64,000 bases of DNA from contig NIVC01001697.1 of the NCBI GenBank assembly GCA_002269645.1, positions 184,638 through 248,637 of the forward strand, given 5' to 3'. Shown here one piece after another: positions 1-64,000 of the stretch (position 1 is the first letter of the stretch; each line of letters begins with the position of its first letter). The DNA is from Macrostomum lignano (lineage: Eukaryota). The position numbers and the translations under genes are program-made. Under the pieces are notes generated by a model. It worked only from the letters and a program-made list of their open reading frames with translations, searched no databases and was not told the DNA's origin.

Positions 1-1940
1 AACATGGGCACATAGAATCACATAGAAGAGTTTTTGTAAAGTAGAAAAAATTTGAAAAAAAGTTCATTTTTAAGCAAAAATTTCCCACTTTCCAGGTTTT
101 TAGGCGCGTAATAAGGCATTTAAACAAATCTTTGCATGTATCAATTTTCTAATGTAAATGGTATTGCCAAGAAGCAGAAAATGAACTAAATTATCTGTCA
201 AAAAAGGCCTTTTACACAATGAAAAAAGGTCATTTATTGTCACAATGTAAAAAGGTCATTTATTATCACAATACCAACTGAGTTTTAAGAATAGGTGTGC
301 ACTCCATTTTTTGGCATGCATTTGTACCTATTGATTTTTGTTCAAGCATGCACTCAGCATGATTGTGACTATGGCCCTGGGATTTCGCCTTAGCTAAAAC
401 CTTTGAAATGCCTTAAAAATTTGTCTTAAACTCATATTTGATTTTTTGCATTGCAAAGTTAGATCTATTTTATTTGTAAAAAAACTTTATTTAAAATTAA
501 ATTTGCCTGAAATTAAATATCAGGATTGCATATTGGCAAGGGACCTTTATTAAAGGCCTTTTAAAGAATCTTTGAAACCTACTATGTTTCCTAGTTTCAT
601 TGCAGGAAACAATACAAGTTTCCTTATATTGCAAGGATGCTACTTTGTCTTTGGTCGTTTGGATTCTAGAATAAATATTTGAAAGATGTTACAGTGGAAA
701 ATAGACAACTGGAATCTTTGTAGAAGGCTTTGGCATTAATAATTAATATGAATCATGGATACATTGGTTGCATTGGTTGCATATTAAGCAAAATATTTAC
801 TTTGCAAATATGCTTAAATTAAAAGTAATTAATAAAACTAAACAAAAAATAAGATATTGCATGCCTGGGCAAGCATTAATTGGTGATTTGCTGTTAGTGT
901 AGGTACAGGCATAGGCCTAGGCATAGGCGTAGTGCATAAAAATTAGAAATGATTGTAAGCTTACACTGCTTAGGAAGAAAAACCCTGGAAGCCAATGAGG
1001 CCATTTCTTTATTAGCTGCTTAAATAACGCAAAATGTAGGCAATCAATTCGAAACAAAAATTTAGGAGTTTATATTCAGACAAGATACAGATCTGCACTG
1101 CTGTGCTGCGCTGATGGTAAAAATTAATTATATTAAAAAGTAATAAAAACCTGCAACCAAAAACTTTGCAAAGCACCGTCTGCAGAAGTATATTATCTGA
1201 AAAACCTAGTAAAATAAAAATATCATTGACTTCTGTTTACATTTAGTAGATTAAATGTGTCGTTTTCATTACCTGTATAGTGTTGTTTGTTAAAATGCGT
1301 ACAAGTTCGGCTTTTTTAGATTTTTTAGGTAAACATACTTTAGATATATTTTTAGTGGCGAAGATATTTAAATTCATCATATATTGATAAATCCAAAGTA
1401 CTAATACACACTATCAAATAACGCTTGCTTATTATTGTATTTTATCACCACTGCGCCTATTTTAAAACCAATTACACCCATCATGAAACTATTCCAAGCA
1501 TAAAGTTAAGTACTAATTAAGTTTTCATATATTTTGCATCCACATGCATAAAACTGTATTTTGATGACTATCCACATAGCTTGTTAAGGAAATAATCAAC
1601 AAATCAACAAGCATGCAGCTCGAGATTGCACATTCAAATGAAACATGTAGTTCATAATACATGTAAATAGTAACGACTAGACAACTGCAGTAGTGAATTA
1701 ATTTACATGTATTAAGTAGCTTTCTTACACTGAGAACTATAGTCCAGGACAAAGATAGCCATCGAATTTCTAAACCATTGATAATAGGTGCCGAAATAAG
1801 TTATGCGAAGAAAAACTGACTAAAGCAGTGAAGCCTTCGTATCGAGTACATGTAAATACATTTTAGCAAAACAAGTCGCCTTCTGCGGCTATATTTAATG
1901 CACAAAGTCAACAAGATATTGTGGTAGCACCGAAATACAG

Positions 1941-2911
1941 TCAGACAAGCGACACCAGTTGGTACTCGGCCTTGAGCTCGTCTTCCGGCATGCGTACCAC
2001 GTGCACAAAAACTTTTTCAAATGCCTGGCCGGATTTCACAAGCTCGTAGAGCGGACTGTCCGGCAGCGGATCCAGCAGCTCGGTGGTCAGCAACAGACGG
2101 CCGTCGGACTCGGCCACGAGGTCCCAGTTGTCCCTGTTCAAGCGTACATTCTCGCCAGGATAAAATTGAAGCCCAATTTGGCGCAACACGACGTCGTTTG
2201 TTCGCACCTGGCGTGGTGGAGCGGTGAGTTGAGGGGAAGCTAGGTACTATGCGGTTCGGCCGAGGGACCATGATGAGGTGCAGCTGAGGGACCATGATGA
2301 GGTGCAGCTGAGGGACCATGATCAGGTGCAGCTGAGGAAACAAAATGAGGTGCAGCTAAGGGATCATGATGAGGTGCAGCTGAGGGATCATGATGAGGTG
2401 CAGCTGAGGGATGATGATGAGGTGCACCTGAGGGATCATGATGAGGTGCAGCTGAGGGATCAGAATAAGGTGCAGCTGAGGGACTATGATGAGGTGCAGC
2501 TGAGGGACTATGATGAGGTGCAGCTGAGGGACTATGATGAGGTGCAGCTGAGGGACTATGATGAGGTGCAGCTGAGGGACCGTGATAAGTTTCAGCTGAG
2601 GGGACCATAGCGAGGAGCAAAAGATTCCAAAGAAGACTTCAAGGTAAAACAATCGGCCCCAAAAAAGGTTTTACCCTGGAGCCCTCGTTAACAGTGAAGC
2701 CGCGGTATTGGCTGTTGGGAATCGGGTGAACGTGACGGCCCTTGCGCCGTTTCGGATGATCCTCCAAATCCGGCACCTTCTTGACGCCGCCAGGGTAGCC
2801 GCGCCGCTGGCAGACGGAGGCAGCGGGATCAGCCGCCGCTGTCGCCGAAGCAAGCGGCGCTAGAAACAGGAGACGACGCAGCGCACAGCCGCAGTGGCTC
2901 GCGATAGCAGA
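1941..2911 (-). CDS. MRPL27: Mitochondrial ribosomal protein bL27m; exons 2911-2675 and 2207-1941; initiator ATG not resolved
   Basis: The spliced product ...YRGFTVNEGSR|VRTNDVVLRQIGLQFYPGENV...FEKVFVHVV matches the L27 core (G..V.aG.i..rQ...f.PG.nV) and the mitochondrial C-terminal extension. Phase-0 GT (2674) / AG (2208) intron. Confidence 0.88.
2262..2608. repeat. 24-bp minisatellite (gatgaggtgcagctgagggaccat) filling the MRPL27 intron
   Basis: About 14 tandem units seen directly; source of the spurious ORFs at 2240-2652. Confidence 0.95.
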
Positions 2912-3004
2912 CTGGAGAGCATTTAGTAGATCAGTTGTGAGCGATCTGGATTGCCAGCTCCCACCATTGGCCTAAGCATCTAGACTAGAAGCTGGGTTGA
3001 ATGA

Positions 3005-5352
3005 GCTGGGAGAGTGCCATTAGCACCCAGAGAGGATATGGGAGAGTGACATTAGCATCCTAGAGAGGATTTCGGAGAGTTCCATTAGCATCCTAGAGAG
3101 GATCTGGGAGAGTGTCATTAGCACCCAAAGAGAATCTGGGAGAGTGCCATTAGCACCCAGAGAGGAGCTGGGAGAGCGCCATTAGCACCCAAAGAGAATC
3201 TGGGAGAGTGCCATTAGCACCCAGAGAGGATCTGGAAGAGTGCCATTAGCACCCAGAGAGGATCTGGGAGTGTCATTAGCACCCAGAGAGGATCTGGGAG
3301 AGTGCCATTAGCACCCAGAGAGGATCTGGGAGAGTGTCATCTGCATCCAGAGAGGATCTGGGAGAGTGTCATTAGCACCCAGAGAGGATCTGGGAGAGTG
3401 CCATTAGCACCCAGAAAGGATCTGGGAGAGTGCCATTAGCACCCAGAGAGGATCTGGTAGAGTGCTATTAGCACCCAGAGAGGATCTGGGAGAGTGCCAT
3501 TAGCACCCAGAGAGAATCTGGGAGAGTGTCATTAGCACCCAGAGAGTATCTGGGAGAGTGTCATTAGCACCCAGAGAGGATCTGGGAGAGTGCCATTAGC
3601 ACCCAGAGAGGATCTGGGCGAGTGCCATTAGCACCCAGAGAGAATCTGGGAGAGTGTCATTTGCATCCAGAGAGGATCTGGGAGAGTGTCATTAGCACCC
3701 AAAGAGAATCTGGGAGAGTGCCATTAGCACCCAGAGAGGATCTGGGAGAGTGCCATTAGCACCCAGAGAGAATCTGGGAGAGTGTCATTTGCATCCAGAG
3801 AGGATCTGGGAGAGTGCCATTAGCACCCAGAGAGGATCTGGGAGAGTGTCATCTGCATCCAGAGAGGATCTGGGAGAGTGTCATTAGCACCCAGAGAGGA
3901 TCTGGGAGAGTGCCATTAGCACCCAGAAAAGATCTGGGAGAGTGCCATTAGCACCCAGAGAGGATCTGGTAGAGTGCTATTAGCACCCAGAGAGGATCTG
4001 GGAGAGTGCCATTAGCACCCAGAGAGAATCTGGGAGAGTGTCATTAGCACCCAGAGAGTATCTGGGAGAGTGTCATTAGCACCCAGAGAGGATCTGGGAG
4101 AGTGCCATTAGCACCCAGAGAGGATCTGGGAGAGTGCCATTAGCACCCAGAGAGAATCTGGGAGAGTGTCATTTGCATCCAGAGAGGATCTGGGAGAGTG
4201 TCATTAGCACCCAAAGAGAATCTGGGAGAGTGCCATTAGCACCCAGAGAGGAGCTGGGAGAGCGCCATTAGCACCCAAAGAGAATCTGGGAGAGTGCCAT
4301 TAGCACCCAGAGAGGATCTGGAAGAGTGCCATTAGCACCCAGAGAGGATCTGGGAGTGTCATTAGCACCCAGAGAGGATCTGGGAGAGTGTCATCTGCAT
4401 CCAGAGAGGATCTGGGAGAGTGTTATTAGCACCCAGAGAGGATCTGGGAGAGTGCCATTAGCACCCAGAAAGGATCTGGGAGAGTGCCATTAGCACCCAG
4501 AGAGGATCTGGTAGAGTGCTATTAGCACCCAGAGAGGATCTGGGAGAGTGCCATTAGCACCCAGAGAGAATCTGGGAGAGTGTCATTAGCACCCAGAGAG
4601 TATCTGGGAGAGTGTCATTAGCACCCAGAGAGGATCTGGGAGAGTGCCATTAGCACCCAGAGAGGATCTGGGAGAGTGCCATTAGCACCCAGAGAGAATC
4701 TGGGAGAGTGTCATTTGCATCCAGAGAGGATCTGGGAGAGTGCCATTAGCACCCAGAGAGGATCTGAATAAGAGTGTCATTAGCACCCAGAGAGGATCTG
4801 GAAGAGTGCCATTAGCACCCAGAGAGGATCTGGGAGAGTGTCATTAGCACCCAGAGAGGATCTGGGAGAGTGTCATTAGCACCCAGAGAGTATCTGGGAG
4901 AGTGTCATTAGCACCCAGAGAGTATCTGGGAGAGTGCCATTAGCACCCAGAGAGGATCTGGATAAGAGTGTCATTAGCACCCAGAGAGGATCTGGAAGAG
5001 TGCCATTAGCACCCAGAGAGGATCTGGGAGAGTGCCATTAGCACCCAGAGAGGATCTGGGAGAGTGTCATTAGCACCCAGAGAGTATCTGGGAGGGTGTC
5101 ATTAGCACCCAGAGAGTATCTGGGAGAGTGCCATTAGCACCCAGAGAGGATCTGGAAGAGTGCCATTAGCACCCAGAGAGGATCTGGGAGAGTGTCATTA
5201 GCACCCAGAGAGGATCTTGGAGAGTGCCATTAGCACCAAGAGAGGATCTGGGAGAGTGCCATTAGCACCCAAGGAGGATCTGGGAGAGTGCCATTAGCAC
5301 CCAGAGAGGATCTGGGAGTGCCATTAGCACCCAGAGAGGATCTAGGAGTGTC
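3005..5352. repeat. 32-bp minisatellite (gggagagtgccattagcacccagagaggatct)
   Basis: About 70 tandem units with recurrent variants. Confidence 0.97.
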
Positions 5353-6039
5353 ATTTCAAGCCTATAAACCAGCTACTGACCGAAAGAAAGAACAAATTCC
5401 ACAATAGCAAATTAACAAACTTGCAGTCAATTGTAATAATTTTTATATTTTACAATTTTAATAATTTTATGATAATTTTTGAACGACAATACACAAAGCG
5501 GGTACAACACAAATGTTAACTGAATTTGCTGCTAAAAACAATCAGACAATTTAAACAGATTATGAATTGAATAGCTTTAGTATAATTAGTACTGTACGTT
5601 GCCATTGTTTCAAAAAGCAAGAAATACTTTTTTAAATTACCTTGGATGTAAATTTTAGTTGATTTATAACTGAAGCTGTACCGTTCTTGGAAAACGTTTT
5701 TTTGTGATGATTCTGACAAACAAAATATCTTCAGTTTCAAAGAAGTTCAAAGATAAATTAATATTATTTTTAAACACTCGAAATTAAACAATAGAATGCA
5801 TTTAGAAAAATCAGGATTGCACAAGCAACCGTCAGTTAAGTAAAGAAGATTTTCTAGCAACGAATGTGTGTGTATCTGCTGCATAACAGACACTGCAACT
5901 TCCAGGTAAATTTGAAGTTGTGCGTTATTTTATTACACTTAACTGTAAGTAGAAGTGGCGGAGTCAGCGCAAGCTGACAGAAAAACGTTCGACATAATGC
6001 AGTTTTTGGTAATTAATTTTTTACGAAGATTTAACCTAA

Positions 6040-6632
6040 ACTGAGCTATCTATGACCTTAACTGAGATGTCTCTGACCTAAACTGAGCTATCTATGACCT
6101 TACCTGAGAATCTGAGATGTCTATGACCTAAACTGAGCCATCTCTATGACCTTAACTGAGATGTAAATGACCTAAATTGAGCTATCTATGACCTAAACTG
6201 AGCTATCTATGACCTAAACCGAGCTATCTATGACCTAAACCGAGCTATTCATGACCTAAACTGAACTATCTATGAGCTAAACCGAACTATCTATGAGCTA
6301 AACCGAGCTATCTGACCTAAACCGAGCTATCTATGACCTAAACCAAACTATCTATGACCTAAGCCGAGCTATCCATGACCTAAACTGAGCTATCTATGAC
6401 CTAAACCGAGCTATCTATGACCTAAACCGAGCTATTCATGACCTAAACTGAACTATCTATGAGCTAAACCGAACTATCTATGAGCTAAACCGAGCTATCT
6501 GACCTAAACCGAGCTATCTATGACCTAAACCAAACTATCTATGACCTAAGCCGAGCTATCCATGACCTAAACTGAACTATTTATGACCTAAACCGAGCTA
6601 TCTATGACCTAGACTTAGCTCTTTGACCTAAA
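6040..6632. repeat. ~21-bp minisatellite (gacctaaaccgagctatctat)
   Basis: Tandem units seen directly. Confidence 0.93.
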
Positions 6633-7588
6633 CTATGTTTTAAGTAATAACAAAAAATCCAAGCGCAAATTAAAGCGCAGAAAAATTTAATTTACCTTAT
6701 ATGGCAAGCGACAAGTATAAAATGAAGCAGGGAATTTATAAGCCGCTGTGGCATGCTAAATTAGAAAAAGCAAAAGCGATTTAAAACTCAACTAAAAACA
6801 GTCAGCCTACGCTCACAACACGGGAATAGAATAATTAAATAATACGACAATACGATTGCTACGGATAAAATCAAAAGCTACACCAGAAGTGTCCAATAAA
6901 AAAACACAAAAAAGAAAGCGAAAGACAGACGAAAGCCACGACAACAGCTCAAGCATTTACTCACCGACTTTGGATTAACAAAATTATAACTGCCAAGAAT
7001 TAACAAAAAATGGGTATAACCGAGAGCTGGGTATAAACTGACAGAAGATACTCATAGTGGTCTAAGTGTACTTTTTAAGCTATCAAAATTCAATTGCAGC
7101 GAATGTTGTAAGAATCAAAACTCAAAAGTACAATGACCAATTGTGCATAGCAACAGTAACCATGGTTTCGCAGCAGCCACAGTCAAAAATGTGTGCAACT
7201 TATTAAAAGAAATGGAACGAAAACAAATATAGAAAGGCCTATATAAGCGGTATCCAATGCCCATAGCAACAGTATCTAGTGTCGCCACAGCAACGCCTGT
7301 TTAGTGTCCACCATAGCAACGCTATCTGCCATAGCACCACTATAGCAGGCAGCAGCGACATTCAATGTGCATAGCAATGTCCCAACGGTATGGACGGTAT
7401 GTCAACGGTATGTCATGTTCTATAGCAACAGTATTGAATGCCGCCTAGCATAGCTAGATACGACACCTGACCTAATGTGCCAAAACATCGGTAATTAAAT
7501 GTCAATTAGGCAGCAACAACATTAAACAATAAACGGCTAAATAAAACCGATACAAACACTGAGCACTAAGTAACTAATTCAGTCCAAT

Positions 7589-10500
7589 TTAAAGGCCCAT
7601 AGCCGAAGCAGTTTTGCCAGCCTGAAACACGGCAATTGGCATCTGTTTAACGTTGGTTTGCCACTGCGATGACAGTTGGAAAAATTTCACACCAGACCAG
7701 TCGACGCCGTCCACCACAACTGGAATTGGTTTCAGCGTGTTAGAGAAGAATAGACAACCGTTGAATTATATATTTGTATTAGTTGGAATTGGTAATAAAA
7801 CAGTACTAGTAAGTTGCGCGGGCTCAGGGCCCAAACGAGTTGTATAGATAAGACATTAAATTAGGGGGGGGGGGGTTGGGGTTGAGTGCAGATAAGAAAA
7901 GGAGGGGTAGACGTGTAGCAGAAAAGGCGACACAGCTATCTTGAAGACCAGTTAAGTGACAAAAAAATTGCCCAAAAGACGGGTTGTGTTTTCAAAAACA
8001 ATGCACCACTAGAAGTTTTTATATAAATTTTCAAAATGATTTTGCGAGATATTTTTATTTTATTGCATGTTTTTACTTTTACAATGATTTCTGTGCTGAA
8101 ATTATAGTATCTGTGGTCTGGTAGTTGAGGGTTACTTGTATAATGTATTGCATACGTATAATTTTTGATCAAACATATCAATACATAAATTAGTAAACTT
8201 CATTAAATGAAAAATGGTGAATAATATTAGACTGGGAAGGATGCAGCAACAGAGATGAGACACGTTGTATACTGCAAGGACCCGGAGGGACTCATTGATA
8301 GCCTTCTGTACCACTGCTGCATTGAAGAAGAAAACTTTGAAGTTAAAATTGGCATAGATGGAGGAGGCAACTTCTTGAAGGTCTGTCTCACTATTGTGCA
8401 AATTGGAGCAGAGCAACAACCTAAAACAAAAACAAGCTATTCTGTTGCCGCATGCAGTTCTCGTTTCTGTGATAGTGGAGTGAAAAAAACTGCTGATCCT
8501 TGCAATTGTCGAAGATGTTCGAGAGTCCTACTTCAACATCAAGGCTGTCCTGGACCTTCTGAGACTGCAACAGGTACGCTTCAGTCTTGCTGTTGACATG
8601 AAGATGGCTAACACACTACTTGGCCTCCAGTGTGCCAGCAGCAGTCACCCCTGTCCATGGTGCGAGTTGAACTGCAAAGAATTCTGTAGCATGCATCATG
8701 AAGTTCCCTTGCGGTCATTTGGCAGCATAAGACAGAATGCTAATAGCTACCAAGAGCTGGTGCAGCAGACAAGTAGCACAAGGCACTCGGCTGCCAGGTT
8801 CAAGAATTGTGTTAGAATGCCGCTGCTTGATTTTCCAGACAAGACTTTGGTGATCAACGTTGTGCCTCCAATGGAGTTGCACTTGATGCTAGGTATTGTC
8901 AATCGGCTGTTCAAGGAGCTTGATTCTCAATTACAGTCAATCTCCAACTGTACAATACGAGCACAGGACTTTGCTAATCGTTTAAACATCTGGCAGGCAC
9001 CATATCAAGGTGGGCAGTTTACTGGCAACCACTGCAGCAAGCTGCTAAACAGTGTCGACTCACTTGAGCAAATGCTGCAAGACTGCGGTGCCATAGCAGC
9101 CATGCCTATTGTACAAGCCCTTCGCACCTTTCGTGAAGTCTGTAGGACTTGTTTTGGACTGGTGCTTCTAGACGGCTACGATGCAGCAATAAAGGCATTT
9201 GCTGCGGCCTACAAGGATGTTGGCATTCCTGTCAGCCCTAAAGTCCATGCTGTCTTTGAGCATGTTGCTCCATTTCTTCGCAACCAGCCGCAAATGCCTG
9301 GATCAGCTCTGCATGGCCTTGGATTCTGGTCGGAGCAGGCAAGTGAGGCTGTGCATGCGGACTTCAGTCGCCTCTGGGACAGCAGCTACAAAGTGGCGAA
9401 AACGAGTGCACAGTACAGCAAGCAGCTGCTGAAATGCACAATTGTGTACAACTCACGGCACCAGTAAACAAGTTGCTTTTAGTTGATAACTATTTTTAAA
9501 GGTAAAGGTGATTTTCTATCAAAATGTTATTGAAAGTCTAATATTATTCACCATTTTTCATTTAATGAAGTTTACTAATTTATGTATTGATATGTTTGAT
9601 CAAAAATTATACGTATGCAATACATTATACAAGTAACCCTCAACTACCAGACCACAGATACTATAATTTCAGCACAGAAATCATTGTAAAAGTAAAAACA
9701 TGCAATAAAATAAAAATATCTCGCAAAATCATTTTGAAAATTTATATAAAAACTTCTAGTGGTGCATTGTTTTTGAAAACACAACCCGTTTTTTGGGCAA
9801 TTTTTTTGTCACTTAACTGGTCTTCAAGATAGCTGTGGCGAGCCTTGTCTCCCCGCTGTGTCTATTGGCCCACCCTGCAGGGGTAGGAATGCGCGACTGG
9901 GGAAAGAGACGAGATTAAAGAGCCAGCCAATCAGAAGGCAGCTAGGGAGAGAGATAAGAATAACAAGACTGAACTGGACAGAGAGGACGAGGCAGAGAAA
10001 ACAGAGTAAAGAGAAGACGAGTGCACATGAACTGAACAAAAATTACTAAGACAGTCCTAACGACACAGCAATAGGAAAAAGGTTTCATTAACATATGAGA
10101 CTTCTGTCTTACCTTTCATGGGATGACTCTGGCTCTTGCTAGTGCAAATTAGCCTAGATAGATTTTCTACAACTTCGCGTTTACCCTCGGTCTCCTTGCC
10201 TTTCTTGCCGAGGCGCATTACTGCAAATTAATTACATGACGAGGCATTTTAGTACACAGTTAAAGTCATAGTTGCTCCAGCTGTTTACTTTTGCACAAAA
10301 TACTACTCGTACAGTCAGCAGCTTTTAAGTATCTCTGGAAAATTCCGCTGACTCCTGTCTTAAGCACATACAAGCGCGCCAATACTGTATGCAGACACGC
10401 ACTCATACACACGCAAAGGGTGACATTCCAATCGTCAGCAATCCCCCGGCCAATTTTTCCTGCACAAGTCCCAAACGAATGCGGCCGCGCACGAAATCGA

Positions 10501-13500
10501 ATCAGGGGACGAGGCGCGAATCAGCCGCGCCGATGCAGCCTTAGTTACTCCAGCTGATTACCCTATGAAGCGGCGATAAGTCAGGGCTCACTTTTCTGTT
10601 TTTTTCTCCCGATTGACCACAGTCATGACGAGGCCTCTAGCGCTGACCGAGCCACCCGCTCCGGCGCCACCGCTGGGGCCTCCAGAGGCAGAGGTTTTGT
10701 CATCCGCAGCAGCTGGCTGCGCCAGCCGACTGATGTACAACGCCCGGAAGGCCGGCTTAAGAGCGGTCTTGCGCTCGTTGCCCGCAGTCCAGTAGTCCAA
10801 CTGGAGGTCCACAAACTCGCCGCCGCCGCTACCGCCGCCGCCGCCGCCGTCGTTCAAATTGGGGCTCTGCGGCGGAGTGCCGGAGCCGTGAAGGTGGCCA
10901 GCGGCTGGAGAGGTCTGGTGATGATGCGGATGGTGATGATGGTGCAGCTGGTGGTGCTGCTGCTCTCCGTCGCTGTCCGGATGTTCCGCCAGGCCGATGC
11001 GAACCCCAACAACGAACGGCACGAAAGTCTGCGCGCCCAACGGGCAGGAGGCGAACCCCACTACGTCGGTGTCGTCCATCGAGCCGGATGCCGCGGCACC
11101 GACAGCGACACCGCCGACTCCCGCAGACCCGTCCGTCGAAGATGCTACCGCCGAGCCCGACGCCGCAGTCGCCGTCGCAGTTACCGCAGACCCGGACGTC
11201 GCTGCTGAGGCGGATGAAGCGGAACCAGGCACCTGTTGCTGCTGCTGCTGCTGCTGTTGGGCCGCCGTTTCAGAGGCTTCAGAGGACTCGGCGTGGCGCA
11301 GGCCGGTGGCCAGCATGACCTCGCCAATTGGTAGGCCCAGCAAGCCCGAGGCGCCAGTCAGGTAGCGCCAGATCCGACGCGCCGCCTCGCTAGGCGAGCT
11401 GTCCCGCCAATCGTCTGCGTGGAACAGCTTGGCGTAGGCGGGGTCGCAGCCGGCAAGGTGCCGGCACAGCTGGGCACAGGCGGTCGGCCCGCCTGGCAAC
11501 GGGGCGTAGTGGAATCGAACTCGGGACTGCCAGCCAGGCGGTCGGGAGCCGAAATGATCCACGTAGGCGCGGAGCACAGCGTTGGCGTGCTGATCGGAGC
11601 CGAGAAGGCAGATTCTGTGCAGCGCCGGTGGCGGCGGCGCCCCGGCTCGGCCGGCTGGATTCGGCGTCTGCGCCAGCGCAGCGGCCACGTGACCGATGGC
11701 GTGCCTGCAGTCGGCCGGGGAGGCCGTAGGCACGCAGGGCAGCCTCATCTCCGACTGCAGCGCTTCCAATAGCGCCTTGTGGGTGTAGAGAGAGGCAAAT
11801 GAACTTGGGATTCATTGAGTCGGGGTGTAAGGTGACGTAGGTGAATAGGTGAGGATTGGTGTCAGGTGAGGTGGGTGAACAGGTGAGGGTTGGTGTCAGG
11901 TGAGGTGGGTGAACAGGTGAGGGTTGGTGTCAGGTGAGGTGGGTGAACAGGTGAGGATTGGTGTCAGGTGAGGTGGGTGAACAGGTGAGGATTGGTGTCA
12001 GGTGAGGTGGGTAAACAAGCGAGGATTGGTGTCAGGTGAGGTGGGTGAACAGGTGAGGATTGGTGTCAGGTGAGTGGGTGAACAGGTGAGGATTGGTGCC
12101 AGGTGAGGTGGGTGAATAGGTGAGGATTGGTGTCAGGTGAGGTGGGTGAACAGGTGAGGGTTGGTGTCAGGTGAGGTGGGTGAATAGGTGAGGGTTGGTG
12201 TCAGGTGAGGTGGGTGAATAGGTGAGGATTGGTGTCAGGTGAGGTGGGTGAACAGGTGAGGTGGGTGAACAGGTGAGGATTGGTGTCAGATGAGGTGGGT
12301 GAACAGGTGAGGATTGGTGTCAGGTGAGGTGGGTGAACAGGTGACGCTTGATTTCAGGTGAGGTGAGTGAGGCACTCACCCGGCCGCCAGCCTCAGCGGT
12401 GCAGACAATGCAGAGCCTCTCGGGCAGCGGTTCGCCGTGGAGACGGTGGACGGCCTCGATGCACTCCTTGCGCGGCTAAAAAGACAAAAAAGAAGTTTAG
12501 AAAAGAGCCCCGTGTACTTATTGTCTAAAGCTTGCACACTGAGACACAATGAAAGTCAATTATTAATACAGCAATCAAATCTTGCAGATTACCTATCTTA
12601 TTAAAGTAAAAACACCTTGATTAATTGATTAATTATTTGCAATCATAAAAAACTTTCTCAGACCATCAGTAGGAACGGTTAAAATTTATGATCTTACTAA
12701 ATTAGATCTGTAAACAATTTTATTACCCGAAGTTAATTGTTTGAATTTTTAATTTATTGTTGTATTTTCAAGTCCTAAAATTAGATGCATCGGAGAGATT
12801 CTTTGTCTTGAATTGCTTCTGTTTTTCAATCCACAATAGCATTACGAGCGTAAATTGTCAGTGAAAATTCATACCACTGGCAAGAAATTGTCAATTTGGG
12901 TGCTTTAACAAGCTAGAAATTTCACATTGTCGAAGACAGTGAATTTCATAAGATCGAAACTTCATAAGGATTGAATTTTGTTCAAATTGGCAACTAGCGG
13001 AACTGACTACATAAAGCGAGACTTTTTCGGGGTGGTAAGCTTTTAATTTGAGCAGGTGAAGATTTGAGCAGGTGAAGATTCGAGCCTGTGAAGATTCGAG
13101 CAGGTGAAGATTCGAGCCGGTAAAGATTCGAGCCTGTGAAGATTCGAGCAGGTGAAGATTCGAGCCTGTGAAGATTCGAGCAGGTGAAGATTCGAGCACG
13201 TGAAGATACGAGCCTGTGAAGATTCGAACCTGTGAAGATTCGAGCAGGTGAAGATTCGAGCAGGTGAAGATTCGAGCCTGTGAAGATTCGAGCAGGTGAA
13301 GATTCGAGCAGGTGAAGATTCGAGCAGGTAAAGATTCGAGCCTGTGAAGATTCGAGCAGGTGAAGATTCGAGCAGGTGAAGATTCGAGCAGGTGAAGATT
13401 CGAGCCTGTGAAGATTCGAGCAGGTGAAGATTTGAGCAGGTGAAGATTCGAGCAGGTGAAGATTCGAGCAGGTGAAGATTCGAGCAGGTGAAGATTCGAG

Positions 13501-16500
13501 CAGGTGAAGATTCGAGCAGGTGAAGATTCGAGCAGGTGAAGATTCGAGCAGGTGAAGATTCGAGCAGGTGAAGATTCGAGCAGGTGAAGATTCGAGGCTA
13601 TGAAAGGTTCTGCCTTTAGACGGTGTGAAGTTTTGAGCTCCTGAAACGATCCCGTAAGTGTTTGCTAATTTTTTCAGTGAAATCTAAAATCAGACCATGC
13701 AATTAACGCAATCAAAAAGTCTAAAAACAATTCAATGGCGACATAAAATTTAAAGAACTAATCTTCTTTTTCTTTGAAAAATCCAATTAGCGATAAAAAT
13801 TGTTGCGATTTTAAAATCTACACGGGAAGGGCAATTGGGCAAACTAACGGCAGCGAAGGCGGCAGTTGGGGTGATGCAAGACAGCCGCCTCGGCTGATGT
13901 TGTGCCAAATGTTGCGGCGGCGGCGGCGGCGGCGGCGCCTGTGGACGAAGTACGGCATGTACTTTTTTAAAAACGGAGACCAATGCAACATTTTCTGGGG
14001 CAAACCTGTTTATCCAAGATTTATCACGGGGAGCACTATAAAAGTCCAACTGCACTTGAACAGGAAGTGAGGGCCGTAGCCCCAGTGGTTCATCGCGGCG
14101 CTCTGGTGTGCCAGCGACCCAGGCTCGATTCCAAGTGCAGTCGCATTAATTTGGGGCTGAATTGACATCTCGGCTTGGCTCTGCTCGTGCAATTAACGGC
14201 CTTGGGGGCCAAACCCCAAGGCACAGTGAAGTGTACATGCCTAACGATAATATAAAATTAGGGCCGCTGTACACTCCTGTGTGAGTGTGTGCCTGCGTAC
14301 GTATCCGCGCGCTTGTGTGCCTGCTCAGGGGAGTCGGCGGAATGGGCAGCAATGCCTCTCGCCGGTTGTGACAATGTCGCTTAAAGTGCACCAGGGTGCA
14401 CACAGCCCCCTGTCTCTGATAAATAATAAACAGGAAGTGAACTTCACTTTCTACCCCCCCAGGCGGCACTTTCGGTTAGTCCCATTCTCGTTAGGGATCT
14501 TTGGTCTCGCAGTCCTCGGTCCTAATCTAAACTGTGTCAGGATGCGCTTTGATTCTGGATTGGACATTTCTAGGGACACTTTTTCAACCGAGTAAGCACC
14601 ATTTGTAGCAATAGTAAAAGTGACTATGCTTTGTACTCTTCGTCTCTAGTGTCTCTAGTTCTAGTCTACGATACTGAACATATCTGTTGAGGACAGCACT
14701 GCTAATTCGTTAGGATTAAAAAAAACGAGATAAAATGGCATTAGCTGAACTAAAAAATATATTGTACGAGCAGAAACGATCGATTGCTAATATGGTACGA
14801 TGACTTAACAGAAATAGACACAGACTTATAACTTTGAGCTAAAATACATAGGCATAGCTTAGCCAGTATTTTTTATTTGGGGGGTGACCGAATTTTTTAT
14901 GAAGGGGCGCCAGCACCAAGAGGCGCCAGTACTAAGGGGCGCCAGCACCAAGGGGCGCCAGCACCAAGAGGCGCCAGTACTAAGGGGCGCCAGCACCAAG
15001 GGGCGCCAGCACCAAGGGGCGCCAGCACCAAGAGGCGCCAGTACTAAGGGGCGCCAGCACCAAGGGGCGCCAGCACCAAGAGGCGCCAGTACTAAGGGGC
15101 GCCAGCACCAAGGGGCGCCAGCACCAAGAGGCGCCAGCACCAAGGGGCGCCAGCACCAAGGGGCGCCAGCACCAAGGGGCGCCAGCACCAAGGGGCTTTA
15201 GCACCAAGGGGCGCCAGCACTTAGGGGCGCCAGCACCAAGGGGCGCCAGCACCAAGGGGCGCCAGCACCAAGGGGCGCCAGCACCAAGGGGCGCCAGCAC
15301 CAAGAGGCGCCAGCACCAAGGGGCGCCAGCACCAAGGGGCGCCAGCACCAAGAGGCGCCAGTACTAAGGGGCGCCAGCACCAAGGGGCGCCAGCACCAAG
15401 GGGCGCCAGCACCAAGGGGCGCCAACACCAAGGGGCTTTAGCACCAAGGGGCGCCAGCACCAAGGGGCGCCAGCATCAAGGGGCGCGATGCCGCACTGGC
15501 TACGCCTGTGCAATGACCCCAGCTCGCAAACGCAAAACTTACATCTGTCAGCGGATTGTCGAACGGTAGCAGAGAAGAGCCGCGGGCCGTCACCGACGGC
15601 GCCTGTTGTGATGACGTTGTCGACATCAGCGGCGTCGGTGAGAGAGTCGGTTGCGACGGCGGTAGCGGCGCTGGAGGCTGCAACAACGACTGACCCGTTG
15701 CTGGTGGGTCGTCCATCGTGTCGGGTTCGTCAGCAAGCAACCGGCGATGCTGCTGCTGGTGCTGCTTCTGCCCAGGTGCAGCAGCAGTTGAAGCCAGCGG
15801 CTTGCCGCAGTCAGATGCCTGCGAGCCAAAGTAGCGCCGCAGGCTCGGCTTGGGCGTCGATTGTACGCTGAGCTCGTCGTCGTCGTCCAGACTGGAGTCG
15901 GAGTCAGGCTCCGCGTCGTCGAGGTCGTTCCACAGCGACTCGTTTTGCAGCTCGGGCTGGTAGTCAAGCTGCACAGATTGGGGATGAAAATTTTGGTTTG
16001 TGCCGAGACTGTGACAACTCCCGCTCAGCTCAGCTTGCCCATTTAGCAGCTTACTAACCATTGAGGATGTGTCACTCAATGTGCTCATAGATGTGTCACT
16101 CAATGTGCTCATAGATGTGTCACTTAATGTGCTCATAGATGTGTCACTTAATGTGCTCATAGATGTGTCACTTAATGTGCTCATAGATGTGTCACTCAAT
16201 GTGCTCAAAGATGTGTCACTCAATGTGCTCATAGATGTGTCACTCAATGTAATCATAGATATTTCACTCAACATGCTCATAGATGTGTCACTCAATGTGT
16301 TCATAGATGTGTCACTTAACGTGCTCATAGATATTTCACCCAATGTGCTCATAGATGTGTCACTCAATGTGTTCATAGATGTGTCACTCAATGTGCTCAT
16401 AGATATTTCACTCAATGTGCTCATAGATGTGTCACTTAATGTGCTCATAGATGTGTCACTCAATGTGCTCAAAGATGTGTCACTCAATGTGCTCATAGAT

Positions 16501-19500
16501 GTGTCACTCAATGTAATCATAGATATTTCACTCAACATGCTCATAGATGTGTCACTCAATGTGTTCATAGATGTGTCACTTAACGTGCTCATAGATATTT
16601 CACCCAATGTGCTCATAGATGTGTCACTCAATGTGTTCATAGATGTGTCACTCAATGTGCTCATAGATATTTCACTCAATGTGCTCATAGATGTGTCACT
16701 CAATGTGCTCATAGATGTGTCACTTAATGTGCTCATAGATATTTCACTCAATGTGCTCATAGATGTGTCACTCAATGTAATCATAGATATTTCACTCAAC
16801 ATGCTCATAGATGTGTCACTCAATGTGCTATAGATGTGTCACTTAATGTGCTCATAGATATTTCACTCAATGTGCTCATAGATTGGTCACTCAATGTGCT
16901 CATAGATTGGTCACTCAATGTGTTCATAGATGTGTCACTTAACGTGCTCATAGATATTTCACTCAATGTGCTCATAGATGTGTCACTCAATGTAATCATA
17001 GATATTTCACTCAACGTGCTCATAGATGTGTCACTCAATGTGCTATAGATGTGTCACTTAATGTGCTCATAGATATTTCACTCAATGTGCTCATAGATTG
17101 GTCACTCAATGTGCTCATAGATTGGTCACTCAATGTGTTCATAGATGTGTCACTTAACGTGCTCATAGATATTTCACTCAATGTGCTCATAGATGTGTCA
17201 CTCAATGTAATCATAGATATTTCACTCAACGTGCTCATAGATGTGTCACTTAACGTGTTTATAGATGTGTCACTTAATGTGCTCATAGATATTTCACTCA
17301 ATGTGCTCATAGATGTGCCACTCAATGTGCTCATAGATGTGTCACTCAATGTGCTCATAGATATTTCACTCAATGTGCTCATAGATGTGTCACTCGATGT
17401 GTAAGCTCAGAATTCATAAAGTTCAGAAAGTTCAGAAACAATTGATGAACTAGTATATCCATCCACTATACGAAAATTTATCTCCATTTTTGTTTCTAGT
17501 TTTATCGAAGATAATAAAAATTATTAAACACGCTACATATCGTTCTTAGATCTAATGGTAGTAGCAATATAAGGCTTCTAGTGTTATGGTATAACAGAAA
17601 AACCTGAATCTGGGATAAGAAAAAGGCACTAAATCGATGAGAGAAAACGGGCATGGGTTGAGTTGGGAACGACAGGGCAAAAGAAACTTACTAAGTAGAT
17701 GAGGGAACTAACTAATCATAAATCATAAATAATGCAAAAACTGCAGTATCATTTTCCGCTCACCTCAAACTGTTGGCCACCCTTCAGCTTTTTAAGCTTC
17801 AATATGGTAGAGAAATTTTCGTCCATAAAAAGCTTGAACTTCTGGCGCCATTCTTTTGGCTGAAATGAGAAGCGAAATAGTTCAATACGAGTTCACTTTT
17901 AGGGTGCGATTAGATAGGCTCACAGGTGTAGCTGACAGACACAAGGTGTAGCTGACAGACACAAGGTGTAGCTGACAGACACAAGGTGTAACTGACAGAT
18001 ACAAGGTGTAGTTGACAGACACAAGGTGTAACTGACAGACACAAGGTGTAGCTGACAGACACAAGGTGTAACTGACAGACACAAGGTGTAACTTACAGGC
18101 ACCAGGAGTAACTGACATTCACGAGGTGTAACTGACAGACACCAGGTGTAACTGACAGGCATCAGGTGTAACTGACAGACACCAGGTGTAACTGACACAC
18201 ACCAGGTGTAACTGACAGGCATCAGGTGTAACTGACAGACACAAGGTGTAACTGACACACACCAGGTGTAACTGACAGGCACCAGGTGTAACTGACACAC
18301 ACCAGGTGTAACTGACACACACCAGGTGTAACTGACACACACCAGGTGTAACTGACACACACCAGGTGTAACTGACACACACCAGGTGTAACTGACACAC
18401 ACCAGGTGTAACTGACACACACCAGGTGTAACTGACACACACCAGGTGTAACTGACACACACCAGGTGTAACTGACAGACACCAGGTGTAACTGACAGAC
18501 ACCAGGTGTAACTGACACACACCAGGTGTAACTGACAGACACCAGGTGTAACTGACAGACACCAGGTGTAACTGACAGACACCAGGTGTAACTGACAGAC
18601 ACCAGGTGTAACTGACACACACCAGGTGTAACTGACACACACCAGGTGTAACTGACAGACACCAGGTGTAACTGACACACACCAGGTGTAACTGACACAC
18701 ACCAGGTGTAACTGACAGACACCAGGTGTAACTGACACACACCAGGTGTAACTGACACACACCAGGTGTAACTGACACACACCAGGTGTAACTGACACAC
18801 CAGGTGTAACTGACAGGCACCAGGTGTAACTGACACACACCAGGTGTAACTGACACACCAGGTGTAACTGACAGGCACCAGGTGTAACTGACACACACCA
18901 GGTGTAACTGACACACACCAGGTGTAACTGACAGACACAAATTCAACTGGTATCTTTCATCACCTTATTAACAGCGTCCTTCTTAATCTTCTCATCCTCC
19001 TCGTCTTCATCCACGCCATGGTCCGTCTCGTCCTCATCGCTGATGGCCTCATCTGTCCAGCGGCCAGACGCAACGGCGCCGGCGACGGCAGCGGCGAAGT
19101 CCTTCCTACAGGCGGCCAGATCGCGCGGCGGTGGCAGCGTCTCCAGCCGCACCACGTGGAGAAACCCGACAGGGCGGCGGTTTGCAGCGGCCGCGGCGGC
19201 GGCAGAGGAGGACTTGCCGGACATAGAGGACTGGTCAACTTTGCTGCTGGACTCCGGAAGCAGGTCGAGCTGGTGCTGCAGCAGGCGGCACTGGAGCACG
19301 TCCGACAGATTCACCTGCAACATTGTAAGTAGCTCAAGATTTGGAGGCTTGAATGAGTTACATTAATTTTGAGTTGAGTCATTGAGATTGTCGAACTGCA
19401 ATGCGTCCCTATTAAGGGATACTTAATCAACAATCCCAACTTACCAGTAAATAGTATTTGACTAACAGACTCAACTGGGGATATTTAATTCTATTTGACG

Positions 19501-22500
19501 AACTAACAGACTCATCTGAGGATATTTAATTCCATTTGACTAACAGACTCATCTGGGGATATTGGAGTCCATCTGACTAACAGACTCATCTGAGGATATT
19601 TGAGTTCATTTGACTAGCAGACTCATCTGGGGATATTGGAGTCCATCTGACTAACAGACTCATCTGAGGATATTTGAGTCCATTTGACTAGCAGACTCAT
19701 CTGGGGATATTTGAGTCCATTTGACTAACAGACTCATCTGGGGATATTTGAGTCCATTTGACTAACAGACTCGTCTGGGGATATTTGAGTCCATTTGACT
19801 AACAGACTCGTCTGGGGATATTTGAGTCCATTTGACTAGCAGAATCGTCTGGGGATATTTGAGTCCATTTGACTAACAGACTCGTCTGGGGATATTTGAG
19901 TCCATTTGACTAACAGACTCGTCTGGGGATATTTGAGTCCATTTGACTAACAGACTCGTCTGGGGATATTTGAGTCCATTTGACTAACAGACTCGTCTGG
20001 GGATATTTGAGTCCATTTGACTAACAGACTCATCTGGTGATATTTGAGTGCATTTGACTAACAGACTCGTCTGGGGATATTTGAGTCCATTTGACTAACA
20101 GACTCGTCTGGGGATATTTGAGTCCATTTGACTAACAGACTCGTCTGGGGATATTTGAGTCCATTTGACTAGCAGAATCGTCTGGGGATATTTGAGTCCA
20201 TTTGACTAACAGACTCGTCTGGGGATATTTGAGTCCATTTGACTAGCAGAATCGTCTGGGGATATTTGAGTCCATTTGACTAACAGACTCGTCTGGGGAT
20301 ATTTGAGTCCATTTGACTAACAGACTCGTCTGGGGATATTTGAGTCCATTTGACTAACAGACTCGTCTGGGGATATTTGAGTCCATTTGACTAGCAGAAT
20401 CGTCTGGGGATATTTGAGTCCATTTGACTAGCAGAATCGTCTGGGGATATTTGAGTCCATTTGACTAACAGACTCATCTGGGGATATTTGATTCCATTTG
20501 ACTAACAGACTCATCTGGGGATATTTGAGTCCATTTGACTAACAGACTCGTCTGGGGATATTTGAGTCCATTTGACTAGCAGACTCGTCTGGGGATATTT
20601 GAGTCCATTTGACTAGCAGACTCATCTGGGAATATTTGGCCGAAAGTTCTCAGCGCTGAAAATAGGCACTTAAACAATAAAACTCTCACCTGCGCTAGGC
20701 CCATTGTCTTGAAGCCTAAATTTCTATACTTCTTACGCCGTTGCAGCATAATCAGCAAAGGATTATCTCGCTTAATAGCGTGCGGATATTGAATCTCCAC
20801 AGTGATTGGATGCTCGAACACCTGACCCCGCTCTGGCACAGTGATCTGCTGAGATCTGAGGGTGCGCCTGCTGCCAGCATGCATGCGGATGGCCAAGTAA
20901 ACTGGGCCGGCTTCATCGCCATTGTTGGCATAGATGCACATGCGATCAATGCGGATTAGCAGCACCCTGGGTAGTGAAATGTTATGCAGGTGGCTCAAGT
21001 TAGCAATACTAATGGTATAACAGGTTCCTAACAGGTTCTTCATTACTCCTATAGATTTCATGTAGTCTTCATCCAGAGTTACTAATTAGAAATTAAACAA
21101 TATTGATGCTAGTTAGGATATTTACAAAACTACTAAAAATTCTATACTTTTAGGAAAAATCCCTTTTTAACAGTTCTGTTTGTCTATTTTCAATTTTATA
21201 GTATTTTTAACTACAGGGGCTGTCCCAGAAATAGCGGAAAAACTGGTACAGAGGCTGACTGTGATATTTGAATTTGATGCAACTTAAGGTAAAAATGTCA
21301 ATTCATTCAAAAGTTATGCCTTTAATTAGAACAAGGAGGAGGGGGTAAAGTTACAATTGCCAGTTTTCCCACTATTTTTGGGACAACCCTTGTAAAATAT
21401 CAAAAAACAAATACATTTATATAACACCTTACAATAGGCATAGCCTCATTCTTTTACTATATAGCTTAGAAGTAAAATTTTGGTTCTGACAAAAATGGTT
21501 AAACTTATACTTACATGACTTTTTTAGTGATGTAATAGGGCAAAATTTAGGGGTAGAAATAGACATGGGACAAATATGCTTTTACACTACTATGTAAATA
21601 TACTGCAAATTTTGGGACTACATTACTAGTAAAGAGCAGTTGGGCTCTTGGGAAAAGCATCCATTTTGTCTTCTGAGTGCAGTTTCTGACTTAAAAAAAT
21701 TCTATCAAAAGGAATTTAAGTTAAAAAAGGGATAGGGGAATAGGACTTAGAATTGCTCTAAGAGGAGTCTTGCTTTAAAACTGGGAGTCTTGCCTAAGCA
21801 CTTAGAAAGGGGAAATTAATGTAAGAAAACACTTTTGCATAATTAACATTTTATCAATTATCATTTTTTGTAAACTGTGTGTCAAACTTAAAATACTTTA
21901 TTTGTTGTCTTGACTCAGTTCTTTAAATACTATATCCTAGGATTAGGGAACATCAAGAGCCTGGTGGCAGCAACCTACCAAGATAATCCACTAAAAATAT
22001 TAAAGTAGACAAAACCAGTAGCCTAAACCACAAGAACCACCCTTGTCCAATGGTTTTAATTAAGATTGAGCAAAAAGATTGTTAGTTTTTATTGGAGTAT
22101 CATCTAAAAGATTAGCAATTTTGGTACGTTGCAAATCACATTAATTTTCTATTATAAATTCATATTTAGGACTTTTTCAGGTTTAGGTTGGTAAAATAAT
22201 TTTCTATTTTGTCTTTAAATTTTGCAAGATAGAAAGTGCACAAAATGATAAAAAACAATTGAAAGTAACTATTTTAGTGGTGAGGCAACCACTATTAGTT
22301 AAATTCTAATAGGAATTTCATGCAATGCAGTTTCTTTTTTTTCTAAGAATAATATATTTAAAAAACAAACATTTCTATAAAACCAAAAAGGTAAAGTATA
22401 AGTATTCTAAAGTTGAGGAATTAATATAATTTAATAAGTTAATAAATTAGTGGCAGTTTTGATAGGATTATAATTTTTATACAAGTTTTAGATGGCCAGG

Positions 22501-24799
22501 TTTCAGTTGAAGCTTTATTCATATATAGTATAGGCTAGATAGAATTAATCAATATAATCTTCAATAGGTCTCTATGCTTCTATTCAAGTTTAGGTTAATA
22601 TATAAAATAAAATCAATTCTTATTAAAACTTTCTATACTAAAACATTTCTCCATATGTATTAGCAGTTGGCTTTTTGCTATATAAAGCTACATAAAAATG
22701 AAGCTTAAACTTGAAATCAGCACTATAAAATACACATAACGAGACAAAATAATAGTCTTATCAAAACTGTGCAACTAATTTATTAACCTAAATCTGAAGA
22801 AGTCCATTATATATCACTTATAGACTTCAGTGAGGGTTTATAGGCTAGCTGGACTAACTCTATAGATCTCATTCCTGTTATAAAGGTTTTGGCAATTTTA
22901 GTAATTACATCAAATTTATTCTAGAGAAGAATTTAGAGAAGAAGCTGAAATGATACATTGGGCAATTAACTTGGTTGAGTGTAAAATCTTGTAAAGAAAA
23001 TCTAATTTGTAAAATGTAAATTTTTTAAACAACTTTTTTACTATTTGACAAATTTTAAAATGTGTCATTTTGTTGATACTAATCGACTTAGGTAATAGTC
23101 AATTTAGTAACAAATGATAATAATTTTGGCAATTTAATAATAAAAAGGCAATGGCAAAAAATGAAGGCCTTGATAATTTTTTGTGCTAATATACAATTAA
23201 AATTTTAAATAAGGCTTTATTTATACTTAACAAAAATATGCAAAAATGCTTGTCATTCTTGTCTACTATCATGACAACAAAGATTAATCTAAGTGCTTGC
23301 CTTTTGAAACAGAAGTTTAAATTTTTGGAATGGCTAGGCCTACAAAACCTTGGCAATTAATTTTAAATACTAAATAGCACAATTTCCCCCATTGGGGGGC
23401 CTAGTTCTAAATTCTATTTATTAGTTTTACCTCTTATATAATTCCTTACAAAAGAATATTATTTTTAAATGCAGTCAAAACTATCCATAGGATCATTTAA
23501 TATTCTTTCTGGTCAATTACATTCCCATTGACTAAGGAATTCTCTTATTAGTAGGCCCCTATTTAGTCAATAAGTACTTCATTTTGTTTAAAGACCTGCC
23601 TTATTAATACTATTTTTACAAAAAGTAAGTGTCTCTTACAATGTCAAAAAACCATAAAATATTTAAGAAATTCATGCAATAGAAATATAAATATTACAAA
23701 TCTGCTTTGTTACCAAAGAAGCTATTATTATGGTTGATATATTTTTAGGAAGTAAGATTAATCTAGGTATAACCTAACCAGGATGGAATTCTTGTATTTC
23801 TTAAGTCAAACAGAATTATGTGATTTTTTTATGGCACGCAAAATATTTTTTATTGGTCACATTTTTTATTTTGGTACTTAGCACATCGCAAAATAACAAA
23901 ATAACGAAATAAAGAAAGACAATAACGAAAAATGCATTCTAAGAAAATGTAGTGATTTGAATTTTTGTCCAAATATGTATATTAGAGAATGTTACGAGTT
24001 TCTACTTCTTATAGAATTTTTTCGAATTTTTACTTTTGTGCCTTATTTAGTTTTTACTTTTTATTCTTTTTTTCTTTGTGATCATAGCTAGTAGGATTAT
24101 CTTTTGCAAAATCCAATATCTCAAGTGCACTTTTGCATATATTAAGAATTAGCAATTTAGTCTGAAATTCTGCAACGCATTTTTTCCGGATTTTTTTACA
24201 CAAAATTGAATTTTTTGCGCAATCGCATAACGCGTTGCCTGATTGCAGCGCATGGGCATTTTGGCGGACGGCGTCCGGCGCGGATCTAATACGGCGCGGC
24301 GCGGCGCGTACGGCGCGCGGCGATTAGTATGGCGCGGCGCGGTACTAATTAGATGCCAAGGCATTTAGGCTTGATAAGACAGTCATAGTTACTCCTGCCG
24401 TTTACCCAAAACTGTGTTAATTTTGCTTTAGGGTTTTTTTCACAGGTAAGTCATTTCACAGCATGGCGCAGGTTGTGTAGGCGTCTGGCGTACTTAAGCC
24501 ATGCGCTGCAATAGGGACGCGTTGTGATTTTTCTGCAAGAATTCCATCCAGGTAACCTAACAAATGTAATAAAGAACAATAAAAAGTAACTTAGTATAGA
24601 AGTATAGTATAATTTAGTATGGTTCCTAAAAATAAAAAGAATTAGGCCTAATTTGTTAAATAAATAAGTCTAAATATTTAAGTAGGCCTAAGGAATAAAA
24701 ACATACCTACCTGGGTATAATGCATGGTGATGACTTCTCACTTTCCCAAAAAGCAGACATGCGGTCTGAGGACAATGAAGGTTTTACATTTGATGCCAT
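7589..24799 (-). CDS. PACS: Phosphofurin acidic cluster sorting protein (PACS1/2-like); exons 24799-24711, 20966-20690, 19314-18964, 15968-15543, 12475-12380, 11775-10592, 10220-10113, 7719-7589
   Basis: Collinear PACS motifs: MSAFWESEKSSPCIIPR; RRTLRSQQI...IQYPHAIKRD..LLIMLQRRKKY; acidic cluster; STPKPSLRRYF; LPERLCIV; RICLLGSD..WQSRVRF; LQLDYW..KTALK; REKKQK|IMRLGKK..LSRLICTSK; VDGVDWSGVKFFQLSSQW. GT-AG phases are consistent apart from one extra A in an A7 run near 10599-10605. Boundaries of the middle exons are less certain. Confidence 0.9.
7931..9837 (+). mobile_element. Chapaev/Transib-like (CMC superfamily) DNA transposon in the last PACS intron; 303-bp TIRs, 4-bp TSD GCGA
   Basis: Termini CACAG...CTGTG. 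TIRs 7931-8233 and 9535-9837 are near-identical (one mismatch seen). GCGA flanks both ends. Internal transposase. Confidence 0.92.
8234..9467 (+). pseudogene. N-terminally truncated RAG1/Transib/Chapaev-type DDE transposase core with one +1 frameshift at the A7 run 8483-8489
   Basis: The joined frame reads IGIDGGGNFLK...DSGVKK/LLILAIVE...LAVDMKMANTLLGLQ..SSSHPCPWC...ELHLMLG...PKVHAVFEHV...GFWSEQASEAVH. This resembles the D, D-x-K...CxxC, H and E catalytic/zinc motifs of this superfamily. Confidence 0.85.
11839..12352. repeat. 34-bp minisatellite (aggtgagggttggtgtcaggtgaggtgggtgaac) in a PACS intron
   Basis: About 15 tandem units. Confidence 0.95.
13049..13596. repeat. 16-bp minisatellite (gagcaggtgaagattc)
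   Basis: About 34 tandem units. Confidence 0.95.
14020..14615. repeat. Dispersed repeat family copy (homolog at ~49278-49665), interrupted by a SINE
   Basis: Shared blocks ggggagcactat..aaaagt.ccaa.tgcac; aagtgaactt.actttctacccc; atctttggtctc.cagtcctc; ctaatctaa.ctgtg.cagg.tgcgctt. Confidence 0.7.
14071..14428 (+). mobile_element. tRNA-derived SINE (family B), 358 bp, 12-bp TSD AACAGGAAGTGA
   Basis: A-box-like TAGCCCCAGTGG and B-box-like GGCTCGATTCC in the 5' head; TAA-rich tail; TSD at 14059-14070 and 14429-14440. Confidence 0.8.
14903..15485. repeat. 16-bp minisatellite (ggggcgccagcaccaa)
   Basis: About 36 tandem units; explains the ORFs at 14859-15463. Confidence 0.95.
16067..17401. repeat. 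24-bp minisatellite (gatgtgtcactcaatgtgctcata)
   Basis: About 55 units with higher-order duplication; explains the MSTLSDTS and LNVLIDVS ORFs. Confidence 0.96.
17924..18934. repeat. 20-bp minisatellite (caccaggtgtaactgacaca)
   Basis: About 50 tandem units. Confidence 0.96.
19459..20636. repeat. 37-bp minisatellite (tttgactaacagactcgtctggggatatttgagtcca)
   Basis: About 31 tandem units in a PACS intron. Confidence 0.96.
21214..21392. mobile_element. Tc1/mariner-type MITE, 179 bp, ~33-bp imperfect TIRs, TA TSD
   Basis: TA|CAGGGGCTGTCCCAGAAATAGCGGAAAAACTGG ... CCAGTTTTCCCACTATTTTTGGGACAACCCTTG|TA. Confidence 0.8.
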
Positions 24800-27779
24800 A
24801 ACTAGGCTTATAGATTTGCTAAGCTTTTGTCTTTAGGCCCTAGTATTAAAAATGATGTGCATTAAATACAATGTGAATAGTTGATAATATTTGGTATAAC
24901 TGCTATGGCCTACTGCTTATGGAGAGCTACATATGGGTGCTTTTTCTTTAGTTTAGTCAAATATTTCACAATGAAACTAGCTAGGATCGATGTCTACTTT
25001 TGAAGAACCATGTCACTTTGAATTGTTGAGAGCCTAATTGTCTACAAAACTAAAAAAATGTAAAAAAATTAGTCCCCTAATATTAACTAGCGAACTTTGC
25101 CTGAAAAGGCTTTGAGGGTTAACAAAAATGCTAAAGTGGGTACAAAAAAAGATCAGTAAATGTAACAGTCGTTCCTAATTAAAAATTTATAAGCCAGACT
25201 GGTGAATCTATAGAATATAAGGTGGTAAGAGAAAAAAAAGTTATATTCTTAGAATCAACCATTTTAATTTTAACACTTTTATTACGTAGAAAAACAATAC
25301 TACCTAATTTTAATAATAGGTTAAGTATATTAATGTAAATCGGTATTTCAGATTGCACTAATTACTCAGAGTCAATTGTTAACTAAGATTTAAAAGTATT
25401 TTTATCTGTCAACTAAAATAGAGTTTTCTTTTTTAACTTATAGCGCAGGGCTCAAGTTGTGCAAGCAAGTTTGTCGTCCTTGAGTAAATGCGGCGCCATG
25501 TAGTTTAAGCTGTGTTGTGCCGCTGAGGGCAGGCCATAGCGTTTCGCAATTGCCAATAGTCATAGGCAATTAATATGACTAGGCTTAATAAGAAAAGCAA
25601 AAAAAGTATATTTTTACACCTAATAATAGGCACTTCAGTGAGAAAATTAAATTTCAGAAATTGTTATAGGCTGCTATTTCACTAGATAGATCTTACTTTC
25701 CCATTTCCAAAATGGCCAAACTTTAGTGATTTGGTTGAGTAATAAGGAAACTACAGCTATTTTAGTAACCCCGATTTGTGCCTTTAGCCAATGGAATTTT
25801 TACATTACGGTTTGTGATCATTTTTGGCCAAAAAGTTGGCTTTTTGTCTTTGAACACTTGTAATTAATTTTCTAGCCAACCAAAATGACTGTGCTTGGTG
25901 TCATTTTGTTCAGTTTTTTAGTGTTAATTGTATGAATTATATATTTTAATATTATTTTATATGCCCAAGTTGCTAAGCTAATTGAAACAGGATGGGTGTA
26001 TGAAATTTTGACTATTTTAACCAGATACGCAATGATTGCAATTTTAAAAATACAATAGCATCTGTTCTGCTTGCTTAATTTATACAAGGCTAGTGTCATT
26101 TTGTTCAGGTTTTTACCTACTATAATACTATTCTACTTCTTGCCCTAAATTTTTAATGCATGACAGACACCCCAACTGCAATGTAATGTGCTGTACAGGC
26201 TTTGCGCATGGGTTTATTAAAAAACGGTTTTGCCTATCGTGTTCAGCATAGCAGAATTAGTTAAATGACACAGAGAACTAGTTTGCCGGAAGGCAGAGTC
26301 TCACAAAAAACACGAAATACACGTTTCAATGGGTATTTTACATGTAAACGTATCAAAAAAAGAAACCTCCACAAAATTTTTGCGCCTATAGCTATTGGCA
26401 AGCGGTTTTTTTTACTGTGCTTGTATTGTCAATAGGTAATGAAAAATATAAAGAGAAACAATGCAGGAAAAGGATTTCATGGAAAATTTTGGATTTGAAA
26501 TTTTGCATAGAGCCATATGGGCATTAAAAGAAAAAAAAATTTTTTTTAACACCAGAAAAATGTTTCTAAATTATCCCTTTACACTATAAAACCTTTGTTT
26601 CCATTATAAGAAACACATTGCAGCTAAGAAAAAGCATTTTCTGAACCACTGTTTTTTTATTCATTTTGGCTTCAATTTTATATTCCTCCTAAAAAATGGT
26701 CAACTTTAAAAATAGACAGTGCAAAAAGTATAACAAAGCTAGACTTGCAGTTGGTGTCATTTGAAAGAGCTCCTTTTTACCTTTTAAATGCATATTTTAC
26801 TTTCATCCTGTCTTCTATAGTTTCTTTAAAATCGCCCTTGAAAAATTGGACTTTTTTCTTACTTTTTTGCCATTGGCACGCACTTCTTATAACTCACTGA
26901 AGTCCCTACTAATAATAATAATATAATTTAATAAATTATTCTAGTGATAGTTAAAATTAAAGTCAGTATTTCCCATCACCAATATTTTTTTACTTTTTGA
27001 TAGAATCTCTTTGGACTTTAGTATTGTTTGATTGAATATGAACAATTATTTTAATATTTAGGCCTACTATTTGACCTTTTGGCTTTAACTAAATATTATA
27101 ATTAGGCCCATTATTCCTAATTTATTAATTAGCTATTTTTTCTAGTTTTACTTTTAGCCTAAGCTAGGGCTTATGTGAACCATTTAATTGTATATTGGGC
27201 TTCTTTCCAGTCCATTGTCTGTTTCATCATAGTTAGGCCTAGGCCCAGGGAAATCTAAATCTTCAATTCAATATTTAATATAGAATAAATGTAGAAAAAA
27301 ATTAGCCTTAGCATAAATGCCTAATATAACTTGTAAGAATAGATAGAAAATGAATTGGGATAAATGGCTGGCATAAAAATAACTACATATGTTTTTTCTT
27401 CTCACAGTGTTACAAGTTGGGCACTATAATAGGGTCTATGACAATTGACTTGTCTCAGTTTGATTGCCTTTGCCATAAATTTGACTGTCAGCCAGTGTTA
27501 GGCAATTCAAATGCCAACAAAATGACCAGACAAAATAAGCTAGAATATATTTAACTTAAGCTTTGACTAGGCCTCTGATGTCACAAATCCAGTTGCCAAT
27601 GGCTTTTTTAGGTAGCCAGTAGCTACCGTATGGCCTAAAAAACCCAGAGTTAAATATCTTAATAGTCCAATGCTTTGAATGAATAAATAACTATGGTTTA
27701 AACTTTGTTCCCATGTTTTAGCCTTTCTAATAATATTTTATTGTTTAATTACTCAGTCATTTAGGTGCCATTAAAGTAC

Positions 27780-29278
27780 TTACATGGGGGACTTGAAAGT
27801 CTGGGTTTGATTCCCAATCCCCCTGGAACAATTTGTGTCCTTTTAGCAAGACACTTAACTCTGCACTGCTTCAGTTTAGCCAGCTGTAAAATGGGTGCCA
27901 GCATTAGCTGGGGTAATTGAGGAGGGAGTACGAGATCTGCTAGCCAAAGTTTGCTTGCCGAAATCTGCTAGCCGAAATCTGCTAGACAAAATCTGCTAGC
28001 CGAAGTTTGCTAGCCGAAATCCGCTAGCCGAAATCTGCTAGCCGAAATCTGCTAGCCGAAGTTTGCTAGCCGAAATCTGCTAGCCGAAGTTTGCTAGCCG
28101 AAATCTGCTAGCCGAAGTTTGCTAGCCGAAATGTGCTAGCCGAAATCTGCTAGCCGAAGTTTGCTAGCCGAAATGTGCTAGCCGAAATCTGCTAGCCGAA
28201 GTTTGCTAGCCGAAATCTGCTAGCCGAAGTTTGCTAGCCGAAATCCGCTAGCCGAAATCTGCTAGCCGAAATCTGCTAGCCGAAGTTTGCTAGCCGAAAT
28301 GTGCTAGCCGAAGTTTGCTAGCCAAAATCCGCTAGCCGAAATCTGCTAGCTGAAATCTGCTAGCCGAAATGTGCTAGCTGAAGTTTGCTAGCCGAAATCT
28401 GCTAGCCGAAATCTGCTAGCCGAAGTTTGCTAGCCGAAATCCGCTAGCCGAAATCCGCTAGCCGAAATCTGCTAGCCAAAGTTTGCTAGCCGAAATCTGC
28501 TAGCCAAAATCTGCTAGCTGAAATCTGCTAGCCGAAATCTGCTAGCCGAAGTTTGCTAGCCGAAATGTGCTAGCCGAAGTTTGCTAGCCAAAATCCGCTA
28601 GCCGAAATCTGCTAGCCGAAATCTGCTAGCTGAAATCTGCTAGCCGAAATGTGCTAGCTGAAGTTTGCTAGCCGAAATCTGCTAGCCGAAATCTGCTAGC
28701 TGAAATCTGCTAGCCGAAGTTTGCTAGCAGGAATTTTGCTAGCGAGGATTTTGCTAGCCGAAATCTGCTAGCAGGAATTTTGCTAGCTGCCTTGCTCTCG
28801 TAGCTGTTGCATGTTATTTGCTGTTTTTTTGATTCCGATTTGAGCTGCTTTGATTCGTACGAGTAAATATATAACTTATATACCATATACTGCCATTACC
28901 AGCCATTGAGACTGAAAGTTGTGTGTATAGATAAGTTTAAATTTAACTACCTGAACTACAGCTGCCTGAGCTACCTGAACTACGGCCTTACAGCTGATAA
29001 TGCTATAAAACATTATCAAATGTCTACGAGTAAAATAGGACAAAAAATTATAAATGATTTTGACGGTTTCCTATCGTCAAAATTTCGTACATTTCGGCTA
29101 GCAGATTTCCTGCTAGCAAATTTCATAGACCCAATTGAGGCTGCATGTGGCGACCCCCCAGTCCTTGGACTGAACAGCTGTATGCTATGCAGCCTTCAGA
29201 TGCGCGGCGCAATAGCTGCTGCTGAGCTATCGGTTGCACATATGGTCTAATTGGGGCAGGTGTAATCAATTATTATTA
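27780..29278 (+). mobile_element. SINE family A copy split into 27780-27922 and 29133-29278 by a TIR element
   Basis: Both halves align collinearly with the intact copy at 58336-58611 (caagacact.aactctgca.tgcttcagtt...gtaaaatgggtgccagca.tagctggggtaattgagg | gtggcgaccccccagtcctt.gactgaacagc...ttggggcaggtgtaat). Confidence 0.85.
27924..29132. mobile_element. Foldback/MULE-like non-autonomous TIR element carrying a 14-bp tandem array (ctgctagccgaaat, ~27936-28780)
   Basis: Ends GGGAGTACGAGATCTGCTAGC versus revcomp GGGTCTATGAAATTTGCTAGC (16/21 match). Flanked by AATTGAGG(A/C), an 8-9-bp TSD. Inverted copies of the 14-mer occur in the right arm. Confidence 0.75.
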
Positions 29279-29453
29279 AAAATTAAAAATTGGTTAGTAC
29301 TTAATAGCTTTCAAATAATAATTTCAGAGATAGGACTTAATTGCTTACTCTGCAAGAATCATATGCATTAGTTCATTTTCAAACTTATTTTTTGGATAAG
29401 ACAGTTTAAAGAGGACTAAATTCGTCTAGTGCAAAATAGCATTTCATTAACAG

Positions 29454-32400
29454 TTGGTATTCGCCCCACTTACCCAACTGCAGGCGACGCCAAGTTCCAG
29501 CAGTGGCTCAAGCGCCTCCGCCGCTGTCAGCGTGAACTGGCTGAATTGCCTTGCATCAAAGAGAGTCATTCGGTCTGTCTGCCTGGCACTGATGGCCTTC
29601 ATGGGCCTGTGGCTGCTGCATAATTGGTTTCGGTCATCTCAATCTATGCTGGGCCCAGTCACGTGGACCAAGTACAATGCCGATCCAGTGCCAGTTGCCA
29701 TGGCGACAACAGCGGCGGCAAGGCCAACTAGGCCAACGAATACGACAGCCTCCGAGCTGGCGGACCCGGCCTCTCTAGCCAGCCGACTGGCCAAATCCAA
29801 TTTGCCTGCGTGTCCCGAGGACCCGCCCGGCCTGTTGGGGAATAAAATCCCCGTGAAATCTGACCCGAGTTTGGCTCCTACCTGGGCCGAACTGCAGTCT
29901 ACCCTGTCCTACGTCAGGCACGGCGGTTGCCAACCGGAACACTGCGTTGCTAGGCAACGAGTTGCCATTATTGTGCCGTATAGGAATCGGGATCCGCACC
30001 TGAGACTGCTGATGTCGAGTCTGCATCCGGTGCTGCGCAGGCAACAGCTCGACTATCGAATATTTGTCGTTGAACAGGCGGGCACCACGCGATTCAACCG
30101 AGGCCTGCTGTTCAATATTGGATTCGTTGAGTCGGCCAAGATATTCCCGGCCTACTGTTACATATTTCACGATGTGGACTTGCTGCCTGAGAATGATCAC
30201 AATATGTATCGGTTAGTGCCAGCTGCTGCTTCATCTGATTTTCATTGCATTCCATTCTGTCTGAACCCTGACACTTACATCAATGCCCTGACACTAATAT
30301 CTATACCCTAACACTTGCATCAATACCTTGACACTAATATTCATACCCTGACACTTATATTCATACCCTGACACTTATATCCATACCCTGACACTTATAT
30401 TCATACCCTGACACTTACATTCATACCCTGACACTTACACTCATACCCTGACACTTACATTCATACCCTGACACTTACATTCATACCCTGACACTTACAT
30501 CCATACCCTGACACTTTTATCCATACCCTGACACTTTTATCCATACCCTGACACTTATATCCATACCCTGACACTTATATTCATACCCTGACACTTATAT
30601 TCATACCCTGACACTTATATCCATACCCTGACACTTATATTCATACCCTGACACTTACATTTAATTTTACGACCTATCCATTCCCAAACAAAGTCGCACG
30701 GCCGGTGTAAGTTCAGAGGTTGCGCATGTCACACATACCCACTTCATTTTCTTTTCAACTGCGTCTATGCCATTCTCAGGCATTTTAATGGCCTTCATTT
30801 AAACAAAACAAGTTGCAGTCGTCTCGTATTGCGCAGTTGAAAATTCGCATTAATTAAGTCTAAGTTCAGTAGCTAATGCGATAATTGCAGCAAGCCTGCA
30901 TTTTGATGGCACTTGCTGAGGTCTACTTGATGAGATTTTGAATAGCAACTAGCTACAATTTTAATTTCCTAATTCGTATTGCAGCTGCGGCGCCAACCCG
31001 CGCCATCTTGGCGCCGAGATCAGCAGCTTCGGCTACAAACTGCCCTACGGCGCCTATTTTGGCGGCGCCTGCGCCCTCACGGCCGAACAGTACCGGAAAA
31101 TGAACGGCTTCCCAAATATTTACTTCGGCTGGGGCGCCGAGGACGACGATTTTGGCTTCCGCGTGGCCTGGGCCGGCTATAAGGTGGCCCGCTACCCGCC
31201 CGGCATCGCCAGGTACAAGATGATCAAGCACAACAGGGATGCTCACAATGAAGCCGACCCGAAGCGGTGAGTGCCCCGCCTGTAATTAGCTGTAGTCCTG
31301 TATCCTAGATCCCAGATCCCAGATCCTAGATCCCAGATCCTAGATCCCAGATCCTAGATCCTAGATCCCAGATCCTAGATCCCAGATCCTAGATCCCAGA
31401 TCCCAGATCCTAGATCTCAGATCCTAGATCCCAGATCCCAGATCCTAGATCCCAGATCCTAGATCCCAGATCCTAGATCCCAGATCCTAGATCCCAGATC
31501 CCAGATCCTAGATCTCAGATCCTAGATCCCAGATCCTAGATCCCAGATCCTAGATCCCAGATCCTAGATCCCAGATCCTAGATCCCAGATCCTAGATCCC
31601 AGATCCTAGATCCCAGATCCCAGATCCTAGATCTCAGATCCTAGATCCCAGATCCTAGATCCCAGATCCTAGATCCCAGATCCTAGATCCCAGATCCTAG
31701 ATCCCAGATCCTAGATCCCAGATCCTAGATCCCAGATCCTAGATCCTAGATCCCAGATCCTAGATCCCAGATCCTAGATCCCAGATCCTAGATCCCAGAT
31801 CCTAGATCCCAGATCCTAGATCCCAGATCCTAGATCCCAGTTCCTGGATCCCAGATCCTGGATCCCAGATCCTAGATCCCAGATCCTAGATCCCAGATCC
31901 TAGATCCCAGATCCTAGATCCCAGATCCTAGATCCCAGATCCTAGATCCCAGTTCCTGGATCCCAGATCCTAGATCCTAGATCCCAGATCCTAGATCCCA
32001 GTTCCTGGATCCCAGATCCTAGATCCCAGATCCTAGATCCTAGATCCCAGATCCTAGATCCCAGATCCCAGATCCTAGATCCTAGATCCCAGATCCCAGA
32101 TCCCAGATCCTAGATCCTAGATCCTAGATCCTAGATCCCAGATCCTAGATCCCAGATCCCAGTTCCTGGATCCCAGATCCTAGATACCAGATCCTAGATC
32201 CCAGATCCCAGTTCCTGGATCCCAGATCCTAGATACCAGATCCTAGATCCTAGATCCCAGATCCTAGATCCCAGATCCTAGATCCCAGATCCCAGTTCCT
32301 GGATCCTAGATACCAGATCGCAGATTCCAGATCCAAGATCTCAGATCATTGATCTCAGATCCTTTATTCTAGGTCGCAGGTTCATGATCCTGGATCCCTA

Positions 32401-32867
32401 TTCCCAGATTCTTAGACCTGAAATCCCAAAGATCACATTTTTTGAAATCCCATTTCTTCGAATAGATCCTACGGCATATGATAAAACCAATCCTGAGATT
32501 TCGGCTTCGAAATATTCCTTTGCAGCTTGAATTCCATAATTATTTGTAGAAGTTCTGATTAAGATTAGATCTTGAAATATCTCTAAGGCAACATAATAAC
32601 CTCAAGTTTTCAATTAAAATAACAAGTTGTCACACTGCTTTCACTTGCCCCAGAATCAAGTACCTGGAACAGAGTAAGAAGCGCTGGAAAGAGGACGGCT
32701 TAAACAGCATGCAGTACAATGTGATTGGTGTGCAAGATCGCCAGCTTGTGTACTTTATCTCTGTGGAAATTTCCGAGGAGGCAATCCGGCGTCGAGCTGT
32801 AAGTGCTGCTAGTTTTATTATATTCATATTTTATGTCGAGGGAAGTGACCTTTTATTTCAGGCTTAG
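29454..32867 (+). CDS. B4GALT: Beta-1,4-galactosyltransferase / beta-1,4-GalNAc-transferase family (GT7); exons 29454-30211, 30985-31266, 32654-32798, 32862-32867
   Basis: Type II signal anchor, then RVAIIVPYRNR..HL, FNRGLLFNIGF, CYIFHDVDLLPEND, PRHL..KLPY..YFGG, MNGFPNIYFGWGAEDDD, RYKMIKH, DGLNSMQY. Phase-2 GT-AG introns are consistent. The paralog cannot be assigned. Confidence 0.92.
30283..30660. repeat. 20-bp minisatellite (cataccctgacacttatatt) in a GT7 intron
   Basis: About 18 tandem units. Confidence 0.93.
31305..32345. repeat. 7-bp satellite (agatcct/agatccc) in a GT7 intron
   Basis: About 145 units. Confidence 0.96.
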
Positions 32868-32887
32868 GCCATGCTTCGGGCAGTCTC

Positions 32888-33957
32888 TAGGTCACGTGAT
32901 CGACTATTTAGTTAGTCTACTAGGTCACGTGATTCACTAATTAGCTAGTCTAGATCATGTGATTCACTAATTAGCTAGTCTGGATCATGTGATTCACTAA
33001 TTAGCTAGTCTAGATCATGTGATTCACTAATTAGCTAGTCTGGATCATGTGATTCACTAATTAGCTAGTCTAGATCATGTGATTCACTAATTAGCTAGTC
33101 TGGATCGTGTGATTCACTAATTAGCTAGTCTAGATCATGTGATTCACTATTTAGCTAGTCTAGATCATGTGATTCACTAATTAGCTAGTCTAGATCATGT
33201 GATTCACTAATTAGCTAGTCTAGATCATGTGATTCACTAATTAGCTAGTCTAGATCATGTGATTCACTAATTAGCTAGTCTAGATCATGTGATTCACTAA
33301 TTAGCTAGTCTAGATCATGTGATTCACTAATTAGCTAGTCTGGGTCATGTGATTCACTAATTAGCTAGTCTGGATCATGTGATTCACTAATTAGCTAGTC
33401 TAGGTCATGTGATTCACTAATTAGCTAATCTAGATCATGTGATTCACTAATTAGCTAGTCTAGATCATTTGATTCACTAATTAGCTAGTCTAGATCATGT
33501 GATTCACTAATTAGCTAGTCTAGATCATGTGATTCACTAATTAGCTAGTCTGGATCATGTGATTCACTAATTAGCTAGTCTGGGTCATGTGATTCACTAA
33601 TTAGCTAATCTAGATCATGTGATTCACTAATTAGCTAGTCTAGATCATGTGATTCACTAATTAGCTAGTCTAGATCATGTGATTCACTAATTAGCTAGTC
33701 TAGATCATGTGATTCACTAATTAGCTAGTCTGGGTCATGTGATTCACTAATTAGCTAGTCTGGATCATGTGATTCACTAATTAGCTAGTCTAGATCATGT
33801 GATTCACTAATTAGCTAGTCTGGATCATGTGATTCACTAATTAGCTAGTCTGGGTCATGTGATTCACTAATTAGCTAATCTAGATCATGTGATTCACTAA
33901 TTAGCTAGTCTGGGTCACGTGATTCACTAATTAGCTAATCTAGATCACGTGATCGAC
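32888..33957. repeat. 30-bp palindrome-rich minisatellite (tagatcatgtgattcactaattagctagtc)
   Basis: About 35 highly homogeneous units starting ~20 bp after the GT7 stop codon. Confidence 0.96.
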
Positions 33958-34668
33958 AATTGTTAACTGAACTTGCTTTTTAACTCACCTGTTATCTATA
34001 GCGTAATATGAATACATCGCTTTTATTGCCCTAACACAGCATCTCACCTGAGGTTGCTTCGATGTGGCCGCTCAAAATGAAACTCAAGCGAAACGCCAAT
34101 GACGTATTTGCTTCTCAATTCGTGCTCCGTTTTCTTCTGCATAGTTTAGTGCTGATGCATCAAAGCATTATTAATTTTTTTCCTGCGAACGCGGTTTTGT
34201 ACTTCATTAAACTTCATCATTACTGTGCGTGCCTACTTCAGGTTTTTTATTCTTTGACGTTCCAATTTTTTCCTCCTACGATATTACATTAGAACTTTTA
34301 TGAATTTGTTCTGACAAAAAAATTAAGTATTTTTTTATTTAACAATTCCAATCTATTATTCCACAATAGACTCGTATATATGCTACTCTTTTATAGTGGC
34401 CTTTGAATCTGTGCTAACTTTTTTACTTAACTTATATACTCGTATATATACATCAGAAATTGACACATTAATATACATTTTTAAATATATTTAACCTATA
34501 TATTTGTTTAACGTTGTTTATTTATTACAAGACGCGTTGACCCTGATCTCATAAGTAGGTCCCAGGCTCACCTTTAGACCTGTTGAAATTTAAATTGTCA
34601 TTGAAACGTCTTTTGAATCGCCTGAACTATCAGTTCCGCTTTTTTTCATCACGAAATCTAAAATTTAC

Positions 34669-35765
34669 GAGACCCAGCTTCATCACACCTAAACTAAACA
34701 TTAGACCCAGCTTGATCACACCTAAACTAAACATTAGACCCAGCTTGATCACACCTAAACTAAACATTAGACCCAGCTTGATCACACCTAAACTAAACAT
34801 TAGACCCAGCTTGATCACACCTAAACTAAACATTAGACCCAGCTTGATCACACCTAAACTAAACATTAGACCCAGCTTGATCACACCTAAACTAAACATT
34901 AGACCCAGCTTCATCGCACCTAAACTAAACATTAGACCCAGCTTCATCGCACCTAAACTAAACATTAGACCCAGCTTCATCGCACCTAAACTAAACATTA
35001 GACCCAGCTTCATTACACCTAAACTAAACATTAGACCCAGCTTTATTACACCTAAACTAAACATTAGACCCAGCTTGATCACACCTAGACTAAACATTAG
35101 ACCCAGCTTTATTACACCTAGACTAAACATTAGACCCAGCTTGATCACACCTAGACTAAACATTAGACCCAGCTTGATCACACCTAGACTAAACATTAGA
35201 CCCAGCTTGATCACACCTAAACTAAACATTAGACCCAGCTTCATTACACCTAAACTAAACATTAGACCCAGCTTCATTACACCTAAACTAAACATTAGAC
35301 CCAGCTTCATTACACCTAAACTAAACATTAGACCCAGCTTGATCACACCTAAACTAAACATTAGACCCAGCTTCATTACACCTAAACTAAACATTAGACC
35401 CAGCTTCATCACACCTAAACTAAACATTAGACCCAGCTTCATTACACCTAAACTAAACATTAGACCCAGCTTCATTACACCTAAACTAAACATTAGACCC
35501 AGCTTCATTACACCTGAACTATACATAAGACCCAGCTTCATCACACCTAGACTAAACATTAGACCCAGCTTCATCGCACCTGAACTACATTAGACCCAGC
35601 TTCATCACACCTAAACTATACATAAGACCCAGCTTCATCACACCTAAACTATACATAAGACCCAGCTTCATCACACCTGAACTATACATAAGACCCAGCT
35701 TCATCACACCTAAACTACATTAGACCCGGCTTCATCACACCTGAACTGCATTAGACCCAGATTCA
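34669..35765. repeat. 33-bp minisatellite (agacccagcttcatcacacctaaactaaacatt)
   Basis: About 33 units; explains the RPSLITPKLNI ORF. Confidence 0.96.
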
Positions 35766-36054
35766 TCACACAAACTAAATTAAACCTAGACTTAACAAGA
35801 CCTAAATTTCACATGAACAAAACTTCATTAGACCGTAACTTGAAGACTTGGACTTCATAGTAAACTACCATCATAATAACTAGACTTTATAAGATCTCAT
35901 AAACTTCCAATTACTAAATATTTTTATCTTAATACTTCTGTTTTGAGGTTAATATTTTAATTAACAATGCCACAATCAACACTGATAAAGTTTAGGCGTT
36001 ATGAAAAAGGATGTTTGGAAATTTTTAGGCGATGTGAAATTCCTTTCTTGAGCA

Positions 36055-37242
36055 GGGAGCATGAGAATTGCCCATCGAGATTTGCCCGCTGAGATTTGCC
36101 CGCACTGCTTTTACATGTAGTTTACAGAGATTTACATGTAGTTTACAGAAATTTACATGTAGTTTACAGAGATTTACATGTTAGTTTGCAGAAATTTACA
36201 TCTAGTTTACAGAGATTTACATGTAGTTTACAGAGATTTGCATGTAGTTTACAGAAATTTACATGTAGTTTACAGAGATTTACATGTAGTTTAAAGAGAT
36301 TTACATGTATAGTTTACAGAGATTTACATGTAGTTTAAAGAGATTTACATGTAGTTTACAGAGATTTAGATGTAGTTTAAAGAGATTTACATGTAGTTTA
36401 CAGAGATTTACATGTAGTTTAAAGAGATTTACATGTAGTTTAAAGAGATTTACATGTAGTTTACAGAGATTTACATGTAGTTTACAGAGATTTACATGTA
36501 GTTTAAAGAGATTTACATGTATAGTTTACAGAGATTTACATGTAGTTTAAAGAGATTTACATGTAGTTTAAAGAGATTTACATGTAGTTTGCAGAGATTT
36601 ACATGTAGTCTACAGAGATTCACATGTAGTTTACAGAGATTTACATGTAGTTTACAGAGATTTACATGTAGTTTACAGAGATTTACATGTAGTTTACAGA
36701 AATTTACATGTAGTTTACAGAGATTTACATGTAGTTTGCAGAGATTCACATGTAGTTTACAGAGATTTACATGTAGTTTACAGAGATTTACATGTAGTTT
36801 ACAGAGATTCACATGTAGTTTACAGAGATTCACATGTAGTTTACAGAGATTTACATGTAGTTTACAGATATTTACATGTAGTTTACAGAGATTTACATGT
36901 AGTTTACAGATTTACATGTAGTTTACAGAGATTTACATGTAGTTTGCAGAGATTTACATGTAGTTTACAGATTTACATGTAGTTTACATAGATTTACATG
37001 TAGTTTGCAGAGATTTACATGTAGGGGACAAAGCGACATGTCATTTGCATGACTTAATAATGAAAATCTGCGAGAAAATATGCATTTGATAAGCTGTTAC
37101 TATCGAAACGTTTTGATCGGGCAAACCCTTTATTAAAACTTACCAAGAATTGGGAGGCAATGCATACAAAATCTGCCATATGTGGCTAAATGCGCTGTAG
37201 GAAAAAGCATTGCGGGCAATTCTCATATTGGCCCCAGATTCG
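36055..37242. mobile_element. Putative second foldback/MULE-like TIR element carrying a 21-bp array (tttacatgtagtttacagaga, ~36110-37022)
   Basis: ATGAGAATTGCCC (36061-36073) is inverted at 37214-37226, with further partial inverted similarity. TTTCTTGAGCA directly repeats at 36044-36054 and 37243-37253. The left end GGGAG resembles that of the 27924 element. Confidence 0.6.
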
Positions 37243-37487
37243 TTTCTTGAGCAACCATTTTTTACAGCTGAGATTCTTCTTTTCCCATAAAAGTAACTTC
37301 ATATAATTGTTTTAATCCTAATCTTGCTGCGAACTATCCCATTGCACTTTCCTCTTCATCCCCGATCCAGTGTATATTTTCATGTTGTTTTTGGACTTGA
37401 CTTGGGTTCCCCGAGGTTTGATGGGATCTCGATCGGCTTTTCGGGTCTGGGTAGCAACAAGCCCAGCCAATCAGAAAGGTGGGCTAT

Positions 37488-37665
37488 AGCAATTAACGCC
37501 CTTGAGGGCCAGCCCCCAAGGCACAGTGAAGTGTACATGCCTAACGATAATTAAAGTTCGGGCCGCGCTGTACACTCCTGTGTGAGTGTGTGCCTGTGCG
37601 TATGACTGCGTACGTATCCGCGCGCTTGTTGCGCCTGCTCAGGGGAGTCGGCGGATTCCCTGCAT
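37488..37665 (+). repeat. Second copy of the central ~170 bp of SINE family B in a different sequence context
   Basis: caattaacg.cctt...ccccaaggcacagtgaagtgtacatgcctaacgataa...ctgtacactcctgtgtgagtgtgtgcctg...cctgctcaggggagtcggcgga is shared with ~14190-14340. Confidence 0.8.
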
Positions 37666-37819
37666 GGCCACCGGCAGTCTGAGCATCTGATGTGTTCAAC
37701 TTTTCGAGGCAGAAACCCAGCGTTTAATACTACTAAGAGTATCAGATAGCAAATTTTCACTCAGTTGAAGTGATTGCGAGCTTATACATGCAGTTATAAG
37801 GCAAATCGGGTCAGATAAT

Positions 37820-39432
37820 CTGGGATTTCCGCTGACTGGGATTTCCACTGACTGGGATTTCCACTAACTGGGATTTCCGCTGACTGGGATTTCCACTGAC
37901 TGGGATTTCCGCTGACTAGGATTTCCGCTGACTGGGATTTCCACTAACTGGGATTTCCACTGACTGGGATTTCCGCTGACTGGGATTTCCACTGACTGGG
38001 ATTTCCGCTGACTGGGATTTCCACTGACTGGGATTTCCGCTGACTAGGATTTCCACTGACTGGGATTTCCGCTGACTGGGATTTCCACTGACTGGGATTT
38101 CCACTGACTGGGATTTCCGCTGACTGGGATTTCCACTGACTGGGATTTCCGCTGACTGGGATTTCCACTGACTGGGATTTCCACTAACTGGGATTTCCGC
38201 TGACTAGGATTTCCACTGACTGGGATTTCCACTGACTGGGATTTCCGCTGACTGGGATTTCCACTGACTGGGATTTCCACTGACTGGGATTTCCGCTGAC
38301 TGGAATTTCCGCTGACTAGGATTTCCGCTGACTGGGATTTCCGCTGACTGGGATTTCCGCTGACTGGGATTTCCGCTGACTGGGAATTCCCGCTGACTAG
38401 GAATTTCCGTTGACTAAAATTTCCACTGACTGGGATTTCCACTGACTGGGATTTCCACTGACTGGAATTTCCGCTGACTAGGATTTCCGCTGACTGGGAT
38501 TTCCGCTAAATGGGATTTCCGCTGACTGGGATTTTCGCTGACTAGGAATTCCGCTGACTGGGATTTCCACTGACTGGGATTTTCGCTGACTAGGATTTCC
38601 GCTGACTGGGATTTCCGCTGACTGGGAATTCCCACTGACTGGGATTTCCACTGACTGGGATTTCCGCTGACTGGGATTTTCGCTGACTGGGATTTCCGCT
38701 GACTGGGAATTCCCGCTGACTGGGATTTCCACTGACTGGGATTTCCACTGACTGGGATTTCCGCTGACTGGGATTTCCACTGACTGGGATTTCCACTGAC
38801 TGGGATTTCCGCTGACTGGAATTTCCGCTGACTAGGATTTCCGCTGACTGGGATTTCCGCTGACTGGGATTTCCGCTGACTGGGATTTCCGCTGACTGGG
38901 AATTCCCGCTGACTAGGAATTTCCGTTGACTAAAATTTCCACTGACTGGGATTTCCACTGACTGGGATTTCCGCTGACTGGAATTTCCGCTGACTAGGAT
39001 TTCCGCTGACTGGGATTTCCGCTAAATGGGATTTCCGCTGACTGGGATTTTCGCTGACTAGGAATTCCGCTGACTGGGATTTCCACTGACTGGGATTTTC
39101 GCTGACTAGGATTTCCGCTGACTGGGATTTCCGCTGACTGGGAATTCCCACTGACTGGGATTTCCACTGACTGGGATTTCCGCTGACTGGGATTTTCGCT
39201 GACTGGGATTTCCGCTGACTGGGAATTCCCGCTGACTGGGATTTCCACTGACTGGGATTTCCGCTGACTGGGATTTTCGCTGACTGGGATTTTCGCTGAC
39301 TGGGATTTTCGCTGACTGGGATTTTCGCTGACCATGATTTCCGCTAACTAGGATTCCTCTAAACTGGAATTCTACAAGGGAGGGAATTCCACAGACTGGG
39401 ATTCTACAAGGTAGGGAATTCCACAGATTGGG
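37820..39432. repeat. 16-bp minisatellite (gactgggatttccgct) with ~516-bp higher-order duplication
   Basis: About 100 units; variant blocks are repeated (e.g. 38400 and 38916). Confidence 0.96.
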
Positions 39433-39726
39433 ATTCAATCGAAGGAAAAAGACACCTTTCTCAAAGTTCTTAATAACAATCCTATATAATATACTATCCT
39501 ATCCTATATACTATACTATCCTACAATCCTATATTATATCCAAATTTAATTAGCCTCTTCCCCCCGTTGCTCTGACGATGTTGTCTTTTTGTTTTTAAGG
39601 ACTTCTGGATTCTGCTTTCATCATCAAGTTTTATACAGTGGCTTACGCAGGAATTCCTAATTCGAAGAGGGCCGCAACGCTGAGGGGCGCCAATACTTGG
39701 TGTCTGGGTGGGGGCGGGCGCCCCGA

Positions 39727-41090
39727 TCTCTTGGTGGGCGCCCCTGTCTCTTGGTGGTCACATCTGTCTCTTGGTGGTCACATCTGTCTCTTGGTGGTCG
39801 CCCCTGTCTCTTGGTGGTCGCCCCCTGTCTCTTGGTGGTCGCCCTTGTCTTGGTGGTCGCCCCCTGTCTCTTGGTGGTCACATCTGTCTCTTGGTGGTCA
39901 CATCTGTCTCTTGGTGGTCGCCCCCTGTCTCTTGTTGGTCGCCCCCTGTCTCTTGGTGGTCGCCCCTGTCTCTTGGTGGTCGCCCCCTGTCTTGGTGGTC
40001 GCCCCCTGTCTCTTGGTGGTCGCCCCTGTCTCTTGGTGGTCGCCCCCTGTCTCTTGGTGGTCGCCCCCTGTCTCTTGGTGGTCGCCCCCTGTCTCTTGTT
40101 GGTCGCCCCCTGTCTCTTGGTGGTCGCCCCCTGTCTCTTGGTGGTCGCCCCCTGTCTCTTGGTGGTCGCCCCCTGTCTCTTGGTGGTCGCCCCCTGTCTC
40201 TTGGTGGTCGCCCTTGTCTTGGTTGGTGGTTGCCCCCCTGTCTCTTGGTGGTCGCCCTTGTCTTGGTGGTCGCCCCCTGTCTCTTGGTGGTCACAACTGT
40301 CTCTTGGTGGGCGCCCCTGTCTCTTGGTGGTCACATCTGTCTCTTGGTGGTCGCCCCCTGTCTCTTGGTGGTCGCCCCCTGTCTCTTGGTGGTCGCCCCC
40401 TGTCTCTTGGTGGTCGCCCCCTGTCTCTTGGTGGTCGCCCCCTGTCTCTTGGTGGTCGCCCCCTGTCTCTTGGTGGTCGCCCCCTGTCTCTTGGTGGTCG
40501 CCCCCTGTCTCTTGGTGGTCGCCCCCTGTCTCTTGGTGGTCGCCCCCTGTCTCTTGGTGGTCGCCCCCTGTCTCTTGGTGGTCGCCCCCTGTCTCTTGGT
40601 GGTCGCTCCCTGTCTCTTGGTGGGCGCCCCCTGTCTCTTGGTGATCACATCTGTCTCTTGGTGGGCGCCCCCTGTCTCTTGGTGGGCGCCCCCTGTCTCT
40701 TGGTGATCGCATCTGTCTCTTGGTGGTCGCCCCCTGTCTCTTGGTGGGCGCCCCCTGTCTCTTGGTGGTCGCCCCCTGTCTTTTAGTGGGCGCCCCTGTC
40801 TCTTGGTGGTCACATCTGTCTCTTGGTGGGCGCCCCCTGTCTCTTGGTGATCACATCTGTCTCTTGGTGGGCGCCCCCTGTCTCTTGGTGATCACATCTG
40901 TCTCTTGGTGGGCGCCCCCTGTCTCTTGGTGGGCGCCCCCTGTCTCTTGGTGGTCGCCCCCTGTCTTTTAGTGGGCGCCCCTGTCTCTTGGTGGTCACCC
41001 CCTGTCTCTTGGTGGTCACATCTGTCTCTTGGTGGTCACCCCCTGTCTCTTGGTGGTCACATCTGTCTCTTGGTGGGCGCCCACCCCTGT
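39727..41090. repeat. ~21-bp minisatellite (ccccctgtctcttggtggtcg)
   Basis: About 65 units; open in many frames, producing the spurious ORFs at 39638-41135. Confidence 0.96.
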
Positions 41091-42057
41091 CTTCTAGGCC
41101 GGTGGATGTCACGTCCAAGAGGTGACAAAAGTTGAGCTCCTGTCATTCATTTTTATTGGAGCACTATACTTATGGGAATATGGGGCGCAATTTCTGTGGA
41201 GGCGACTGAAGGCCGCGGCTCTTGAGCATGAGCTCAGGGTTGCTCCTTTGGCAAATTATCACGCGTTGGCCTTTAGAATAAATCATCAATAGACGCTTTA
41301 GCTAGTGTCGCATTGGTGATTCGCTCGTCGTCTATTTTATTATAATCATATTTTAAGTCCCCTGGGTCGACTCTTGACCCAGACAAGATTATTGACGCTT
41401 TGGCCTCTTAAAATATTTAAGGCACCTTAATTTTACAGCGTTAGTTTGCTTATTTATTGCAGCACCTCCATTTGCACTCCCACACACCGAATTTTCTTAT
41501 AGAACAGTGAGCTCCCGCGACCCCCCCCCTTCGCTCAGTGTACAGCCTGACCCAAACACATTATATCCACGAGGGTATAGGCCTGTGCCTGTAAAGACTA
41601 TACAACACTCTCCTGCCTTGGTTTCGCATCGGGGGGGGGGGGGGTTGCCATGCCCGTACGCACCGGGGGAGGCCGCAGCTTCGCCATTGGCCCGGAGGCG
41701 GGTTTAGTCACTGTGCACTGGAAACCGCTGGGAGAGAACAGGACAGAGGGGAGAGAGAGGGAGAGAGTGGGAGGGAGGGAGGGAGAGGTGGGGTGTTGAC
41801 CGATATAGCTAAAAAAGCAGAACAGCATGAGAGGGGGCCACGCAGCCTCATAACTTCGCATATTAACCTACACAAGAAGCGCTATACAACCTTGCAGGAC
41901 TACAACTGCTCTGAATAGTTTTGTTGCAAATAGAGAAATCGCAAGGTAAGGAACGATTGAATCTCTTTTCTGGTATTTCCTAATTTGCTTCATGCAATGA
42001 AGCATATGCAATACGTGTCTTGGTTTAGTTAGCGAGATGCAGAGTTCCTGAAAAACA

Positions 42058-42826
42058 CCGGAAATCCTGCAACACACAGCAGAAATCCTGCAACTCATAG
42101 CAGAATTCCTGCAACACACAGCAGAAATCCTGCAACACACAGCAGAAATCCTGCAATACACAGCAGAAATCCTGCAACACACAGCAGAAATCCTGCAACA
42201 CACAGCAGAAATCCTGCAATACACAGCAGAAATCCTGCAACACACAGCAGAAATCCTGCAACACACAGCAGAAATCCTGCAACTCATAGCAGAATTCCTG
42301 CAACACACAGCAGAAATCCTGCAATACACAGCAGAAATCCTGCAACACACAGCAGAAATCCTGCAACACACAGCAGAAATCCTGCAACTCATAGCAGAAT
42401 TCCTGCAACACACAGCAAAAATCCTGCAACACACAGCAGAAATCCTGCAACACACAGCAGAAATCCTGCAACACACAGCAGAAATCCTGCAACACACAGC
42501 AGAAATCCTGCAACTCAAAGCAGAAATCCTGCAACTCACAGCAGAAATCCTGCAACACACAGCAGAAATCCTGCAGCACACAGGCAGAAATCCTGCAACA
42601 CACAGCAGAAATCCTGCAGCACACAGGCAGAAATCCTGCAACACACAGGCAGAAATCCTGCAACACACAGCAGAAATCCTGCAGCACACAGGCAGAAATC
42701 CTGCAACACACAGCAGAAATCCTGCAACACACAGCAGAAATCCTGCAACACACAGCAGAAATCCTGCAACACACAGCAGAACTCCTGCAACTCGCAGCAG
42801 AAATCCTGCAACACACAGCAGAAATC
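42058..42826. repeat. 21-bp minisatellite (gcagaaatcctgcaacacaca)
   Basis: About 36 units. Confidence 0.95.
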
Positions 42827-43317
42827 ACATTAATCTGAGTAAAGTTGGTCTTGGCAGGCAGGCGCCCTACCTAGTTCCGCTTAGATGATGATGCCCATGC
42901 AGGTAGACTGGTTAGTTACACCATGCACAGGTGGCATGGCTAAGCAGGTACTTCAGCTTTAGCCAGACACGCAGTTTGCGCACGGGAGGCCTCCTTGCAG
43001 CTGGAGCCGCGCGCCACCGAGCGCTCAATAGGTTAGAACTGGCTTAATTAGGACCTGCGCCGTCTGTGGCGTGCAAGCGTCTCACTTGCCCTGAATTTCT
43101 AACATTCTCTTGCACCTGCCAGCCACTCCTCTTCAAGTCTTCGCGTGTTGGCTGAATACTGAAGGAGTGAAGGAGGGGCTAATTAAGTATTAAAGACTTC
43201 TTCTGAAAAGATACGGGGTCCGAATTCCTAAAAACTTCCAATAAAGCTGAGCTCTTTTGCTGGATCGATAAAGGGCGATGCCTCAAGTTCAATGACCAAT
43301 TCTTAGTTTGTCAGATA

Positions 43318-44004
<687 letters not shown>

Positions 44005-44456
44005 AATAAGGCTACAAATTTCACATTCAAAGCCACACACAGCAGACACCAAAGCGCCGAGCCCACCACTTGCTCCCATGAAACCCCCAGTGTCGAATTT
44101 CATTTTCCCATGCGGCTCAGCCGGGATTTGTGCCGGTCCCGGTGCAGTTCAGCCGGGTGCGGGAGGGCACCCAGTGTATTTATTCCAACGAAAACTCTGG
44201 ATTTCAACTCTCGATCTGGCAGCCAAAAAAGCGGCGGAAAGGCCGGGCAAAGCTGCCGCCTCAGCCCGTGTGTCCCTCGCTGCGCGACAAACAAGTTGAA
44301 CCGTGGGAGCAGCAAGCAGGCCAATATTGACTTTGTTTATCTGCTTTGCGTAAACACCGCCGCCATTTGTTCCGGCCAGGGCTAACTGCACGATTTTCTA
44401 ATAGGACCCAACCTTTACATTGAAATTCTGCCGCAGGGCTGTGTCCTTGTTTGATC

Positions 44457-46485
<2,029 letters not shown>

Positions 46486-46997
46486 GCTGCACTGACTGCT
46501 TTAACGGGCACACATGCATAGTCAGCTTGGGCCTGATAATGGGGCTGATAGAAGTTGTTAAGTGTGCTATAAATGGGTATAGAATAAGGCAGCGGTTCTG
46601 CCGTCACCTGTCTGTCAGTCATCATCATTAATTGTTGGCGATTTCCCACCTTTCAGCTCCTCCCACGATGGGAAGGAGGGAATAGCCAGACTGCAGCTGT
46701 CCCCATCGGCTCCCCTTCAGCCACTTTCCACATACCAGAGCCTGAATTCCTAATCCAATTCACGCCCGTTTCCTGAATTCCTCTTGAAAGAAAGATGCAG
46801 ATCCTGGGATAGAAAACTGCATGCTGCTCGCAAGAGAAACGCGTTGCGTGGCAACCCCCGAAACTCGGCATCCCCTGCACGTTTAACTTTTCTTAGCACG
46901 AAATTGCCGCTCGTCAAATATTCTGCATGCATGGCTACTTCGGCTGGCTTCTCTAAGTATGTGCAGTAGTATCGAACCAGTAGTATAGTCAGGCTCA

Positions 46998-47066
46998 GAC
47001 AGACAGGCTGACAGACAGGCAGACAGACAGACAGACAGACACGAAGACAGACAGACATACAGACAG

Positions 47067-47099
<33 letters not shown>

Positions 47100-47110
47100 C
47101 TAAGACAGAC

Positions 47111-47160
<50 letters not shown>

Positions 47161-47180
47161 TGACGGACAGACAGACACTA

Positions 47181-47232
<52 letters not shown>

Positions 47233-47451
47233 TGACGGACAGACAGACACTAATACACCAAGATATGAAGACACCGAGACACCAAAACAGCAAGACACTA
47301 ATACACCAAGATATGAAGACACCGAGACACCAAAAGAGCAAGACACTAATACACCAAGATATGAAGACACCGAGACACCAAAACAGACAGACACTAATAC
47401 ACCAAGATATGAAGACACCGAGACACCAAAACAGCAAGACACTAATACACA
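46998..47451. repeat. (GACA)n tract followed by ~4 copies of a 48-bp unit (aacagcaagacactaatacaccaagatatgaagacaccgagacaccaa)
   Basis: Seen directly. Confidence 0.92.
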
Positions 47452-48359
47452 GACGAACAAGCGAACGAGGCAGTTAAGACCGTTGCCCTACTCAAGCCGC
47501 CAATTCTAGCAGTTGCAATATAATTTGGCCGAACGCAGAACACTCGATTTGCGCTGGATGCGAATCAGAATGTCTGAACTCATTTATGCATGGGGTCATT
47601 TCTTCCAACTTCTAAGCAAAAATGTATTTTTATATATAAATTTAGCATAGCATATCCCGGGCTTACTCGCTAATCCCGTTGTCAAAATCCCACGACTCCA
47701 TAATAACGCTGCTGCACTAAACTCGATGTGAGAGCGCGATGTCACTTTGCTTGCATTGCGTTTATAAAAATTGGTACATTATTAACTTTACTGTTGGAAT
47801 TGATTTATTCATATTCGTCCCGCATTCAGATAATTATATTTCGTTAAGGTTGACGAGTGACGGTGGACTCTCGCTTCGCTTGAGCATCAGTTCTGTTCTG
47901 AGTAGTGAAAAACGAAGTCGGATAATTTTTTTCAAAGAAGTTTTTAAAAATACAGCAAATGTTCTCTGATACTACTGCTAAATATTTATTGGCTGATAGG
48001 GTTTTCTGGTCAGTAATTATCTGGTCAGTAATCCGGTCAGTTTCTCCTGACGCAGAATTTGATTTATCAAAGTTTGACTTTAAAAATTGTTCAAATTTAT
48101 AGATCGTTTCATCGAACTATTGGCAAGTTATCAGAATTCGAAAAAAATATTTTAACCGATATGTATCGAAAAAATATAACACTGAGAAAATTCCGGCTTA
48201 CGGTACTCTCCATTCCAAGTAAAAAGTAGCATATTTTTAAAACTAAAAGAGCAGATATTTAAACAAGGTACAATATTTCATATTAAAACGTTAATTTCGG
48301 TAGGATGATTAGCAATAAGTACAAATGGAATAATGAACGGCGTTAAAAACAAAAGAATT

Positions 48360-48449
48360 TCCGGTGAGGCGGATTTGAACCACCGACCTAAGGATCACTG
48401 CACATTTGCACTCTACAGTCCTCCGCTCTACCAACTGAGCTATCACCGG
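48360..48449 (-). tRNA. trnY-GTA: tRNA-Tyr(GTA) with a 17-nt intron (48412-48396)
   Basis: CCGGTGATAGCTCAGTTGGTAGAGCGGAGGACTGTAG[AGTGCAAATGTGCAGTG]ATCCTTAGGTCGGTGGTTCAAATCCGCCTCACCGGA. Acceptor stem pairs fully, intron is at the canonical 37/38 position, and T-runs follow downstream. Confidence 0.96.
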
Positions 48450-48589
48450 GGCTGACCAGAGGGAAGTTTATCCATATGTTTAAATAAGACTGTATACTAT
48501 TTTCACTTGCAGATCTTGAGCTGGCTTGTACTTGTTGTCTGAGAATGCCGCCGCAACAGTCAAATTTGTGAGAGGCTAGTTTATCAAGC

Positions 48590-51053
48590 ATGACTCAGCA
48601 AATTTCCTACTCAACCGTTGGATGGTTATTCCTATTCCTTGTGCTGTTGGCGGTAGTAGGCATTCTGCATCAAACGTGCACGACCAAGTCGCCGCTGATG
48701 CACACGTCGCCGGCTCTGATGCCGCAGTCGGCGTTGGCTGCGATGGTCGAGAGCGAGGCCCAAGAGGAGGAGGAAGAGGACATTCGAGTTCGTCGCTTAC
48801 CTCAAGCCATCGTCATCGGGGCCCGGAAGTGCGGCACCAGGGCGCTGCTTGACTTCCTGGAGGTGCACCCGCGGGTACGCGCGGCTCGCGGGAGGTGCAC
48901 TATTTCGATCGCGAGGAGAGGTGAGGGTGTTGTGCTTTTTGTGAACTGCAGTTCCTGTTTGAATGTCCTCAGGGTGCACTCTGTCATCAGCACTGTGTTC
49001 AGGGGGTGCTGTCCTCAGGTCACTATCATTAGTCGGCAATGTACACTAGCCTCTCGTTAGTGCTGCGCAATGTCAGTTTGAAAAGTTACTATACTCGTAT
49101 AGATACTCCGGTGATAGAAAGTTGCTATGAGCAGTATATACATGTCCGAAGCCTCAGGCCAGTTGCATTCCAGGTTGCATTCCAGCTTGTGTCATGTCCT
49201 GAGTCATTTGGTACGATACCGTTATCCTCTGCGGCATGGTTTTAAATGAAAAAAAACTGTACCCAATATGTCCGGGTCAAATTTATCCGGGGGAGCACTA
49301 TTTATAAAAAGTTCCAATTGCACCTAACAGTAAGTGAACTTTACTTTCTACCCCCACGCAGCACTTTGGGCATGTCCTGTTCTTGTAAGGAATCTTTGGT
49401 CTCACAGTCCTCATAAGTGTTTCGCAGGCTGGTTTATGGATTGCTAATCTAACCTGTGACAGGGTGCGCTTGAATTCTTGATTAGAGATCTCCTGTACAT
49501 AATTTTCGGTTGAGTAGCAGCATTGGAAGCTTTGTATTGGAGAAGCGTGTCTTTCAAGGGTCATTAACCTTGGAGACGCCCTCGTGATGACGCCAAAACC
49601 AATGATCGCCACTCACTTGCTTTAGTCTTAGCATACTGTAAGTAGTGCCATTGTTACAAATAGCCATGTTTATAATGTTTATTTAAAAATTGCAACTAGG
49701 CACATGTCAAATGTTGTCCTAACTTTTTACTTTTGGCCCAAAAATTAACTAGTTAAATATTTCAACACTGTCCTCTGGGGGAAGCAATGTCCTCAGCTGG
49801 CATTGTCCTCAGGGGCACTGTCGTCAGGGGACACTGTCCTCACGGGGCACGGTTCTCAGAGGGGGGCACTGATCTCAGGGGCGCAATCGACCAATAAGCA
49901 GACTGTTCGAATTCGAGACTATTTGGCACAATAGGTACGAGGTAAATTGGTAAATTGCAATCATCAAATCGTTGCTTATGCTTGGTCTATATGTTCCCGT
50001 AAAGCCAATCGAACTTACCCGACACTCGGGCATCTCCCGACTGGTATCCGCAGGCACAACCTTGGCCTGTCGTGGTACCGCGGCCAGATGCCGCTCAGCC
50101 GACCCGGCGATGTCACCTTGGAGAAGTCACCAGCCTATTTCGTCACCGAGGCTGCCCCAGCTCGGGTGTGGCGCATGAACACCAGCATCCAGCTAATCCT
50201 CATTCTGCGCGATCCCGTGGACCGCGTTGTCAGCGACTATGCGCAGCACGTGCACCGGCGAGTCTCCAAGGACTTGCCGCCCAAGCCGATCGAAAGTCTC
50301 GTGCTGACGCGCAACGGCGATGGCCGGGTGAATTCGAACGCCAAGATGGTGCAAACATCGCTCTATCACAGACATCTGCGGCGGTGGCTCAGGTGAGTAA
50401 AATCGAGTGGCTTATTGGTTACCCGTCTGACTCGTATTCGTGTAACATGTGTGAGTTCAAGGCTTAGCGCAATTGGCTCCGCCACCACTTGTCTCGTGGC
50501 TCGTGGTTCCCTCAAAAGTTACTGAATCTTAATCACATTGCTTAACCAGTTCGTAACTCCTGAACCAGGTGACTTCGTGACGCGTTCTTCTCATGAGTTT
50601 CGACTTATCGCCAACTGTATTTGGGTTTCTGAACGCTTTGAAAAAGTTTTTCTTAACAGTAAAGCCAATTGGTTTCTCATACCGCTCAGGTACTTCAAGC
50701 CCGACCAGATCCACCTGGTGGATGGCGATCGGCTGGTCAGTCAACCGCACTCGGAGCTGCAGCAGGTCGAGGACTTTCTCGGCTTAAAGCGGCACATTCG
50801 TCCGGAGCATTTTGTCTTCAACGCCACCAAAGGCTTCTACTGTCTGGCTCCGTCTGTTAGCAGCGGCCGAGGTAAAAAACGCAGACAGCGCTGCCTCGGC
50901 TCCGAGAAAGGCCGCCGACACCCGAGCGTGGCTAATTCTACTCTGACGGCGCTGCGCCACTTTTTTGCTGGACACGACGAACGCCTCGTCCAGCTGACTG
51001 GGCGCACTTTTGATTGGATGCGACGGAACGCCCAGCAGTTTGGAGAAGAGTAA
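48590..51053 (+). CDS. HS3ST: Heparan sulfate glucosamine 3-O-sulfotransferase; exons 48590-48920, 50054-50392, 50690-51053; apparent 1-nt deletion at G run ~48890-48892
   Basis: Signal anchor; LPQAIVIGARKCGTRALL (5'-PSB loop); EVHYFDR after the frameshift; WYRGQMP..EKSPAYF; LILILRDPVDRVVSDY (3'-PB); FNATKGFYC..CLGSEKGRRHP. Confidence 0.93.
49278..49665. repeat. Dispersed repeat family copy (homolog of 14020-14615) in HS3ST intron 1
   Basis: Collinear shared blocks, see the 14020 entry. Confidence 0.68.
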
Positions 51054-51377
51054 ACGGTGGTGAAGCCTCTTTCAATAGCCTAATTATTAGCCGAATTCCG
51101 CTTGCTTGTCTAGAAAATAAGAATCCATTGCCATTCGGGACGCATCGAACTTTAATAAAGAGACTCAAAAGATATGGCTTTTAGAAACTAAAGGAAAGGT
51201 TTTCCATGGAAATAAACTGCCAATAGGATGGAACAGTCGTAAACGGATGATGCTTAGAGCTCAAGATAACGCAAAACAAACATTGCTGACTCAGATTACA
51301 ACTCAATAGTATTCCACCGTTTGCACTGGTGCTGTTGTCCATGGTCAATATTTTGTTAGCGCAAGTGCGCAGATAAG

Positions 51378-52240
51378 CGAAATCTCACACTAAACCATAG
51401 ACGTCTGCACCAGTGCAGATAAGCGAAAACTTACACTAAACCATAGACATCTGCACCAGTGCAGATAAGCGAAATCTCACACTAAACCATAGACATCTGC
51501 ACCAGTGCAGATAAGCGAAATCTCACACTAAACCATAGACATCTGCACCAGTGCAGATAAGCGAAATCCCACACTAAACCATAGACATCTGCACCAGTGC
51601 AGATAAGCGAAATCCCACACTAAACCATAGAGATCTGCACCAGTGCAGAAAAGCGAAATCTCACACTAAACCATAGACATCTGCACCAGTGCAGAAAAGC
51701 AAAATCTCACACTAAACCATAGACATCTGCACCAGTGCAGATAAGCGAAATCCCACACTAAACCATAGACATCTGCACCAGTGCAGATAAGCGAAATCTC
51801 ACACTAAACCATAGACATCTGCACCAGTGCAGATAAGCGAAATCTCACACTAAACCATAGACATCTGCACCAGTGCAGATAAGCGAAATCCCACACTAAC
51901 CATAGAGATCTGCACCAGTGCAGATAAGCGAAATCCCACACTAAACCATAGACATCTGCACCAGTGCAGATAAGCGAAATCTCACACTAAACCATAGACA
52001 TCTGCACCAGTGCAGATAAGCGAAATCCCACACTAACCATAGACATCTGCACCAGTGCAGATAAGCGAAATCTCACACTAAACCATAGACATCTGCACCA
52101 GTGCAGATAAGCGAAATCCCACACTAACCATAGAGATCTGCACCAGTGCAGAAAAGCGAAATCTCACACTAAACCATAGACATCTGCACCAGTGCAGATA
52201 AGCGAAATCCCACACTAAACCATAGTCATCTGCACCAGTG
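51378..52240. repeat. 46-bp minisatellite (cagtgcagataagcgaaatctcacactaaaccatagacatctgcac)
   Basis: About 18 units, each junction forming ATCTGCAC-CA-GTGCAGAT. Confidence 0.96.
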
Positions 52241-53267
52241 GCTATCGCAATTGTGCACCCACTGGCTTGACGAGTTTCAGTTCCGTTGTGGATCTAGATG
52301 AATTCTTGATTGCTGATGCAGACGCACGATAAAACTGTGCTGCGATGACTTTTTGTTTCTTGGAATATGAACGCACATGTAAAATCTGATTTACATGTTA
52401 CTTGAATCTGATTTCTCTGCAAGTATTGAATTATTGATTTATTGTTTAATTCAATTTCTTCGTATTGCTGTGGTGTTAAAGCAATCGGTTAAACAGCTTT
52501 CGCCATTTGTAATTAACTTTTGTTTAAATGAGAGCGATCGATTTACCCTGGCTACCTATGACAGTTTTGTCAGTTGTAAATAATTTTGTTTGGTTGGTTA
52601 GCCTTTCACTTCCGATGTTTGCCCTCATTCTTATAGAAAACGAATTGTAATTGTTTCTGAATGTATACGACAGTTTTATTTCCTGTATTAAAATCGCGCT
52701 CTCACTCTCACATCGCGCTGCTTTTGCACTGCCAGAAGTTTATAGTTTCATCCAGCCTATTGCGAGTTTGGTTTTCACTTGACTTCATTCAATATTCGTT
52801 GGAGTAAACATTCTGTTATATAAAAATACAATCAAAAAGTAACGTGATGAGCCCAGTGATATTCTCAGTTACGTTTGTGTACTTGCTAAATATTAACTAG
52901 ATCTGAATCTTTGTTACCTGACGCAACTTTGACGCTCATTTAATAGATTTTTAGCAGAGAGCTCAGAAAGTGCGAACCCGGGTTCCCTTCCCTGAACTGC
53001 CCGCCTGCGGCTTCATGATGAAGGGACAGCAGCGAGACATCGTCTATGGCCAAGCGATAGCCATTGTCGGCTGATTTTCCATGCAAGAATGGCATTCTTG
53101 CACTCTTTTGCGTGCAGGAATGGATGTCTATGGTAAAATCTCACTGAAAAAGCATTAGGCGCAGAAATGCATTCCTGCACGGTTTTGTGCATTCCTGCAC
53201 GATGAATCATCCGACAATGGAATTCCTTCACGTTCACTCGTGCGTGAAGGAATATATCAGTGTCTGC

Positions 53268-53586
53268 GGCACCAAAATGAGTGCCTGAATGCGACACCAA
53301 AATGAGTGCCTGAATGCAGAGCCAAAATGAGTGCCTGAATGCGACACCAAAATGAGTGCCTGAATGCAGAGCCAAAATGAGTGCCTGAATGCGACACCAA
53401 AATGAGTGCCTGAATGCAGAGCCAAAATGAGTGCCTGAATGCGACACCAAAATGAGTGCCTGAATGCAGAGCCAAAATGAGTGCCTGAATGCAGAGCCAA
53501 ATTGAGTGCCTGAATGAATGAAGAGCCAAAATGAGTGCCTGAATGCAGAGCCAAATTGAGTGCCTGAATGCAGAGCCAAAATGAGT
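53268..53586. repeat. ~25-bp minisatellite (ccaaaatgagtgcctgaatgcaga/gcgaca)
   Basis: About 12 alternating units. Confidence 0.92.
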
Positions 53587-54328
53587 TTTTTCATTTTCAG
53601 ATTAAAAAATTATCAGCAAATTGAATTTCTCAATGCAGTATACATTGAATTCTACGAAATATTCGCATACCCTAAGTCCTAAACTATAGCTCAGACTCAA
53701 TTAAGCGTTCACGCAGTTTTTTGATACTTTGAAACCTATAGGAATTCACGCGCTGTCCATCTGCTGCGCTACTGACCAACTTTATCAACTGAACAAACAA
53801 CTAACGAGCTGGTTTAAACGGGATCCCTACCAAGAAGCTTCAGAAGCTGAGCAATCCAAAAGCCTGCTTTAGTTCCTCCAGAGAACTTAAGACTGGCGAT
53901 CTACATGTAACGATGCCGCAGCCACATGCTTTACATTCGACGGCTGTGCACAGACTTAAGAAGCTCGGATCTTTCAACTGAACCTCGATTGCTATAAAAT
54001 AACAGCCAGGTTAATTGCATCTCAGCTTGATTTGTCGCTCTCCTCAAAGCGGCTTTCACGAAGCAGACAAACTCAGCAACTGACAGCCAATTAACATGCT
54101 TAACTTTTCTTTTCGGACGGCAAAAGTGCTAACAAACTGAGCACAGCCGGTAGAAAAAAGGGACAGAAAATAGCCAGAGTAATAACCAGAGAATAACAGA
54201 AATTTTTTCAATAAAGCAAAAGATAAAAGGAAATAAATATTAACTTGATGCTCGAAAATGTTTTGAACATTCTGTCAGTCCACGAGTCAAGCAGTTCAAA
54301 GACCCTGCAATCAGACTCGGTCCGAGTG

Positions 54329-55420
54329 CTAACGCACGCTCTGTCGATTGCTGGCCGTCGAGCTGCTGCCAGAAGCGCCCGGTCGACGACGGCAGGAGGC
54401 GCAGCAGCAGCAGCACAGGGACAGCCACACTCGGCAAAACGCCTCTCGAAAGTTCCGTCCCATCAAGTACGTCACCCAGCACAGAGCGTTGTTCGCGTAC
54501 AGCAGCGAGTTGAAGTGCCGCATCATCAATATGAAGAAGTTCAGTCCGAGCTTATTTAGAATTTGGACTTCGAGCAGAGCGCCGATGCTCCACGGCAAAG
54601 ACGTGATCAGAAAGAAGACGTTGATGAAGACCAGCATGAGGCTGATCCGAACAAGCGACCTCTGTCGCTCTCGGTTGCTTCGCTGCTGCTGCTCAGAGCC
54701 GGCCGTGTCGGAGTGCATTCGCCGAGCGGTCCTGTTGTTCCAGGCCAGCAGCACGCAGATGACCACCGTGCCCGACGTCAGCGCCAGAACGAGGAACACC
54801 CTGCCGAAGTAGAACTCGACCGGCTGGTACACGAACATAAGGTAGTTCATGCTTCGTAATCCGCAGGTGTTTGTGGAGTCGTTCCACGTTCTATTCGCAA
54901 TGAACATGATCGGCAGTAGAAGTGACATTGCAGTGATGAGGCTCAGCATTACCCAGCTTCTCCGATGTGTCAGAATCACCTTGGCCTTCATCGGAACCGC
55001 TACTGCAATCAGCCGATCTACCGTGAGACCCAGTTGAAAAAACTGGGATCCCGCTAGCGCATAGTATGTAAAGAAGTCGTACACAATGCACCAAGCGAGT
55101 CTCCAGCCTCTCGGATCGGTGAACCAAGTCTACTTGTTTGTCTTCACGTAGAATGCCATGTAGCCAAAGTAGTGAGTGCTCACCTTGCACGTGAGAATGA
55201 GAAAGTCACTGGCAGTGATGATGGTGAGGTACTGCCTGGTGACGTAGGGAAACGACTTCCTGTTGGACACGATCACGTAGAAGGAGACGGCGTTCGCGAC
55301 CGCTCCGACCAGACAGAGCAGCGGAAAGAGCCAGACGAAGACGTTCCAGATGAACCAGTTCCAGGTGGGGTCGTGGAACCAGGGCTCACTTGCAGCAGCT
55401 GTTGTATTGGTGCCCTTCAT
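54329..55420 (-). CDS. Intronless class A (rhodopsin-like) GPCR, peptide-receptor-like; one in-frame TAG at 55132-55130 (possible pseudogene)
   Basis: ORFs 55130-55426 and 54329-55084 are in the same frame. Seven hydrophobic segments; GAVAN (TM1), ASD (TM2), Cys at the top of TM3, TVDRLIAVAVP (DRY-like), FLITSLPW (TM6), YANNALCWVTYL..NFRE (TM7/H8), C-terminal Cys run. Splice acceptor 6 nt before the ATG at 55420. Confidence 0.88.
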
Positions 55421-56715
55421 TATCACCTGTGGCTAGCGGTTTGAATCCATGCAAAAGTAAATTTTGCGATACCCTGGTACGTGCTGTTGGAATAATAAAT
55501 TCGCATCTTTGATGAGAAGAGTCAATTTTTTAAGGCAAGGTTTCGTTCAGTGACAGAGACGAGTCAGTTTTTGCATTCGATTTGCACTGGCCAATCACAT
55601 GTATTTGCAGTTTTTGAGAATACATGTTTGCCAGGATAGTAGAATGCAGTTGAATCTCATGCCAGTTGGATACATATTTGCTTATAGCTTATTCGTTTCG
55701 TTTAAGAGTTAAAATATTGCAATGGTTGTAGACGCGGCCAGAATTGTCAGTGAATTTTTCTCACTTGTATGGACAAACATCCGTGAAACGGATTTAATTC
55801 TAGCTAATCCACTCTCACTTGCAGGCAACTCGGTTGCTTCCAAAACAAATTTGCATAACCATGGCTTCTTTCCCGTTTGGTGAGCGGTAGCCAGCGCGAC
55901 GTGTGGCAAAATATCTTTGCAATTTAGCTATTTCCGCTTAGCTTCGCCACCAGAGGACGGCTTTGCAAATGGGCTGCAATTGAGACAAAGTTGGATCGTA
56001 AAATCATTAGTAATTTTTTGTACATGTACGTTTCCATGCACTAGTTCTAATACATGTAGCCTAAATAGAACAGAATAGTTGCACTACTGTGGAAGCTCAG
56101 TAGCGCTTCTGACTTTCGATGGAGTTCCGGGATTCGATTAAATCATGATTCATCCGCTGAGTTGGACCTGGAGTTGGTCGTTCTGCAACGCAATCGAGTG
56201 CCAAACACCAAGACGCTGGTGTACATGCCTGACGAGCGAGTGCATGCTCAGTGGACATAACTTCTTGCCACCTCGCCGCCACAAACAAGTAACAGAATAA
56301 GCAAGGACAAGATGCACTCTAAAAAATGTCACTGCCCATTCTGCTGACTCCTCCTGAGCACATAAAAGAACGCCAATACTGAACGCAAGCACGCACTCAA
56401 AAACACGTTCACACAGGGTGCCTCCAGCAACACCTGCACAGGCCATGGGAAGTGAAACTAGCGATGGAGAGACGTCTGTAGCCCACACGAGCTCAAACCC
56501 TTGAAAATGTGCATTTTTTGTGTTGTTTTTGCGTGCGCTCTAGGCGGCCATCCCAGACCAGTTCTGGCTGGTTGGGGGGGGGGGCGCTCGTCCCGGTTTG
56601 AGTCTTTCCCCGCGGCGGCCACTGGTTGGCTGGGCTTTTTTTTTTCTAGCCCCATTCAGTCGGATCTGCTCGGCGGGCGCGCTGATTGGCTGAGAGGTCA
56701 TTTCTTATGTTTGGC

Positions 56716-56758
<43 letters not shown>

Positions 56759-56761
<3 letters not shown>

Positions 56762-57420
56762 CGGCCCCTCTACCCTGTTTATGTGGTATATAGTGCTCAT
56801 GCCTGGCCCAGCCAGCTCCCCGCGTTTGCGCCCGCGCCTACTTCTTCAAACTAAACTAGAGATACTCAAACGAGCCGTATCGACGGTCTCTTACTGCGAA
56901 GACTCAATTTATTGCATGCGAGCCGTGTCTAGACGGTCTTTTACTTCGAGGACTCAATTGATTGCTAGCAAAATAAAGCAGTCAAGTGGTGGCGATATTC
57001 GAACGAGCTCCACAGTTTCTGGCACCGGTAAGAGCCCCGAGTTCATTCGCTTCCTTAGCTTTTCTGAGGCCTTGCCGTAGCAGTGGTTTGATAGCTAGAG
57101 CGTCATCACGCCAGCGACTGTGACCACTGCAGCACAGCAGCGTTGTATATTGTGTATTATTGTAGTACTGTACCGGTTACTTTATATAGTGTGTACAACC
57201 TACAGTGTCGAAACTAGAAGCACTCGAGAGTGTCGCCACACCTCGAGCCGCAGCGTGAACTCTGAGTGTCACAACACCAGAGGGATCGACCCATTATCGC
57301 AGAGCGTCGTCACGCCTGCTCGTATCCATAAAAGCACAGGCAGAGCGTCACTACGCCTGTCGTATTACGTATAAAATATTGTACTCGGACTGTGCACCCA
57401 AACCGACCCGGGTTACGACA
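56759..57420 (+). mobile_element. Solo-LTR-like segment (TGTCG...CGACA) carrying tandem spliced-leader copies; left boundary uncertain (may extend to ~56477)
   Basis: Inverted 5-bp termini, TATATA at 56787, AATAAA at 56972, internal short direct repeats (agagcgtc..cacgcc x3). No TSD, PBS or internal retroelement ORF found. Confidence 0.45.
56874..56968 (+). other. Two tandem flatworm-type spliced-leader (SL) exon sequences, neither followed by a GT donor
   Basis: Copy 1 GCCGTATCGACGGTCTCTTACTGCGAAGACTCAATTTATTGCATG (56874-56918); copy 2 GCCGTGTCTAGACGGTCTTTTACTTCGAGGACTCAATTGATTGCTAG (56922-56968). The 5' CCGT..ACGG hairpin and 3' TTGCATG are flatworm SL hallmarks. Copy 1 closely matches the Macrostomum lignano SL as I recall it; this needs verifying. 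Confidence 0.85.
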
Positions 57421-58335
57421 AAAATTATACTCTTTCTGAAGATCTTTTAAACGCTTGGTCCTAACTTTCAACCAAACTAATAGACTTCGAAATACGGAAG
57501 CGCAGAAGCATAGTAGAAAGCTTCTCGATTAGTCTCTTTTTTAAATGTCAAATAGGTCAAATGAGGAGAGTCAATGAGTAAATGTGTGCTTGATTTATAA
57601 CAATTTCTTCCAAGAGACTGAATATCTGACAGTAGTTGCAGCTGAGACTGCTCACAGAATAGGTATAGTTTCAGGGCCCTGATCAGGCAAGGTCCGACCA
57701 CCAGCACAATGGGTTGTTCAATGCCTGTCTGCACTTGTACCAGCTTTGTAGAGAACTGTTAAAATCATGCCATAATGTGCTACTTAAGGGTAACACTGTA
57801 AGAAAGTCAATTTAAATCTGCCACCTATTTTTTAAAATAGATCATGGGCAAACAGAGTGACTCAGAACCCTACAGAGGACCAACGTTTGTTTGTTCAAGG
57901 AACCGGATTTCAACAGCTATATTGGCTTAACCCCACATATGGTAATGCTTTAATGCTCACCTACACCCTTCAAGACCAAGACGTCTGACCAAGCAAGTTA
58001 TCTGATTTTGCATATACCTCGGCACTTGTCCCCAGTGTCTACGCTCGTAGAAGTGGGAGTTTTTGAGTGACTGATCACCACTCTTAAATTCTTCAGCCTG
58101 CAAGCTTGCTGAAAAAGATTAATTTAGAAGCAAACATATGCATTGTTTAACTGCGAGCGTAGTATCAAATTATGGGTTATAAATGTTAAGCATCAGTATA
58201 GCATATTAAATAGCCACTACACAGAAGTAGAATTGGCTATAACTTAGCAACTCCAGTCCAAGTGGGAAGATTTTTTTAAAACAGAACCTCTCAGCCAGAG
58301 CGATCGACTAAATTTTAGTTTGCATAGCCTGCAGA

Positions 58336-58611
58336 GAAGGGATTGTAGCCTAGTGGTTAGAGCGACGAACTCACGAATTGAAGGTCGGGAGTTCGATTCC
58401 CGATCACACTGGAACAGTTTGTGTCCAAGACACTGAACTCTGCATTGCTTCAGTTCACCCTGCAGTAAAATGGGTGCCAGCAGTAGCTGGGGTAATTGAG
58501 GGTGTGTGTGGCGACCCCCCAGTCCTTCGACTGAACAGCCGTACGCAGCCATCAGATGCGGCTGAGCTGTCGGTTGCACATCTGGCCCAATTGGGGCAGG
58601 TGTAATAAAAA
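58336..58611 (+). mobile_element. tRNA-derived SINE (family A) with CORE-like central domain, 10-bp TSD AGCCTGCAGA
   Basis: A box TAGCCTAGTGG (58346), B box GTTCGATTCC (58391), CORE-like CAAGACACTGAACTCTG..CTTCAGTT..GTAAAATGGG, A tail; TSD at 58326-58335 and 58612-58621. Confidence 0.88.
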
Positions 58612-60498
58612 AGCCTGCAGAATCGTCTTCCAGATCCTATCAGTAGCACAGCTACATGTATAAATCTCCATCATAAATAAGGTATTGCTTAGAGCATACT
58701 GGTCCTATGAGTCTCCTCTAGTGAGACATGCACTCTCCCTGATTTCTGTGGTCTAGTGCTAATGTCTGCATTTTGACGCTATATTTTGTTTATATGCTTG
58801 CAACTGCTGGATCTGGGAAGAGAGGCTCATGGTGGGGAGAGGATTCGGGAGTGTCCTCGCGTTGCCCGTGCCCCGTACGTTGCTCTCTGTCCCCACGCGC
58901 CCCGCCCACAACTAACCACACGCCTCACTGTACGGTCCTGTTCCAGGTCCACTGTACGGTCCACTGTACATCCGTGGCTACCTACCCCTGCACACTGCAT
59001 ACTGATGGATGGTGAAGAGATGGGGTGAGATGTGGGGTGAGAAATGGAGAGGCAGGGTGAGCGTAGGGGAGAGGTAGGGGGCGCCTGGGGTCATACATAT
59101 CGGCGCTCGTGCTGTGGCTCTTGTTTAATTCACCGCTCCCATGAGGAGAGGAAATGAAAAATGGAACAGATCAGCGTTAACACAACTGCCCTAGTCTGTA
59201 AGATTCATATTATAACGGAGCCAAATTGCATCAATTTTTTAATCCACGCTCTGGACGTCCGCTATGCGTCTGTTGGGCTTGACTTTGATGCATTGAAGCC
59301 CAGAAATGCTGGGAAGACACTGGCCCACACGGCAATTTTATAAATAGAACCAGCATCTATTCCTTTGTCCACAGTTTCCTCTGTTCCAGCTGCTTCTTTT
59401 TTGCCAATCCCAATCACCATCCTCGCGCTGTGGTTCCTGCTTAATTCACAACTGTCCTGCTCTGCTCCGTCAAAATCGATAATATACCGGAGCTGCATAG
59501 AGTCAATTTAAATTTTCCAAAGCTAAAAAGTAGGCTATGTGGCGTAGAATTTGAAGCTTAATCCCACTCACTGCATTTATGGACAGGGCCAAGTTAATTT
59601 GCCTTTCTTCTTCAGTTCGTTATTTTGTATATAATTGCTTTAACTTAACACGAAGCGTGGATATTTTGCACATAAAATACGCTGCTCCGAGCAAAAAGCA
59701 AACCTCAATACAAGTTGCTCATTGTTGTTAAAGTACAACCTAGCTGTTCATTATAATGATTCGCTGTGTACACTTTTATTTCTATTTTCAGAGGCCATTT
59801 GGAGCAAGAATTTGGTCTCGCGCTTTCCGGACGCATAAAATACTCTCTAATATTTTTTAGAGCCGCCTTATAATATGCAGAGTTGTAGTAGCTTAATGTA
59901 GCATCTTTAATTATTACTCCACACCTCGAAACCAGTGGTTTTTTAGTAAAACATCACATTTTTCTATTTGGGGCGAGAACTTTTGAATGTGCTGGGATTC
60001 CTTCCCTCACTGGTATTTGGATTTCATCTTGAGAGACATCTTGGATCATATTTAGCTATAGTAAAATAATAGCTTGTCGCTAGTCATATGTACTAAAAAT
60101 GAAAATCTTGCTTGCTTGATTTTCCATAGCGTGATTCACTGGTAGACTAAAAAAGAAGCGAGTAAAAGTATGATGTTAGAATTAAAGATAAGATGCCATT
60201 GTTGATTTTGCAATTGCTTTGGGAATGATAAATATAGAGTTAATGGGATTGTGGAGGAAGTGAAAAACTTTGTACTAAAAGCCCCCCCCTATCCTGACAG
60301 CTATACTGTTCTGGGATGGTGTCCATAGAGACGAGGACAACAAATTCTATTCGCTGGATAGCCCAGCCAGCCAACAGGAAAATACAGCTGAGACATTATA
60401 TTTAGAGCTGCAACTGCTCACTGGCTTAGCGACTTTCCTGGCTTAGAAGCATCTACCAATCTACCTCGACAACCAAGCCCTGCTGTCAGCGTCTTGGA

Positions 60499-61968
60499 AT
60501 GACACTTCACGAAGTTGCCATAACCTTGGCAGTGCTGATTTCATTCACCGACGGTACATCTTTTGTCTTCGACAAGAGGCCGGACCTGTGCCACAATGCT
60601 AGCACTGCAGCTGACGGTCCGCGCAAACTGCTGGGCGTTGCCGATCCTCGAGTGTGCGCTGTCGAATGCGCGAGCAACACGACTCTGTGCTCAGTGTATG
60701 AGTACTCGCCTAGCAACAGGTCATGCATTCTTGGAAACAGCTGCGACCTGCTGCTTTTCTGGCAACTCAGCGGCGGACCGGCCTGCAACACGCAGGTGCT
60801 GCGAGGCGCAGCAGACTGTGAGACTGCGTCAGTGACTCCAACTACGACTTCAATTCCGATTACGACTCCTACAACGACCACTACGACTCCGACTACAACG
60901 TATTCAACTCCTGCTCCACTAGCACTAACAGGTAAGCATAAAAACAAGTTTACCGTACGGATGTATCTAACTTTCCAGCTTTTCCATGATGAACCACTGG
61001 TTTTGCATCTGACATTAGTCCGATTAAGTGCGTAAAGAACAAGAAGGAATAGACTTGCAGAACCAAAAGGTGGTCGTCTGGTATTGTGGTTTGCAGGCGT
61101 TAACCTCACATTTCTCACAAGAGGAGACTCAGAGGGCCTATATGCTCTAAGCAATAACTCTCGGCGGAGTTTTCTGGGTTTGTAGCATAAGGAGGGTTGC
61201 CAATTTTCTCCTTTGCGACATAAATTTTCAGTGCCAACCTCGGGTTCAAAAGAACATGGAACGCCGGTGACCTACACGCCCCCTGTGGACAATGCCTGCT
61301 ATCGGTTCGAAGCGCGTGGCGCCAAAGGAGGTTCCGGAAGCGCAGCTGGTGGAAACGGGGCTATAAAAATTGCCCACTTTATCCTGAACAGCTCTCAAAC
61401 GTTGACTATTGTTGTCAGAAAATCCAGAAACGATGGCGATGGCGGCGGCGGCGGAGGCGGCACTTTCGTCTACACGAGTGGCGGCAGTCCCGTCCTGCTG
61501 CTGGCGGCCGGAGGAGGAGGCGGTGGAGGAGGCGTCAGTTCGGCTACAGGCAGCCCTGGAATCAGTTCGACCGGCGGCTGCTCCGGAAACGCGGGAAGCA
61601 ACCCGTCCGGAAATAACTGTGGCGCCGGCGGTGCAGGATGGCAATCACCTGGAACTTCACCCGGAGGCAACCATTGTGGCTCAGTTGGAAGTAACTTGGC
61701 AGGAGGTGATGGTGGATCAGGAGGCGGCTTTGGTGGCTACGGTGGTGGAGGCGGTGGAGGCCGAACAAATGGAGCAAATAAGGCCGGAGGCGGCGGCGGC
61801 GGTGGCTACTGCGGCGGCTCCGGCGGCGAATCGGGCAGTCCGGGTGGCGGCGGCTCCAGCTATGCAGCTTCTTCAGCTAAGCAAGTTTCAGGATCGGATG
61901 GAGGCAACACCGAATCTGATGGCAAGGTAGACATATCTATCGTGAATGGCTCCTTCTGCACACCGTGA
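60499..61968 (+). CDS. Secreted protein: signal peptide + PAN/Apple-like domain + Thr-rich linker + ALK/LTK-type glycine-rich domain; exons 60499-60931 and 61232-61968
   Basis: Hydrophobic N-terminus; C..C...C..Y.YSPSNRSC.L PAN pattern; TTPTTT stalk; phase-1 GT-AG intron; YRFEARGAKGG..GNGA..F.L...TLTIVV..GGGGGTFVY..LLLAAGGGGG..GGGGGY.GG..GGGGSSY. Confidence 0.82.
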
Positions 61969-62635
61969 TCACCCGTTGAAAACGTTACCGGGACAGAATC
62001 GCTAAAAACACATACAAACAACCCTATAGCGACTATTGTAAATTTTAGAACTGAAACAACTGTAATTCAACGTAGAGGCGACTGTGAAATCACAAGCGCG
62101 TCACGTGAGTGTTAGATTCTTATAAGAGTCGCGAAAGAGTCGCCCACAAGTCATTTTTTTCAATAAACGCTGTTGGAATGATAAAGGCGCGGATTTGAAG
62201 GAAAGAGTCAATTTTGAAGACAATGTTTCGTCGTATGACAGGGACGAGTTAGCTTTCACATTTGATTTTCATTGATACATTTGTGCCGTCGTGTATTAGC
62301 ATGTATTACAGTCGTTAAGAATGCATGTTTGACAGCATTGGAGAAAGGCAGTTGAGTCACTGCTCGTTGGATATACCAGCAGAGGGTGAGGGTGTTTCAA
62401 AATTAACGATAATTTTTTATAACTTTTGGCTGAAGGAACGTACGATCTCGTACATTTGTTCATATGTTATTCCTCTCGCGCTAGAATTTATTTTTAGAGT
62501 AAAAGTATTGAATGTGTATGGACGTGGCTATATTCCTCTGTGACATTCTTTACGTTTTCATGGACAATAAGCTTTCTCCTGTTTCAACGCAAACGGATTT
62601 GATTCTAGATAGCTCCATGTGCAAAGCCACTCTTT

Positions 62636-62882
62636 GCTGCTGGCCTGGAACAACAGGACCGCTCGGCGAATGCACTCCGACACGGCCGGCTCTGAGCAGC
62701 AGCCGCGGAGCAACCGAGAGCGACAGAGGTTGCTTGTTCGGATCAGCCTCATGCTGGTCTTCATCAACGTCTTCTTTCTGATCACGTCTCTACCGTGGAG
62801 CCTCGTCGCCCTACTTGAAGTCCCAAATCATAAAAATACTCAAACTCAACTCATTCATATTGATGATGCGGCACTTCAACTC
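62636..62882 (+). pseudogene. Inverted partial duplicate of the GPCR (end of TM5, ICL3, TM6, start of TM7) with indels
   Basis: LLAWNNRTARRMHSDTAGSEQQPRSNRERQRLLVRISLMLVFINVFFLITSLPWS is nearly identical to the GPCR at ~54500-54750, then shifts frame. Confidence 0.9.
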
Positions 62883-63547
62883 CACACTTCAACTCCAGTA
62901 GCAGATTGGAGTCAGCCAGTCGATTAAAATGTTGTAAATTATCTTGTTATTTTTGGTGCATATGAGCGTAGAAGGCTGATAAATATTAATGCCGACAATA
63001 TTTTTATCATCGAATATCTTCAAACATAATAGTTTTTACCGGCTTAATCTACTAAATGAAAAACTCTCAGAACAGACTTTTCTACAGCCTGCTGATTAAA
63101 TCTGTAAAGAAATCGAAAATTTATCTTAATAATCTTATTCCTTAAAATGTATTAGCATACTACTTTTACAAACTACTTGCTCAATCCTCTTATTGTTCAG
63201 TAGAGTTTATACTTTGAACAAGTTTTCTGTACGAGGCAAATGGAAAGCAGGCTGTATACTCAGACTTTTCAGAGCTGGCGGAAAAAACTATCTTGATTTT
63301 ATTTAACTCTGTCAATGAAAATCGTTAGTATAAAACTCTTCGCCGTTATAACCCACCCCGACTTCATCCTCAGTCTCAAACTGCAAAGCGATCTCACGGT
63401 CGAATCTATTCAATGCCTAAAACAACTTTCTTAACTTTCTTAACCAGTATTTCAAATATTGCATCCTGGTCTCAACGAAGTAGCTAGTAGACCATGCAGC
63501 ATATCATGCAGTTTGGAAGCTTTAAAAAGCATATTATCTGTACAGAG

Positions 63548-63682
63548 TAGGGTGTTCGGGTTTTTTTCGGGTTCGGGTACCCCGAAACACTGACCCCGAA
63601 CCCGAAACCCGACCCGGACCGAAACTCGACTTGACCCGACCCGACCCGACCCGACCCGACCCGACCCGACCCGACCGACCCC
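63548..63682. repeat. hAT-like terminal fragment (TAGGGTGTTCGGG...) with (CCCGA)n subterminal repeats
   Basis: TAGGG start and clustered CGGGT/ACCCG motifs are typical of hAT subterminal regions; no matching right end or TSD found. Confidence 0.45.
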
Positions 63683-64000
63683 AAACTTTCCTGAACGGAG
63701 AACGCTTCATCTCAGGCTTTCTGTGATGATCTTTTTTCCAAGAATGACGACTGAAGGAATTACTCGTCCTGAGGTACCTCTAGTAGTCTACTTCTCGTTC
63801 TCATTTGCAGTCCTGACTCCTTAGCTCCTATTTTAGTAAGTACAGAGTTGATTAGGCTGCAAAGAAAACGATATACGCTTCAGCTATCAGTCTATCAAAA
63901 ACAGTATTATCAAAATCAGTATTTCCGAAATCTTGGCACACCAGCCCGACATGGACTCCAACATTCAAAATCTTTCTTTTGCTGTTAAATGAACAGTAGG

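What the first reader, a model, noticed from the sequence alone, without database searches (positions are those of the whole stretch)
56759..57420. LTR-like element with two tandem genome-encoded spliced leaders (possible SL mimicry)
Seen: two 46-48-nt repeats in tandem. Copy 1 is an essentially intact flatworm SL ending in TTGCATG. Copy 2 differs at 6 of 37 positions after the first loop and has lost the ATG, but both hairpins can still pair. Neither copy is followed by GT or an Sm-site intron, so this is not an SL RNA gene. The order is CCAAT-like box (~56683), TATATA (56787), SL, SL', AATAAA (56972), CCG|GTAAGA donor (57028), and end GGGTTACGACA, which resembles an LTR U3-R-U5. Known: flatworm SLs end in AUG and are added in trans; SL-targeting retroelements (NeSL, SLACS/CRE) and tandem relict SLs from recycled cDNAs (dinoflagellates) exist. 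Inference: a retroelement family whose transcripts start with a hard-wired SL, mimicking host trans-spliced mRNA for translation or self-recognition. The newer-5'/older-3' order suggests repeated SL capture when a trans-spliced element RNA was reverse transcribed.
Basis: partly seen in the sequence, partly recalled or inferred. Interest (0 to 1): 0.9.

Follow-up and report, generated by a model that had tools for sequence, protein, structure and literature searches.

The report
Genome-encoded spliced-leader relic in Macrostomum
Two head-to-tail DNA copies of the Macrostomum lignano spliced leader (one intact, one decayed) sit in the genome without the rest of the SL RNA gene, most likely as a leftover of reverse-transcribed trans-spliced RNA and not as an LTR retroelement; similar relics are already reported in other flatworms.

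Summary
Window 56874-56918 is the Macrostomum spliced leader: 35/35 to the published M. lignano SL, and 43/45 to the full exon. A decayed second copy follows directly at 56922-56968. Neither copy carries the SL RNA intron.

The window is the last 64 kb of M. lignano contig NIVC01001697.1. I recovered two genuine Macrostomum-type SL RNA genes from environmental contigs. They show what a real gene looks like: a 45-nt exon, GTAAGACACCG, a hairpin, an Sm site and a second hairpin. None of the non-exon parts is present here. The copies are therefore exon-only and end at the splice junction, which points to an RNA-derived (reverse-transcribed) origin.

The LTR reading is not supported. The segment occurs once in the window. 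It has no target-site duplication, no primer-binding site or polypurine tract, no partner LTR and no retroelement domains nearby. It lies at the same position, with the same flanks, in a 1.2%-diverged paralogous contig. There the tandem is a single chimeric copy that differs by a 50-bp indel.

One point favours an LTR: the 3' end GGTTACGACA resembles the terminus of a real M. lignano LTR. A genome-wide copy count could not be run.

Genome-encoded exonic SLs are already reported in S. mansoni, in other parasitic flatworms and once in M. lignano. Interest is modest.

The parts
56874..56918 (+). SL copy 1: full 45-nt spliced-leader exon. It is 43/45 to the genus-wide SL (loop ATC instead of AAA), and its 3' 35 nt are identical to the published M. 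lignano SL. It ends in the SL ATG (56916-56918).
56871..56873 (+). CGA immediately 5' of copy 1. The same three bases precede copy 2 (56919-56921). Two real Macrostomum-type SL RNA genes have TTT at this position.
56922..56968 (+). SL copy 2 (SL'): decayed full-length exon copy. Its loop is GTCTA, it has 6 substitutions in the 37 nt after the loop, and ATG has become TAG.
56882..56931 (+). 50-bp stretch absent from the paralogous contig (L001). There a single chimeric copy joins the loop of copy 1 to the body of copy 2.
56969..56993 (+). 25-nt tail after SL' containing AATAAA (56972-56977). It is not SL RNA intron sequence and there is no poly(A) run.
56861..56875 (+). Direct repeat arm GATACTCAAACGAGC. 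Its partner GATATTCGAACGAGC is at 56994-57008 (13/15). Together they bracket SL, SL' and the tail, and may be a target-site duplication with microhomology.
   Evidence: 2 of 2000 shuffles, post hoc
56994..57008 (+). Second arm of the flanking direct repeat.
57028..57033 (+). GTAAGA splice-donor-like site. The sequence after it is not homologous to the SL RNA intron and shows no SL-RNA-like fold.
56683..56793 (+). Promoter-like stretch: inverted CCAAT (ATTGG, 56685-56689), (TC)19 at 56719-56756, and TATATA at 56787-56792, which is 87 nt upstream of the SL.
   Evidence: function inferred only
57098..57357 (+). Five same-strand copies of GAGYGTCNYNACRCC. Four lie in a degenerate array with a period of about 38-41 nt. 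The motif occurs nowhere else in the window.
   Evidence: (5 found, 0.24 expected)
57411..57420 (+). GGTTACGACA at the GC-rich to AT-rich boundary. It matches 8/10 the terminus GGTTACATCA of a real LTR in L001. No inverted partner and no target-site duplication were found.

Best explanation
The locus is a genome-encoded, exon-only relic of the Macrostomum spliced leader. SL-bearing (already trans-spliced) RNA was reverse transcribed and the cDNA became fixed in the germline, between a rhodopsin-type GPCR gene and a PAN-domain gene. It lies inside or just downstream of a Pol II promoter-like region.

The 3' copy (SL') is old and decaying. The 5' copy is young or recently re-templated, and it is still identical to the working SL over its last 35 nt. 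The two-copy array is unstable: one of the recently duplicated copies of this chromosomal region carries two units and another carries one chimeric unit.

It is neither an SL RNA gene nor a demonstrable LTR. Its most likely present-day effect is passive. If the region is transcribed, the RNA carries an internal SL plus an upstream AUG. Such reads would also make SL-trimming annotation pipelines call the locus 'trans-spliced'.

Shown: identity with the SL, absence of any SL RNA gene parts, single-locus status within the DNA available, and the paralog indel. Inferred: reverse transcription as the origin, the order of events, and transcription of the locus.
For: 1. SL identity. The match to the published SL is exact and unique in the window.
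2. Both copies stop at the exon/intron boundary of real SL RNA genes. Neither continues into GTAAGACACCG, the hairpins or the Sm site, all of which are conserved in two independent Macrostomum-type SL RNA genes (L004, L005). That intron is absent from the whole window.
3. The flanks, and the sequence after the 57028 donor, show no significant similarity to SL RNA gene flanks or intron and no SL-RNA-like fold (against z = -3.0 for the real gene).
4. The window is NIVC01001697.1:184638-248637 of M. lignano Mlig_3_7.
5. The paralogous contig NIVC01001660.1 is collinear over 6 kb with 71 substitutions in 6027 aligned bases, or 1.18%. It carries one chimeric SL unit, as expected from unequal exchange within the shared GACGGTCT.
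6. It follows that SL' (about 7 differences plus an indel) had decayed long before the 1.2% split, whereas copy 1 has none in its 3' 35 nt.
7. A 13/15 direct repeat brackets SL, SL' and the tail.
8. Precedent exists. There are 32 extra loci with genome-encoded exonic SL in S. mansoni, 6 of them in transposable elements (PMC5832876). There are 597 TE-associated SL-bearing loci in parasitic flatworms (PMC12582326). In M. lignano, one SL sequence maps to the 5' end of gene Mlig013257.g1 (PMC8629364).
Against: - There is no poly(A) tract at the 3' side of the putative insert, and no identifiable parent gene for the 25-nt tail or the 450 nt that follow.
- The flanking direct repeat was found post hoc.
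- Both copies share a non-SL 'CGA' at their 5' side and a 'TC' in the loop. Two fully independent captures of the canonical SL do not predict this. It points instead to local duplication, gene conversion or templated repair.
- The 3' boundary GGTTACGACA looks like an LTR end.
- No transcript data were available, so whether the locus is expressed is unknown.
- The genome-wide copy number is unknown.
Confidence: 0.6

Rival explanations
1. Reader's model. The segment 56759-57420 (or 56508-57420) is an LTR or solo LTR of a retroelement family. Its U3 holds the CCAAT and TATA boxes, and its R region begins with a hard-wired SL acquired when a trans-spliced element RNA was reverse transcribed.
For: - The termini are TG...CA with a 5-bp inverted repeat, TGTCG/CGACA.
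- The 3' end GGTTACGACA matches 8/10 the terminus of a bona fide M. lignano LTR, GGTTACATCA, in L001. It is the only GGTTACNNCA in the window.
- The order of promoter-like boxes and AATAAA fits U3-R-U5.
- SL sequences associated with LTR and LINE elements are reported in other flatworms.
Against: - There is no second copy in the window or in L001 other than the paralogous position.
- Flanks CTCGC / AAAAT give no target-site duplication, whereas the real LTR in L001 has a clean 5-bp duplication and a 10-bp terminal inverted repeat.
- No inverted partner of the 3' terminus exists.
- There is no PBS after 57420 and no polypurine tract before 56759.
- No Pfam retroelement domain was found downstream in the + frames, or across 55.6-60.4 kb in the - frames. 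No retroelement domain was found in the ten large window ORFs scanned.
- There is no overall similarity to the L001 LTR.
- The TATA box is 87 nt from the SL.
- One 35-nt SL BLAST survey of the genome reported only SL RNA genes and one gene 5' end.
Confidence: 0.15
2. A single SL relic was captured once, together with its CGA flank, and later became a tandem in situ. The route would be duplication plus gene conversion, or SL-cDNA-templated repair at the old relic. On this view the one-copy state in L001 is ancestral and copy 1 is very recent.
For: - Both copies share CGA at -3..-1, where real genes have TTT, and share TC in the loop.
- The L001 single copy carries the loop of copy 1 and the body of copy 2.
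- Copy 1 has no changes in its 3' 35 nt, consistent with an age below the 1.2% split.
Against: - It needs one complex event that inserts exactly the canonical SL 3' part plus a re-copied 5' part.
- A simple unequal-exchange deletion explains L001 in one step.
- The repeat unit's boundaries coincide with the SL exon ends, which a random duplication would not give.
Confidence: 0.2
3. A decayed SL RNA gene or gene cluster, derived at the DNA level. The GTAAGA at 57028 and the U-rich AGCUUUUCUGAGG at about 57056 would be remnants of the intron and Sm site.
For: GTAAGA lies 60 nt after SL'. The U-run sits at +33-36 from the donor, close to +34-38 in real genes.
Against: - Identity to the real intron, anchored at the donor, is 18/56 (p = 0.2).
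- The fold is no better than shuffles (z > 0), against z = -3.0 for the real gene.
- Upstream flanks are not similar.
- Both SL copies lack GT at the exon end.
Confidence: 0.04
4. A functional cis-encoded SL. Copy 1 is kept intact by selection because transcripts of this locus use the SL sequence or its AUG for translation or recognition (SL mimicry).
For: - The asymmetry is strong: no change in the 3' 35 nt of copy 1 against 6 in copy 2.
- The SL ATG is the only ATG I saw between 56916 and 57420, by reading the sequence.
Against: - The asymmetry is equally explained if copy 1 is simply young.
- Local divergence between the paralogs is the same as the background, about 1%.
- The ORF from the SL ATG stops after 54 codons if unspliced. 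It has no good in-frame continuation if spliced at 57028.
- The SL would be internal rather than cap-adjacent if the TATA box is used.
- The paralog has lost the intact copy.
Confidence: 0.08

Closest known systems
Genome-encoded exonic SL sequences in flatworm genomes: S. mansoni, 32 extra loci (Boroni et al. 2018, PMC5832876); parasitic flatworms, 597 TE-associated loci (Calvelo et al. 2025, PMC12582326); M. lignano Mlig013257.g1 (Ustyantsev & Berezikov 2021, PMC8629364)
   Same: An SL exon is present in genomic DNA without the SL RNA intron, at or near the 5' end of a transcription unit. These cases are interpreted as reverse-transcribed trans-spliced RNA.
   Different: This locus has two full-length copies head to tail, of clearly different age. 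No transposable element is demonstrable within about 1-3 kb. It may or may not be a homeolog of the Mlig013257.g1 locus.
Relict tandem spliced leaders of dinoflagellate retrogenes (Slamovits & Keeling 2008, as cited in PMC5832876 and PMC12582326)
   Same: SL copies are tandem at the 5' end, with the newest copy 5' and the older, decayed copy 3'. They are read as a signature of mRNA recycling through cDNA.
   Different: From my own knowledge of that work (not read here), dinoflagellate relicts are 5'-truncated because the new SL is spliced to an AG inside the old SL. Here the old copy is full length and preceded by three extra bases. No intronless coding body or poly(A) follows.
Bona fide Macrostomum SL RNA gene (L004, L005; 109-bp gene described in PMC8629364)
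   Same: The 45-nt exon sequence is shared.
   Different: This locus has no GTAAGACACCG intron start, no hairpin II, no Sm site (AUUUUUAG), no hairpin III and no conserved TCTTT upstream flank.
LTR retrotransposons and solo LTRs acting as promoters (for example ta-TRIM in Echinococcus, PMC4558846; the LTR element inserted in L001)
   Same: TG...CA ends, a GGTTAC..CA terminus, and promoter-like boxes upstream of an AATAAA.
   Different: No target-site duplication, no partner LTR, no PBS or PPT, no internal ORFs, and no other copy in the DNA available.
SL-gene-targeting non-LTR elements (NeSL-1, SLACS, CRE)
   Same: They involve SL sequences and reverse transcription.
   Different: From my own knowledge, those elements insert into SL RNA gene exons and carry RT and endonuclease ORFs. 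Here there is no SL RNA gene and no ORF.

Membership tests
SL RNA gene (Macrostomum type) | SL exon directly followed by the GT splice donor (ATG|GTAAGACACCG) | tested here: not met
   Copy 1 is followed by CGAGCC and copy 2 by CAAAAT. The intron start is absent from the window.
SL RNA gene (Macrostomum type) | Sm-binding site flanked by two hairpins, with an overall three-hairpin fold | tested here: not met
   The Sm and hairpin III sequence is absent. The fold z-score is above 0, against -3.0 for L004. Anchored identity is 18/56, p = 0.2.
SL RNA gene (Macrostomum type) | Conserved upstream flank (TCTTT|GCCGT) | tested here: not met
   Both copies have CGA|GCCGT. Caveat: the reference genes come from other, unidentified Macrostomum-like species.
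LTR retrotransposon / solo LTR | TG...CA termini with a short inverted repeat | tested here: met
   TGTCG...CGACA. The 3' end is 8/10 like a real LTR end. This is weak evidence, because the boundaries were chosen by eye.
LTR retrotransposon / solo LTR | Target-site duplication of 4-6 bp flanking the LTR | tested here: not met
   The flanks are CTCGC and AAAAT. The real element in L001 has AAAAG on both sides. Only a trivial AAAA match appears if the start is moved to 56508.
LTR retrotransposon / solo LTR | Second LTR, PBS/PPT and gag-pol ORFs | tested here: not met
   There is no repeat of the segment. No Pfam retroelement domains were found. No PBS or PPT is visible by reading the sequence.
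LTR retrotransposon / solo LTR | Multicopy, dispersed family in the genome | not testable with these tools
   Only about 104 kb of M. lignano DNA could be reached. Within it the segment occurs only at the two paralogous positions.
Retroposed copy of a trans-spliced RNA (relict SL) | SL present in spliced form, ending exactly at the exon 3' end and joined to non-intron sequence | tested here: met
   Alignment to two real genes.
Retroposed copy of a trans-spliced RNA (relict SL) | Poly(A) tail and flanking target-site duplication | tested here: inconclusive
   There is no poly(A). A 13/15 direct repeat brackets SL, SL' and the tail (2 of 2000 shuffles, but found post hoc).
Retroposed copy of a trans-spliced RNA (relict SL) | Identifiable intron-containing parent gene | not testable with these tools
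   The genome is not searchable. The ORF spanning the SL copies has no homolog in the protein database.
Dinoflagellate-type recycled mRNA with relict SLs | Older SL truncated at an internal AG used as the new acceptor | tested here: not met
   Copy 2 is full length and preceded by CGA.
NeSL / SLACS / CRE SL-targeting retrotransposons | Element with RT and endonuclease ORFs inserted into an SL RNA gene exon | tested here: not met
   No SL RNA gene and no RT domains.

The most novel reading that the evidence does not exclude
In a metazoan germline, trans-spliced RNAs are recycled into the genome repeatedly, as in dinoflagellates. On this reading, this locus records two successive SL acquisitions. 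The intact 5' copy would be kept because a Pol II transcript with a cis-encoded SL and its AUG is functionally treated like a trans-spliced mRNA (SL mimicry), possibly as part of a low-copy LTR-like promoter module.
Probability: 0.1. Interest if true: 0.65.

Novelty: new member of a known kind. Interest (0 to 1): 0.35.

Why it matters
If this is a relic, it is a dated footprint of germline reverse transcription of SL-bearing RNA in a free-living flatworm model.

It is also a practical warning. Pipelines that trim the SL and map the remainder will call such loci 'trans-spliced', and loci like this have been mistaken for the SL RNA gene before (PMC8629364).

The two-copy against one-copy difference between homeologs shows how quickly such arrays change.

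It would matter more if a genome-wide search showed a family of such units, or if transcripts proved to start at the SL. The evidence obtained here does not point that way.

Tried and rejected
- Rfam scans at gathering and permissive thresholds found nothing at the locus.
- A protein-database search with the 99-aa ORF spanning the SL copies gave no hit. A search with the neighbouring GPCR ORF gave no hit at E <= 1e-20. An exact look-up of the PAN ORF found nothing. Only the sulfotransferase anchor worked.
- Wasik et al. 2015 is not in the library, so its mis-assigned 'SL RNA' sequence could not be compared. Mlig013257 is mentioned in no other paper.
- Decayed SL RNA gene: tested with local alignment to real SL RNA gene flanks and intron, donor-anchored identity and folding. 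Rejected.
- Exon hairpins preserved in copy 2: not better than shuffled sequence.
- Search for an exon 2 that continues the SL-ATG reading frame: no credible acceptor.
- SL pattern in IMG/VR viral contigs: no match.
- Overall similarity between the segment and the real LTR in L001: none.
- A genomic-placement control for the flanking direct repeat was uninformative, because the window's satellites inflate it.
- The third paralogous contig (L003) ends in a satellite 3.3 kb short of the locus.

Full report
**What is there.** Reading 56400-57700 and running TRF confirm a two-unit tandem at 56871-56965 (period 50, 85% matches).
- The 34-mer GGTCTC...GCATG occurs once in the 64-kb window, at 56885-56918, with none expected by chance.
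- Together with base 56884 it equals the 35-nt Macrostomum lignano spliced leader printed by Ustyantsev & Berezikov (PMC8629364).
- The longer SL from transcriptomes is CCGTAAAGACGGTCTC...GCATG (PMC5173321). It is identical in M. cliftonense and M. hystrix (PMC10468722 supplement).
- Copy 1 (56874-56918) differs from it only in the loop, with ATC for AAA.
- Copy 2 (56922-56968) has loop GTCTA, six substitutions in the following 37 nt, and TAG in place of ATG.

**Where the window comes from.** The neighbouring heparan-sulfate 3-O-sulfotransferase-like gene (48590-51053) matches M. lignano protein BOX15_Mlig018191g1 at 96%.
- Its cluster mate BOX15_Mlig003539g1 is encoded on NIVC01001697.1. The fetched stretch is 100% identical to window 40088-61053.
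- The window is therefore the last 64,000 bases of that Mlig_3_7 contig.
- Other window genes are ordinary host genes: PACS-1, a B4GalT-like glycosyltransferase, a rhodopsin-type GPCR at 54329-55426 (-) and a PAN-domain ORF at 60499-61035 (+). Much of the rest is satellite DNA.

**What a real SL RNA gene looks like.** One metagenome scan and one scan of prokaryotic assemblies with SL patterns each returned a contig carrying a bona fide Macrostomum-type SL RNA gene.
- These are L004 and L005, a flatworm contaminant binned in a Flavobacteriaceae MAG.
- They agree from TCTTT|GCCGTAAAGACGG through ...GCATG|GTAAGACACCG, a hairpin, AUUUUUAG and a second hairpin.
- They fold into the canonical three-hairpin structure, with the donor paired to the exon (z = -3.0).
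- This fixes the exon at 45 nt starting at GCCGT, and it supplies a test set for the locus.

**Not an SL RNA gene.**
- Both window copies end exactly at the exon 3' end and continue into unrelated sequence.
- The intron start and the Sm/hairpin III block are absent from the window.
- The sequence after the GTAAGA at 57028 has 18/56 identity to the real intron when anchored at the donor (p = 0.2). It folds no better than shuffles.
- The upstream flanks are not similar.
- The copies are therefore in spliced form. This is the main argument that they came from RNA through reverse transcription.

**The paralog.** Contig NIVC01001660.1 (L001) is collinear with window 53742-59882, with 71 substitutions in 6027 aligned bases, or 1.18%.
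- The whole 'LTR-like' segment is there with the same flanks and ordinary divergence, about 1%.
- The SL array, however, is one unit: CGAGCCGTATC|GACGGTCTTTTACTTCGAGGACTCAATTGATTGCGAG. This is the loop of copy 1 joined to the decayed body of copy 2, and it differs from the window by a 50-bp indel at 56882-56931.
- One unequal exchange within the shared GACGGTCT explains this in a single step.
- In that case the two-copy array, with SL' already decayed, predates the 1.2% split.
- The alternative is that L001 is ancestral and copy 1 was added recently by SL-templated repair. This would explain why both copies share a non-SL CGA at -3..-1 and a TC in the loop.
- I cannot decide between these two routes. 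In both, the 5' copy is the younger sequence.
- A third paralogous contig (L003) ends in a satellite before reaching the locus.

**Is it an LTR?** Evidence against:
- No second copy exists in the window, or in L001 apart from the paralogous site.
- Flanks CTCGC / AAAAT give no target-site duplication, and there is no PBS or polypurine tract.
- No inverted partner of the 3' terminus was found.
- No Pfam retroelement domain appears in the + frames of 57.4-60.4 kb, in the - frames of 55.6-60.4 kb, or in the ten large window ORFs scanned.
- The TATA box is 87 nt upstream of the SL, so a transcript 'starting with' the SL is not what the boxes predict (inference).

A useful contrast turned up by chance. 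L001 carries a real 13-kb LTR retrotransposon in the sulfotransferase intron. Its LTRs are 2.1-2.2 kb and 99.4% identical, its termini are TGATGTAACC...GGTTACATCA, it has a clean 5-bp target-site duplication AAAAG, and the window holds the empty site.

It is also the only GGTTACNNCA in the window. There is no further similarity.

**Other anatomy.**
- A 13/15 direct repeat (GATACTCAAACGAGC at 56861-56875, GATATTCGAACGAGC at 56994-57008) brackets SL, SL' and a 25-nt tail containing AATAAA.
- With that geometry, only 2 of 2000 shuffles do as well, but I found the repeat post hoc. It could be a target-site duplication with 5' microhomology. The absence of poly(A) argues against a classical processed retrocopy.
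- Downstream, five same-strand copies of GAGYGTCNYNACRCC occur only in 57098-57357. Their meaning is unknown.
- From the SL ATG the frame stays open through SL' and stops at 57078 if unspliced. If spliced at 57028, there is no credible in-frame acceptor. A coding role is therefore not supported.

**What is known.** Genome-encoded exonic SLs are documented.
- In S. mansoni there are 32 extra loci, 11 merged to genes and 6 to transposable elements. They were interpreted as retro-transcribed trans-spliced RNAs, with explicit reference to dinoflagellate tandem SLs (PMC5832876).
- In parasitic flatworms there are 597 SL-bearing loci associated with LTR and LINE elements (PMC12582326).
- In M. lignano, the sequence once reported as the SL RNA maps to the 5' end of gene Mlig013257.g1 (PMC8629364). 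That locus is at different coordinates from the two copies seen here and may be the third homeolog (speculation).
- I did not find a tandem pair of unequal age reported for a metazoan in the papers I searched. That is the only new element.

**Verdict.** The SL identification and the 'not an SL RNA gene' call are right, and a reverse-transcription origin is well supported. The LTR and mimicry interpretation is not supported, though it is not excluded. This is a new member of a known kind, of modest interest.

Noticed in passing
L001 1600-14566 (NIVC01001660.1); empty site at window ~49304-49309: A 13-kb LTR retrotransposon sits in the intron of the paralogous sulfotransferase gene. Its LTRs are 2.1-2.2 kb and 99.4% identical, with termini TGATGTAACC...GGTTACATCA and a 5-bp target-site duplication AAAAG. 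It is absent from the window copy, so it is a recent insertion that distinguishes the two homeologs.
   Followed up: partly
L005 1589-1700 (JAGQZA010000190.1, 'Flavobacteriaceae bacterium' MAG): A complete Macrostomum-type SL RNA gene lies on a contig binned into a bacterial MAG. This is eukaryotic (flatworm) contamination of that genome bin.
   Followed up: partly
L004 615-722 (metagenome contig Ga0302322_100095745): A second complete SL RNA gene, from an unidentified Macrostomum-like flatworm in a metagenome. A partial duplicate of the exon start (GCCGTAAAC) lies 15 nt upstream of the exon, and a long intronless ORF lies at 1775-2922. The ORF was not analysed.
   Followed up: partly
window 58330-58610; also 27790-27922 and 29133-29269: A tRNA-like head (GTAGCCTAGTGGTTAGAGCG...GGTCGGGAGTTCGATTCCCGATC) is followed by about 200 nt that recur, 76-83% identical, on both sides of a satellite at 27.9-28.8 kb. 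This looks like a tRNA-derived SINE family.
   Followed up: no
window 57098-57357: Five same-strand copies of GAGYGTCNYNACRCC (0.24 expected in the whole window). Four form a degenerate array with a period of about 38-41 nt. Function unknown.
   Followed up: partly
window 54507-54753 vs 62882-62635; 62619-62927: A 248-bp piece of the GPCR gene is repeated in inverted orientation at 91.5% identity, 7.9 kb away. It carries an open GPCR-like fragment, so the SL locus lies between a GPCR gene and a GPCR pseudogene fragment.
   Followed up: no
window 48360-48449 (-): Rfam calls a 90-nt tRNA (60 bits) just upstream of the sulfotransferase gene. ARAGORN, run in bacterial mode, finds no tRNA in the window. 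The tRNA may contain an intron.
   Followed up: no
window 3000-5355, 13046-13604, 14902-15486, 16066-17402, 17913-18940, 19456-20638, 27931-28789, 32886-33953, 34670-35840, 36110-37024, 37820-39435, 39701-41097, 42039-42826, 51369-52240, 53265-53586: At least fifteen separate satellite or minisatellite arrays, each unit 85-96% identical, fill a large share of the window. Array lengths differ between the paralogous contigs.
   Followed up: no
L003 (NIVC01005084.1:12911-26679): A third paralogous copy of the sulfotransferase neighbourhood exists in the assembly. Its contig ends inside the 25-nt-unit satellite that corresponds to window ~53560, and it has an extra insertion of about 570 bp relative to the window.
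   Followed up: partly
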